A stretch of DNA of 63,105 nucleotides, filler included, from Folioceros fuciformis (lineage: Eukaryota): NCBI GenBank assembly GCA_049999805.1. It is 15 parts of 15 records of this genome, joined end to end, with 100 filler letters (N's around TTAATTAATTAA, not from the genome) between each part and the next. Parts side by side here need not be neighbours in the genome. Positions count along the whole stretch, not along the records: positions 7,246 to 9,970 come from JBNGIO010002005.1; 14 more parts are not named here. One strand, given 5' to 3'. Both the position numbers and the translations under genes were made by a program. The notes beneath the pieces are model-generated. The model saw only the letters and a program-made list of their open reading frames with translations. It was not told the DNA's origin and ran no database searches. Below, piece after piece: positions 1 to 63,105 of this stretch (positions are counted from its first letter, which is position 1; each line of letters opens with the position of its first letter).

Positions 1-64
1 CCATACCACTATTAACCCTTTTTCAACCAAAACAAACTACTACCCCAAACTTTGGAGGTTCACA
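1..64 (-). mobile_element. 5' terminus of an LTR (TGTGAACCTCCAAAGTTTGGGG family) inserted into copia pol
   Basis: The reverse complement begins TGTGAACCTCCAAAGTTTGGGGTAGTAG and is near-identical to the sequences starting at 14912 and 32473. Confidence 0.75.
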
Positions 65-2489
65 ACTTGTCAGTCACTGACATGGCCTCTTGGTAACAAG
101 AGGGCTCCCCACAATCCGTCAGCATGACATAATCAAGAGATGCAACATACCTATCAGGAGGACATGAGATCCTTCCTGACCTACGAAGCACTGGCACCTC
201 GACCGGAGCTGGTTGCACTCTCTCCTCTTCTACAAGTGGAGGAACTTGTTCCTGCACAGCACGACGTTCAACCTGCGTGGGACGGTCAAGTCTATCTTCT
301 TGGAAGACCACCCGTCGCACTTCCACAGTTGGAGTAGGCTTCTTGTGCATCTTGGTCTCAATGAAGAACACGTCATTGCTGCGAACCATCCTCTTGGCTT
401 CTGGATCCCATAGACGGTATCCCATCTCACCAGATTCACCATAGCCAAGAAAAATACATTTCTTGGACTTGGGTGCCAACTTGTCCCGAAACTCCTTCGG
501 AACATGGTAGTATGCCTCGCAGCCAAACACTCGTATATGCTTGTATGACGGCTTCTTTCCAAACCACATCTCCTCTGGAACCTGCTCATCCACAACCCTA
601 TTAGGAGATCTGTTAATAAGATGCACCACAGTAACCACTGCTTCTCCCCAAAATCCGCTAGGCAATCCAGAGTTTGACAACAAACTACGCATCCTCTCCT
701 GGATGGTTCTGTTCATCCGTTCGGCCACACCATTTTGGAGAGGAGTATACGGCGTAGTCAGTTCTCTCTTGATTCCCTTGGAATCACAGAATGACTGGAA
801 AGCCTTCGAGACATACTCTCCCCCATTATCTGTCCTCAGACACTTTAGTTGGAGGCCAGACTGATTCTCCACAAGTGTGACGAATTTCTGAAACATTGTC
901 ATAACATCATCCTTTTCCTCAAAGGATAAACCCACACCTTGCGTGAGAAGTCATCAATGAAAGTGACAAAATAGGATGCACTGCCTAACGATACAATGGG
1001 CATAGGTCCACAAACGTCACTGTGAACTAACTCAAGAGGTTTACTTTTGTGTTTACCTCTTGCTCCATGTGGTGACTTTGTCTGTTTCCCATACAAATAG
1101 TGCTCACACACGGAGAAATCGGAGCAGGGACGTAACCAAAACGAGATAGGATCTTCATTCCCTTTTGAGACATATGTCCTAACCGACTATGCCACAAGGA
1201 AACACTTGGCTGTTCCGTTACACAAATCACATGATCCTAGACAGTGGTTACTTGAAGTGAGTAGAAAGTGCCATACTTTGATCCACGAGCTGACACAAGA
1301 GAACCTTTGGAGATCTTCCAAGAACGATCTCCAAACCAACAGTAGTAGCTAGCGTCATCCAACTGCCCTGCGCTAATCATGCTTTTGGTCAACTTCGGAA
1401 CATGCCTAACATCCTTTAGTACGAATGAAGATCCATTGTTGAACTTCAGCTGCACATCACCAACGCCTACAATCTCGCATGCGTAGTTATTTCCAAGCCA
1501 AACACATCCTTTCCTAGTAGCATCATATGTGCTAAACCACTCCCTATGCGGAGTAACATGGAAAGATGCTTTAGAGTCAATTATCCAATTAGAGAATAAG
1601 TGACTCTCCACGGCTGTCAGTTGTGCACAATCGAAGGAACAAGAGGTAAGAACATCTCCATCATCAACAGAACTCACCTCGTTAGACTTCACACTCGGAC
1701 TTGCCTTGTTGTCACTCTACTTCTTCTCCTTTCCTTTGTCCTTCTTGAACTTCTCGTAGTCCCTTCTGATGTGACCCTCCTTGTGACAATGGTAACACTC
1801 AACATTGTTATGACTATGAGACTTACTACGGGAACGACTTCGCTTCTTGTACTTCCCCTTTGAAGCGGACCTTCCTTTGACCATGAGGGCATTGGAACCT
1901 TTCGAAGGTTCCATATTCTTCCTGTTCACCTCCTCTGTTAACAGGCTACCTTCTACATTTACAACGGTAAGACCACTGGCAGGAGTGGAATTACTCATAG
2001 CTGTACGAAAGGTGTCCCTGCACTCTGGTAATGTGACCAACAGAAACATAGCTCTCACGGAATTTGGGAATGAGATACCTTGAGATGAGAGCTGGCTAAA
2101 AATGGTATTGAACTCGTTCAGATGATCGGACATCCTCGTCCCTTCCTTCATCTTCAAATCCACCTGCTGTTTCAACCAGTACACCTGAGAAGCCGCACTT
2201 TGCTTCTCGTACAAGTCACACAACTTCTGCCAGAGCTCGAACTTGTGGTCTTGTCTTTCACGTTGAAGTAGACCGACTTCGACAATGTTAGCATGATGGT
2301 AGACCTAGCAAGCTGAACTATATCCTGCCACTCATCCTGAGTCATGCTAACGGGTTTCACTCCTAGCAGCTTGATGGGCTTGATCTGCTTCTTCTGTACT
2401 AGAACATTATACGCTTATTCTTTCCAGAATGGGAAGTTAGTACCATCTAACTTCTCGATATTGAACATGACGTTTTCTGAGGACGCCAT
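65..2489 (-). mobile_element. Decayed Ty1/copia gag-protease-integrase
   Basis: Gag zinc knuckle CYHCHKEGHIRRD, protease WIIDSKASFH, integrase LWHSRLGH / VHSDVCGP / LRTDNGGEY / QNGVAER. Several frameshifts and stops. Confidence 0.95.
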
Positions 2490-3150
2490 GTTTCAAAATT
2501 GATGCAAATGAAGCTAAAGGCTAGTTAGAAAACAGTCGGAATGTAATGTAGTTCTAAAAGTTACCCTCACAACATGTTCCAAATCGGATGTCCACACCTT
2601 GGGCCTTGGTCGCTCACAATTGGAATGTCTCTCGTCGTCTGATCGGGATCCTGACTTCCGCGGTCGAGGTTAGTTTGGCACGCACACCCTTGCTCTCGAC
2701 GTCTGCGCTCTCGACGACCGCGATTCGTTCACTTTTCGGCGCCCGTCAATCAGGTCCTCACCTTGCCGACGCGTTCGGTTTGCACCTCGCTGGCGCCCCG
2801 CTAGCACCTAGGTGGCGTCCCGTTGGCGCCCAAGTGGTGCCTCACCAACGTCCGGTGACGCTCCACTAGCGCCCAAGTGGCGCCTCGCTAGCACCCCACT
2901 GGCGCCTCGCTGGCGCCCTAGTGGCGCGCCCTAGCCGACGGCGGCAGCGCCCTAACCCTAGCCGGCGGTGGCCTGCCCCCGCTAGTTGAGGCCTGCCCGC
3001 TGCGGGGCGGTCAGGAGGCCCGCGGGGTAGCCAGGCTCTGGCCACGCCCCGGAGCCCGAGGGGCTGGAGGCCTGTTCGCGCCCCATAGCCCGGGGGCCTG
3101 GAGGCCTGTCCGCGCCCCGCAGCCCTGCAGCCCCGGGGGCCGGGGCCTGC

Positions 3151-4112
3151 TGTGGAGGCAAAACCCCGGGCACTGATTGCCGACAGGTTCCACCTTTAGT
3201 GGCCACACTTATCCCACTGTCGTTGAGACATTGGGTTTCATTCCCACGAAGGAGCGATGGGGTTCCTTGCTGCTATGGATGGAGGGTCGGACTTGATCGA
3301 CTCGATGATGGATTCGAGGGCTCCCCTCTAGCTCCGATCAGGCGTAGGACAGGCCTCGCTGTCCGGCAGTTAGCTGCACCTCTCTTGGTGCCCACAAACT
3401 CACTCCAGTCACTACAACGACTCTAACTTCTCAGATCTGCGACTTCACTCACACACTTCACTCACTCTCTCACTCCAGCACCAACACCAGCAACTACCAG
3501 CAACCAACAACGTTACCACTACCTTGTACACTTCCCTACTGACTCCTCCTACCCGGCAAGAGTCACTAGACTAACTCCAAACAAAAGGACGAAGGGAACA
3601 CCCCTCTTGGGTATCTCCTCCCCACAACCTTACCAGACGCCATGAGACATGGCCGGCCTACAACACTTGACCAAGCAAGGAACAAGAGTGGACAGGTTGA
3701 GAGAAAGACACACCCTTTACAATCAAGAGCTAGGGGCAAGCCCCTACACCCTGGTCATTACACCTTGTGATCCTACCAGACACTATACAATCGGCAACAC
3801 GCTGCCCGCGATCCTACCAGACACTGTGCAGCCGGCAACATGCTGCCTGCGATCCTACCAGACACTGTATAGCCGGCAACACACGGCTTGCGATCCTACC
3901 AGACGTTGCACAACCGGCAAGACACTGCAGGTCCTAAAAACCAAGCAGGGACAGACCACAAGAGCTCATGAAGAGAGGACCTCCAAGAGCTCACAAAGAG
4001 ATAGACTGACTCCCAAAGTGAATGACTCCTTCTTCCTTCAGGCTCACCTGATCTTATAGGAGCCTCTCTCTCTCTCTGACTTCACCTCTCTCTAGCTTGA
4101 GAAATATTATTT
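3151..4112 (-). mobile_element. 3' part of a Ty3/gypsy-type LTR (ends ...GCCTCCACA)
   Basis: 3151-3500 is near-identical to the reverse complement of 12338-12683. It ends in CA and contains ~39-bp tandem repeats at ~3767-3925. Confidence 0.7.
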
Positions 4113-4212
4113 NNNNNNNNNNNNNNNNNNNNNNNNNNNNNNNNNNNNNNNNNNNNTTAATTAATTAANNNNNNNNNNNNNNNNNNNNNNNNNNNNNNNN
4201 NNNNNNNNNNNN
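4113..4212. other. Artificial contig linker (N44-TTAATTAATTAA-N44), first of 14
   Basis: The same 100-bp spacer, carrying stops in all six frames, occurs at 4113, 7146, 9971, 12238, 15192, 21425, 23586, 25936, 29699, 32607, 39797, 48253, 54294 and 58904. Confidence 0.98.
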
Positions 4213-5263
4213 ACCCAGCAGAGCCCCCAGGTCGAGATCCTGGCAAGTAATTGATGCTGAAGCGCATGCCGGAAGTGCAGTCACCGGGAAAGGAGCTGGT
4301 GAAGTAAAAGGTGCCGGGCTGTCGCGGGCCCAGTACATCCCCCCCGCTCGAGAAGTTGGAGAGCGGGGAGCTGGTGTCGCAGACATCGTAGGCCTTGGCG
4401 TCAACCACAACCACATTGTGGGAGGAGTTGTCGTACAAGAACACTGGCACATGACGGACCACCCAGTCCCCGCGGCCAGAGTCAGACACAATGCTGTGTG
4501 AAAGGAAGCGGACAACCAAACACAAACCTGACTGAGGACATAGGGGCGACGCTCACCCAGAAGATCAGAGTTCACGTATAGCGGTGCCACGGAATTCGCC
4601 CAGATGGTGTAGAAGGTGGGTACGGTCGGGATGGTCCATCCTACACTCCCTCCCACGTAAAACTCGTTCACAGGCGGCGGGGAAGGCGCGGGCTCAGATA
4701 CGGGCGTCGGAGGAAGGCTCCCGCTCGGAGGCGGCGCACCACCCGACGAGGCCGAGATGACGATCTTCACCTTGAGCCCGGCCTGGCAGTCCCCTTCTAT
4801 GCCGCTGGCGAAGTAGTAGTCCCCGATTTCCGGGAAACTGAAGGTGACGGGCGTGTCGTAGCTACTACCGCCAAGGGGATCCGAGGTGTTGCACACCTGA
4901 TATGCCGATTCCCCGATGTTCACCACATTGGTATTGGCTCCATGGCTGTCAAATACTGCACCATTTTCGCCACTGCATCTCATGAGAAGGCACGTCGCAA
5001 ACCATCTCACCTCCCTCCATCACACTTTGCACAACAAGCAAATGCAGCGCGGGCGTGGGAGAGGCGCAGCGCAACTCACTCATCCTGTCGGTCAGGAAGA
5101 ATGTGTAATTGGTGCTCCACATGTCGAAGAAGCTGGGGTTCGTCGCGGGAGGCCGCCTCCAGCCGTACTCGTTACCGACGGTGTAGTTGATGGCGGAGGC
5201 GCAGGACAGGAGGGCGGCCACGACCAGCACGGCCAGGGCGGCCCTGCTCCTGCGCGAAGCCAT
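4213..5263 (-). CDS. Signal peptide plus two phytocyanin (plastocyanin-like) domains, 3'-truncated by the contig end; probable 5' half of the kinase gene at 7246-9784
   Basis: Exons 5263-5080, 4955-4557 and 4443-<4213 with phase-1 GT-AG introns. Signal peptide MASRRSRAALAVLVVAALLSCASA; YTVG..GW, AY..C and YF.S...GDC..G[LM] motifs twice; Pro-rich linker. Confidence 0.88.
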
Positions 5264-6997
5264 TGTCGTACGTCGTCCTGGGCCTGAGCTCACCTTCGCA
5301 TCACAGCTATGGCGCACGGGAGAGGGCAGGGCAGGGCAGGGCAGGGCAGGGAAGGTCAGGGCAGTCAGCAGGCCCCAGGCCGCAGTAAGGGTGCGAGGGG
5401 AGGAGGGAAAGGCAAAGGAAGTTTGAAGGAGGAGAAAGAGTGCCCGGGAGGAGACGTCCGGAACCCACAGCCAGCGGTGACCCGGCAGAAGAGCCAGGTC
5501 GGAGAGCGGCTGGAGCTTGCTGAGCACAAGGAGCGTGGGTATACAGACGAGGCAGCATCTCTCGAAGGGTGCGGTGTGTCTCTCTTTTTCACCACTGGCA
5601 GGGCTCTCGGGCCACCTCTACCATCCCCAGGATTTGGCGGCAAGGCGCCTGCTTTGCTTTGAGTCGGGTTTAGGCCCTGGAGCTCCACACTTTCCCCTCC
5701 CAAATCCGGCTCCCCCGATCTGGCCACCGTCAGAATGACAGAAAGCTGCGTCTTCTCAAAGACTCCAGCTGGCTCTCTGGTTGGCCCTTCTTCGCGGCTT
5801 CTGACGCAGAACTCGGCAGTCACACACCGAGTCTCGGGCGCGGAGTGGCCATTGCACCCGCTACCTCCCGGGCCCCACACCCGACAAACCATTTGTCTGA
5901 GAAAACGCGGTAGAGGAACGAGACTGACTCCCGCCTGCTTTCCCGGTATCCGAGTCAATGCAAGTGGGCGGGAACCTGCTCTGCCTCTTCCACACCTGCA
6001 ACTGCCGGGCAACTGAGCCACCTCCTCTCACATGCGTGCCTGCAACTGTGCACGCTGTACCCCGCGCCAAAACCTCCACCTCCATCTCCAGCTAAAATCG
6101 GCCTGTAGCCCACCCTGCGTCCTGGTTGCCAGCTTCCCTCCATTTTCGGTGGCTTTTTATAGTTTAGGGTTTACAGTACATACTTTGTGCCGTAGCTACA
6201 GACATACAGTGCTGTATGTGTGTAGTTCTAAGCTGGGCTACTCTCTTTCAAGGCGTGTGTTTGTCTTCTATGTAGACCTACTGCATGTATCTATATGCCT
6301 TTTTCTTTCTTCTTATTTTTTTTGAAAATGAACTTAAAAATTTAATCACTCTCTTATGCTCTCGTAACCTTGTACTTTGGACAATCAAGAACATAAAGTA
6401 AAGAGAAATAGGTAATTCATGATCTACACGACACACATAACCACACCATAGTGTCACAGCCCTTTTATCTCCCATGAGTCATAGAGAAAACAAGACAAAC
6501 CACCACAACTGAAATCTAATATACCCTTCCCCTTACCCACAATGTTACACACTTTCCTGCCATAGCCTAACCATTATAGCTATAAAAATCATACGTCAAA
6601 ACAACATCTTCCACGCACACAAGAATTTGGAACTCTTGATCTTTAGCACAACAACTGAAACTTAAGAAGAGAAGATAGCCAAGTCCCTTCATGCTGCTCA
6701 CACATCACGCAACCAAGAGCTGAGAATAAAGAGATATTTAGAGGTGTGACAATAAATAAAATAGCAACTCATATCGACTTCGATAGCCTAGCTGGTCTTC
6801 CTTGAGGCATATGTCTCAAGAGTCTTCACAATTGAGAGATGCCGTTGTTTGTAGTCCGGGCTCACGGACTACAAAGCCCTAGAGAGGCCTCACAGAGCAG
6901 AGTGCGAAAGATAGCCGTTTGGTGGGTGGGCTGATGAGCTCTTGGACTCTACTGTGCTCTTGCTGTGAGGGAACGCCCATCCCTGCGACACCTGCTT

Positions 6998-7085
6998 CTT
7001 GCGCAATCCATCCGGCAGACTTGCGCAATCCGTCCGTCAGACTTGCGCAATCTGTCCATCAGACTTGCGCAATCCATCCATCAAA
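6998..7085. repeat. 22-bp minisatellite, 4 copies
   Basis: CTTGCGCAATCCATCCGGCAGA-like units in tandem. Confidence 0.85.
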
Positions 7086-7245
7086 TTCAGATGAGCATAA
7101 GCACAAGCAGACCCAGAGCAGCAAGGACGTGGAGAATTCCCACGCNNNNNNNNNNNNNNNNNNNNNNNNNNNNNNNNNNNNNNNNNNNNTTAATTAATTA
7201 ANNNNNNNNNNNNNNNNNNNNNNNNNNNNNNNNNNNNNNNNNNNN

Positions 7246-9784
7246 GTATGATGTGGGGGAAGGGTTTGGGTGGGGTGTGCCCCCATCGGAGGGCTTCTAC
7301 GATGAGTGGGCATCGGAACGCAACTTTTTTGCCGGAGATTATCTGGGTCAGTCGCTGTGTAGTGCTGGAATGCATTTGGTCGTTGCAGCAATTGCAGCAG
7401 TGGGAGTCTGTGTGAGTGACCATGAGATGCCGTCTTGCTCGCTTTGTGCAGTTTTTAGCTTCGTCGCCAACAAGGACAATGTGGTGCAGGTCGGAAGACT
7501 TGGCTACTTGGAATGCAATGCATCGGACCCGTACCTTGTGATGCAGTATCCCAACAACGTTGTGCTTCAGTTCACTGGCTTCCCAGCTGACAACAACACC
7601 GTCAGCTTTATAAGTGCCGATATTGCAAATTGCCGAGCAGGAATGCGGTTTTCATTCCATCTGCATCCTCCGAGGCCGCTTTCTCCTGCTTATTCCCCGC
7701 TGCCTGCGCTTGCGCCCAATCCGGGCGACCTTGTCTCGTCGCCTAGGAGTGCGCCTAGCCCGGAAGCGTCGCTGCAACCCGGGGGCAGGCATTATTCTGT
7801 AGGAGATACATTCGGATGGGAGCTTCCGCCTTATCCAGGTTTCTACAACGGTTCTTGGGTTCTGGGGAAGAACTTCGCTGTCTATGACAGTCTATGTGAG
7901 TGGCCTAGCACTGCTCTCCACCTTAGCTACTCTAAGAGCTGTTTTGCGATTTGGGGAATGATGGACGGCAGTTGAGCTCATGTGACCCTGTGGGAACGTC
8001 TCACTGCAGATTTTGGGTTTGACCAAGGGAGGCACACGGTGCTGCAGGTGAGCCAAGCGGCTTACCAAACGTGCAACGTCTCCGCCTTCCTTACAGCTTA
8101 CAATCTTGCGAATCCCACGATCAAGTTTTTGAACACTGGAAGCTTTTGGTTCATCTGTGGGAAACCAGGGCACTGTGAGCAGGGAATGAAATTTGGAGTG
8201 ACGGTGACTCTTTCCGAAACAGCAGGATTGCCACAGGTGTCACCAACCCCTCTTGCTGCTCCAGGTAACGGTACCCAGTGCAATTCAAACGGACCACACA
8301 GTCTGACGACTGCACTCCTGAGTGGCAATGTCTGACACAGCAACCATGTGGCTCTGCAGATCAGAATTGTGGTGGTGTTGCTTGCATCTTGCATGGTGCT
8401 TCGCAGAATCATGTCTCCATATGGCTGGTGCTCGGTAAGCTAGCTCTTCGTGGCAGCCGAGTTGGGCTGATTTGGTGGGAATCATGTATACTGTCACGGC
8501 ATAATCAGGCTGGTTGTGATTTGCTGTACAATGTGGGAGCTTGCAGGGATAATTGTTCCAGCCATTCTTGTGGTAGCAGCTCTCAAGACGTTGGCCATCT
8601 TCTACGTGTGGAGGAGGCGGCAGCCATCGGCCACCATCGCCCGGAGTGGCAAGCTGTCCATTTCGCAGTTAAGCGGCGTGTCTTCTCAGGAAAGCTTTGT
8701 TTCGTACACTCTGAAGCAGATGAACAAGGCCACCAGAAACTTCTCGCCGGAGCTTGAGATTGGCAGCGGGGCCTTCGGAACGGTGTACAAGGGAACCCTT
8801 CCGGATGGAGAAATCGTGGCCATCAAGAGGATCAAACCGCAGCTGACTCCAGTACAGGATTTCTCGGCCTACTTCCTGAACGAGGTGACCATTCTTTCCA
8901 GCGTCAACCATCGCCACCTGGTCCGTCTCGTGGGATGCTGCATCGAGTGCGAAGTCCCCATCCTGGTGTATGAGTACGTGCCCAACGGCACTCTCCTGGA
9001 GCATCTCCAAGGAAAGAGGGGCCGAGCTCTCGCTAGCTGGCGCAAGAGGCTGGAGGTAGCACTAGAGACAGGGGAAGCTCTGGCATATCTTCACTCTGCT
9101 GCCAAAACTCCCATCTACCACCGAGATGTGAAGTCTTCCAATATCTTGCTGGACGAGATGTACCGTGCCAAAGTGGCCGACTTCGGCATCTCACGCTTGG
9201 TGCCCATGGATGCCACCCACGTCTCCACGGCAGCTATGGGCACCTTCGGCTATATCGACCCGGAGTATCATGCGACTGGCCAGCTGACGGATAAAAGCGA
9301 CGTGTACAGCTTTGGCGTAGTGCTACTGGAGTTGATCACAGGGCAAAAGGCCGTGGACTGGCAGAGGACTTCCCAGGTGAATCTGGCGGCCTTCTGCATC
9401 CCCTTCATCCGCGGAGGGTCTTTGGAGGACATTGTAGATCCTTGCCTCAATCTGAGCTCGGACGTGGAAGCCCTCGAAGAGGTTCAGCAGCTGGCTGACT
9501 TGGCACTGGTGTGCTTGGCCCACCTCCGAGAGGAGCGACCCACCATGAAGGACGCAGTTGAAGAAGTTGTGAGGATCAAGCTCAGCTCTCGAGAATGCAG
9601 GTACTCGGACAAGGTGAGAAACTTGGACTTGAGCCCTCTGAACTATGACACAGACCTGTGTCCCCCGCTGTCACACACGTGTGATCTGGAGACGGGGGTA
9701 TCTGAGGAATCCAACAGCGTCGTGAACAGCTCTGTCAATAACTCCCCTTCTGAAGCATCGCCTTCCATGTATCAGCCCAGATAA
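7246..9784 (+). CDS. Receptor-like kinase: two phytocyanin domains, transmembrane helix, WAK/WAKL-like RD Ser/Thr kinase (5'-truncated)
   Basis: Exons <7246-7346, 7452-7895, 8010-8264, 8360-8434 and 8547-9784; all four GT-AG introns are phase 1 and keep the frame. TM WLVLGIIVPAILVVAALKTLAIFYVW then RRR; kinase GSGAFG, VAIK, PIYHRDVKSSN, DFG, GTFGYIDPEY. Confidence 0.88.
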
Positions 9785-10733
9785 ACCGTGCTGGTCGAGA
9801 AAGGTCGTTTGTCGACGAGTTTTTGACAGATTTGTCTACCATATGTGGTGGTGAAATCAGTTAGCGAACTGTGTACGCCAACGGTAAATCTTGTTACCAC
9901 AAGAATGGCTGAAATAATTAGGTTTGCATATTTGTGAAACATGTTGCAATTATGTCAAATGCAACAGTTANNNNNNNNNNNNNNNNNNNNNNNNNNNNNN
10001 NNNNNNNNNNNNNNTTAATTAATTAANNNNNNNNNNNNNNNNNNNNNNNNNNNNNNNNNNNNNNNNNNNNCTCATGAACAGGTGTTTACTTACAAGTTTA
10101 CTTTTATAGTCTAAAGGTAAAAAAAGGATGAAAATTTTTAAGAATGATTTTAAGATAAGTTTTTGTGGAAATAGGTGGGATTTGATGACTTGAAGAAGGA
10201 TATTTTGGTAGAGCATATAAAGACAGAATGTTGGAGTACTATGTTGGAACCTGGTACTTATCTTTTATGTGAGTGATTAGTGATTGAGTTTTGAGACTCT
10301 TATGCTACTTGTATTGAAGATCTCATTGTTTATATTTTTGGGAATAGGAATCCAAATATGGCCTTTGAGGAAAGGGCATGAAGTTCAAAGCTTTTCACTT
10401 TTGGTGAAATGTGGATTTGACAGTGGATTGGTGAAAGTGGCGAGACTCTTGAGAAACGTTGAGATGCATGAGCAATTCTACATTACTCAAGTGAATCTCT
10501 CCAGTAAGGGGGAAAATGAAAAAGCCCTAGCCCAACAATGCATCGCTACAGCACGGAGCTCAACTACACATAGTACAAGTGACAATTTGGACAATGGGAT
10601 CATTTCCAATAGAAGCAAAGGTACAAACTTAAAGTCGAATCAAAATCAAGTAGACATACATTAGTATAGTGTTTGAAATTCTCACCCATGAGGTATGGGA
10701 TTCACACTTGTTTATTTTGTAACTAACCATGCA

Positions 10734-12237
10734 GCTATTGAAGACAGTAAATCAGGCGTAAAGTCAGAGCTTAGTTCTGCTCCACCTGAGGCTACCGCTC
10801 GAAGTAATCAAAGCCCAAGTCGAAGAGGAAGTGTTGTTCCTGGCACAACCAGTGAATCTGGGATACAACCAGTGTCTCAACAAGCGCTAGTTGCTGAAAG
10901 CACTGCATCACCACAAGCTCTTATTGTTGAAGCTGATGACGATGATGAGAAAAAGCTTGAGTTGCCGGAGAATGGACCCGTGGAGAATTTTTTATACACA
11001 GGTTACCAACTAACTACATCAAAGAGAAAACGTATTCAAGTACAGCTTCTAATCCTAATGCATATTTTAAGTGGTGTTTGTACTTGAGCCTTTTAGCATG
11101 AGGTAGGGTACTTGTTGAATGCCTCATTTTGGTTTCATGCAGAGACTTTTGCTTCATGCCCAAATCCAAGAGATCCAAGCAAGCTTTAATAAGAAGTTGA
11201 TGGACTTACAAGAAGATAAGAAGCAAAGAATAACCAAAATCAAAGAAGCACTAGCTAGAATTCATGATTTGGAAAGAGCTCTGCAAGTGAATGACAAATA
11301 CATGTGTGAAGCTAAAATGGTTGAACCACCTGTAAGAGACTAAGTATCTTCATCGTTGTTGATGGGTTGTTTGTTTTATTACAAACAACCAATGCTTATT
11401 CAATTGGTTTGTTGTACATTGAATGTGATAGGGAATGGAGAGGATTTTTACTGTTAAAAATGATGAAATTACTGTCAAGAAATATCTAAACAAAGCAGAG
11501 CTTGCAGCAGCGGAAGAGCAAAGAAAATTAGAGGAGGAACAAGAATTGTGAGTGCGTTCAAACATGAGTTAACAGTATATTTCATGTTTGTGGTTCCTGA
11601 CTTTGCATATTAAACATGTGGTTCCCGACTTTGCACATTAAACAGAATACGTGCTAAGAACAATTGGATGGAACGAGCTTTAGTAGACATGATGGGAGGG
11701 AAGTTGGAGCACAAAGTAGAGATTACTGTCGTTGAAGCTGAAATACCTAGACCAGCTTGGATGAGTAGCAATCCTAAAAAAATGACGAAAGATCAACTTA
11801 AGGAAATCAAAGAATTCGATGCTAAAGTGAAGGTAACCTAATGCTATATTGGGAACTTGTTGGGTATTATGTAAGGTAGGTGTACATATCATGTTAAGGT
11901 CTTGATATCCCGCGCAGGCAATTAAAGAGGAGAAAGAGAAAAAGATTCGAGGGCAGGAAACGGAGATGAGAAAATTAAAGGGAGACATTGATGACATAGC
12001 AAATGGCTTTGATGATGCTGTGGCTAATCTCTTTAGCTTGCGTCTTAAGGTTGACGGAATGTTGTAATAATAGAGCTCGTCCATTCTCTTCCATGTACGT
12101 AATTATAAAATTAATTTATAATTCAAAACGAATGCAGGAAGAAGCTAGAATATCTTCAATAGAGGAAAGCATTTCTAGATTGTCACTTGAAATCGAACAT
12201 GAAGAATTTTTCGACGAGAATAAAGAGAGTAACCTCG
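10734..12237 (+). CDS. CFAP43: Cilia- and flagella-associated protein 43 (WDR96), internal coiled-coil exons, partial
   Basis: Exon peptides FLYTGYQLTTSKRKRIQ, IQEIQASFNKK, ERIFTVKNDEI, ERALVDMMGGKLE, EIPRPAWM and GFDDAVANLF follow the CFAP43 C-terminal region in order. Exon edges approximate. Confidence 0.8.
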
Positions 12238-12337
12238 NNNNNNNNNNNNNNNNNNNNNNNNNNNNNNNNNNNNNNNNNNNNTTAATTAATTAANNNNNNN
12301 NNNNNNNNNNNNNNNNNNNNNNNNNNNNNNNNNNNNN

Positions 12338-12683
12338 TAGTTGCTGGTGTTGGTGCTGGAGTGAGAGAGTGAGTGAAGTGAGTGAGGGAAGTCGCAGATC
12401 TAAGAGGTTAGGGTCGTTGTAGTGACTGGAGTGAGTTTGTGGGCACCAAGAGAGGTGCAGCTAACCGCTGGACAGCGAGGCTTGTTCTACGCCTGATCGG
12501 AGTTGGAGGGGAGCCCTCGAATCCATCATCGAGTCGATCAAGTCCAACCCTCCATCCACAGCAGCAAGGAACCCCACCGCTCCTTCGTGGGAACGAAACC
12601 CAATGTCTCAACAACAGTGGGATAAGTGTGGCCACTAAAGGTGGAACCCGTTGGCAATCAGTGCCCGGGGTTTTGCCTCCACA
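12338..12683 (+). mobile_element. 3' end of an LTR (same family as 3151-4112)
   Basis: Near-identical to the reverse complement of 3151-3500. It ends ...GCCTCCACA with no PBS following, so it is a 3' or solo LTR. Confidence 0.75.
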
Positions 12684-13961
12684 CTTCTCTTCTACCACGA
12701 CCCTCGCGAGCTGGAATACACCTCCTGCCTCCCAACCACGCCTCTGCTGTCAGCGACTCACTCCGGTAGGACACCCACGTTCCTCACTCTCTTCCCCGGT
12801 TACTTCCTTGTGGCCAGTCCAACACTTCCTCCCTTGCTCTCGTCTCTTCTTCTCCTCGATCTAATTCTCCCAAACCAGCCTTCCCTTCTCAACTCAACTC
12901 CCTCAACTCCTCTACTCCATACCTACCTATGCAACTCCTTTATTCTTCGTTTGTCAGGGGAGTGGTTGCCTGACCTCGTTCAAGAGGAGGACCACTGATG
13001 CGATGGTAGCGAAGATCTCTAGTCAGTTCGCGTTGAGTCGAAGACCCAGGCCCTTCTCGACAGACTCACCCAGGTCGGTCGGACACCGCAGGCGTGCGTG
13101 CGAAACATGGCACCTCACATCCAGGCATCTGGGCCATCACGATCCCCACCAAGCTACCAGACACTGCAGACGACGCAATTGGTAGGAGCGCACTCGTTGG
13201 AACACGAATAAGTGTGCTCAGGCTTGGTGAAAAACGGAGAACGACCACTTTATCTCTTGAGCCCTATGACTCTTATAGAGTGCCTGGCTACTGTCGGTTG
13301 GGATGGTTGGTCGGGTAGGCAGCCATTGATGGTCTCTCACCTGCCACAGCGCTTAAGCGCATTAAACGGCATTAAACGGCGCTTAAACTACCCCCTCTAC
13401 CACGTCTGATCCTAACTACCCAATTCTATTGGGGACGCTTCGGTCCCCTCCCGCTCATTCCACCCGCGCCTGATTCCTCCTCTTCTTCCAGCTCTTGGCC
13501 ACTCTCCAGGGATCGCATATCCAATCAGACCCCTCAACGTCGGTCTCACCGTCGCCGACTTTGAAATCGCTCGTAGGGAGGGGAACTCCAGCGAGGGCCT
13601 CCCTTCATCTACAAGTAGACCTGTTTGGGGAGAGTGGGTGCATGGGAACGCTTCCCTTTGCCGTCCTTCTTTGGTAGGTCGAGAAGGGTTCGTTCTTACA
13701 TCGGTAGGTTCCGAGACCGGATCCCCAAAGATCGAGAGCTCACAAATAGCAGCACTGTTTGCGGGGTAACCTCACTCGCTTCGACTTTACCCCTGGTTAT
13801 TCGTGGTTACTAATTTAGGTTATATGCTAAAGGGCTATCTAGCGAAGGGGTGCTTAGCTTAGGTATATACATACCTTGACTATATTTTGTATTCATTCTC
13901 TTGCATAATTAATAATTGCTTTATGCTCTCTTTTTCCTGCTCTACCATTTTTCTTTCAACA

Positions 13962-14911
13962 AGTACGAAGGGACTACGCCATGGAACACATGGACGTCAA
14001 ACAGCCTTCCTGAATGGGACTCTGGAGGAAACAATATTCATGAGTCAGTCGGAGGGGTTTGTGGATCCCAAACATCCAGGAAAAGTGTGCAGACTAATCA
14101 AGACCATCTATAGACTGAAGCAGTCCCCTCGAGCTTGGTACAAACGTATTGACACATACCTCAAGCAGTCGGGCTTCCTGCAGTCAGAGTCTGACTCCAA
14201 CGTATACAAGCTGGAGGAGAAGAATGGAGTGGTCTTTCTGGCCCTCTACGTGGACAACGCAGTCCTTATTGCCAGCAACCCAAAAATCATGGCTAAGGTC
14301 AAAACCATACTTACCTCCGAGTTTTCTGTGACTAACTTGGGTAAGCTCATGTGGTTCCTTGGCATAGAGATCCTGCAAAACATGGCAACACACACGGTGT
14401 TCATACATCAGGCACAATACATAAGTCAAGTACTGGCTAGGTACATAATGGTAGATAGCAAACCTGCTGCAACACCTATGGCTATTGGTGAAAAACTTAG
14501 TACAAAACAGTCACCTAAAATAGAAGCAGAAAGGCAGCAGACGGAGAGGGTCCCCTATCAGTCAGCAGTATGCTCGTTGATCTACTGCACAAATTGGACA
14601 CGTCCAGACTTGTCATACGCAGTGGGAGTAACCTCCCAATTCCTAACCTGCTATGGAACAGCACACTAGACTGTAGTACGGAGAGTGATGTGATACCTGA
14701 AAGGCACTCCAAGACTTGGCTTGCTACACAAGCAGAGGCCCAAGAGTCTGTTCATGACCTATTTCTGTGATACGGACTGGGCAGCTGATGCCGACACTCG
14801 CAGGTCAAATATCAGCTAATTGCTTGCTACTAGGAGCACACGAGTATGATGCTACAGTCATCTCCTCGTTCAACAAGAAATAGCAGGTTGTGGCCCTATC
14901 TTCTACAGAAG
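13962..14911 (+). mobile_element. Decayed Ty1/copia reverse transcriptase / RNase H fragment
   Basis: TAFLNG, LKQSPRAWY, LYVDN (degenerate YVDD), TRPDLSYAV, CDTDWA and VALSSTE motifs. Confidence 0.92.
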
Positions 14912-15191
14912 TGTGAACCACCAAAGTTTGGGGTAGTGGTTTTTTTTTTTGTTGAAAAAGGGTTGATAGTGGTACGGTACGGTTTGGTTTTCTTTTTCTA
15001 CCTATTTTCCCTAGTTTTTCTTTATTTTCTGGTCATTTTTCCTATTTTTCTTTGTGCTAATTAGGTTAGTAGACCAGTAAATAGTTGGTTTGGTTATTAG
15101 AGTGGGTATAGGTTTGGTCCCAGACCTGCGAAGGATTAGGTCCAGTACCGAACCATAGGGTCGGGAAAGGTTGAGTCTAGGTCTGGTGATT
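14912..15191 (+). mobile_element. 5' terminus of TGTGAACC-family LTR inserted into copia RNase H
   Basis: TGTGAACCACCAAAGTTTGGGGTAG interrupts the ALSSTE motif; matches 1-64 (minus strand) and 32473. Confidence 0.75.
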
Positions 15192-15408
15192 NNNNNNNNN
15201 NNNNNNNNNNNNNNNNNNNNNNNNNNNNNNNNNNNTTAATTAATTAANNNNNNNNNNNNNNNNNNNNNNNNNNNNNNNNNNNNNNNNNNNNCCCCCCCCC
15301 CTAAAATTAAGAAATAAGAAAGGGGCCTGGGAGTAGGTAGTTATGGACTTAGGCTGGAAAACAGGGATGCTGTGACTCGGCGAAGGCAAGTAGCTGAAGT
15401 TTGGCGAT

Positions 15409-15592
15409 GGAGGTAGTCGAAGAACAACGACGGTCGCCGAAGGGAGGTAGTCGAAGGACAACGACGGTCATCGAAAGGAGGTAGTCGAAGAACAACGACG
15501 GTCCCCGAAGGGAGGTAGTCGAAGGACAACGACGGTCGCCGAAGGGAGGTAGTCGAAGGACAACGACGGTCGCCGAAGGGAGGTAGTCGAAA
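15409..15592. repeat. 34-bp tandem repeat (~5.5 copies) in the putative LTR
   Basis: GGAGGTAGTCGAAGGACAACGACGGTCGCCGAAG units. Confidence 0.9.
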
Positions 15593-17344
15593 GGGCTACC
15601 GGTATTCGAGCGATAATAGAGGTAGCCAAAGCAGCTACCAATAGAGGAAGGACAACGCCAGTAGTCGAAGCGCAATGATGGTTGCTGAATCAGCTACCCA
15701 AGGTTGCTGAAACCCCTACCTGCACCAGGAGGCCTGGAATAGCAATAATTGCAGCCAGAGTGACAGGAGGCAACCAGCAGTCTTAGAGGGCATAGAGTGG
15801 ACAGCCAGGATAGGTCAGCTAGCAAGGGGAGTGAGGTGGATACTTTTAGAAGGATTTGCCCAATCAGCAGCCGGGAAGGAGAGCCTAAAGATTTTGTGTG
15901 GCAAGGGAAGGTGGGCCAGAAGAATAAATAGGAGGAGAGAGAGTGGCACTAAGGTAAGCCAGGAGTGGTTGCATCTCAAAATAGTATTTAGATAAGATCT
16001 GGCAAGATGCTATCTTGACCTGGTGCCGCCTGCCATTAAGAGCACCTTTTCTAAAGTTGACTATTTTAGAACTAGACTTTATCAGGGGCTGTGACTCCGG
16101 CTCTTAGAAACTCTATACAAAAGGGGCTTGTCGATGCCTCTCTGATTAGCAAATGTTTGAGACTCCTCCCGGTTGAGATCCCCTGCGCTGTCCATGGCGG
16201 GACTAGAGAGGTCTGGGTGAGGTAGTGAGTGTGAGACGCTAAACCCTGAAGTGAGGGGGAGGAATCTGCGAGTTGCGCAGAGCGGAAGGAGCACCTCCTT
16301 TCCTTATTCCCTGAATGGCCAGCTGTGTTTTGTAGTCGAAAGTGAGCGGGACGAATCCACCGTTATTGGAGTGAAGGGAGAGTTTCTCCTTCCCTTTCCC
16401 CTGAAGTGGTTGACTGCATTTTTAATCTGGAGTCGAGAGAAGAGTGTGAGTTGAGGAGGAGGAGAAGGCTAAGAGTGAGTGAGGAGAAGGAGAAGGCTGA
16501 GAGTGCGTGAGAGGAGGAGGAGAAGGAGGCTGAGGAGCTGGAGTTAGTTGAGAAGAAGGGAGTGAGGACTAATTTTTGTCCGTAGCTGAGGAGAGGGGGA
16601 CAAATCCACCACTGTTGGAGTGGAGGGAGAGTTTTCTCCTCCCTTATCCCTGAACCATCGGCTACGTGCTGAATCTGGTGAGGAGAGAGAGCTGGAAGAC
16701 TGAAGAAAACCTTGGAAGATTGCTGGAAGAGATTCGCTAAGAAATTGTTGGAAGAGTTTGCTAAGGTTTGGACGAGATTGCTGGGGAATTTTTTAGGAAT
16801 CCCTGGACGTTTGTGGAGGATTGTGAGAGGTTGATGGAGTTGCTGTAAGATTGCTGGAGACATTGCTGAAGAGCTAAAGAAAACAGCTAAGAAAGTTGTT
16901 GGAGAATGGAGGAAGAGTGTTGAAGATTTGGATGCGAATCCTGGAGAGTTTCTGTGAGATTTTGAAGTGTTTATGTGCAGCTATGGAAGCTTGTTGAAGC
17001 CCATGAGAGATTGTGAGGAGTGGTGAAGGATTGTGAAGGATTTGCTGGGGATTTGGAGACATTGCTGGAGATTGAAGCCCTTGGGGGCAGGCCTGTGAGA
17101 ATAATTGTGAACCAGAGCTCTTGTGTGTGTTTTGTGTGTGAGGGGAGTGTTGCATGAGTGTGTGGGGAGAAGTGGCTGATCCGCAAGGCTTCGTTCCCCA
17201 AGGATCAGCCCTTGCATATGTGAGAAGCATCGAATAACCCAGCCCTGTGAGTCTGGGATGTCCTGGGCAGAAACCCGTGGGAGGAAACCTGCGGCGGCGC
17301 CTGCGCCAAAAATAATTAGTTAGGGTTTGGGGTGGGACCACCAC

Positions 17345-17530
17345 GGTAGTGGAAAAACGACAGAGGTCGTGGAATCCACTACCGGTAGTTGAAAGACGAC
17401 GGAGGTACTTGAATCCACTACTAGTAGTTGAAAGACCACGGAGGTAGTGGAACCCACTACCGGTAGTTGAAAGACGATGGAGATAGTGGAATCCACTACC
17501 AGTAGTTGAACCCTACCCCGGTAGTTGAAG
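17345..17530. repeat. ~39-bp tandem repeat in LTR U5
   Basis: GTAGTTGAAAGACGACGGAGGTAGTGGAATCCACTACCG-like units. Confidence 0.8.
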
Positions 17531-17800
17531 AGTCAGTAGTTGTAGAGCCCCCTACCTCGGTAGCCGAGTAGGTTTGTCAGGTAGTCCAAGGTCGAGGTAG
17601 CCGGAAGTAGGGGTAGTTGAACCAGCAGGTAGGGAGTTGGGGTAGTTAAAGTCCGTCCTAGGTAGTAACTGACTTTTAGAAGAAACCTGTGTTATTTGAC
17701 AAAAATCATTCCCTTGGGATCGAATCCCAGTGCTATAACGACAAAGAGGGTTTGTGTGGACCTTGCAGCACCCCCGGGGGCAATATTTTCCCCCACATTT

Positions 17801-17818
17801 TGGCGCCATTGCCGGGGA
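17801..17818 (+). promoter_or_regulatory. Primer-binding site, Athila-type (tRNA-Asp-like)
   Basis: TGGCGCCATTGCCGGGGA lies 3 nt after the LTR-terminal CA; it resembles the Athila PBS TGGCGCCGTTGCCGGGGA. Confidence 0.75.
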
Positions 17819-19266
17819 ATGTATTGCTGTCAAGAACATAGGTAGGAGTGACTAACCTTTGGATAGAGAGTGTAGAGTAGCCTAAATAGAGAGTCTAGGT
17901 AGTGATAGGTTGATGGATGCCTAGGAGGAGAATCAATGACTTTGAGCCTGATCCTCTAGAACTACCATTGGTGAGCGGCAACTCCAGGCAGCGGAGAGGT
18001 TGCGGAGGGTTGCCAGAAGGTCGCAGTGGGAGAGCACACTTGTTGGACGAGGAAGAGGGACAATGAGTCAGCCTGGAGCTGAAGGTCAGATTTTATTTGA
18101 GTCGGCTCTGCAACTTTCGAGTGGGGAGGAGGTATCTGGGCCCGGGTACCCCAATCCAAGCTCGCTGGTAGATCTCCATTCCAGGTTGCCTTGCTCAACT
18201 TCAGTCCAAACACATTTTGTGGGTGTAGAAGTCAGTTCAGGCGCGGTAGTTGTATCGGCTACCTACTCCCTGCGCATCCAGAGAGAAAACCGAATGTCAG
18301 TGGAAGAAAGTCAGCTGGAGCATCTAGTCAGTTTCGTGAGGCACATTGAAGACAGGGAGCAGGCACTGGTGGCGATGCAGGAGATGCAGGCCAAGAGCAA
18401 GGAGTGGCACGACTGCAAGCTGAACAAGCAGGAGTGGGTGGTACCTAGAGATCTAGCCCTATTGTATGACAACAGGTATATGCACTTCCCGGGGAAGTTG
18501 CATCTGAGGAGGATGGGGCCATACAAGGTAGCTGAAGCTTTCGACAATTGGTCTATTCAGCTGCAACAGATGGACGGACAGTCACTGCCAACCAGAGTCA
18601 ATGGTTAGCGAGTGAAGAAATATTATGTGTAGGTTGGCGAGGATGCCAACAAATGAGAAGAGGAGTATGTAGAAGAAAAAAACTTTCGAGACTCCCATTT
18701 TGAAGGACGGAATGAATAGGTTGTGATTTTTTTTGTGAGAACGCGAGTGAATCGGCTTAGTATGTGAATAAGACTTGGGTATTTATACCCAAAGTCTCCT
18801 TGGCCCTTGGTGTTTTGGTGGGACTGAGTGACAAGACCGAAGGGAAGGGTGAGCAAGAGTGTCCTTGGCCCTTGGTGGTTCGGGGACACTCAGGTGTCTA
18901 CATATGCAAAAATAAGAAAATAGAAAGAGGGGTAGGGGCTTAGGTAGTTGTGGACTTAGGCAAAAATCGGGATGTTGTGATTGGGCAACGGTAGCCAGTT
19001 GGGTGACCGTCGTGGAAGGGGAACCGGCGGTAGCCCAACCGGCAAAGGTGGAATGGGGACGGCTAGTATAAAACCCTAGAGAAAGTCAGGGGGACTTGGG
19101 CAGTATTCGAGGCAAGAGCGTCCACGAGTTCGAGTGAGAGCGAGAGTAGCAGTGGAGCGCAACGACAGCCAGGAGCAGAGCGGGCGCTAAGGCAACGGAG
19201 CGGAGCAGGTGGAGGACGCCAGGCAACCACAGGTGCAGGAGGGCAGCGGCGTCTGGAGCACGAGAG

Positions 19267-21121
19267 GTGATCAGGCAGAATGAGGTCTCTTCCAGAGCTG
19301 CTGCCAGCAGTAATGGCAGTAATGGAGAGGAAGAAGGACCTCCTGTCCGGAAAATCGATGTGCTCCTGTGGCCCAACATGGAGCCCTTGAGGGTCACAGC
19401 CAAAGGGCTGGTCGGAGAACTAGGCCTTGGGTCCAGAGGTGAAATCATGCGGCGCCAAGGCTAATCAGGGAGTGCGCCTTGAGGTTGAGGGAGCCAGCCC
19501 GTGAAGAAGGGATCAGAGACAGACCCCAGGAATGGAACTTGGAGCTGGTGAGGCAGGTGTATGGCCGCAATCAACAGGAGGAGGGAGGACTTGTGCTGGA
19601 GTCCCTGAAGAAGCGCAACAGCACAATGGACGCCGAGGTGCCGTTCAAGCCGGGTACCAAACGGGAGGCCAACGGATGGCTGATCCGTGATATGGCTAAC
19701 CCCCAGCTGATGGGCCTGGCCAAATGGTTCCTTAGCTTCCTACAAATTCGTAAGCAGGACTATCTGTCGGATCAGATGCTCCTGTTCGTGCACGAGGTTG
19801 TCAAGGGGAGCAAGGTGGATTGGGGAAAAATCCTGTACACCAGGATAAACGAGGAGAGGCAGAATTTATGCCTGCCTTCTCCTCAGCCTTCGATGATCTC
19901 CCCCTTCCTAATACATATTTATTGTCATGCTAACCTTGTGTCTGAATTGGAGGTACTCACCTCGCTGCACATGTGGAGGCCAATAAGGGACGTGAAGTGG
20001 AAGCACGCCGAGCCAGAGGGAGCCGACTCCAGCAGCTGGGAGTTGGGAGGCGCGAACAGCTCAGAGGAGGAGACTCCCACTAGGCTGAAGAGGAAGGCGA
20101 GGGTAGGGAAGAAGACTCCTGCCAAAGGAGACGAGCCAATGGGCATGTCACCAGGAGAGGAAGTGGGTCAACACCACAAGAGGCAGCCCCGGAACAAGCT
20201 GAGCACGAGCAGGAGGCTGCCCAGGAGCCAGCAGAGTAGGGCTAGAACAAGGAGGAGCCAGAGGCACCTCAGGAGCAGGTGCCAGAAATGGAAGTAGCCC
20301 CTCTTGAGGTGATGGGCAAATTAGGGCACGTTCCGAAACAGGAAGCCTTCCCAGGATGGGAAGATGTTTTTAGGAAAATTCCTCTGGTAGATAGGCTGCA
20401 GGCAGGGGAGCTGAAGAGACTACGAGCGCTACTAGGAAGGTAGATAACCAAGAGGGGAATGGCCCATGTGGAGTTACAGAAGGTGGATATGCTGGGACTA
20501 ACCTCAGTAATGGTGCAAGCACAAGCGGACCTGCTGGACCAGGCGACCAGGGTGCTGACCTGGCTGAGCATGCAAGCGGAGAGGGAGGTTGAGGCCCGGA
20601 GTAAGGAGGCAGAGGCGAGAGGGAAGGAGGCCAAAGCCTGGAGGTAGCTGGCGGAGTCCGAGATGGCACGGTGGCTCCTGGAAGAGAAGCAGCAGGTCCT
20701 GAGTGAGGACAAGGCACAGGTGGAGGAAGAGGCGCGCCAAGCGAAGGCAGAGATATAGGCGGTGAAGGAGCAACAGGGGACACTCCTAGCTCAAGTGAGG
20801 GAAGCCCATGAGACTAATTTGGAAATGCAACAGGAGATGGCTATGGCTCACAAGCAGGAGATGGCTGCAGTGGAACAAGTCCAGAAGCTGGCCGACAGGT
20901 ACAAACGGGAGCGGGACGAGGCCCGGGAGCGAGTGAAGGGGAAGGGCAAGGCTGGGCGGAGTAGCCAAACGGCAATGCCGGTAGTCGAAGGGGCTACCGG
21001 TAGTCATGCGACATCCGAGGTAGCCAAAGGGGCTACCGGTAGTCATGCGACATCCGAGGTAGCCAAAGGGGCTATGTCATGCTGTTGCTGTATGGGAAAC
21101 AGAGCACCTAAGACTCTATGA
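19267..21121 (+). pseudogene. Retroelement 3' accessory ORF (VDWG...SPFLIHIY region plus coiled coil), broken by stops and frameshifts
   Basis: Colinear ORF pieces 19267-19464, 19479-20297, 20459-20647 and 20762-21121 downstream of the integrase remnant; TATAAAA at ~19066. Confidence 0.6.
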
Positions 21122-21906
21122 CTGGATACTGACTAGAGCATCCTGGGCATAAGCCCTGAATGCTGAAATGACTAGATACTGACTGGAGCATCTCGGGCAT
21201 AAGCCCTGATGCTGAAGTGCTTGATGATGTCATGTACATGGCCCATGGATGGCCTGCACATGACATGTATGCCATATATGCATGTGTGCCATGTATGCAT
21301 GCATATGGAGATGAAGGATGACATGTGATGTTTGTGGACATGTGGCAGGTGATGTGTCATGGCGCATGCAACCTATATGCATGGTTGTGCATGAAAGGCG
21401 CGGTGCTATGCCGCATATATAGATNNNNNNNNNNNNNNNNNNNNNNNNNNNNNNNNNNNNNNNNNNNNTTAATTAATTAANNNNNNNNNNNNNNNNNNNN
21501 NNNNNNNNNNNNNNNNNNNNNNNNAGGGCTCAGCGTGGCCCCAAGCTTCGGCATCGGTGCAGTGTCAGTCTCCCCCGCGCGACCTGATTCAACAGGGTCA
21601 TCACGCTGCGACCCGGACAAACATTCTGGCCGTGATCAGCTTTCTGGCACAATAATTGTAAGGTAGCCCCACCGACAACCTCCCACTACTGAAGCCCGTT
21701 CATACAAATTAAACATTTTTGTGACAAGGGGTGCGGTGCATAACGCCGGTAACGACTGATGAGCTAACCAGTCACGTACGCATCGCAACCGAAATCACGG
21801 TAGTGTCTCGTGTGGCACGCCACCACGGTCTCGACCAGGAATCGACTCTAGTCGAAAACCAAGAGAAGCAAATGCATACAATTGAAGACTCTCTTCTTGC
21901 TACTCA

Positions 21907-22716
21907 TTAGCTTCGGCCGGCAGAGGCGCTTGTATCACTTGAAATCATATTCTTGGCTCGAGCAAGAATGGAATCTTGAGTGGGGTCGTAAGGATGATCC
22001 TTGGAGGGAATTTCTAGAATTGCAGGAAAGACCTTGTTGTAGCGGTCGATCTGGTAGCGAATCAAGTTGGCAATCTGGAAGAAGTGCAGAGAAACCGAGG
22101 CACAAAGACAATAGTAAAGATTCAAAGGCAGAGAGAGACAGAGATAGAGAGAGACAGAAGAGACGTTTGTAAGTGCTACTGGATTCAGGAAATTGGAATA
22201 GGTTTAGGTCTCGCTCACATGTTGGCTGATCAACAGGATTGCCAGGTCGCTTCGGTTAGTGAACTCCTTGAATGCATCCTCGATAGCTTTCAGAGGCGTC
22301 TCTGCATCCACATTCACAACGAGGGATTCAGCCTTTGCGAAATTTTCAAGTGCAAACCTCGAGATCTGGCTAGTGTAGGAAAAGGAGCCACGAGTTGTAG
22401 AGCACAGCATGGATGAAGGTGAGCTGGCTCACTTGAATCCACAACCAGGTAGTTCGTTTTCCTCCGGACATCTACATTGCCCACTCCAACTAGTAGGAAT
22501 CCGGTGACGGTGTCCTGCATGAAATCAATTTCAGCTTCTTCGCATACGCAGCACCACGTGACAATAGTTTGCAAACAGATTGATCCACCAAAATTGCGCG
22601 CCAGCTGCTACCTCGTCTGCTATGATCCCAATGAGATTCTTGCCAGCCAAAGCCGGGTCTTGGGGGCCGTCCATCTTCACCTCGCTTGCACCCGGCTTCG
22701 GCGCACTTCCAGCCAT
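21907..22716 (-). CDS. VHA-F: V-type proton ATPase subunit F
   Basis: Exons 22716-22612, 22514-22433, 22301-22219 and 22074-21907 with GT-AG junctions; LIGIIADEDTVTGFLL.GVG and ILEIPSKDHPYDP.QDSIL. Confidence 0.95.
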
Positions 22717-24602
22717 GGCGACGAGACACGGAAGAAACCACTCGCGTCCAGCGTAGACGACACCGTCTTGTCGAGAGGAAACGGCACAGGGAGGGTTTCA
22801 GTCGGGGGAGTCCATACGCATAGGTAGAAAGAGTGTTAGTATTTTTCGTAAAATCTTAGTCTGCCTAAACAGACCACAGTAGGTGTGATTGAGAAACGGA
22901 CTCCTATGCCGTATTTAGCACTTTCTGCGGAATGAGCGGTGACGGTGAAGGAATCAGAGGGCCCTCTTCATCAGTCCCAGCCCAGCGTTTCTCCACCAAC
23001 CACAGAACTCTTATCTGATGCGTCTTTGGGATGGGAGGAACATGTAAGGATTAGCGAGGAGCTCATGGTGGTGTTTCTTCGTTACTTGTCATAACCTTTA
23101 ATATTCGTGGAGATTGCATCGTGAAAGCAGTTTCGGATGATTCAGGAAGATGTATCAGGAGCTGGTTTGATTGGTGGAACCTGCATAGTGGATGTGTGCG
23201 CAGACTGCGGCATCTTATGGGATGTCGTGCAGTGTTCGAGCGAGCATTCGCCTACAGGATTGAGGAAGACGATGCTCAGATTCAAGCTTGGTCAAGAGTT
23301 ATTCCTCGGGTCACGGGAAGGAGCTTGGAGGAGGATGGATCGGAAGGAAGTATCGTGGTGTTGGTCACGGGTAGGAGCTTGGAGGAGGCAGGATCGGAAA
23401 GTAGTATTTTCGTGGTGTTGGCATCTGGCTGGTAGATGACACCCTCCGTGAACATGGATGACTTGAAATGCATATATATGAGGGAGTCCTCAAGCTTCAT
23501 GCAGCTATGAAACAAGAGAGCACGATTCTTATCTATGACGTTAGACTGTGCCCCCCCCCCCGGAAAGCAGGTGCCAGTTGTGTTGNNNNNNNNNNNNNNN
23601 NNNNNNNNNNNNNNNNNNNNNNNNNNNNNTTAATTAATTAANNNNNNNNNNNNNNNNNNNNNNNNNNNNNNNNNNNNNNNNNNNNAACCTGCACCTCCTG
23701 CAAAGAATTGTGGTTGGGAAAGGATCGTGCTCCCCCTGCTGCCAGATCCGCCTGGCGAGCTCCTACCCGAAGAGCAAACCATCTGGGATTCCTGTGTGTG
23801 CAATCTGGACTGAAGCAAGGGCAATTCTGGGCAATCTCAGGCCTAGAAGCAGTAATCTCAAGCAAATTTGAGAGAGGTACAGACGCCTGGATTCCATGTA
23901 GCCAGCCATGGGCAGAGAGCCAAATTGCGATTTGATCAGAAGAAGACAGGGCCTGCAATTCCCTGGGAGGATTCAGAATTCCAAAGATTGGACATCATCC
24001 GAATGCCTGATCCCTTGCAATTCTGTTAGATTGAGGCCCAGTTTGCCTTTGAGACCGTGAGCCTAGACGTTGAGATCTCTTGCGAGTTCTTGCCATGGTG
24101 ATATGATTGGAGAGATCGAGAAGAATTGCCCCCGCGACAATTGTCTCGCGTCGCGCATGTGAACGAAGCTCGAAGAGGGAGAGGCCGCGAGCCCTCCGCG
24201 AAAATTAAAGTCATTTTTACGACGTTTGCCTCTTGATATGTTTATACCAAACCAAATGTATAATGTGTTGAGGTATGAGTCGGGTAAGTAATCTGCTCCA
24301 CATCAAAACTTTGAAGTTAAGTGCCCAAGGGTAGGATCAGTACTGAGGTGGGGGACTGATCAACGATATCATTTTCGTGGATTTTTATATCAGAACGTTC
24401 TATTCTGAAAGTAGATTGTATAGAGAAGCTTGCTACTCTAATCTAAACCTATTGATCTGCAGATTTAATTAGAAGCAACTTTCTATTAAACATCATAAGA
24501 GATCCAGAGATCTCCCCATCTTACACACACAGATCTCCCCAGAGATCTTGCGCAAACTCAACAACATCTTTCTAGCCATGATCAGTAACCATGTGAGCCG
24601 TA

Positions 24603-24822
24603 GCTCTGATACCAAGTTAGAATTGCTAACGCGGAAGCAAATGCATCGAAGATGATCTATTAGCAACTCAATAGGTGGATACAAAGGTAGGCCTTAAATA
24701 GCAGTTTACGAAGGGGTGCGTTCTATAACTAGCCTGCCAGTTAACTAACTGCACTTATAACTAGGTCTAGTTAGACTAACCAACGTGATACAGAACCACG
24801 TGGTCTGCCTTATATTTTAACT
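24603..24822 (-). mobile_element. 208-bp LTR with AG...CT termini (24822-24615) followed by a tRNA-iMet PBS
   Basis: Minus strand reads AGTTAAAAT...TATTTAA...ATTCTAACT then TGGTATCAGAGC; 8/9-bp terminal inverted repeat. Confidence 0.65.
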
Positions 24823-25060
24823 TTCTCTGCATCGGATGCAGACTTCTTGAAGTACCTCCTTTCGAATTCCGAATCAATCAGCTGGCGCGCCCTTCTGCCT
24901 TCTGTCTCTGGCCAGGATTGCGCGCAGAAATTTCTGCGAGGCATCCTTCTAGAGAGAACTAGGGATTACTTGGCTGGAGGGTCCAAGAACCTCACCATTG
25001 AATCATAACTAATAGATTATAGAAACAATTGCCATGTGCGCATCAAGGAACGAGCCTCGC

Positions 25061-25935
25061 GGCTCTGATACCAAGTTAAGTTTTTGGTATGCACTGACAA
25101 ATTCTCTGATCAAATTCAGCGCGCACTAAACATTGCAACAAGGACTAGACTTAATTTGCTGGGGGTTAAGGGCATGTAGCCTGTACCCGTGAAACGGTTA
25201 CATAACTGTATTTAGGGTTTACCCTTTCGTTTTAGGTATAACCCAATGCATAACTAAAGTATTATCTGCAACACTCCTCAGCTTAAGTCTAGTCAGTCTT
25301 CCTCTCACACATTCACTCTTTCACCCTTCTCCTTCTTACTCACTCACTCTTCATCCTCTCACACACACTCTTCGCCACCGAGTTGTCTTACACACTCTTC
25401 GCCACCGCGTTGTCTTACACACTCTTCGCCACCGCGTTGTCTTACACACTCTTCGCCACCGCGTCGTCTCACACACTCTTCGCCACCGCGTCGTCTCACA
25501 CACTCTTCGCCACCACGTCGGCTCACACACTCTTCCTAGATTCAAAATGCAACCAAGGGGTCAAGGAATAAGGGAAGGGAGCGTAGCTGGTGGATTCGTT
25601 CCTCACCTCAGTTACGGGCCACAGTCAGACATTCAGGGAATAAGGGAAGGAGAAGTTCTCCTTCCACTCCACGCAACTGGCGGATTCGTTCCCCTCACTT
25701 TCCACCACAGAGCACAACGAGCGATTCGGGGAATAAGGGAAGGTGACCTTCCACCTCGCAGAGAATTTGTTGATTCGTCCCCCTCGCCACGAGTTGTGGA
25801 GCAAAGCTCTTGACGCCCCTTAGGAGCGTCGCGCACACGCGCCCACCCAAACATCTCCAATCCAACCATGGACAGCGCGGGAACCTCGGTCGGGATGAGT
25901 TGCCAACTTTTGCTGATTAGTGAGGCATCAACATG
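25061..25935 (-). mobile_element. Second LTR 3' region plus tRNA-iMet PBS (25073-25061)
   Basis: Minus strand ...CTTAACT|TGGTATCAGAGCC; the upstream part shares motifs with the LTR at 16130-16655. Confidence 0.6.
25357..25535. repeat. 27-bp minisatellite (~6.5 copies)
   Basis: CACACTCTTCGCCACCGCGTTGTCTTA units with no unique spacers. Confidence 0.9.
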
Positions 25936-26149
25936 NNNNNNNNNNNNNNNNNNNNNNNNNNNNNNNNNNNNNNNNNNNNTTAATTAATTAANNNNNNNNN
26001 NNNNNNNNNNNNNNNNNNNNNNNNNNNNNNNNNNNTTTGTTATTTCGGTTATATTAGTTATAACCACCGATAACCGTTTGTACTATAAAAACATTTGCTC
26101 CAAGCAACATAAGTAATGTAAGCATATCTTAGAGCATGAAATGATTCTC

Positions 26150-27146
26150 ATCATTGCTCAGTTCTTAGAGAATCTAGGAAAGGATCACTGGGTTGCTCTT
26201 AAGCGCATCACGCGGTACCTCAAGGGTACTCCAAATTATGGCCTCTGATTCAAGCCTAGCGGAAAGAAGCATCTACTACTAACAGGCTTTGTCGATGCAG
26301 ATTGGGCTTCAAACGCAGACACCCAAAAAAGTATCTCAGCATATTGCTTTCTTGCTGGCTCCACTATTATTAATTGGTCTTGTAGAAAACAAGCTGCAAT
26401 ATCACTTTCGTCGACAGAATCGGAGTACAAAGCACTCACGGAAGCCACGAAAGAGGCTGAATGGGAAAGGAAGCTATGTGAAGATTTGGATATGAAGCAG
26501 GAAGGACCAACAGTGCTTAACTGTGACAATATGTTAGCCATTGCTCTTGTCACTAATCCTGTCTTTCATGCGCGCACGAAGCATATTTGAGATTCAACAC
26601 CATTATGTTCGTGATGCTGCTGGGAGGGGAATTGTTAAGGTATAGTATGTATTCACAGACGACAATACAGCAGATATACTGACAAAATCCTTGCCGAAGT
26701 TTAAACGTTGCTTCCACAGAGAAAGGCTTGGATTGGTTGACTGTAGTAGTTTTTGAAGGTAGACCAGTCACACGTTTGGTGAGGCGTATCTTATCACAGA
26801 ACGTTCAGTTACTTGAAGTTGACAGCTATTGTAGACCGCTTGCTTCAATCTTACTTACGGCTGGTGACGATCGGTAAGTTGAGTTTAGTTGAAGACCGTA
26901 GTACTTATACAATACTCCAGCGGCAAATGATTATTAGTTCTATATTTAGATAACCCAACTAGTCTGAGAGGGAGAGTTAGAAGTACAAACCGAGTTGGTT
27001 ATGAGTAACTTAGCTAGCGTGGTCATACCCTTTGGTATCTAGTACCGAAGAAGTACAACTCTTCAGACATAGGCTATAAAAGCCCACCTCTTGTAATCAA
27101 TTTTATCAATTAGTAAAGCACTATCTTTGATCAAATGTCCTATACT
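26150..27146 (+). mobile_element. Ty1/copia RT-end/RNase H remnant, PPT (26966-26974) and 3' LTR starting AGTTAG (26975)
   Basis: FVDADWA, ISLSSTESEY, NPVFHARTKH; PPT GAGAGGGAG; TATAAAA at ~27075. LTR end uncertain. Confidence 0.8.
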
Positions 27147-27154
27147 AGTGTATA

Positions 27155-27223
27155 GGATGCGGTGAAATATGTGGAGTGTGTGTACCTACAAGGTACACAC
27201 ACTCCACATATTTCACCGCGTCC
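27155..27223. repeat. Fold-back: 33-bp arms with a 3-nt loop (possible minimal MITE)
   Basis: GGATGCGGTGAAATATGTGGAGTGTGTGTACCT-ACA-AGGTACACACACTCCACATATTTCACCGCGTCC; one mismatch (T.G). Confidence 0.85.
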
Positions 27224-27326
27224 ACCACTGAAGGACACAATGAGAGCAGGGGCCGGTAACATACCCATGACGTTGTGACGAAATCACATCATTGGCACCC
27301 CATCGCCCAGGAAGAGGCAATGAGCG

Positions 27327-28019
27327 ATGGTTGCAGGAAGCCCGCTTGTGCACGTGCACATCAAGAAGCTGAAGATAATGGTTCCTCTAAACTTTGACTT
27401 CCCAGAATTCTCGATTGAGCCGCCTGATGGGGGCACACCCTTGCAAGCCAGGAAAATAACATCCTCCGACTGCAGTGTGGTGGAGCTACACGTGCCGTCG
27501 TCGATGCCTATTGGCGCAACATACGATGGGTCATACTTTGAGCCTCGTACTGTGGCTGCGGAGATAGTGGATGCTGTCGCCCGTCTCTTTCACCTGGATA
27601 GGAGTAGCCCGGGGCCAGGGTGCTTCGTCGAGCGAATCCAGCGGGTATTCTCTCGAAGCTCGCCAACAACATTGCTCACCGACGACCCGCTGAGCTTCAC
27701 ACTAGGCAGTACAACGTCACAGAGCTCTCACCAGCTGCAAACTATGCTGCTTTATGTATGGGATCCAGCCGTGCAGATGACGGAACACATGGTCAGAGTG
27801 CATCGAGCAAAGGCAGGGGTTATCGATGTTGCTGGATTGGTGGAGGGTATGGCAAACACTAAGGGTGGTGATTACTCGCAAGACGACTCCAAGCGTATAG
27901 GGTCCATGGAGCGTGGCTTGGCCGGCCACACCACGTGTGGTGGGGGGTCTGCAGTGTCCTCCCCATACATGGAGGGCACTCCGGCTATCGGAGACGACGA
28001 TTGTTGCATTGTGGACTGA
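27327..28019 (+). CDS. Hypothetical 230-aa ORF, family not recognised
   Basis: ATG-initiated ORF with protein-like composition in a transposon-rich contig; may be spliced or decayed. Confidence 0.3.
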   Translation: MVAGSPLVHVHIKKLKIMVPLNFDFPEFSIEPPDGGTPLQARKITSSDCSVVELHVPSSMPIGATYDGSYFEPRTVAAEIVDAVARLFHLDRSSPGPGCFVERIQRVFSRSSPTTLLTDDPLSFTLGSTTSQSSHQLQTMLLYVWDPAVQMTEHMVRVHRAKAGVIDVAGLVEGMANTKGGDYSQDDSKRIGSMERGLAGHTTCGGGSAVSSPYMEGTPAIGDDDCCIVD

Positions 28020-29798
28020 TGGCAGCCCCGACGTGGCAGCTCCCCTCAGGCACCGGCGAGAGGAAGACCGAGTCAATCTGGTGCTGTGGACGCAATGGGC
28101 CTTCTTGCAATCGCAACTGCCACTGAGGCGTACGCGGCACTCGTGGCGACTTGGGAGGCGGCGACTTGCTATCTACAGCAAGCAAAGGAGGCAATATTCT
28201 ACGTAGTGCCCTGAAAGAAGCCGAAGCCTCTTCAGGGCCAAAGTGTTTTTCGATAAGGTGGATGAGGCACGGAAGAGGAAGGGTGGGGATGAAGCAAAGC
28301 CAAAGCACTGTCGTGTTAGGGCAATGTTGTGATTTGTCGAGTCTTGAGCCTGGCGAGCACCACTTGAAGCTTGGGGTTCCGGCTTGCACATGCAGCATTT
28401 GTACCTGTATCCTAGTGTTGTTTCCCACTACTCTCCATGTCACAAATTGCAGCACAATTTGCTGCAAGTGAGGACAGTCCATGTCTAGAAAATGGAAGAT
28501 TCTGATTAAAGAGATTGCAGCAAACGCTTGCAGCAATCTGGGTTTGAAAGGAGCTGCGTGACACACGTAGCTTGGTGAGTCAGTAAGTTACGCCATGAAC
28601 TGCAACCCTGGAATGAAAGGCACTGAAAACACTCCTCATCCTAGCTCCCAATTCCAGAGAACACAAAAACATGGTTTGAGCTGCCTTCCCTAAAATACAG
28701 TGTTGCACGACGTAACTTCAACAACTACCGACTTCTGCCATGGCTGCCCCTTTTGCCTAGCATCAGCCATCTTCACGATCTACCATCGAGCTGAGTTGGC
28801 TTCACACTCTTGCATCAGCGCTTGTCCTTCCATGATGCCTTGCTAGTGTACCCTAATTTTTGCTGTTTTCCCATGTTGGGCTGCAGGGTTACACTAACAA
28901 CAAGTTGGGAAATACCCAACATGTGTTCCAACTCAACTTGCCTAGGAATATCTAGTTATTTCTAAGCTAGTCTACAAATTATCTAGCTAACCTAGGTTCA
29001 TTTATCCTAGCATTGGTTTACTTAAGACATATATTTGCTATTCTATTCTAAACAACATTGGCTGAGGGTTTCTTATCTAATCGGCGGTCACCTTCATGAC
29101 AGCATGCCGTTGTGCTGGCCGAGCTACAGACCATCCTGGATAGAGGGACAGGAGCAGGGGACGGCGCGGGAAGGGCCTTGGTTCGCCAACTAGTGTAACC
29201 ATACCAAGGTTTGAACTACATGACGTTGCCACCATCCAGGGGTTCATTGCAGAGCGGACGTCGCCGGCTGCTATGGTCATAAGACTACTGCACGAAGTGG
29301 AACTTAGTATGGACCTGGCAGCGGCAAAGCTTGAAGACCTATGGGAGGCCTGGGCCACAAATAATTTGCAGGAGACGGTGGACCAGTTTGATCTGCTCCG
29401 GTTGCAAGCCCGCCATCGCGAGTGGATCCGCATGCGAGAGGAGAGGCGCAGGAGGTCGCACTACTACTTACGGAGGTTGAGGAAATGAACATCCATGTTG
29501 CGCAGAGGCCTGCGACGAGGCAGACGCTGCGATGCGTAGATATGCTCTTACCAACCACACATTGCACCCAATTGCGGCTCAACAGCGCAGAAGAGCACAA
29601 CGGTCCCCAGTGCTGAAGGTGAGGTGCACTTGGCGGCTGTGTGGGTGCCGCCACGGACAACCAAGGATATGTGGTGGGGATGGTGGCTAAGCCAAGGGNN
29701 NNNNNNNNNNNNNNNNNNNNNNNNNNNNNNNNNNNNNNNNNNTTAATTAATTAANNNNNNNNNNNNNNNNNNNNNNNNNNNNNNNNNNNNNNNNNNNN

Positions 29799-32472
29799 TG
29801 CTATTTCAACATGGTATCAGAGCTAGAGAGAGCGCCGGCGGCCATTGCAACTATGGGGGGGGGTTTCAGGCTATGGCCTTGAGCGTCAAGGCGGCTGGCA
29901 ACGCAAGCCATTGAGAGGCGCAGGAGGCGCAGCGGCATAGGTGGCGTAGGAAGCCGCAACAGGCGCCACAGCGCAAGAGCGCACGAGAGCCGCGAGAGGG
30001 AGAGAGACTCAGGAGGAGCAGCAACTACTGGAGGCAACCAAGCCGTGGAAGCCACAGCAGGCCCAGGATTTGCGAGGAGAAAGGCCTGAACTTGGCAAAC
30101 AATGTTTTGTTTTTTTTTGTTTTTTGAAAGCTTGAGCAAAGGCGGTTTTTGCTTAGCGAAGAGTCAGCTGCACATTCAGGAATTGTTGAGATTTGATTGA
30201 GGCTTGTGGAGTGCTGGAGCTCTATAGCAGTGCAGGGAGTTGCAGGACAAGTGTTGGTGCGTAAAGGAGCCTGAATCATGGCTAATGTGCAGGGATCAGA
30301 CAATATCTCTCAGGTCGTGGGAGAGAAGTTGGATAACAAGAATTTTGCTTTGTGGAAGTTCAGGATGAAGAACTTCTTGGTAGGTAGAGGCTATTAAGAC
30401 CTCTGCACAGGTGATGAGAGTGAACCAGAGATGGATCGTACTCCATCACAGGAGCAAAAGACTGCTCACAAGCATTGGACTGAGAGAGCATGTAAAGTGT
30501 TACACTGGCTCTCCTTAAGCATTTCAAATGCTATGGTCATACAGATCACGGGATGTGAGTCTCCGAAGGATGCATGGGACATACTCATGAGGAGCTATGG
30601 AAATGTCACACATGCTAGGAAAATCCAGTTGAAGCAGCAGTTCAACAACTTGTCACGAGGTAGCAGGTCCATACTCGTGTATACAACAGAGGTGAAGACC
30701 ATAGCTGATCAGCTTGCTACAATCGGTGCAAGTGTGACGGAAGATGACATGGTTGCAGTTACTCTGAACAGACTTGGCAAGGAGTACAAGTCCTTTGACA
30801 CATCAATCTCCGTGAGAGTTGAGTTCTCAAGTTGGGATGAATTGGTTGCTTTGTTGCTGCATGAGGAAGTTAAGCTTGGTCTGAACACAGGTTCAGGTAT
30901 ATCTCAAGGGAGAGACACTGGTTTGTTTTCTAACCAGCGTGGGAGAGGCCACAGAGGTCGTGGTTCATTCCGAGGACGGGGTGATGCTTGGAACACGCAA
31001 AATTAGCAAGACAATTGGCGTGGAGGAAATGCGCAAGGCCAGAGAGAATCTGGAAGTTTTAGAGGCGCAGGTAGAGCCACAAGAGGAAGAGATGGTTCTT
31101 TTCAATCTCATGACCATTCTAATAGAGACAAGGAGTGTTACTACTGTGGTAAGGTTGGTCATATTGCTAAGGACTGCTATAAGCAGCAAGCAGACATGAG
31201 AGGAAAAGGAAGGCAGCCTGGGAACTATGCCTCCTCTAGTAATGCTGGAAATGACCAGGATAGGTTGTTTGTCATGCAACATCTCTCTGAACAGGATGGG
31301 CAGAATGATGAGAGATGGTACATTGATTCAGGAGCATCAAACCACATGACTCCGCATGGCGAGTGGTTTAACAAGATGGATGCAGGTCCCCATGGCCATG
31401 TGTGTACAGGAGATGACACACAACATGACATAAAGCACATAGGAATTGTTCCTCTTAGGATGCCGAATGGTCAGTAGAAGAGTCTGCAAGATGTGTTGCA
31501 TGTTCCAACCATTACGAAGAACCTGTTGTCTGTTGGACAGATGGCTAAACAAAATCTGCAGGTTCGATTCAATAAGGATGGATGCTTTATTGAAGAATAT
31601 GACACAGGGCGCAAATTGATTGCTAAAGGTAGTAGGAATGGACGGATGTTCACTCTGGATGCATCCATTCCAGAGCTAAATGCAGCAATGTTTGCAAATG
31701 ATGCAGGTGCCATACGTGATGTTGAAATATGGTATAAGAGGATTGGGCATGTGAACATAGAGAAGCTGAAATCTATGCAACAGAAAAGCGTGGTGGAAGG
31801 ATTGCCCAAGTTCAAGTATGCTGATCTTGGTCATGTGTGTTCTGCATGTCAATTTGGAAAACAGTCAAGGTTTCCATTTGTGCGACACGTGCAGAACAGC
31901 TCCAGACCTTTGCAATTGATACACTCTAATATATGGGGTCCTTCACAGAATGCATCGTTTGGAGGAGCCCACTACTATGTCTCCTTCATTGATGATTTCA
32001 GCAGGTACACGTGGCTGTACATACTGAAGCATAAGGATGAAGTGTTTGAGTCTTTCAAGGACTTCAAAAAGCATAATGAAAATGAATTCAGCTGCTCCAT
32101 CTCTTGTCTAAGATCAGATGGAGGGAGAGAATATGTCTCAAATGAGTTTGACAGGTATCTTGCAGATCATGGTATACGAAGACAGTTGGCTTGCAGATAC
32201 ACACCACAGCAGAATGGTGTTGTAGAGAGGAAGAACAGGGTAGTCATGGAAACAGCAAGGGCAATGCTGAATGAGAAGTGCATACCTAATGATTATTGGG
32301 CAGAAGCAGTGATGACAGCAGTGTATGTACTGAATCGAACTCCTACGGCAAGAATTCATGATGCTACACCAATTGAGAGACTGTATGGCTATAAGCCGGA
32401 TATTAGGCACTTGAAAGTGTTTGGGTGCATTGCATATGTGCATGTACCTGATGAGAAGCATAGGAAGCTGGA
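29799..32472 (+). mobile_element. Ty1/copia element: LTR end, iMet PBS (29812-29823), gag-protease-integrase with in-frame stops
   Basis: TTCAACA|TGGTATCAGAGC; ATG at 30278; CYYCGKVGHIAKDC, WYIDSGASNHM, LRSDGGREY and QNGVVER. Confidence 0.95.
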
Positions 32473-32606
32473 TGTGAACCTCCAAAGTTTGGGGTAGTAG
32501 TTTGTTTTGGTTGGAAAAGGTTTAACAGTGGTATGGTTTGGTTTTCTTTTTCTACTTACTTTCCCTAATTTTCCTTGATTTTCTGGTCATTTTTCCTATT
32601 TTTCTT
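32473..32606 (+). mobile_element. 5' terminus of TGTGAACC-family LTR inserted into copia integrase
   Basis: TGTGAACCTCCAAAGTTTGGGGTAGTAG directly after the RKLD codons. Confidence 0.75.
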
Positions 32607-32818
32607 NNNNNNNNNNNNNNNNNNNNNNNNNNNNNNNNNNNNNNNNNNNNTTAATTAATTAANNNNNNNNNNNNNNNNNNNNNNNNNNNNNNNNNNNNNN
32701 NNNNNNCATCTTCTTGAATAAAATTATATTATCTAGAATTAGATTAACTAAATTCAAATAATGAAGGAAGCTAAGTAATGAAAGACCAAGGATTTCACTA
32801 CATTAAATAATGGGTGAA

Positions 32819-32980
32819 GTTGGATCTTACATGGCTAGGGTTGGATCTTACATGGTTAGGGTTGGATCTTACATGGTTAGGGTTGGATCTTACATGGCTA
32901 GGGTTGAATATTATATGGCTAGGGTTGGATATTACATGGCTAGGGTTGGATATTATATGGCTAGGGTTGGATCTTACATG
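32819..32980. repeat. 21-bp minisatellite (~7.5 copies)
   Basis: GTTGGATCTTACATGGCTAGG units. Confidence 0.9.
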
Positions 32981-33569
32981 GGAGATATTGAGGGTTTATA
33001 TATAATTTAGTTTTATTTATTAGACCATTTATTTATTAGACCAATTGGCACTTACTGATTCTACATTCGCTATCGATTTCAGGAGAAGACTTGGGCGTTG
33101 ATGGTGAGGGTAGGGATTTCAGGAGAAGACTTGGGCGTTGATGGTGAGGGTAGGGAATATTCATATGCAGCTGGGCCACAACTTCTTTTGTTCGCATATC
33201 TCTAAACCCTGGTAGCCTGAAAAGTATAACGTAACGTCCACATATGCGTCAGACAGCATTTCGGACTGCCCTTCGATGAAACCGGACCTAAGCACGATCA
33301 GGAAAAATGGCTAACGCCAGAGCGATCAGAAAAGATGGCGGGCCCAAGGACAATCAGGAAACAGCCAGGCGAAACCGCCATGATGGAAACATTCCCTAGC
33401 ATATCACAATCGGTTTTGCTCCACTTAGTAAGTGCATGCAATTTTTCCAACCACAATCGGTGTTGCTACGCTTGGTATGCGCACCCGGTTGACTTCTGAG
33501 TTTCGCAGATATGCCTGTCAGACTTGTACACGTGAGGTAAGTTTTGTGAGACGCGGGTTATGAGTTCAT

Positions 33570-34921
33570 TCAGGCGTCCTGTGCCTGAAGCGTTCGATCT
33601 GGCAGTTCGAACTTCTTCTGCCAGCCTTGAATGATCATAGCATCCGGGGAGTCTGTCTTCTGGAAGCTAGGCCGCGACTCCATTTTCTGGAAACGTGGGC
33701 ATGCGAACATTGTTAGGGCTTACCAACGGGGAGTCGGCAAAGAGGAAGCAAGAATTTTACGTTTGTTACCTGCACGTAGTTGTGAACTGCTTTGAATTCG
33801 TCAGGAATGTGGAAGCCGTAGAAATGCCCGAGAGCAACTCTAGCATGCCTTAGTTTTGGAGCCAGAGCGAAGTCGGACATAGTAGGTTTATCTCCCGCTA
33901 TGTATGGACCCTGCATACAACCGGGGCCTTGATGTGTTAGGCTTGGCTTTGAAGCTCAGTCACCGATTAGTGATGGTGAACTGGAGCCTCTGGTTCCCGC
34001 TTACATGCTTCTTCAGTTCTTCATCCAAAGACTGAAGCTGCTTCAAATACTCCTCCTTGGAAGGATCCTCCGGATTCTGCTTCTTTAACCAGGCCGTGAA
34101 TGCCGGAAACACGCCCTCGCCCCTGCGACAATGCGCTGCTGTGAGCGCCACCTTTTCGATGCTGGTAGCAATGCAAGTTGTGCTTACACTTTCGAATATT
34201 CCTCGGGTGTTTTGAGGGAAGGCTCCGGATATTTCTCCTCAAGGTATTGAGCGATCTTTTGAGAATCTTGTAGCCAAAAGTCTCCATCCCGGAGCACCGG
34301 CATCAGCCCCGAGGGATTCTTCTCGGTAAACCTGACCATACACTCGGCAATGTCAGAAATGCAGCCGAATGCAATTCATTTCTCGTAGGGGATTGAAAGA
34401 GAGCTCGACCAGCCAGGCTTGTCGGGCCCTTCCTGAATGTAGGTGGCTATGTATGGGAGTCCCTTCTCTGCAAAATTTGGTTTCAACGTTAGCTTTCAAC
34501 ACCAGATTCGTCATTTAGTATATCTAACGAGCTCCCCTTGATTCAACAGATTGAAGTCACCTTCAAGCTCCAGATAAACGCTCTGAGAGAATGGACCTGC
34601 AAGGAAGGACGATGAACATTGTGAGCCACGCTGATGAAACAATGAAATCAAGCATTCTGATCGCGAGCAGTGCTCACAGTCTCCACGGTCTTTGCTGGGG
34701 CTGCCAGTGCCTGATTTTGCCTTGCCAAAGGCTTCCAAATCTGGTTTCTGAGCCATGGCCCGCACTGTTAATCTGCTTGCGAACTGAGCGTTCCCGCCGA
34801 ATCTAGCTCCAGATGAGATGAACAAACCGGCGGGCTTATGAGGCAGATGGTGAGGGAGCGCGGCAAAGAGAGACTGAGCAACCGTTGGCGGAGATCTGAT
34901 GAAGGCGGTGCAACTGCCCAT
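33570..34921 (-). CDS. DHAR: Dehydroascorbate reductase (GST family) with a predicted plastid transit peptide
   Basis: Multi-exon gene: transit-like N-terminus ending LTVRAMA, spliced GDCPFSQ, KPGWF..NPSG..PVL, GPYIAG, D..LAPKL.H..VALGHF, IIQGW. Confidence 0.88.
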
Positions 34922-35697
34922 TTCGCGTCTACAGACTGTGTCCAGGCAATAAACCAGGCTGCGACGACCAAAGAAAAACCGATCTCCATGGACATGCAGA
35001 ATGCCAAGTGGCATCAGACTTGGGTCCAGAACAAGAAGCCAAGTGGACAAGCGCATGATTCTGTGTACTACAGAGCTCAGGTTTGACCCCATAGTCGTGT
35101 CAGCTCACAAGTTAAACAAACATCGAATCAACTCAGATGAGATAATTACAACATCATGGTCTCTCTTCCGAAAACTTACTGCTCGTACAAACTTTGGCAG
35201 CCTACTAAACCAGAACTTGGCCTGTCGAGAATGGGAACGTTCAGTTTTTGTGTGGCCAAACGTTACTCGTTGAGGCAAGCCTTGCTAAGACACTACCTCA
35301 TCCCCATCACAACCTTCGGAGAATCCTTTGCACGGGATCCTACGGTTGCGAATCTCCTTTGAGAGTTCAGTCTCTGTGAGACAGCCGAAAGTATTGATCC
35401 TTTTCGCGCGCATAGCATGCTCCAGGATTGGCACCTGGATTTCTGCACACATGGAAAATGTGGTTATTTGGACTGTGCCTTTGAGAGATGCATGAAAGCT
35501 GGAACAAGCTTAATCCAGGGCGGAATACGCAGTTACCAACCCACCTGCTTCTCGGCCTTCAGCGCTGCAGCTCAATTCTCTAGCTTGGGATGTGTGGCAC
35601 CCTGGAAACTGAGTCAATGCATCCAAAGATCATACCCGAGGGTTGAGGTGGCTTCCTCGACAACTCAGCTCATACACAATCTCGGACCGAGTTTGAG

Positions 35698-38600
35698 CTA
35701 CCGCATGATCTTCTCAGCCCCAGTTGTTAGAGTAAACAAAGCGGTGCCCTTCACCAGCCAAGCAGTATGCTCCGGTTTGTCTCTCTGGTGTAGAAGTGGC
35801 GTCCTTATGCCATCGTTGAGCTCAGTAAAGTATACGAATGGGAGTCGCAGGCTTAGAAAGCTGTCTGGAGGTAGGATGAGGTCACAACCTACACTGAACT
35901 TCGCAGAAGACTCCTACACAGCAAAGCATTATTGAACATCCAGCTACAAGGAGAGGGAACGCAATATGCACATAACGCCAACATCTTCTCGTATCAAAAG
36001 AGATCAAGACGTTACCCCGAACTCCACAATGGGACAGGAGGCCAGCAAAAGCGGTGAAGGAGGTGTAACCTGTTCAACAAGCCTGTTGGATCAATAGATG
36101 TGCAGCATCCAAGACAAAGCACGCGACAACCGAGTACCGTCAATTCTGCACTTTCAAAGGGACAGTTTTACCAAAAAAATTCGCTGAAGCTGAGAAACTG
36201 TTCCAGCGAAGACCACTCCATCCTTCTTCTGAGGTGCGCGGCCAGCTACTTCACAATGTGGACAGTTCATAAAGATCGGCAAGTTTGTATTTAGCAGCGT
36301 GAGCGCCTCTCCTGATCCTTCCTGGACACTAAAACTCTGCACCTCAGCCAAAGAGCTAAGACCCTTCTCCGCCACAGACCCAGCCGCAACATGGCCCAGA
36401 GAATCAGATGTCCAGTTGGGATGTGCTGCGCTAGATTTTGTTCCCGGCGCGAAAGGTTCTGAGTTAACAGCTTTGCGGTCCTGCTTGATTTGCTTGGAAG
36501 AGCCTGAGTGGTTCTCAGTTTCCTGCTTTACCATGGCTCCAGGTTGCTGCGGAAATGAAGGGCTTAATCTGTCAAGGTGCTCGACTGAGAGGAAGAATCT
36601 ATGCCCAGCAGGGCACTCGTGCTCAAACCCCACATAGACCCGCACACGCTGAGTTACCGTAGCCGTCTGACTGTTGGTTAAAATAAATTTGGGAACCGCC
36701 AGCGGCTCCCGATTAACTTCGTCACCCCTTGCAGCAGGCCGCTCCAGAGCCTTCACCTTTGTCCCTTGAGGGGTGTTCGATTCAAAGACCTTAGGTTCTC
36801 CAGGGGCATGGAAGCTGCTCTCTTTCTTTTCTCTAGCAGATCCCTTGGCAGACTTCACACTAACCACAGACTGACGCTCGTGCTTTTGAGGAAGAGGAGG
36901 AAATGCAGGATCCCCAAAGAAGTTCAATCTCGTGCTGACCTCTGTAGATGCTTTCCTAGTTTCAGGAACAGAAGATACTGCACGCAGAAAACCCATCTTC
37001 GGCTCTTCCGGAGACCCTTTACCAGCACCAGATAGCTTGCTAGTCGGCTTTGTCTCCTCACTGGCTCCGAGCTGTGATTCCACATTCCCTGTCCCTGCCT
37101 GGACCGCAGGATCAGAAGATTTCTTGCTCTCATCGGACAAATTGTCTATCCCAGTTGGGATATTCCTCACAGTTGCGGTGGGAAGAGCTTGCAGTAGAGT
37201 CTCCGCACGTCTTGATGCCTTGGCAAAAACTAAAGGCAGGTCCCATACTGCAAGATGATTTTGATTAGCAATGAAACCGCTTTGAGGGACGCCACTGGAT
37301 GGTTGATAGTATTGTGCACTTCCCAACCGAACAAGACTCCACGCTGCTGCTCCTAGAGGCTTATTATCCTCACTCTCCGGTAAAACAATTGTCGGCAGCA
37401 TGTCTTCACAATTTGGAAACTGGAAAAAGGTCACGTTTGCACTTTCATAATCAAAGGGATCTTTTCGGAGCCTTCTTGACCTACCACAGGCACAAGCATG
37501 AAGGAACACAACTCCACTGGAATGTGATCTCCCAGAATGCTTGTCCTTGCCGGCACCTGCAACCTTCTTGTCATCTTGTTGCTTCCCTTCGATATCAGCT
37601 GCAATCTTAGCCCCTGACCCTTTCACGTCGTCTGGAACTTCATGTACTTGGTGTGTACATGGCCTACCGGTGAGACTTTCTGCATCACAAAGTTGCCTAC
37701 CAGATTTCCATATCGTTTCACACTCCAGCTTTAACTTGTCCATATATATAGGAACTGCAGGTCCTCGTACGGTAGATCGAAACGAGCGCAGAGCTTTCTC
37801 CAAATTGATAGCATGCAGAGAAGTGGGATAGCATGAGGGGAGACCTTTCAAGTACACCTCCCTGGCGGAAGGCATTGCCCTCTTGCACCAAGCCGCTGAA
37901 AACTTGAAATCCAAATGAGTTCCACCTTCAAGACATGCTACAGCAGCTTCCACCGTGCCCTTACTCTGAGCCAAGCCCAAAACACCCCTGCCACTGAGTA
38001 ATAGCCCTGGCGGTCCCTTCCTCAGGATAGCTCGTGACCCTTCCAAGATCCTGGGAGATGCAGGACGTTCAACATCCTCAGTCACTCTGGTCTCACAGCT
38101 TGAGAGCGCCTCTGCGATAAGCCTAGATGCTGCAAGCCAGGTAACCATAGTAGGAAGCTCAGGAGGATTGCATAGAGGTTTTGATACACCACTTGTCCCA
38201 GCAACAGACCCAGCAGCTGCAGAGGCTGCAGCAGCTGCGGCAGCGGCTGCAACCATGCCAACTCCAGCAGAACCTCCAGCTGGGCTGTTTGAAATCCCAC
38301 CTCTACCCCTCAGAATCTCTGCCTGCCGTGAGAGGAATTCTTTCATAATCTGTAAGTCCTCTCCTGCCGGACTACTCTTTCCAACAAGATCGAGCAGAGT
38401 GTCTTCTGGGCCCCATTTACCATCCAACATGTCCTCCAGCGCATCTGTTGCGGCATCCAGGCAATCACCACTGTGGTTAGATGACCGTTCCACAAGAACA
38501 ACTGCCCTGGATGGATCCAGTACAAAAAGTGCGCCTCCGCCTCCACCGCCGGGAAGTGAGGAGACAACACTGCCAGGGCCTCTAGGGCCCATTCCCGATC

Positions 38601-39796
38601 CGACTCCAGACCCAAGAGGACCAGGGTCGCCAGCTGTTGCAACAGTCTTACACTTCTTCAGCAGAAACCGTAATTGAGTTTCAATGGCAGTCTGCGTCTT
38701 CTTCCTAGACCCTGCTTCCACTTTGCTGGGTGACCTGTTGAGAGTGGCAGTCGATGACTTTGTCGTAAATGTTTGCCTTGTGAGGGCCATGGTCGATGGA
38801 GCACCAGAAATTTGTGACAGAGAGCAGGAACTCCCTGATTCAATCGCTTCCTCAGCACGCCCGGCAGAGGATGGTGCCCCATCCGCTGAGTCTCCTATGA
38901 ACACGAAAAGGATGACAGGGGTGCACTGCCCTGGAAATAAAACTGGGGCAGAGCCTGACATGAGCGCAATGATTGAAGTTTGCCGACCAGTTACACCATT
39001 TCTCCCAGAGGAATTGCTAGATGCTAGAGAGACAGGCCTTAGAGGGGAGGGTCTGCCTGTGCTGGGCAGGGGCATCAAACCCGGAAGCACTTGACTTTTT
39101 ACAAAAGGTGCTAAAGAATGCTTAGCAGACTGCAGAATGCGGAAGGTGCGCAAGCATCGAGGGTCAAAATGAGCTCCCTCCTGCACAAATAGTATCACAT
39201 GGCATACCTTCGGGTTGCCAAGGCGAGACTGTGTTAGCCAATCACCAAATAAGGTCTACAAGAACGGGAAAAGGACAAAGACTGCACTCCAATTCAACAG
39301 TGCTAGCCTAGGTGGCCAACAGAAGATACAAAGCACTTGTATACTCCAGCACTTGTTAGCACAACATTGTCCCTGTCATAACAAGTTGAACAAAATCACT
39401 CACGATTCTGCAGCCGTGCCACCACGAGAGCTTCATCATTCAGGGGCAAAGCTCTAGTGGAAGACCTTACAGAGAACATGAAAAGCAGACCACGCAGTCC
39501 TTCCGCTTCCTGCTGCTCCAACGACGACGACGACGACGGCAGTTCCTCCTCGAGCCCACCGTAAGGCCCCTGCTTGGCGCGTTCCGTCAAGAGAGCGTCC
39601 AGCGAGCTCCAACAGAACTGCACATAAAGCACGCCCTTGTCCTCATCACAGTAGTGCTTCAGCCGGCTCTGGAACGACACCCCGGCCTTCCTCCCATCCC
39701 TGTCCTGCTGCTGCACACCCCTCCCTCGCTCCCGAACCCTCCCTTGCCCTGCTTCCCCATCCTTCCTGTCCTCCTGCCCCCCCTTCCTCCTGGGAC
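35698..39796 (-). CDS. SMG8: Nonsense-mediated mRNA decay factor SMG8 (5'-truncated)
   Basis: LRGLLFMFSVCHVILFVQEG..FD, IWKSGRQLCDA.SLTG.PC.HQ.H, HSSG..FLHACACGRSR, VYVGFEHECP.GHRF, QLQRIF.VTP, LRLPFVY. Confidence 0.92.
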
Positions 39797-40358
39797 NNNN
39801 NNNNNNNNNNNNNNNNNNNNNNNNNNNNNNNNNNNNNNNNTTAATTAATTAANNNNNNNNNNNNNNNNNNNNNNNNNNNNNNNNNNNNNNNNNNNNTGGC
39901 CCCCGTCTATTTTATTTTTCATTTTCTTTATGCCTATATTAAGTCTTTATTTATGACTTGATTATATGTTAGATGCTTAAGTTTTTTAAGACTTTTTTCT
40001 TAAGCAGATAACTTTAGTTTTAGTGGGAGCCTATTTAACATTTAGGCCCCATTTTAAAAAGCTAGACTTCACCCCTATATTCATAGTGAGTGGGAGTGAT
40101 GAAATAGGTCTAGATTAGGGCACTATTCATTAGGGCCTCATAACTTAAACATTATTATCTACCTAGGGTTATTTAGGTAGTTAGTAGTTATATTAGTTAC
40201 ATTAGTTACAACAACTTATGGTTGCAACTACTTATGGTTGCAACCATTTATGGTTGTAACCACCCAACTACCCAGCCTATTTAAAGGCTTGTACTTTACT
40301 CATTAATTACTTACATTGTTTCTTCTTCTTCTAATCTAAGAGCTACAGATTCTCATCA

Positions 40359-42706
40359 CGCTCATATCGCCCTATTGCTCTTCTTAATTGCTGAGGCAAG
40401 GCCCTGGAGGGTTTTATGGCTTCATGTCTCTCCTTCTTGGTTGAGAACAATCATGGTCTCCTTCCCTCCGGTCATTTGGGGGGTCGGCCGGGTCGGAGTA
40501 CAAGCGATGCAATAGCTCTCCTTGTTCAGGATATCCGTAGGGCTTGGGGTCAACGACATGTTCTCTCCCTACTCCTCATGGATATCAAAGGTGCATATGA
40601 CTCAGTTAACCATCAGATTCTCTTATCTGTCTTGTGCAAGAAAGGCCTTCCAACTCCGCTGATCCATTGGGTCTTCCACTTTCTGTCTCAGCGGGCGACG
40701 TCACTTTGCCTGGATGGTCACTATGACACTCTTGCTCCCATCAGTTTTGGGTTACCCCAGGGTTCGCCAATCTCGCCTATTCTTTTCCTATTCTTCACTT
40801 CTGATCTCATCACTCAACTTCAAACCATGGGTGGTGGCATTGGCTGGATTGATGACACGGGGGCATATGCCACTGCTCCTTCATGCAAAAAGTCTACAAA
40901 AAAACTTCAGGCTATGCTTCGTGTGGCATCGGAGTGGGCCTCCACTCACCTCGTGGAGTTCGATTCTAACAAGTTTGAACTTATTCATTTTTTCCTGAAG
41001 CGTAAGGAATCAACAAAGGATTGTACTCTTTCATTATCCGATGGTTCCTTTATCACTCCCTCCGAGTGTATTAGGTTTTTGGGCTTTTATTTGGATTCCA
41101 AGTTAACTTGGAACACGCATGTTTATCAGGTTTCGGCTTCCGCAATGCGTACTTTGTCAGCTATAATCTCTCTTGGGAATTCAGTTTGGGGCCTCAATGC
41201 CAAGCTTCTTCGACAATTATTCATTAGTGTTGTCCTGCCCAAGCTTGATTACGGCTGCAATGTCTGGTTCAACGGAGGTCGTACACACATTCAACACCTC
41301 CAACGGGTCCAACGTCTAGCCTGTAGGGCCATTACTGGTGCGTTTTGAACTACCTCCACAGATGCCCTGGAATTTGAAGCTTTTCTTCTGCCCACGGAGT
41401 TGCGCCTCCAACGCCATTCTCTCCGTTCTCTCCTCCGCAACGTCTCCTGCCCTCCCTCTCACCCCATCCATCAAGTCTTTCTTCCTATGCCTAACTACAA
41501 AAAATGCTACCACAACGCTATCCGCAGTCGCCTCACACTCCTTTCCCCTAGTACTTTGTACTCCGCTTTAGGACTGCCCACCTCCACTGCCATTGAGACT
41601 ATTTTTTCTCGACTCGTGCCTCCTTGGGCCTCTCCTCTTTCTTTACCCACAACCATCGTAATTTCACTATCTCCCACTTCTGCTATTGCCTCACATTCTC
41701 TACATCTTTTGACTCCTGATGCCCTTGCCATTTACATTGATGGTTCTCTTCTGGATGGTCATGCTGGGGGCGCGGTTGTTTTCTACTTCAAAGGGGATAT
41801 TGTCCATCAATTATCTTTTGGTTTAGAAACATACTATGGGGTTTATGAGGAAGAACTCCTCTATGTGGTCAAAGCAATTTCATGCCTGCCCACCCTCTTT
41901 GCTTCCATCCCCAGGATTTCATCAGTTACAATTTTCCTTGATAATCAAACAGCTATCATGTCTTGAATGGACACTTCGGCTCGCCCAGCCCAAGCCATAT
42001 CTCTCCAAGCTAGGACATCTCTCCATGCCTTCTCGGTAGCTCATCCGGAGGTTTCCCTTAATCTCCACTGGATTGCGAGCCATCATAATATAGTTGGTAA
42101 TGAGCATGCAGATGTAACCGCTAAGGCTGCCACTCTTCTTCCCATTTCCCGCGAAGACTGGATCCTATCAATGTCTAGAGCTCGCCAGCAAAGTCATGCT
42201 GCAATTCTACAGGAGTGGCGTTTACGGTGGGTTTCCTCAACTAAGGCTTCTGCGCTTAAGAGGGCGGTGCTTGGTGGCCCTTCGGCCTCGGTGCTACAAC
42301 GCCTTGGTCTCCATGACCGTAAGCTCTCATCATTTCTCACCCAGCTTCGGACTGGGCATATGGCTATTGGGGCTTACTTTAGGAGATTCAACATTGCAAA
42401 GGATCTATTTTATCGGAAATGCAGGTCTTCAAAAGAAACTCGTCACCACATCCTTGGCCAGTGTATGGCCACTCGCAACACTTGGATCTAGGTGTTTCAA
42501 GGCTCTTACTACGATATCCGCCAACTTCTTAGTGTTCCCAAACTTAGGGAAAAACTTCTCTCTTACTTCAAGGCGATTGGTGGATTACTTAACTTAGGCT
42601 TATTGACATAGCTATCTAGATTTGCTATTTTATTTGCTTTAATCCTCTTTCTAATCATAGCCTCACTGCGACATACGCCTAATGATAAATAAATAAATAA
42701 ATAAAT
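40359..42706 (+). mobile_element. 5'-truncated non-LTR retrotransposon (Tad1-like): RT, RNase H, Cys/His tail, (TAAA)n end
   Basis: YRPIALLN, GGRPGRST, DIKGAYD, GLPQGSPISP, WIDD; RNase H IYIDGS, DNQ, HW..SH....GNE.AD; TQLRTGH...ET..H....C. In-frame stops at 41348 and 41966. Confidence 0.88.
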
Positions 42707-42778
42707 ATATTATTATGGGCTCCTTGATAGAAGTGTTTTGTTCTTTCCTTGCGAAACCCGTTCCAATACTCGTCCCGT

Positions 42779-42907
42779 CCCGTTCCGTCTGGAACGAAAC
42801 GGTGCCCAATGCTGGTTCCGCTTCTGGCGGCACCGCTTCCCGTTACGTCTGGAACGGAACCGTGCCCAATGCTGGTTCCGCTTCTGCGGCACCCCTTCCC
42901 GTTACGA
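42779..42907. repeat. ~60-bp tandem duplication
   Basis: CCCGTT.CGTCTGGAACG.AAC.GTGCCCAATGCTGGTTCCGCTTCTG... occurs twice. Confidence 0.8.
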
Positions 42908-43233
42908 TTGAACCTGTCGGAATCCTCTGCCATGGGGAGCACCAAAATACCAAGGAAGCCGAATTCGAACCTCTTGAGGTCCAGATGGAAGGTCGATTGC
43001 AATTCAACGATCGGACCAGCACTATACATATGAAACACAGATGAGTCTGCAATATTCATAGCCGTCCATCCGTCCGCACCTTGAGTCCGCGTGACCTCAA
43101 GGCAACAGATGTGGCCGTGGCACTAGCTTAGAGCAGCAGCAGCACAGGAATCGTGGGACGGAACCCCTTCTCGTACCCGGAGGAAAGGCCAACACAGACA
43201 AGAGCAGCTCGTCGTTGAGGTACCAGTCCGAGA

Positions 43234-44523
43234 ATGGCCAGAACGTCGTCGAGACTGTCGCGGTATTCGGAGACCTTAGCGTGGATGAGGGCACAGGCTT
43301 CCTCTGTTGAGCTGCGCAAGACGCAGGGTTGGCATCTGTGGGAGCCGACAAGGGGGAGTGGATTTGTAGGTCCGCGAGCAGTGCCGTTATCACCTCGGGA
43401 ACGGGAGTTGGACTTTCTGTGTTCCTGCATACAGGAAAGTAGGGATGTTCCGGATTTGAACGAAGAGACCAGGATAGATCTGTGCACCAGGCTGAGTAAG
43501 TCGGGGAGGATGGACGGGAGGGCAATGTCACTTCTCGTTTCCGGGCAGAGGTTATCGCAGCTGGTTATTCCAGATTGTTCTAAGATTTCTGCGAGTCACT
43601 TCTGTGCAGCATTCGGAAGGATGTCGACTGCGGCGCTGCGAGTTATACAGCTCGGCCGTTGCGGCCGTGTGTTGTCCGAGGAGTTTGTTAGCTGCGTAAG
43701 ACGGGAGCGGGAGTTTCCTATGTTCCAAAAACTATCTTTGAGTCAAGCGAACGGGCTGACGGACGAGATTCTTGTAGAATTGGTGGCGGCTTTCGAGAAA
43801 TTTACATGCTTTGAGGTGGAGTCTTGTGATACAATCACCGAGTTTGGCATCAACACAGCATTGCAAATCGTAGGAATGCACTTGGAATGTCTGTCCTTGC
43901 GCGGATGTGGTCAGCTGATTTTGAAGAATCTGCTCGTATCCTCGATCACGATGCCTAGACTTAATCGACTCACATTGTCACGCATCAGCGAGGTCGCAGA
44001 TAATGTGTTGCAGGTAGTTCTGGAGTTCTCGGGACAGAACTTGACGGAGCTGTACCTTTCCGAGTGTAAGGCACTGACGGATGTAGCTGTCAACGTGATT
44101 GTCACCCGGTGCCCCGGCCTTAAAGTCTTGAATCTGAGTGGTCTGAGTCGCCTCACAGATGCGTCGATTGAAACTATGGTGAACCACGAAGTACGCTATG
44201 AGAAGCTCTATTTAGACAATGGAGAATTCAGTGACGACGCTTTGGCTTGTCTCATCTCCTGTTTACAAGGCAACCTCAAGTTTCTGTCTTTGCAAGAAGT
44301 AACACAAGTGGGGGACAACACTTTGTACGCCCTTGCCACACACTGTCAGGACTCGCTGGAAGAGCTGCGTCTGTCTTTCGCTCAAAAACTGAGCGACGAA
44401 TACCTTGGTTTTCTTGCAGATTCGTGCCGTCGGCTTACAAAGCTTACCCTGCACGCATGTCGTCAAGTCACAGACATCTTCAGAAACGGCCACTCCAACT
44501 CCCAGCTCCACGTTGAACCGTAG
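43234..44523 (+). CDS. Rad7/rhp7-like leucine-rich-repeat (RNI-like) protein, intronless
   Basis: Cys-containing LRRs (LxxLxLxxCxxLTD) and a C-terminal LGF.ADSC..L..L.L..C.QVTD.F.NGHSN motif typical of plant Rad7-like proteins. Confidence 0.72.
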   Translation: MARTSSRLSRYSETLAWMRAQASSVELRKTQGWHLWEPTRGSGFVGPRAVPLSPRERELDFLCSCIQESRDVPDLNEETRIDLCTRLSKSGRMDGRAMSLLVSGQRLSQLVIPDCSKISASHFCAAFGRMSTAALRVIQLGRCGRVLSEEFVSCVRREREFPMFQKLSLSQANGLTDEILVELVAAFEKFTCFEVESCDTITEFGINTALQIVGMHLECLSLRGCGQLILKNLLVSSITMPRLNRLTLSRISEVADNVLQVVLEFSGQNLTELYLSECKALTDVAVNVIVTRCPGLKVLNLSGLSRLTDASIETMVNHEVRYEKLYLDNGEFSDDALACLISCLQGNLKFLSLQEVTQVGDNTLYALATHCQDSLEELRLSFAQKLSDEYLGFLADSCRRLTKLTLHACRQVTDIFRNGHSNSQLHVEP

Positions 44524-44651
44524 AGCTTCATCGGACGGCCTTAAGTGTAATAACATATAAAACGTCAAATCAAGAGGGCATGTATATGCCCAGCATTTCA
44601 TACGAGCCACTACCTAGATTCTTCGAACCGTAGCTGACTACTTCAGTTTTA

Positions 44652-47543
44652 TCACGATCGACCCTTGCAACTGCAACGACCAGCTGCGAAACGATGTACC
44701 CGATACCCATCCCGAACAACAATGTCTCTCCGTTCAAGCCTCGACATGATCGCCGTGGAACTATGGCAGTCACGGCACATGCGTAGATTCTTCGTTACCA
44801 TCAAAGGTGTCCCACTCGGAGTGTTCAAGAGGCCGAACGCCAGAGCCAGCTTCTCAGCATGCCCACAAAGCGCATCTTCCTTTTCCTCCTCACAAAGTGG
44901 CCTCAACACCAACTTTGTCTGCGGTACGTGGCCTCCTTCCTGCTTCACGCGCTCATTCGTGCTCTCCACCTGAAGAACAATATCCTCTCTCCTTTCTCCT
45001 ACCAGAAATCTGTGCACCTGCTTATTCACCTCAATGGTCGCCACTGCAGGTTTCTTGTTAGCTCCTACTACCATTCTCTGTGTTTCAATCCTGTCTACCT
45101 CGCCCCACCTACCTGCATCTGCGTAGGCATTGGCCATGAGCACATACGCAGATGCCCTTTGAGGGTCCAGCCTAACAATGCGTTCAAAACACCACCTCGC
45201 CCTCTCTAAATCCCCGTGACTTTTGCAGGCACTCAAGAAAGACGTCAAGCCCACCAAATTACTTTGGTTCTCACATGATAACAGCATCTTCTCAGCCTCA
45301 TGTAGTTGGCCTGCACGCCCAAGCAGATCAATCATGCAATTGTAGTGGTCAAGGGTAGGTTCGATGCCGTGCTGTTCAGCCATGGAGTCAAAGTACTTCC
45401 GACCCTCATGGACCAGTCCCTCATGACTGCATGCTACTAAAAGGCAAGTAAAAGTAGTGTCATTAGGCTTAATCCCAGCAAGTAACATCTCTTCAAAACA
45501 AGCCAGTGCCTTGCGACCTTCATCACAAGTACCATACCCTGATATCAGGGCGGTCCATGTCACCACATTCTTTGTGTTCATGCTGTCAAAAACGTGGCGT
45601 GCATCTTTCAGTTCACCACATTTTGCATACATGTCCACAAGGCCAGTGCATAGCACGACATTATCCATCAGTCCTCTTTCGACGATGTGCGAGTGCAGCT
45701 GCCTGCCCACTTGTAAGGCACATGCGCTTCCACAGGCCTTCAGAAGGCAAGCAAAAGTAACGTTGTCAGCCACAGTGAGGCCCGCCTCCTCCATTTGTCC
45801 ATACACAATCAGCGCCTCTTCACCAAGTCCTTGCTGTGCATACCCAGCAATCAGGGCATTCCATGTCACCACATTCTTTGTGGCCAGGCTGTCAAAAACC
45901 TGGCGTGCATCTTCCAGTTCTCCACATTTTGCATACATGTCCACTAGACAGGTGCCTACCACTACGTCATCCAGTAATCCTCTTTCAACAATTAGGGAGT
46001 GCAGCTCCCTGCCCTTCTTTAAGGCACCAGCGCTCCCACAGGCCTTCAAGAGGCCAGTAAAAGTGACGTCGTCAGCCAAAACGAGGCCTGCCTCCTCCAT
46101 TTGTCCATACACAATAAGCGCCTCTTGGCCGAGTCCTTGCTGCGCGTACCCAGATATTAGGACATTCCATGTCACCACGTCCTTTGTGGCTAAGCTGTCA
46201 AAAACCTGGCGTGCATCTTTCAATTCACCACACTTAGCATACATATCCACCAGGCAGTTACCAACCAGCACATTATCTAGCTGCCCTCGTTCGACAATTT
46301 GTGAGTGCAGATGCCTGCCCATCTGCAAGGCGCCGGTGAGTGCACAGGCCTTCAGAAGACAAGCGAAAGTAACATGGTTGGCCAGGATCAGGCCCTCCTG
46401 CTCCATTTGTCCATACACAACAAGTGCCTCATGTCCTAGCCCTTGCTGGGCATACCCAGCGATCAGCGATGTCCATGTCACCACATCCTTTCTGGCCAAG
46501 CTTTCAAAAACCTGGCGTGCATCCTCCAGTTCACCACATTTCGCATACATGTCCACCAGGCAATTTCCGACAAACAAGTCAGGGGGAATGCCACTGTGCA
46601 ACACATCACAGTGCACTGTTCGGCCAGATTCCAGGTCGGCAGCAGATGCGCAAGCTTGAAGGGCAGCTACAAAGACGTGAGCATCCGCCGGCACCCCCGA
46701 CCTGCGCATCTCATGGTACAGCCGTACCGCCTCACTGGGCCTCCCGTGCTTGGCATGGGCAGTTATCACGGAAAACCACATGAAAACATCTGGTTCCTCC
46801 ATCCTGGTGAACACATCCATGGCCTCCTGCAGCCTGCCTCCACATGCATACATGCGCAAGACATGGCTTCCCAGAAACACATTCGACTCGTACCCAAGCC
46901 TAACGATGAGCTCATGAACTCGTCGCCCCACCAACAGATCCTTCTTAGCCGCACACAGTTTCAGAACGTTGTACAACAGAGACCGCGAAACAGCACAATC
47001 TGGCAGCGCCAAGGACTCCAGGGCTCCAACGGCCTCAGAGAGCTTCCCCTGTTGACACAACGTGCGCACGGTTACAGCCGTTACCACGCCCATTCCCGAT
47101 CCTGCACGCCTGCCAGGTTCACGCTCAGGCTCAGGCTCACCTGCAGAGCTCGACGTTGAAGGAGAGCCGTCATGCCCCATCTGCATATCCAAGTAAAAGA
47201 GCTTCTCATCAACCCAAGCTGGCTTGAGCACGCTGTTCAACCAAAGCACCTCCCCGGACCACTTACGCCGGAAGTCAGGCGAACGGGAGCTCTTCTTATC
47301 CCCTCTGTTGTCCCACCACATGGTAGGGTCCAGGAAAAATTGTTGCCACAAGTGCTCCTGCTCCTGGCGACGACCATCGATGGACAAACCCTCCACCCCC
47401 ACAGATCTCCCCGAGGTCCTCACGCTGACACTCCAGCACCTGGATCCTTGGTTGCTTGGCGTGGATTCATTCCCTATAGCGAGGTGCGCGGGAGCCCCAA
47501 TCGGTTGGATCCACAACGGGTCCGGTTGCCACGCTCTGGCCAT
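44652..47543 (-). CDS. PLS-class PPR protein with an N-terminal PDF motif and a C-terminal DYW:KP (GRP-type) domain; candidate organellar U-to-C editing factor
   Basis: About 18 P/L/S motifs plus E1/E2; KKPAVATIEV instead of the PG box; HAEKLA, NLRMCRDCH, terminal CSCKGRS. The true start may lie upstream. Confidence 0.93.
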   Translation of the reverse strand: MARAWQPDPLWIQPIGAPAHLAIGNESTPSNQGSRCWSVSVRTSGRSVGVEGLSIDGRRQEQEHLWQQFFLDPTMWWDNRGDKKSSRSPDFRRKWSGEVLWLNSVLKPAWVDEKLFYLDMQMGHDGSPSTSSSAGEPEPEREPGRRAGSGMGVVTAVTVRTLCQQGKLSEAVGALESLALPDCAVSRSLLYNVLKLCAAKKDLLVGRRVHELIVRLGYESNVFLGSHVLRMYACGGRLQEAMDVFTRMEEPDVFMWFSVITAHAKHGRPSEAVRLYHEMRRSGVPADAHVFVAALQACASAADLESGRTVHCDVLHSGIPPDLFVGNCLVDMYAKCGELEDARQVFESLARKDVVTWTSLIAGYAQQGLGHEALVVYGQMEQEGLILANHVTFACLLKACALTGALQMGRHLHSQIVERGQLDNVLVGNCLVDMYAKCGELKDARQVFDSLATKDVVTWNVLISGYAQQGLGQEALIVYGQMEEAGLVLADDVTFTGLLKACGSAGALKKGRELHSLIVERGLLDDVVVGTCLVDMYAKCGELEDARQVFDSLATKNVVTWNALIAGYAQQGLGEEALIVYGQMEEAGLTVADNVTFACLLKACGSACALQVGRQLHSHIVERGLMDNVVLCTGLVDMYAKCGELKDARHVFDSMNTKNVVTWTALISGYGTCDEGRKALACFEEMLLAGIKPNDTTFTCLLVACSHEGLVHEGRKYFDSMAEQHGIEPTLDHYNCMIDLLGRAGQLHEAEKMLLSCENQSNLVGLTSFLSACKSHGDLERARWCFERIVRLDPQRASAYVLMANAYADAGRWGEVDRIETQRMVVGANKKPAVATIEVNKQVHRFLVGERREDIVLQVESTNERVKQEGGHVPQTKLVLRPLCEEEKEDALCGHAEKLALAFGLLNTPSGTPLMVTKNLRMCRDCHSSTAIMSRLERRDIVVRDGYRVHRFAAGRCSCKGRS

Positions 47544-48447
47544 CCTTCAGAACCCGTGTGCAACAATCGAGGGCTCTGCAGAGTCTCAGACCATAGCCCT
47601 CGCAGCAGGAGAGCTTAATTTTTTATTCAAACAATTTCTCAAGCATGCATATCAAGAGTATGAATTTGGATGGGACATATGTGGATCAGTTAAGTTGTGG
47701 ATCACCTAAGGTCGCGCGCGGGTTACTTAAGTAATGCATGGGGCTTCATCAGTGGTCAGTTGCTTATTAAGTATTGACGGTAAAAGATATAAGGGTGGAT
47801 ACGTGAAGTTGTTGAGTTGTGTTACTTAGTGCAGGTTAGATATGCAGCTTCCATGCGTGGCCTGTGTGATTGAGCAGGCTTGCTTGCTTGGCTCAGGAAT
47901 GAGACAACGGTCGGGTCCGGTGGCATGATTTTTTGTTTCGAGTCGTGGGAGCTGGGCCGCAATGGAAGGGGGAAAGGAGGAGGAGGAGGAAGGAAAGCGA
48001 TGAGCATGGCGAGCGATGTCTTGTGCAGGGGGACCGGCAGGGATGCGGGACAGATGCTGGACCGGAGGTGATTCTGGAGGGACACCATGAGTTTGCGTGT
48101 GCTCAGTCGGCAACCTCCGCCTGCGTCGTCCGCAGGGGCTGCGCCTCCTGTTGGCGCGTTCCCTCCAGCCGCTGCCTTTGCTGCTGCTTCTGGAGCGGCG
48201 GTCTCCGGGAGTCCTACGGGATCGGCTTCAGCATCCTCGGCCTCGGCGTCGGNNNNNNNNNNNNNNNNNNNNNNNNNNNNNNNNNNNNNNNNNNNNTTAA
48301 TTAATTAANNNNNNNNNNNNNNNNNNNNNNNNNNNNNNNNNNNNNNNNNNNNCGCTTGTCCCAGCCTTCGTCCTCATTTCTCATATTTTCCACCTCGCTT
48401 TCCCGGCGCCCTCTCTCACGCAAATTCCGTTTGCTCCTCTCCTCCAG

Positions 48448-50872
48448 GCTCTACAAGAACAACTACATCTGGAATGACCTGTCCAGCGATGACGACCCCA
48501 TCCTGCCAGTGCCCACGGGTGAATGCATCATGAAGGGCTCTGAAATTTACGACGACGAAAGCGAAGGTATTGCCATCTCTTCAGCTTCGAACCAGATGGA
48601 TCGCATTTTTGCCATTTTCCCTTCTCACAGGCTCAGCAGCTTCCGGAAGCCTTTTTCGAGTCCGCCTCCAATACACCTACCTTGCCTTGCTTTTTGCTGA
48701 TGTAGATAAGCCTGAGGCCAGCAAGGAGCAGGTCAAGGACAAGCCAGCGACCTCCTATTCCAGGAAGAGCAAGGGAGAGGGGCCGAGGGGTACCTGCAGC
48801 GCTCCATCCAGCAGTGGGCCAGACTACCAGCTCCACCGCGGTCCGCACCCCCAGTCGAAATCCTCCCGCACCATGCTCCTAGTGAATGATCTCAGCAAGC
48901 TGGCCGCCAACAACTCCCTCAGCAACAGTCTCAACCAGCAAGTGATGAAAAGCCTGTCCTTGGCCAAGGAGGCGGACGAGTGCAGCATCAGCATCTCCAG
49001 CGAGCACCACTTGTCGGAGGATTCCAACTCTTCCGACTGCAAGGTGTACCAGAGGGCCAGGCTTCCTGCCCCAGCCGACAAGGCGGCCGATGCTGCAACC
49101 CAGACCGAGGCGCAGGACCTGGGCAGCAACGAGGATGACCTGCCGCCCCTCAAGTCCAGATCAATCTCCAGAATCGGGAGTCTGTCCCACCTGAACCAAT
49201 GCGGGACTGGTTGCAAGTCACCCCGGACTCCGCGCGCCGGCTCCAGCAGGGCCATCACTCCTCCTTGCACCCCTGAGGCGTCCGTCCAGGCTGGGCCGGG
49301 TCTCGTGGAGAAGAACATGCTTACCCGAATTCGGCTTGGGAGATCCGCTGGAGAGGAGGACGAGCAGTCTTCTGGGTCCATCACCGTCAGCTCCAACCGG
49401 TCCAGAGGCAAGCACCACTCCTTCCGTCAGATGCTTTGTGGGGTTGTGGATATCAGGTCGCAAGTCACCACTCTGTCCCCGGACCATCCTTCCTCAACTC
49501 CCCCTGTCACCCCGAGCTGGCTGTGGAGAAGCAAGTCCAAGTCCAGTACTAAGGCGGCGGCAGCAGCAGCAGCAATGGCCACTGAGCGTCTCAACTCAGA
49601 GCGGGTGGAGGAGGTCTCGACCCCGAAGGCTAGACAATTGTCTCCTCTTCAGACTCGGAGCCAGCTCCTGACAGCCGCTCCCTGCCCACCGGCTGAATTG
49701 AAGATTTCAGCGACTGTGGCCACGGAGACCGATATTCCAGCTTTACCCAGCATCAGGCTCGGGCGGGTTCAGTCCTGCCCATCCCCTACACCGTCGGTGT
49801 CTTCAGGTGGCGCGTGCACTTCGCCTGCAGGATCGTACTCTTCTTCTGCGGTGGAGAGTGGTTCATGCGAAGGCAGCAATTTCGGGGCGTCGGCGCAAAC
49901 CGCTTCAGCAACTCAGACCTCGTCCTCTGGAGAGATTAGCAGCACTCCCAGAGTGTCCTTCAGGTACGTCATTTCGTTGAAAACATTGGTAATTTCGAAG
50001 TGTCTGTTTGGGAGTGTGTTCGGTCGAGTCTGACGGGGAGTGTTCCATGTTTCCTGGCGGCAGTTCGAGGCTCTCCTTTGGTGGATCGGAAGGGGATTAT
50101 CTCGAGCTAGACTGCAAGCTTGGGTCTGAAGGAAAAGACGGTAACGCGGGCAAGGTTCTACCCCCAGGATTCCACAAGGGCCTCAATGATACCAAGTTGC
50201 GAGTCAGGACCACTCCCAAGGACGGAGTCAAGGACTTAAGCAGCCCGAGAGTCTCCAATGTCAGTCGTGCTGTGGCCAAGCAACTCTTGTCAACATCCAC
50301 TGGGGTCAAGTATGTGTCGGACAAGGCTTCCCCCAAGTCCACTTTGGAGTGGTGGCAGGACACGAGTTCTCCGAGACCTGAATCGAAGCCTCGACCAGAA
50401 AGGTAGGCGTCCAGCTTTTGCGTGTGCAATATGCCACTCTTGGGCCATCTGTGCTACAGAGCTGACTTTGCTCTTCCTCCGTGCAGGATTTACACTCCCG
50501 GACGGAGCAGTGTGGACTGTGTACGGCACAGTGTGGATTGGTCTCGAAGCAGCATCGATTGGTCCAGAAACAGCGTCGATGGGAGAACTCTTCAAGAAAG
50601 TGTAGACTCTCTGCTTCCATCTCAGGAGTTTAGGCAGCAGGACTGCCTGTGAGTGTCCGAACCCCTGATCCTCGTGTGAAACAAACTCTCTGCCATTTTG
50701 GTATCCCTTTTCCCATTCGTTTGTCCATTTTAACCGACACGCACCCCCTATGACTTGCAGACAATGTGGCAGAAGTTTCAAGCCAGAGTCTCTCAAAGCC
50801 CATATGAGAAGTTGCCACGTTCACAGAACAAAGGCGCTCAGTCCGAATATGGTGGTCCGGCGGAAGCAGTGA
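48448..50872 (+). CDS. SOK: SOSEKI family polarity protein (DUF966/DIX-like), 5'-truncated
   Basis: YKNNYIWNDL..DD.ILP...E..MKGSE, ADAATQTE, RQMLCG and spliced CLQCGRSFKPESLKAHMRSC (C2HC finger). Exons ~48448-48566, 48706-49963, 50064-50402, 50487-50648, 50761-50872. Confidence 0.85.
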
Positions 50873-51571
50873 TGGATGATCTAGCAGCATCTGGGTCATA
50901 CGAGAGTTTGAGTTGACGACAAGAAACGTTAAGGTAGTATTTCGCTACTGGTCACCAAGGGTGAGAAGGATGAGGAAAGGGCAGGAAAGAAACTGGCGAG
51001 GGAACGGGGCACTGGAAGTGACCAACGAGTGTGCCGACACTGATGTTTGAGAGATGTAATTACAGGTCTCGTAGCAGCTCCCAGATTTGTATGATAAGTC
51101 TTGGATGCATTTGCACTGGAATCTGTTGAGGCTGATCCTCCTCTTTAACAGAACAGACAATTTTGTATGAGCCAAGTACGCTACATCAGTTCCTGTAGTG
51201 TGGGTAATGATTGGACAAGTAGTGTTACAAATGAACCTTCATCTTTAGAACTGCCCTCAAACTGTCAGAACGTTGCTCTTCCTTGTGAGCGTTATGTACA
51301 GAGTATGGAAGTTGTAACCATCAGCATGCCCTTTGGGTTTCCTATTTGTCACAACAACGAACCTAATCCTTCAACTTGAAACGGTTATAAACATCGTTCT
51401 TGCTCATTCACTTTGTGAGCACTGAGAGTGCTACCGACCGACGTGTGATCCAAGGCGACCTCTATACAACACAGAAGCCTCTGTAAATAAACGTTGGAAG
51501 CGTCAGTCACAGCAACTCTTGCAAAAACAAATTCTTGCGAGTGCCAGTATTATCCCGTCAGCCCCCCTAGC

Positions 51572-52681
51572 TCACCACCGGCTGGTATTGCATGGGTGCA
51601 ATCCCTGGCAGGGCCTCCAAAAATCCTGAGGACTAGAAGGTCCCCCTATAACACAGCTCGCCTCTTGCAATAGCATCACAACTCCTTCTCGCTCCCATTC
51701 CACAAAATGATCCCCCTTGCCCTGATCCGATGTACAAGGGTTGGGATGAATGCTATCCATGGCTCGACACCCACAAGCACCTCGAAGAGTGGCTGCCATC
51801 ACGCTGTTGGAACGACCTACCAACTTAGGGTTTTCCGGCAGGGCGGTGAGGCCATACTTTGTAGCAAGGGAAGCAAGAGACCTACTTGAAAGGCTTGTGT
51901 TCCGCACATCGATGAGGAGCAAGTTCGGCAGAGCTAGCAATTTCACCACAGATTCCTTGGTAATTGTAGTGCCCTGCATTCTCAAATGCACCAGCTGGGA
52001 GGTGGGCCAACTAAGTAACAAGCTCTGCACATAATCCAAACCCGTGCTGGACGACGAAGCATCATCCTGTTCCACATTTCCCCCCTCTCTCACAGCAACG
52101 CCAACCTTGTCGCCTGCCCAATTGCGCAACCTCGCCCCGTAGGTGAGTGCGTCGATGAGCTGGTCCCCGGCACCTGTCCCGCTGACATTCAGAGCACGAA
52201 GCCTACGCATGGTTGCAATATGGTAAGCAGCCGCAGAATCCTTAATGCTCGCCACATCTTCCAGATTCAGACACTCCAGGTGCGGCAGGGCCTTGATGGA
52301 CACCAGACAATCCCCAGGGAGGAGCCGGCACCCTCGCAGATCCAGGCACCGTATCTGCGACAGACCCGGCAGGAAGTAAAGACTGTCCAGCCACACACAA
52401 TCGCTGAAATCCAAGCTCTCCAGTTCTCTTCCTGCCATATGCAGACAAAACAGCCCGGCACCATTCACCCGGGCCACATTAGCCAAGGAGATGCTCTTGG
52501 GAGACCAGAAAACCTGACAGAATAGTTGCAACTCCCCCACAATCCTCCTGTGCCTAGGCCGGTGCTCCACGATTTCTTGCAAAACCATCACCGCCAGCTC
52601 CAAAGGCAGGGCATGGAGCTGGCCAGCGTATGCAGGCAGATTGCGCGCTACCTCGAGCACGCACCGCCGCAGGAGCGCCAT
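51572..52681 (-). CDS. RNI-like leucine-rich-repeat protein, intronless, family unassigned
   Basis: LESLDFSDC, IRCLDLRGC, LECLNLED, LRALNVSGT and LVHLRMQGT repeats in one open frame. Confidence 0.7.
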   Translation of the reverse strand: MALLRRCVLEVARNLPAYAGQLHALPLELAVMVLQEIVEHRPRHRRIVGELQLFCQVFWSPKSISLANVARVNGAGLFCLHMAGRELESLDFSDCVWLDSLYFLPGLSQIRCLDLRGCRLLPGDCLVSIKALPHLECLNLEDVASIKDSAAAYHIATMRRLRALNVSGTGAGDQLIDALTYGARLRNWAGDKVGVAVREGGNVEQDDASSSSTGLDYVQSLLLSWPTSQLVHLRMQGTTITKESVVKLLALPNLLLIDVRNTSLSSRSLASLATKYGLTALPENPKLVGRSNSVMAATLRGACGCRAMDSIHPNPCTSDQGKGDHFVEWEREGVVMLLQEASCVIGGPSSPQDFWRPCQGLHPCNTSRW

Positions 52682-52819
52682 GGCATCCACGACCTCACGA
52701 CCACGTCCAACGCTTGAGACAGGACGCAGTACCCACCCTTGGTTGACTTGGTTGACACTACAGTAAATTCGCCGCGTTTACTCCCACATGCTTTCACTTT
52801 ATGCAATTCGCCGTGTTCA

Positions 52820-53616
52820 ATGGGACAGCTACAGGTACGCGGCTTCGTCCCTGCGAAGGGACGCGCGTGTATAGCAACTTGGCAAGCATTCTTGTAGGCG
52901 TAGAAGCGGGAGATGATCGAGTTCTTTTATTCGTTTTTCCAAAGGCTGGACTGCGCATCTGCTTCAACAACATTTGGCAGTCATGGCTTGGTGTTCGGAC
53001 AAGTGTGTAGGCGGTTGCTGCCTCTGTAGTCTTTTGGTTGTCGTTGGTGTCATTTTCCCTGTCCATCCTCTTAGCCATCTTCTTCCCTCGCACTGTCCGG
53101 GTGTCTTTAGCCGATATCAGCGTCGCCGAGCTCTCCATGGACAATAGTACAGGCTACCTCAAGCTGGACATGAACGTGACGGTGACGCTGCACAACCCCA
53201 ACGGCCTCGTCCGGGTGAGGTCCGGCTACATCAAAGTGAAGCTCGGTGGAGTGAATGGCGTCGGGCTCGGCGTGGCCTTCCTTGACGGGATCCAGCAGGG
53301 CCACCACAGCGTTGTATCTTACGTGGTTAGGGTTGTGAATCCGGGCGTACAGTTTTCGGGCACAGGCGCCCAGGCCGTGAGCCAGCAGCTCCAGGACAAC
53401 GTTTTGTGGATGAACGCCGAGCTGGCTGTCAGGAAATACCGATTGCAGAGAGAAGGCTGGATCAGCTGGCCACTAACCAAGACACTAGTCTGCGACTCCC
53501 TGACTGTGAACCCTCCCTCTGCACCTTGGGGCGGCCGGCTTCTTGGCCAGGCTTGCCGGAGAAGTTCAGACTACGAGGCCAGGCAGGACGTCCCGAATCT
53601 ATGGACTAGTGTTTGA
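52820..53616 (+). CDS. LEA_2 / NDR1-HIN1-like membrane protein
   Basis: Predicted exons 52820-52834 (MGQLQ) and 53011-53616, phase-0 GT-AG; TM helix ending FFPR, VTLHNPN motif, C-terminal Cys pair. Confidence 0.7.
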
Positions 53617-54448
53617 TCCTTTCAATGCTGCTGCTGATCGTGAGCAGGAATGCGACTGTAAACCAAATTGTTACATTTTATTCCCATTCAATTTACCACG
53701 CACGACTGCCGCTGTACGTTGTAGGTGTTAACGTTCGTAGTCATTTGCAACGGTAGAATATACTCCGGCAGCCCTAGGCACTTTGTGACATCCGCTCCCC
53801 GCCTCGAGCTGGGTTTGGTGGCGCCTGAGAGCGATTGCGCTAGGCAAGGCCGATCAGCAGCTGGATTTGCTTGTGGTCTGATGAGCACCAGTTGCCAGCA
53901 CATCTCTGCTTCTCTTGTTCCTGGGGAAGTTGTAGTTTTCGCGTTGTAAGAGTGCCGTCTCGGGGACAAATGTAATGACTACAGCCGCAGTCTTCTTGGT
54001 ACCGTCTGTACAGTGATGCAGCGTCCAGTTTTGGGTCGGGAAAATGCCCAATGTGACAGCAGGCGTGGCAGGATCTGTGAAATGCGGGGATGGGCAGGTT
54101 TGTCCTCACTGCAATAAGCCTCGGGCACCTCCGGGCGTCAGCCGACGGGGTGTAGCCCCTCGGCTGGTGAAGCCAAAGGAAGAGCCTGGTGAAGATTGGT
54201 TCCCGCTGCCGGTGGTATCAGTGAAGGATTTTGTGATTCCGACGGAAGAGTTTCAGCCTGAGCATGTCCACTCGGCCCCCCCTAGCATGGAGCNNNNNNN
54301 NNNNNNNNNNNNNNNNNNNNNNNNNNNNNNNNNNNNNTTAATTAATTAANNNNNNNNNNNNNNNNNNNNNNNNNNNNNNNNNNNNNNNNNNNNACGATGA
54401 GGTCGAGTGATGAAGATGTAAGCAGGGTTGTCGATGCTGAGGTCCGAA

Positions 54449-57400
54449 GCTCCCCCTCACGCCGAGCTGAGGGATTGGGCTCCAACGCCACCCAGATAAG
54501 CCTCTTTGCTGATCAGTCCAATGCCTCTCACGTGCTTCTCATGCAGCGCCTTGCTGAGTCCCTTCGTGAGAAGATCTGCAGTGTTATCTGTGGTGTTTAC
54601 ATACTGTAGCAGAACTTGCTTGTTGGCTACCACTTGTCGTATGAAGTGGTGTTGGATCTCCACGTGTTTCGTCCTCGCATGCAGGATAGGGTTGTGCGTC
54701 ATCGCTATGGCGGATTGGTTGTCGCACAGAAGCATAGTTGGCTCGTCCTGATGCTCGTTGACGTCCTGCAGGAATTGGCGGATCCAAAGTATTTCCTTTG
54801 CTGCAAGTGAAGTGGCTGCGTACTCTGCTTCGGTACTCGACAAGCAAACTGTCTGCATCTTCTTGCAGCTCCAGGAAACAGTCGAGCTATTGATCATGCA
54901 GTAGTAGGCTGCGGTCGACTTTCTGGCATCAGGATCACCTGCCCAATCAGCGTCGGAAAAGGATGTAAGCTGGAACTTGGGTAATGTGTTGCATCTGTAC
55001 AGAAGGCCTAGCGACTTGGTGCCCTTGAGGTATCGGAAAACTCGCTTGACGCAGGTCCAGTGTGCTCTCCCCGGATTGGACAAGTATCTTGATACAATGT
55101 TCACAGCTTGGCAGATGTCGGGCCTGGTCTAGATTGATAGGTAAAGCAAGCCGCCCATTGCCTCGCTGTAGGGGACTTGTTGCATTTCCTTTGTCTCTTC
55201 GGGCGTCCTTGGACAGTCCTCAGCTGATATCTTCTCACCTGCCGCTATGGGGGTAGACACGGGCTTCACGTCTTTTAGTTTGAATCTTTCTAGCAATTGT
55301 TCTACATAGTGTTGCTGATGGATGAAGTATGTGTTGTCTGTAGGGTTGTATTCAAACTGGACGCCTAGAGCATAACGCAAAGGACCGATATCTACGACTT
55401 CATATTCTCTGGACAGTAGGTCTTTGGCGAACTGTATGGAATCTAAGCTATCTCCGAAGATGAAATTGTCATCTACGTAAAGGGTGATGATGATGAACTT
55501 ACTTTTGTCTCTAAGGATGTACACGCTTGGATCTGAGGTGAGTGGTACAAACCCACAAGCCTTCAAGTACAGGTCTATGGTTTCGTTCCATACCTGAGCT
55601 GATTGCTTGAGGCCGTATAGGGACTTCAGCAGCTTGCATACCTTGTGTGAGTTTTTGATGAAGCCGGGTGGTTGCAGCATGTATATGTCTTCACTCAGGG
55701 TCCCGTATAGAAATGCTGTCTTGACGTCGACTTGATGGACTTGCAGGTGATGATATGCAGCGAAGGCAAGGAGGATTCTGATGGAGGTCGACTTTACCAC
55801 CGGGCTGAAGAGTCGGTTTTCTTCGTAGTCGAAGCCTGGGATCTGTGTGAAACCTCTGGCGACGAGCCTGGCCTTGTGCCTTGCTACTGTTCCATCTGGG
55901 TTGAGTTTGCGCCTGAACGTCCATTTGCATGAAATGGGCTTCCTTCCCTCTGGTAATTCTACCAACTTCCAGGTCTTGTTGCTTATGAGGGAGTCATATT
56001 CCGACTGAACTGCTGCTGTCCACTCTGGGGAGGCAAGTGCTTCAGTTATGGACAGGGGCACTCCTTGCATCTCTATAGCTGATAGTGCCTGATGTGCCGC
56101 ATCCTCCAGATGGTCGGTGTGGGGTTGGGTGACAGTTGGTGTCTCTTTGTCCGTATGCCCGATTAGGGTATCTCCTGGGGTATATGGTGGTTCCTTCCAT
56201 TCGCTTCGTGGGGGTCTGGTTCTGGTGGATCTCCTGAGGGTGTCTGAAGGAGGAGGCAAGATGGGATCTGAATGGTTTACCTGAGGTCTTGCTTCTGGGG
56301 GAATTACCTCTGCTATGTCAGGATCTGGGAGTGGCGTGAGAATGGGGAGATCTGGCTGGTTGTGTGCTGGAGGCTGCTGAGCTGGTTGCGGGACTAGGCC
56401 TAAGGGGTGCACTAAGGGAATTGCAGGTTGTGGGGTTACCTCTTGAGATTGAAGTAAAGTATCGTCGTATTATGTGGCCCCCTCAAGCTCAAGAGGGAAG
56501 TCGGTGATGGAATGACCGAAAATGCTGGGGGCAGGCAAAGGGTGGGGGTGCAGAGAGGATTGGAGAAGAGTGGTGAGCAGGTGGGTTTCATTGAAGTGCA
56601 CGCTTCGAGAATGGATTACTTCTCTGGAACGAGGATCGAAAAGCCGATAGGCGTTGACCTGGTTTGAGTATCCTATAAAAAGCAATTTGCGGCATCTGTC
56701 GTCCCACTTACTCCTGGTTTCTGCAGCAATGTGAGCGAAAGCTGGGCTACCAAAAATGCGGAGATGGGATACCCTGGGTTTATTGCCGCTCCATCTCTCG
56801 AAAGGAGTAGTGCTGGGGAGATCTTTCGTGGGAAGCCTCTTTTTCAGATAGTTTGAAGTTGACACAACCTCGGCCCAGTACCCTTTGGTCAGCCCAGCGA
56901 GTTTGAGGAGGGATCTCGAGATTTCAAGCAAAGAACGATTCATACGTTCGGCAAAGGGGTTCTGTGAGGGGGTATAAGGTACCGTATATTGTCTCTGAAT
57001 ACCTTTGGAGTGGCAGAATTCTTGGAAGGCATGGCTGATATACTCACCCCCGTTGTCCGTACGCAAGGTGATTACTTGGAAGCCAGTTTGTCGTTCTGCG
57101 CTACTAAGGAAATCTTGGAAGCATGAGAAAGCTTCATCTTTTCTCTTGAGGAAATACACGTGACAGTACCTACTCCACTCGTCCAGGAAAGTGATGAAGT
57201 AGCTGTGGCCTCCAAAGGATTCAGTGCTCATAGGTCCACATATGTCCGAGTGGATAGTTTCAAGCAATCGTCATGCTCGAGTGGGGGACTGGTCCTTGAA
57301 TGGCAGTTGGTTGAGCTTGGTGTATTGGCATACTTCGCAGAAAAAGTCTTTGTGCACGTTGAGTTTGACGGGGTCTCTGTACATGGTGGGATTGGCTAGC

Positions 57401-58899
57401 ATGTTCAGGTACCTAGGGTTCATATGACCTGCCCTACAGTGCCACAGCAGAGAATCATTCGGTGTGGTGGATGGCGTACTGTCAACTAGGAGGGATGTGG
57501 ACTGTATGTTGAGAAGGTACAGGTCGTTGAAAGGGAGACCATGAGCTAAGGCTACCTGACTGGGGTCCTGACTATGGCAGATCGTGTAGTGGTTTCCTTG
57601 GAAAGTTATGGTGAGATCATGTTCGGTTGCTAGCTTTCGTACTGACAGGAGGTTTTTGGTCATGGCAGGGACGTGGAGGACACCGTTTATGGTAAGGTAT
57701 TCACCAGTGGATAAACGAAGCTGGACTTGCCCTGATCCGTGAATAGAGAGGGCGCTGTCGTTTCCTAGGAGGACGTGTTGGTCTGAGAGGACAGTGTGGT
57801 ATGAAGTGAGCATGTCTCGACAACTGCAGATATGGGTTGTGGCCCCGGAATCTAAGAACCAGTGACTTGTGTCTGTACGGGTAAGTGTGAGGCAGACTGC
57901 TAAAATTGAGTTGGCTGGTGAAGGCTTAGCTGTTGTTGTGAGATGGGACTCGTTTCTGGGGGTTTCCCTTCGAGGTTTTCCTGCCAGTTTTTTTCTGCAT
58001 TCGCTCTCATAGTGGCCGAGGATTTTACACCAGTTGCAGGCTCCCTTGGTAGACCTCTTGTCAAACTGCTTGTTTTGAGAGAATTGTCGATTGGGAAATG
58101 TTGAAAAGCTTGCAGAGGGCTGGCCTCTTCCTCTTGGGAAAGCTCCTCGGCCGCCGCCGGTGCCTCCACGCCTATTGCCTCTTCCTCTCGACAAGAAGAG
58201 AGCGTGGGTTGTTCCTATGCTGGAACGTGAGGTGCCGATCCTGCTGGACTCCTCCTCTAGCAGGGCTGCTACAACGTCGGAGAACGTGTATGCTGGGGGT
58301 ACGTTTTCTCCTGTAGCTTGAATGGCCTGTCTTAGTGCGGCGTTCTGTGAACTAACAAAGTTCCTGTATGATTGAGGAAGAGATGTTAGAAGAGCGACTG
58401 CTGCCTGAAGCTCGTTGATTACGGTGCCGCTGCCGGAGAGCTTGGCTCGCAAGGACCTGAACACGTTGACATGCTGCTCGACGCTCTCGTTTTCCCTCAT
58501 CTTAAGGGAGTAGAATTGTCTTGTGGCGTTTATAAGAGACATCGAGCTTTGTGCCTGGAACATGTCTTTAAACGCTTTCCACACATCATGTGAGGTCGTC
58601 TGACCTTGGGTGTGCTGAAGCATTGTTTTGTCGATGGCAGATATCAGGATGTTACGAGCCCTCTTGTCCTTCTTGTTCCATGCGGCTATGTGGTCGGCAG
58701 TAGCTGGTGGATTAGAAGTGAGAGAAGGCTGTGGCGAGGTGCCGTCCGTGACTGACATCAGATCATGTTCCTCTAGCAGGGCTGTTATTCTCATTTGCCA
58801 GATATCGTAATCGCTTCCTGTGAAGCGATCGCGGTCTCTAAATTCTACTTTGGTGGTGTTAATCACCGTGGAGGTAGGATTATGGGCAGGATTGGCCAT
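54449..58899 (-). mobile_element. Near-complete Ty1/copia gag-pol with three in-frame stops
   Basis: Single frame 58899-54457: CNWCKILGHYESEC, WFLDSGA, LRTDNGGEY, KARLVARGF, YVDD, SDADWAGD; PPT-like GAGGGGGAG at the end. Confidence 0.96.
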
Positions 58900-59003
58900 G
58901 GCANNNNNNNNNNNNNNNNNNNNNNNNNNNNNNNNNNNNNNNNNNNNTTAATTAATTAANNNNNNNNNNNNNNNNNNNNNNNNNNNNNNNNNNNNNNNNN
59001 NNN

Positions 59004-59528
59004 TGAGGAGTTGAGCTGAAGTGAGGGGCTGGAGGGTGAAGTGAAGTGCTCAAGTGAAAGACTGAAGTGCTGAAGTGAAGGACTGAAATGCTGGGGTGAA
59101 GTGCTGAAGTGGTGGAATGAAGTGTTGAAGCTAGAGTGAGGAGCTAGCTGAAGTTGAGGTTCTCGTTCAGCTGCGGAGGTAGCTAGCACTAGGTGCTGAG
59201 AGTTGGAGGCCAGACTTGGGGCTGGAGCCTCCTCTCAGCACTGAAGTGATTGATACTTGGAGCTGGAAACGAGGGCTGAAGACAATGCTGGAGTTCTCAT
59301 TTTGTTGAGGCTAAGGTTGGTGTTGTGGTAGGAGCCGAAGACAGGACCGAGAATTCTGACCTATTGCTGTAGCACTTGGTATATGCTGATAGATAGGGTG
59401 AGATTAGGGAGATGTAGGTAACCTTGACATTAGTTCACTCCCTTGGGAGCGAATCATAAGACTTTAACGATAATAAGGGGAAGTGTGGCCCCTTAGTGGT
59501 TCTTGGGTGTGCAAGAAATCACTCCACA
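59004..59528 (+). mobile_element. 3' end of an LTR (ends ...CTCCACA)
   Basis: CCCTTGGGAGCGAATC...AACGA...AAGTGTGGCC...CCACA resembles the LTR ends at 12683 and 17797. Confidence 0.55.
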
Positions 59529-60049
59529 TTCCTCAACATCTAAACTTAGCCCTAGACGTCTCTGAACACTCATATATATTATATACATAGCATGCATTCA
59601 TGTATATATGGGGTGGCCAGCCCCTATTATTCTTGTCAACAGTGCACATGTATGCCTCCTCTTGAGTGCTTCCTCTCCATCATGCACACCAAGGCTACTA
59701 GTCATCCTGCCACTCTTTGGTGGTTTACTACACACGAGATCGAGGAAAGGAGTAGCTTATCTCTACTCCTCCTCCCTCGATGTGAGTACAGTGACCACAC
59801 TCATAATTCTTAGATGCCTCCCCTTGGATGATTCCTCTCCGTCGTGCACACCAAAGCTACTGGTCATCCTACCACTCGTTGGTGGTTTGTTATACACGAG
59901 ATCGACGAAAGGAATAGTTGTCCTCTACTCCTTCTCCCTCACTGTGACACCTTCACTTCCCCCCTTAATCTGCTGACCATCTTTCGTTAGTAAGACAGAT
60001 TAACAAACTTTTCATCAACATTCATATATGCTGAACATACTACCCCTCA

Positions 60050-63001
60050 CAATGTGTCAACCACTACACACATTGGACAAAATCATTGCCCATCTGGCAC
60101 TACTTCTAGTGGAGGCTCTAAACAAAAAGTATGCCACCCATCATTGCACCTATCACACAACAACATGCAATGATCACCTCTAGAATCTCCACAACCTGTA
60201 CAAGCAAATCCCTTCCTCGGCACAAAAGCTTGCACATCAATTATCGGGTTCAAGTGAGGTAAATGACATGGTGCACAATTCTTCATGTGTTCCAAACAAG
60301 TTGTACCGTCCTTTCCCTCCAACTCCAGAATTCCATTCAACTTCACACTTTTCATCCTTAATATTACCCTACTCGCACTTGTATCAATTGTTGTCATTGT
60401 CTTCCTCTACAAATATACATAATCTTTAACGTCAAACTTTTTCACCTTAGGCGTGAAATGTCCACTCCTTGTTTTCCTGTATCTTAACTCATCCCTATGG
60501 TGAGCTATTAACAGATTATCCATTGCCATAGGCATTATCCTTCTAAACAACTCTGCTCTATGTGTGACTATCTTTAACTATTTATTAGGATCGTCCAAAT
60601 CCTCTATAGCATTCACCTTGTCTTCTAACATCCTAGATAGCTATGGTCTATGCCCAAACAACAACATGTGCGGTGAAAACTTTCCCAGCGATGCTTTCCT
60701 ACTCATCCTATAACCCATCGCAAGAAATGGTAACATCCTATCCCACTCACTCTTGTCCATTACCAGACAATATTTCCTCAAAGCACTCTTATATGTCTAT
60801 ACCATTCTTTCTGCCAAACCATCAGCCTCCGGGTGATTTCTTGAAGTTACCTATGATCAATAAGGTACTCATTTAAAAATTCATCAAATTCTCCCATAAA
60901 TTCCGTACCTTGATTTGTCAAAACTTATGCACAAGCCCCAAAAACACTCAACACATGATTAAGAAATGCTTCCTTAATGTCATGTGACTTCTTCTCTCTC
61001 AAATGCACCAAAACTATCCAGTTAGAAAAATGTTCTATCATCACCAACACATATTTAAAACCTCTACGCGTGACTAGTAACTCTCCAGCCAAATCTAAAC
61101 TCCACCCATAAAACATCCCCCTAATAGGCAGCGGATGAAGTTGAGAAGTTTTGCCAGAAAAACTTGCCTTCACCCTATCACAAACCTCATAAGTAGCCAG
61201 AAAAACTTGCCTTCACCCTATCACAAACCTCATAAGTAGACACCACCTTCTCAACTACATCCATCATTCCCTTCCAATAATAACTATTCATGAGCAAACT
61301 CAATGTTCTTTTTGTACCAAAATGTCCTAACTCTACATGAATCTTTTTTGCCAAACTCATTCTTTCTTCAGGTTTTGGTACCACCCTCATGTTATCCTTA
61401 AACAACAACTTATTATCAACCCATACATATCTCTTGCTTCGCTTTGTCACCCTATCATTCTACTTCACCGTTAGCGCTTCCTGATTACCACCCGTCATCA
61501 CTCTCTCTAATGTATTCTTATCCTCCCACACATCTACTGGCACCGAAGGAACTCCCAACTCCACCAAATTCACCAGGCATGCCCTCGGTATCCGTCTGGA
61601 CACCACCAGATTACAATCAACCCCAACATTCTTATCAAAATCCTGCCTAGCAATTGTTGAATCCTCTAAACTTCCTAATGGATTCCTTGACAACACATCT
61701 GCATTTGCATGTTTCACTCCGCTCTATGCTCAATAGAAAAATTATACTCCTGCAAAATAAGTGGCCACCTTGCCAACTTTCCTGTCAACTTTTCACTCTT
61801 CATCAACCACTTCAAAGGCTGATGATCCATCACCAACTCAAATTGACCCCCGTACAAATAAGGCCTAAAATGCGATACTGCCCATACCGCCGGAAAACAT
61901 TCCCCATGATACGAGAAATAATTGCTCTCTGCAAAATTGTTACTTCTGCTTGCATATGCTACCACATGCTCTACTCCACTCTTATCATCCTGTGCCAGCA
62001 CTGCTCCCAAACCATGTTTGCTCCAATCTGTATTTAATTTAAAATTTTTGTCAAAATTGGGTCTTGTCAATAAAGGCTTGCTCATCAAAATGTCCTTTAT
62101 CTCCTTAAATGCTCTCTGCTGATCTTCTCCCCAAACCCACACTACATGTTTCTTTAACAACATTGTCATTGGCTCTACCACCACACTGTGGTTTGCCACA
62201 AAATTCTTATCTTCCTCTTCAATTTCAATTTGATTAAAACCACCACTCAAATCCAATGTAACCCTAAACCCGAAACCCAATCGCATCAAAAATTTCCTTT
62301 GGAGTTGGCATTGGATATCTATCCATAGGCGTCACTTCATTAAGCAGCCTATAGTCACCACACATTTTTTTTTTTGTCCAATTACCATGCACATCCTTCT
62401 TTGACGGAAGGACCGTAGCTGCTGCATACTTTGACTCCGAAGACCTTATTAATCCAGCTTCAAGCAACTCTTGACATGTCTTGTCCACAATCTCATTCTC
62501 CAGTTTACTCAAACGATATGGCCTTCTAAAAACCGGTTCAAAAGTTTTAAGCCAAATCTTAAATTTAAACGTCTTGTGCCTGCCCAATTACTTATTGGAA
62601 AAAGCAAATACCTGCTTGCCACTTTCCAAAATCCTTACAAAATCCTCCCTATCCTCCAAAGTTATCTCATCAAAAATATCCCACTGAAAATCCATACATT
62701 CCTGTTTTTCACAGATGTTAATCTCACAGCTTGAGCTAGCCACATTCCCAGCTTTCCTTTCTACATCTACAACCTTTGCCCCATTTCTCATCTGCTTGCT
62801 CTGCTTACCCTCATTACCTAAGACCTCATCATGCTCTCTCATTCTTTTAGTCTCCCCCCTAATGTCTAAACCTACATCTCTTCTTACTTTACCTAGACTA
62901 CGTCTCTCCAACCTTGTGCTTAAAATAACTTTTCGCTTTCTCTTCCACTCCTGATAAACTTTTATAGACATCATAAGCCATCTGACTATATTTAAATCCA
63001 T
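60050..63001 (-). mobile_element. Decayed Ty3/gypsy pol (RT-RNase H-integrase) with a C-terminal PHD finger
   Basis: MCGDYRLLN, TDWS..GLGAVL, DHQPLKWL, H..LGHFG, C..CDR, then CTGC...CDRC...WH.FC...*FCPMC. RT core deleted; 43-bp duplication at 61153-61238. Confidence 0.9.
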
Positions 63002-63105
63002 AGCTTGTCCGAGTTTTTTATTCCTCTACTCAAATGTTAGTTATGCCCTCAACTTGAGTAGTATTTGTATCAAAACCCATCGCCCTCTCTCTCTCCATGG
63101 GAGAT

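Follow-up and report, generated by a model that had tools for sequence, protein, structure and literature searches.

A 2,725-bp contig (positions 7246-9970) of the window, the whole 63,105-nt stretch of joined short contigs analysed here, is filled by a gene that combines phytocyanin domains with a kinase. The gene is expressed as one spliced mRNA in two species. Its protein runs from a first phytocyanin domain (D1) through a Pro/Ser linker to a second (D2), a TM helix and an RD kinase. Taken as a whole, the explanation that we consider likely is a genuine, expressed land-plant gene for a type-I single-pass receptor-like kinase (RLK), which would have a shuffled origin and would work through a binding module.

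A phytocyanin-kinase gene expressed as one spliced mRNA

The gene is 5'-truncated at 7246, where the contig edge falls inside D1, and the window shows neither a start codon nor a signal peptide for it. After splicing, one open frame encodes 703 aa of partial protein before the stop codon (script check). Five exons joined in frame by four canonical phase-1 introns had been proposed in the original prediction, and both reading and script confirmed them (Table 1). Its claim that all parts lie on one contig is true as far as it goes, but this contig is short and lacks the 5' end of the gene. Intron 2 contains an in-frame TGA (7973-7975), and read-through of intron 3 stops the frame at 8333-8335. 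The strongest hydrophobic 19-mer straddles the junction of exons 4 and 5, in agreement with a TM helix split by a splice junction, and a basic stop-transfer stretch comes next. A type-I topology is indicated by this helix with its trailing basic residues and by four N-glycosylation sequons in the ectodomain.

Table 1. Coordinates of the gene within the window (X1, DNA; X2 and X5, taken as RNA; see text)
Feature	Position	Strand	Description
Exon 1 (partial)	7246..7346	+	N-terminal third of D1; ends in phase 1; RNA contig piece 7246-7345
Intron 1	7347..7451	+	105 nt, GT..AG, phase 1; conserved phytocyanin intron position; skipped in X2, present in X1 record 1
Exon 2	7452..7895	+	Rest of D1 (to ~7666), linker, N-terminal third of D2 (7787-7895)
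Exon 2 linker	~7667-7786	+	Pro/Ser/Ala-rich, arabinogalactan (AG) type; 30% Pro; 6 AG-type dipeptides
Intron 2	7896..8009	+	114 nt, GT..AG, phase 1; skipped in X2 and X5
Exon 3	8010..8264	+	C-terminal two thirds of D2, with type-1 copper site (by alignment) and disulfide Cys pair; start of second linker
D2 ligand codons	His 8033-8035, Cys 8156-8158, His 8171-8173, Met 8186-8188	+	In exon 3
Intron 3	8265..8359	+	95 nt, GT..AG, phase 1; skipped in X2 and X5, kept in DNA X1 record 2
Exon 4	8360..8434	+	75 nt; short Cys-containing juxtamembrane stretch, first 7-8 TM residues
Intron 4	8435..8546	+	112 nt, GT..AG, phase 1; within TM helix; skipped in X2
Exon 5	8547..9784	+	Rest of TM helix (to ~8608), stop-transfer, kinase, tail, TAA 9782-9784
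Exon 5 juxtamembrane region and tail		+	Basic stop-transfer and Ser-rich juxtamembrane region; Ser-rich C-terminal tail
RD kinase domain	~8756-9565	+	Pfam envelope, exon 5
3' UTR	9785..9970	+	Up to contig end; RNA contig continues 428 nt further

Transcript evidence came from run X2, a second study of the same organism. The label 'RNA?' of X2 and of X5 (below) is a guess, and we take both as RNA from their absent introns. X2 record 9 (3,123 nt) matches the gene with 0 mismatches and 0 gaps and makes all four joints (7346|7452, 7895|8010, 8264|8360 and 8434|8547). It extends 396 nt upstream of the start of the gene in the window, and its positions 1271-2695 of 3123 correspond to window 8546-9970. 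The DNA run X1 (same organism, a study other than X2) covers all four introns without a joint; its record 2 spans 7812-8656, running from D2 through exon 4 into the beginning of exon 5.

In a related species (organism B, ~92% identity), X5 skips introns 2-4 and has no gaps in exons 2-5; its joint across intron 4 is that of X2 with one synonymous base change. The DNA run X4 of organism B is collinear with the window, introns included, with a DNA contig spanning 7281-9554. The junctions 8264/8360 and 8434/8547, singled out for checking in the original prediction, are thus both joined in X2 record 9 and in X5. Transcripts in which the phytocyanin part ends at 8335 and the kinase is transcribed alone were not seen among these Logan contigs, which are k-mer assemblies and compatible with such minor isoforms (intron-3 retention, kinase-only). 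Before exon 2 the organism B transcript diverges, with a loose end at 7446, and the DNA contig of this organism (depth ~6) has small gaps in exons, including one of 2 nt in exon 1. Because of this divergence and the exon 1 gap, D1 of organism B may be built differently or be decaying.

Among the first 40 of the 216 differences between organisms A and B, 37 codons are changed, 23 of them synonymously and 14 non-synonymously. Within this same subset, the folded parts have 16 synonymous versus 6 non-synonymous changes and the linker 7 versus 8. D1 looks to be under purifying selection despite its loss of copper ligands (see below).

The sequence might not represent one gene, being instead an assembly chimera, the product of read-through splicing between neighbour genes, or a decaying, functionless lineage-specific fusion. 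The short contig, the missing 5' end, the k-mer nature of the Logan contigs and the small exon gaps of organism B at low depth would all fit. However, independent DNA contigs span parts of the gene in both organisms, and a break between exons 4 and 5 would cut the TM helix in two and leave each half incomplete as a gene. The tail read through intron 3 has no hydrophobic end of the GPI type. Together with the same splicing in two species, open frames and an excess of synonymous changes, this makes an artefact or a decaying fusion very improbable. Separately, we considered a GPI-anchored product made by intron-3 retention (end at 8335) and rejected it, as the read-through tail lacks a hydrophobic end and the transcripts splice intron 3 out.

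Two phytocyanin domains, one with a copper site

Both ectodomain modules match Pfam Cu_bind_like (PF02298; cut-off 20.8 bits): D1 with 28.4 bits (E 1.7e-6, in 7247-7972) and D2, from exon 3 alone, with 47.2 bits (E 2.2e-12, in 8012-8263). They are 34% identical to each other (E 1.6e-16). Against the PDB by sequence, D2 matched mavicyanin (1WS7, E 3.1e-11) and cucumber basic protein (2CBP, E 6.1e-10). Residues His8, Cys49, His54 and Met59 of the D2 query align to 2CBP chain positions 39, 79, 84 and 89, and Cys21/Cys55 to 52/85, which we take to be the copper-ligand and disulfide positions of cucumber basic protein. As read from this alignment, D2 holds a complete His-Cys-His-Met type-1 site with its disulfide and is of the plantacyanin/uclacyanin type.

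In D1, three of the four ligand columns are substituted (H>N, C>S, H>N), while Met and both disulfide Cys are kept. Judged by these columns, D1 is ENODL-like and cannot bind copper in the classical way. Searched by sequence, D1 had no match in the PDB. The core of its AF2 model has a pLDDT of 75-95, and the best 9 fold matches in the PDB are all phytocyanins (TM ~0.5 on target), with ephrins as weak matches ranked after them. Of the tandem blue-copper ectodomain originally predicted, the two phytocyanin domains therefore stand, whereas the copper site is confined to D2.

A phase-1 intron is conserved within phytocyanin domains according to PMC4499708. Both D1 and D2 keep it, as introns 1 and 2, which lie at equivalent positions. 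Since the family intron is present in both domains and all four introns are in phase 1, the exon-shuffled assembly put forward in the original prediction is supported. In the scheme that we favour, tandem duplication of phase-1 phytocyanin exons and their shuffling onto a TM-kinase gene of the WAK type would have replaced the usual GUB_WAK/EGF ectodomain.

D2 shares with phytocyanins such as plantacyanin, mavicyanin and the uclacyanins the His-Cys-His-Met ligands, the disulfide and the phase-1 intron, and D1 resembles ENODLs in having lost ligands. Tandem arrays of two or three phytocyanin domains in one protein are described in the same source (PMC4499708), and we found multi-domain phytocyanins in Gossypium, Senna, Cucumis and Turnera. 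In contrast to the present gene, known phytocyanins are secreted or GPI-anchored and carry no kinase; here a GPI signal is absent, with the TM helix and kinase in its place. Among 44 relatives of the ectodomain, a kinase was present in 0 of the 10 that were scanned, and the other 34 are 68-353 aa long. In a third species, protein P0241 repeats the layout of exon 2 (50% identity by BLASTP, 55% by phmmer), and its D1 likewise lacks the Cys ligand. Metagenome scans with exon 2 and exon 3 detected no relatives, and exon 3 in the protein atlas met generic phytocyanin clusters only. The tandem form was found only in the window gene and two close relatives, and the complete D2 copper site was read in the window gene.

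Kinase ancestry and the moss counterparts

The kinase (Pfam Pkinase, E 4.2e-44, in 8549-9781) has all expected motifs: G-loop, VAIK, HRD, DFG and GxxDPEY. It is an active-looking RD kinase by these signatures, and the closest solved kinases are Pto, SymRK, FERONIA and BAK1, then IRAK4. In the phylogenetic tree it falls in the WAK+LRK10L super-clade with support of 100/100, so that the predicted intact RD kinase of WAK/WAKL type was borne out. Its exact position inside that clade is tentative (support of 83/75, long branch); it lies outside the moss, Selaginella and seed-plant clades. The best identities are 53-59%, all to WAK/WAKL kinases, the nearest being Selaginella WAKL20 (58.5% by BLASTP, 60% in the tree alignment). 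Of the 120 kinase homologues of near length listed, 23 carry GUB_WAK (PF13947) and one Cu_bind_like. None of those listed exceeds 59% identity, indicating that the organism's own protein is absent from that collection. Among the 120 longer proteins listed as matched by the kinase, a set dominated by multi-kinase fusions, none had PF02298 and none was near-identical.

With WAK/WAKL proteins the gene shares the kinase clade, the RD type, the single-pass topology and a short TM-proximal Cys-containing segment. However, these proteins have a GUB_WAK/EGF ectodomain, and the ectodomain pieces of the window gene gave no GUB_WAK or EGF Pfam match at E <= 0.1. As far as domain content tells, the gene is WAK-like in its kinase only.

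Versions with a single phytocyanin-like domain occur in mosses, where NCBI annotates them as WAKL or hypothetical: XP_073395867.1 ('WAKL16') in Physcomitrium patens, and M758_5G193500 and KC19_VG136400 in Ceratodon purpureus. They resemble the window gene in plan (signal peptide, phytocyanin-like domain, Ser/Pro linker, TM helix, WAK-type RD kinase), and their kinases are 54-55% identical to that of the window. In contrast, their ectodomain has one domain instead of two and is only 26-31% identical, with Pfam scores of 19.6-28.8 bits for the phytocyanin-like domain, at or near the cut-off. In the two Ceratodon proteins read, P0095 and P0105, one His ligand is missing and the loop is longer. 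With the Ceratodon ectodomain as query only 3 matches were obtained; this search undercounts, since it missed P0105 (69% identical).

In the tree, the clade of these moss kinases (100/99) nests in a moss-only clade (98/92) together with GUB_WAK/EGF kinases, to the exclusion of the window kinase. An AU test rejected joining the window kinase to the moss clade (delta lnL 81, p = 0.00017); the group tested was chosen with the tree already in view, and the window kinase forms a long branch. The moss-only clade and the AU rejection suggest that the window fusion and the moss fusion probably had independent origins. Fusion of a phytocyanin onto WAK-type kinases thus appears to have arisen twice, which bears on the swapping of RLK ectodomains by phase-1 exon shuffling. 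The moss version is present in a tractable model, P. patens, under a misleading WAKL name.

Known systems and candidate functions

The original prediction put the gene forward as its best candidate for an undescribed system. This does not hold, as the architecture is catalogued in two surveys in addition to the moss relatives in NCBI. PMC9603095 (Table 1) counts 12 'Plastocyanin-like-RLK' in a set of 40,418 RLKs from 80 Phytozome species, and Cu_bind_like figures as a potential RLK ectodomain in a preprint (bioRxiv 10.1101/2023.12.21.572927), with a proposal of metal sensing. The class is defined by an RLK/Pelle kinase with a single TM helix and a Cu_bind_like ectodomain, and the window gene has all three in one product. 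In that table and the corresponding preprint passage the class appears as a count or a name; genes, species, the state of the copper site, tandem forms and functions are not given. The literature searched, with most subscription journals outside its coverage, contained no functional study of an RLK with a phytocyanin ectodomain, and the words plastocyanin, phytocyanin and cupredoxin do not occur in a 2024 review of RLKs. The architecture is thus catalogued, but it is not a common RLK class: it is rare, listed in bulk surveys and unstudied in function.

Few receptors are known through which plant cells read apoplastic redox and metal status. Ephrins bind Eph kinases. ENODL14/15 bind FERONIA, as stated in PMC6726743 (citing Hou 2016). 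In both pairs a copper-less surface protein of cupredoxin fold, GPI-anchored in the case of the ENODLs, acts with a receptor kinase, but as two polypeptides, whereas the window gene encodes one chain in which one module keeps its copper site. The likeness is an analogy of function only, not of family membership. Guided by it, we tentatively suggest, at a little under even chances, that the cupredoxin ectodomain acts as a binding module whose partner is either a wall glycan or another protein. Co-receptor and kinase would then be united in one chain, with D2 carrying copper as a bound cofactor, and binding or clustering would activate the RD kinase through trans-phosphorylation. Even if the copper site is only structural, the gene is a natural 'Rosetta stone' fusion and speaks for joint action of phytocyanin/ENODL modules and receptor kinases, of the sort put forward for ENODL-FERONIA. 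That the protein links copper, redox or wall status to signalling is an inference only.

Alternatively, the protein may sense copper or redox state directly. Apoplastic copper, ascorbate or ROS would alter the type-1 centre of D2, either in its occupancy (apo/holo) or in its oxidation state, and the change would be relayed to the kinase via the ectodomain or its oligomeric state. In D2 all four ligands and the disulfide are kept and align with those of solved blue copper proteins, a retention that looks selective given that D1 and the independent moss versions lost ligands. However, cupredoxin sites are rigid, with little difference between their redox states, so that a conformational relay is hard to see, and the moss versions work without a full site. 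The complete copper site of D2 is equally compatible with a redox or copper role and with a purely structural one. The preprint's proposal of metal sensing for Cu_bind_like ectodomains (bioRxiv 10.1101/2023.12.21.572927) is in line with a sensor, as is rice OsWAK11, which links WAK-class kinases to copper tolerance according to a review (PMC10868138). Direct sensing is on balance a possible, if somewhat unlikely, reading. The more specific proposal, a receptor kinase sensing via a redox-active type-1 copper centre and put together by exon shuffling in a lineage of non-seed land plants, separately from a copper-less counterpart in mosses, we consider unlikely. A receptor kinase with an intact blue-copper site is nevertheless a directly testable candidate for apoplastic copper or redox reception.

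D2 could also be an ordinary phytocyanin acting in electron transfer at the membrane, for example in oxidative chemistry of the wall, with the kinase positioning or regulating it. This would agree with the intact copper site, with the AG-type linker typical of wall-facing phytocyanins and with the need for uclacyanins in lignified nanodomains and Casparian-strip lignification, as reported in PMC7575197. On the other hand, an RD kinase with all catalytic motifs and apparent constraint argues for a signalling output, and GPI anchors already serve for anchoring in the phytocyanin family. We know of no precedent for a kinase acting merely as an anchor, and an electron-transfer role of this kind seems to us quite improbable.

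The window also contains a PPR-DYW gene and copia elements, which together with the RLK, its phytocyanin domains and the position of its kinase in the tree mark the DNA as that of a land plant. A search of the window against Rfam gave 0 matches.

Gene structure and transcripts

The 1-63105 stretch consists of 16 contigs (2.1-8.4 kb, GC 37-55%) joined by N-runs around the six-frame stop linker TTAATTAATTAA. Because these are separate contigs, the adjoining sequence is not genomic context for the phytocyanin-ectodomain receptor kinase, which is confined to a single 2,725-bp contig (7246-9970). Sequence reading and a script gave identical coordinates for its five exons (table), joined in frame through four phase-1 introns of 105, 114, 95 and 112 nt, each with GT..AG borders. 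The spliced frame is open for 703 residues; the contig opens inside the first phytocyanin domain (D1), and no start codon or signal peptide was found within the window. Two Pfam matches were to Cu_bind_like (E 1.7e-6 and 2.2e-12) and a third, at E 4.2e-44, was to a protein kinase domain. By script, the 19-residue window of peak hydrophobicity straddles the exon 4/5 junction, and an Arg run comes after it. The ectodomain carries four N-glycosylation sequons, and Pro makes up 30% of the first linker, which contains six Ser/Ala-Pro dipeptides.

Coordinates of the exons and of other features in the window
Feature	Position	Strand	Basis or remark
Exon 1	7246-7346	+	sequence reading and script
Exon 2	7452-7895	+	sequence reading and script
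Exon 3	8010-8264	+	sequence reading and script
Exon 4	8360-8434	+	sequence reading and script
Exon 5	8547-9784	+	sequence reading and script; TAA at 9782-9784
PPR protein with E motif and DYW deaminase domain	44655-47546	-	uninterrupted 964-aa ORF, intronless; organelle RNA-editing factor type
Smg8/Smg9-domain open frame (nonsense-mediated decay factor)	36157-39255	-	1,033 aa, apparently intronless over this length
Ty1/copia element	54457-58947	-	consecutive ORFs broken by stops
Ty1/copia piece	63-950	-	
Ty1/copia piece	13863-14666	+	
Ty1/copia piece	31478-32494	+	

Five sequencing runs in four studies match all or part of the stretch, and four were aligned to the contig. Run X2, from the source organism (A), yielded a single 3,123-nt contig with 0 mismatches and 0 gaps that lacks exactly the four predicted introns and overhangs the 7246-9970 contig by 396 nt at the 5' end and by 428 nt at the 3' end. 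X2 comes from a different study than the DNA runs and its 'RNA?' flag is a guess; the RNA nature of X2, and of X5 from the related organism B, was inferred from the absent introns. In DNA run X1, all four introns were covered unspliced, with no joint. Together with the Pfam matches, the X2 contig confirmed the original prediction that phytocyanin domains, a TM helix and an RD kinase form one gene. The main refuting outcome, a phytocyanin mRNA that stops at 8335 beside a kinase transcribed apart from it, was not seen in these k-mer assemblies, in which rare isoforms are invisible; the X2 contig joins both parts. A non-gene or decaying fusion is highly improbable.

Organism B is ~92% identical to A (164 differences in 2,075 aligned bases). 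Its DNA contig (X4) is collinear with the window contig, introns included, and its 3,971-nt X5 contig lacks introns 2, 3 and 4, with exons 2-5 gap-free and one synonymous base differing from A at the intron-4 joint. X5 departs from exon 1, with 775 nt of other sequence before exon 2 and a loose end at 7446; in the low-depth X4 contig, a 2-nt gap interrupts exon 1 at 7325. Towards its N-terminus, D1 of organism B may be differently built or decaying.

The two phytocyanin domains

Exon 3 aligned to mavicyanin at E 3.1e-11, to cucumber basic protein at 6.1e-10 and to spinach plantacyanin at 2e-7. In the second domain (D2), the residues His, Cys, His and Met align at 2CBP chain positions 39, 79, 84 and 89, which we take to be the copper ligands of cucumber basic protein, and two more Cys at 52 and 85, presumably its disulfide. 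With these residues in register, D2 is, judged by alignment, of plantacyanin/uclacyanin type, and its type-1 site is complete.

D1 shares 34% identity with D2 (E 1.6e-16). Because Asn, Ser and Asn occupy three ligand columns while the Cys pair is retained, D1 is classed from its sequence as ENODL-like. It gave no sequence match in the PDB. An AlphaFold model of 7247-7972, read through the in-frame intron 1, had a mean pLDDT of 61.6 (core 75-95, intron-coded insert <50); phytocyanins filled its nine top places in the PDB, with ephrins as weak matches behind them. A phase-1 intron lies at the equivalent position in D1 and D2. PMC4499708 reports that most phytocyanin genes keep such a phase-1 intron and that phytocyanins may have two or three domains; it nowhere uses the word 'kinase'.

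In a rough count over the first 40 of 216 A-versus-B differences (span 7508-7846), 37 codons differed, 23 synonymously and 14 non-synonymously. Where D1 and D2 are folded, 16 changes were synonymous and 6 non-synonymous; in the linker, the numbers were 7 and 8. The synonymous excess in the folded parts suggests that copper-less D1 is maintained by selection. P0241, a 164-aa ORF from a third, more distant relative (50% identity by BLASTP, 55% by phmmer), has the layout of exon 2 (D1 end, linker, D2 start, then intron), and its D1 also lacks the Cys ligand.

Kinase affinity, moss counterparts and published record

Among the matches listed, the best kinase identities (53-59%) were all to WAK/WAKL proteins of lycophytes, mosses, gymnosperms and angiosperms, with Selaginella WAKL20 at the top; none of those listed from protein collections was near-identical. 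A 48-row tree placed the window kinase inside a WAK+LRK10L super-clade (support 100/100), where it is a long branch of uncertain position, apart from both the WAKL20 clade of seed plants and the moss clade, and a 63-row quick tree gave the same result. All catalytic motifs are present, in agreement with the predicted WAK/WAKL-like RD kinase. GUB_WAK occurs in 23 of the 120 kinase homologues listed; in contrast, Pfam detected neither GUB_WAK nor EGF in the window gene.

PF02298 was found in one of these 120, Ceratodon purpureus M758_5G193500. A single phytocyanin-like domain is also present in its paralogue and in a cluster with Physcomitrium patens XP_073395867.1 ('putative WAKL16'). These moss domains score 19.6-28.8 bits, around the Pfam cut-off, so that annotation pipelines miss them. 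The Physcomitrium protein (P0309) and Ceratodon P0095 and P0105 are named WAKL14/WAKL16 or 'hypothetical', their ectodomains being phytocyanin-like, not GUB_WAK/EGF. A word-indexed search with the Ceratodon ectodomain missed the 69%-identical paralogue P0105, so the family is undercounted by that method. The copper site is incomplete in both aligned Ceratodon proteins (n=2). These moss WAKL-type proteins have one phytocyanin-like domain, whereas the window gene has a tandem with a complete D2 site.

In the tree, GUB_WAK/EGF kinases of mosses surround a well-supported clade that contains the moss phytocyanin kinases. A topology forced to include the window kinase in this clade, a group chosen once the tree had been seen, was rejected (delta lnL 81, AU p = 0.00017). 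We read this as pointing to two independent captures of the phytocyanin module by WAK-type kinases; a single ancient fusion with later replacements may instead underlie both.

An exhaustive profile-free search with the window ectodomain returned 44 matches, the named ones being multi-domain phytocyanins of angiosperms. No kinase was present in the 10 scanned with Pfam; the remaining 34 range from 68 to 353 aa. Of 40,418 RLKs from 80 Phytozome species, 12 are entered as 'Plastocyanin-like-RLK' in Table 1 of PMC9603095, and bioRxiv 10.1101/2023.12.21.572927 lists Cu_bind_like as one of several potential ectodomains 'not previously reported'. Phytocyanin-type ectodomains are absent from a large 2024 review of RLKs, and full-text literature searches found no functional study of such an RLK. 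The architecture is known, but barely: rare, catalogued and unstudied. What is new here is the tandem form with an intact copper site. Of the original interpretation, the fusion gene and its WAK-type RD kinase stood; the 'undescribed system' did not, the class being already counted and named in these two sources and existing in single-domain form in mosses.

Proposed function and other features

One mRNA encodes a type-I layout in which cupredoxin domain D2 is copper-competent and D1 copper-less, the linkers are of AG type and the RD kinase is intact. The ectodomain would face the wall, its Pro/Ser linkers probably Hyp-O-glycosylated, and clustering would lead to kinase trans-phosphorylation and signalling. 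Cupredoxin sites are rigid, and D1 and the moss versions manage without a full copper site; on both grounds we tentatively favor a binding role for the cupredoxin domains, whose partner would be a wall component or a protein; copper would serve D2 as cofactor. The binding of FERONIA by ENODLs, described in PMC6726743, argues for the same reading. A true copper/redox sensor is possible but rather unlikely, and a tethered electron-transfer protein is improbable.

Elsewhere in the window, the Ty1/copia pieces comprise gag, pre-integrase, integrase and RVT_2, and a 499-aa open frame (48534-50030, +) had no Pfam match at E <= 0.001. LRR fragments occur on other contigs. With the copia pieces and the PPR-E-DYW and Smg8/9 genes, they identify the source as a land plant. 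The end of the preceding contig (6980-7080) holds ~4 tandem copies of a ~22-nt unit, unrelated to the receptor kinase gene.
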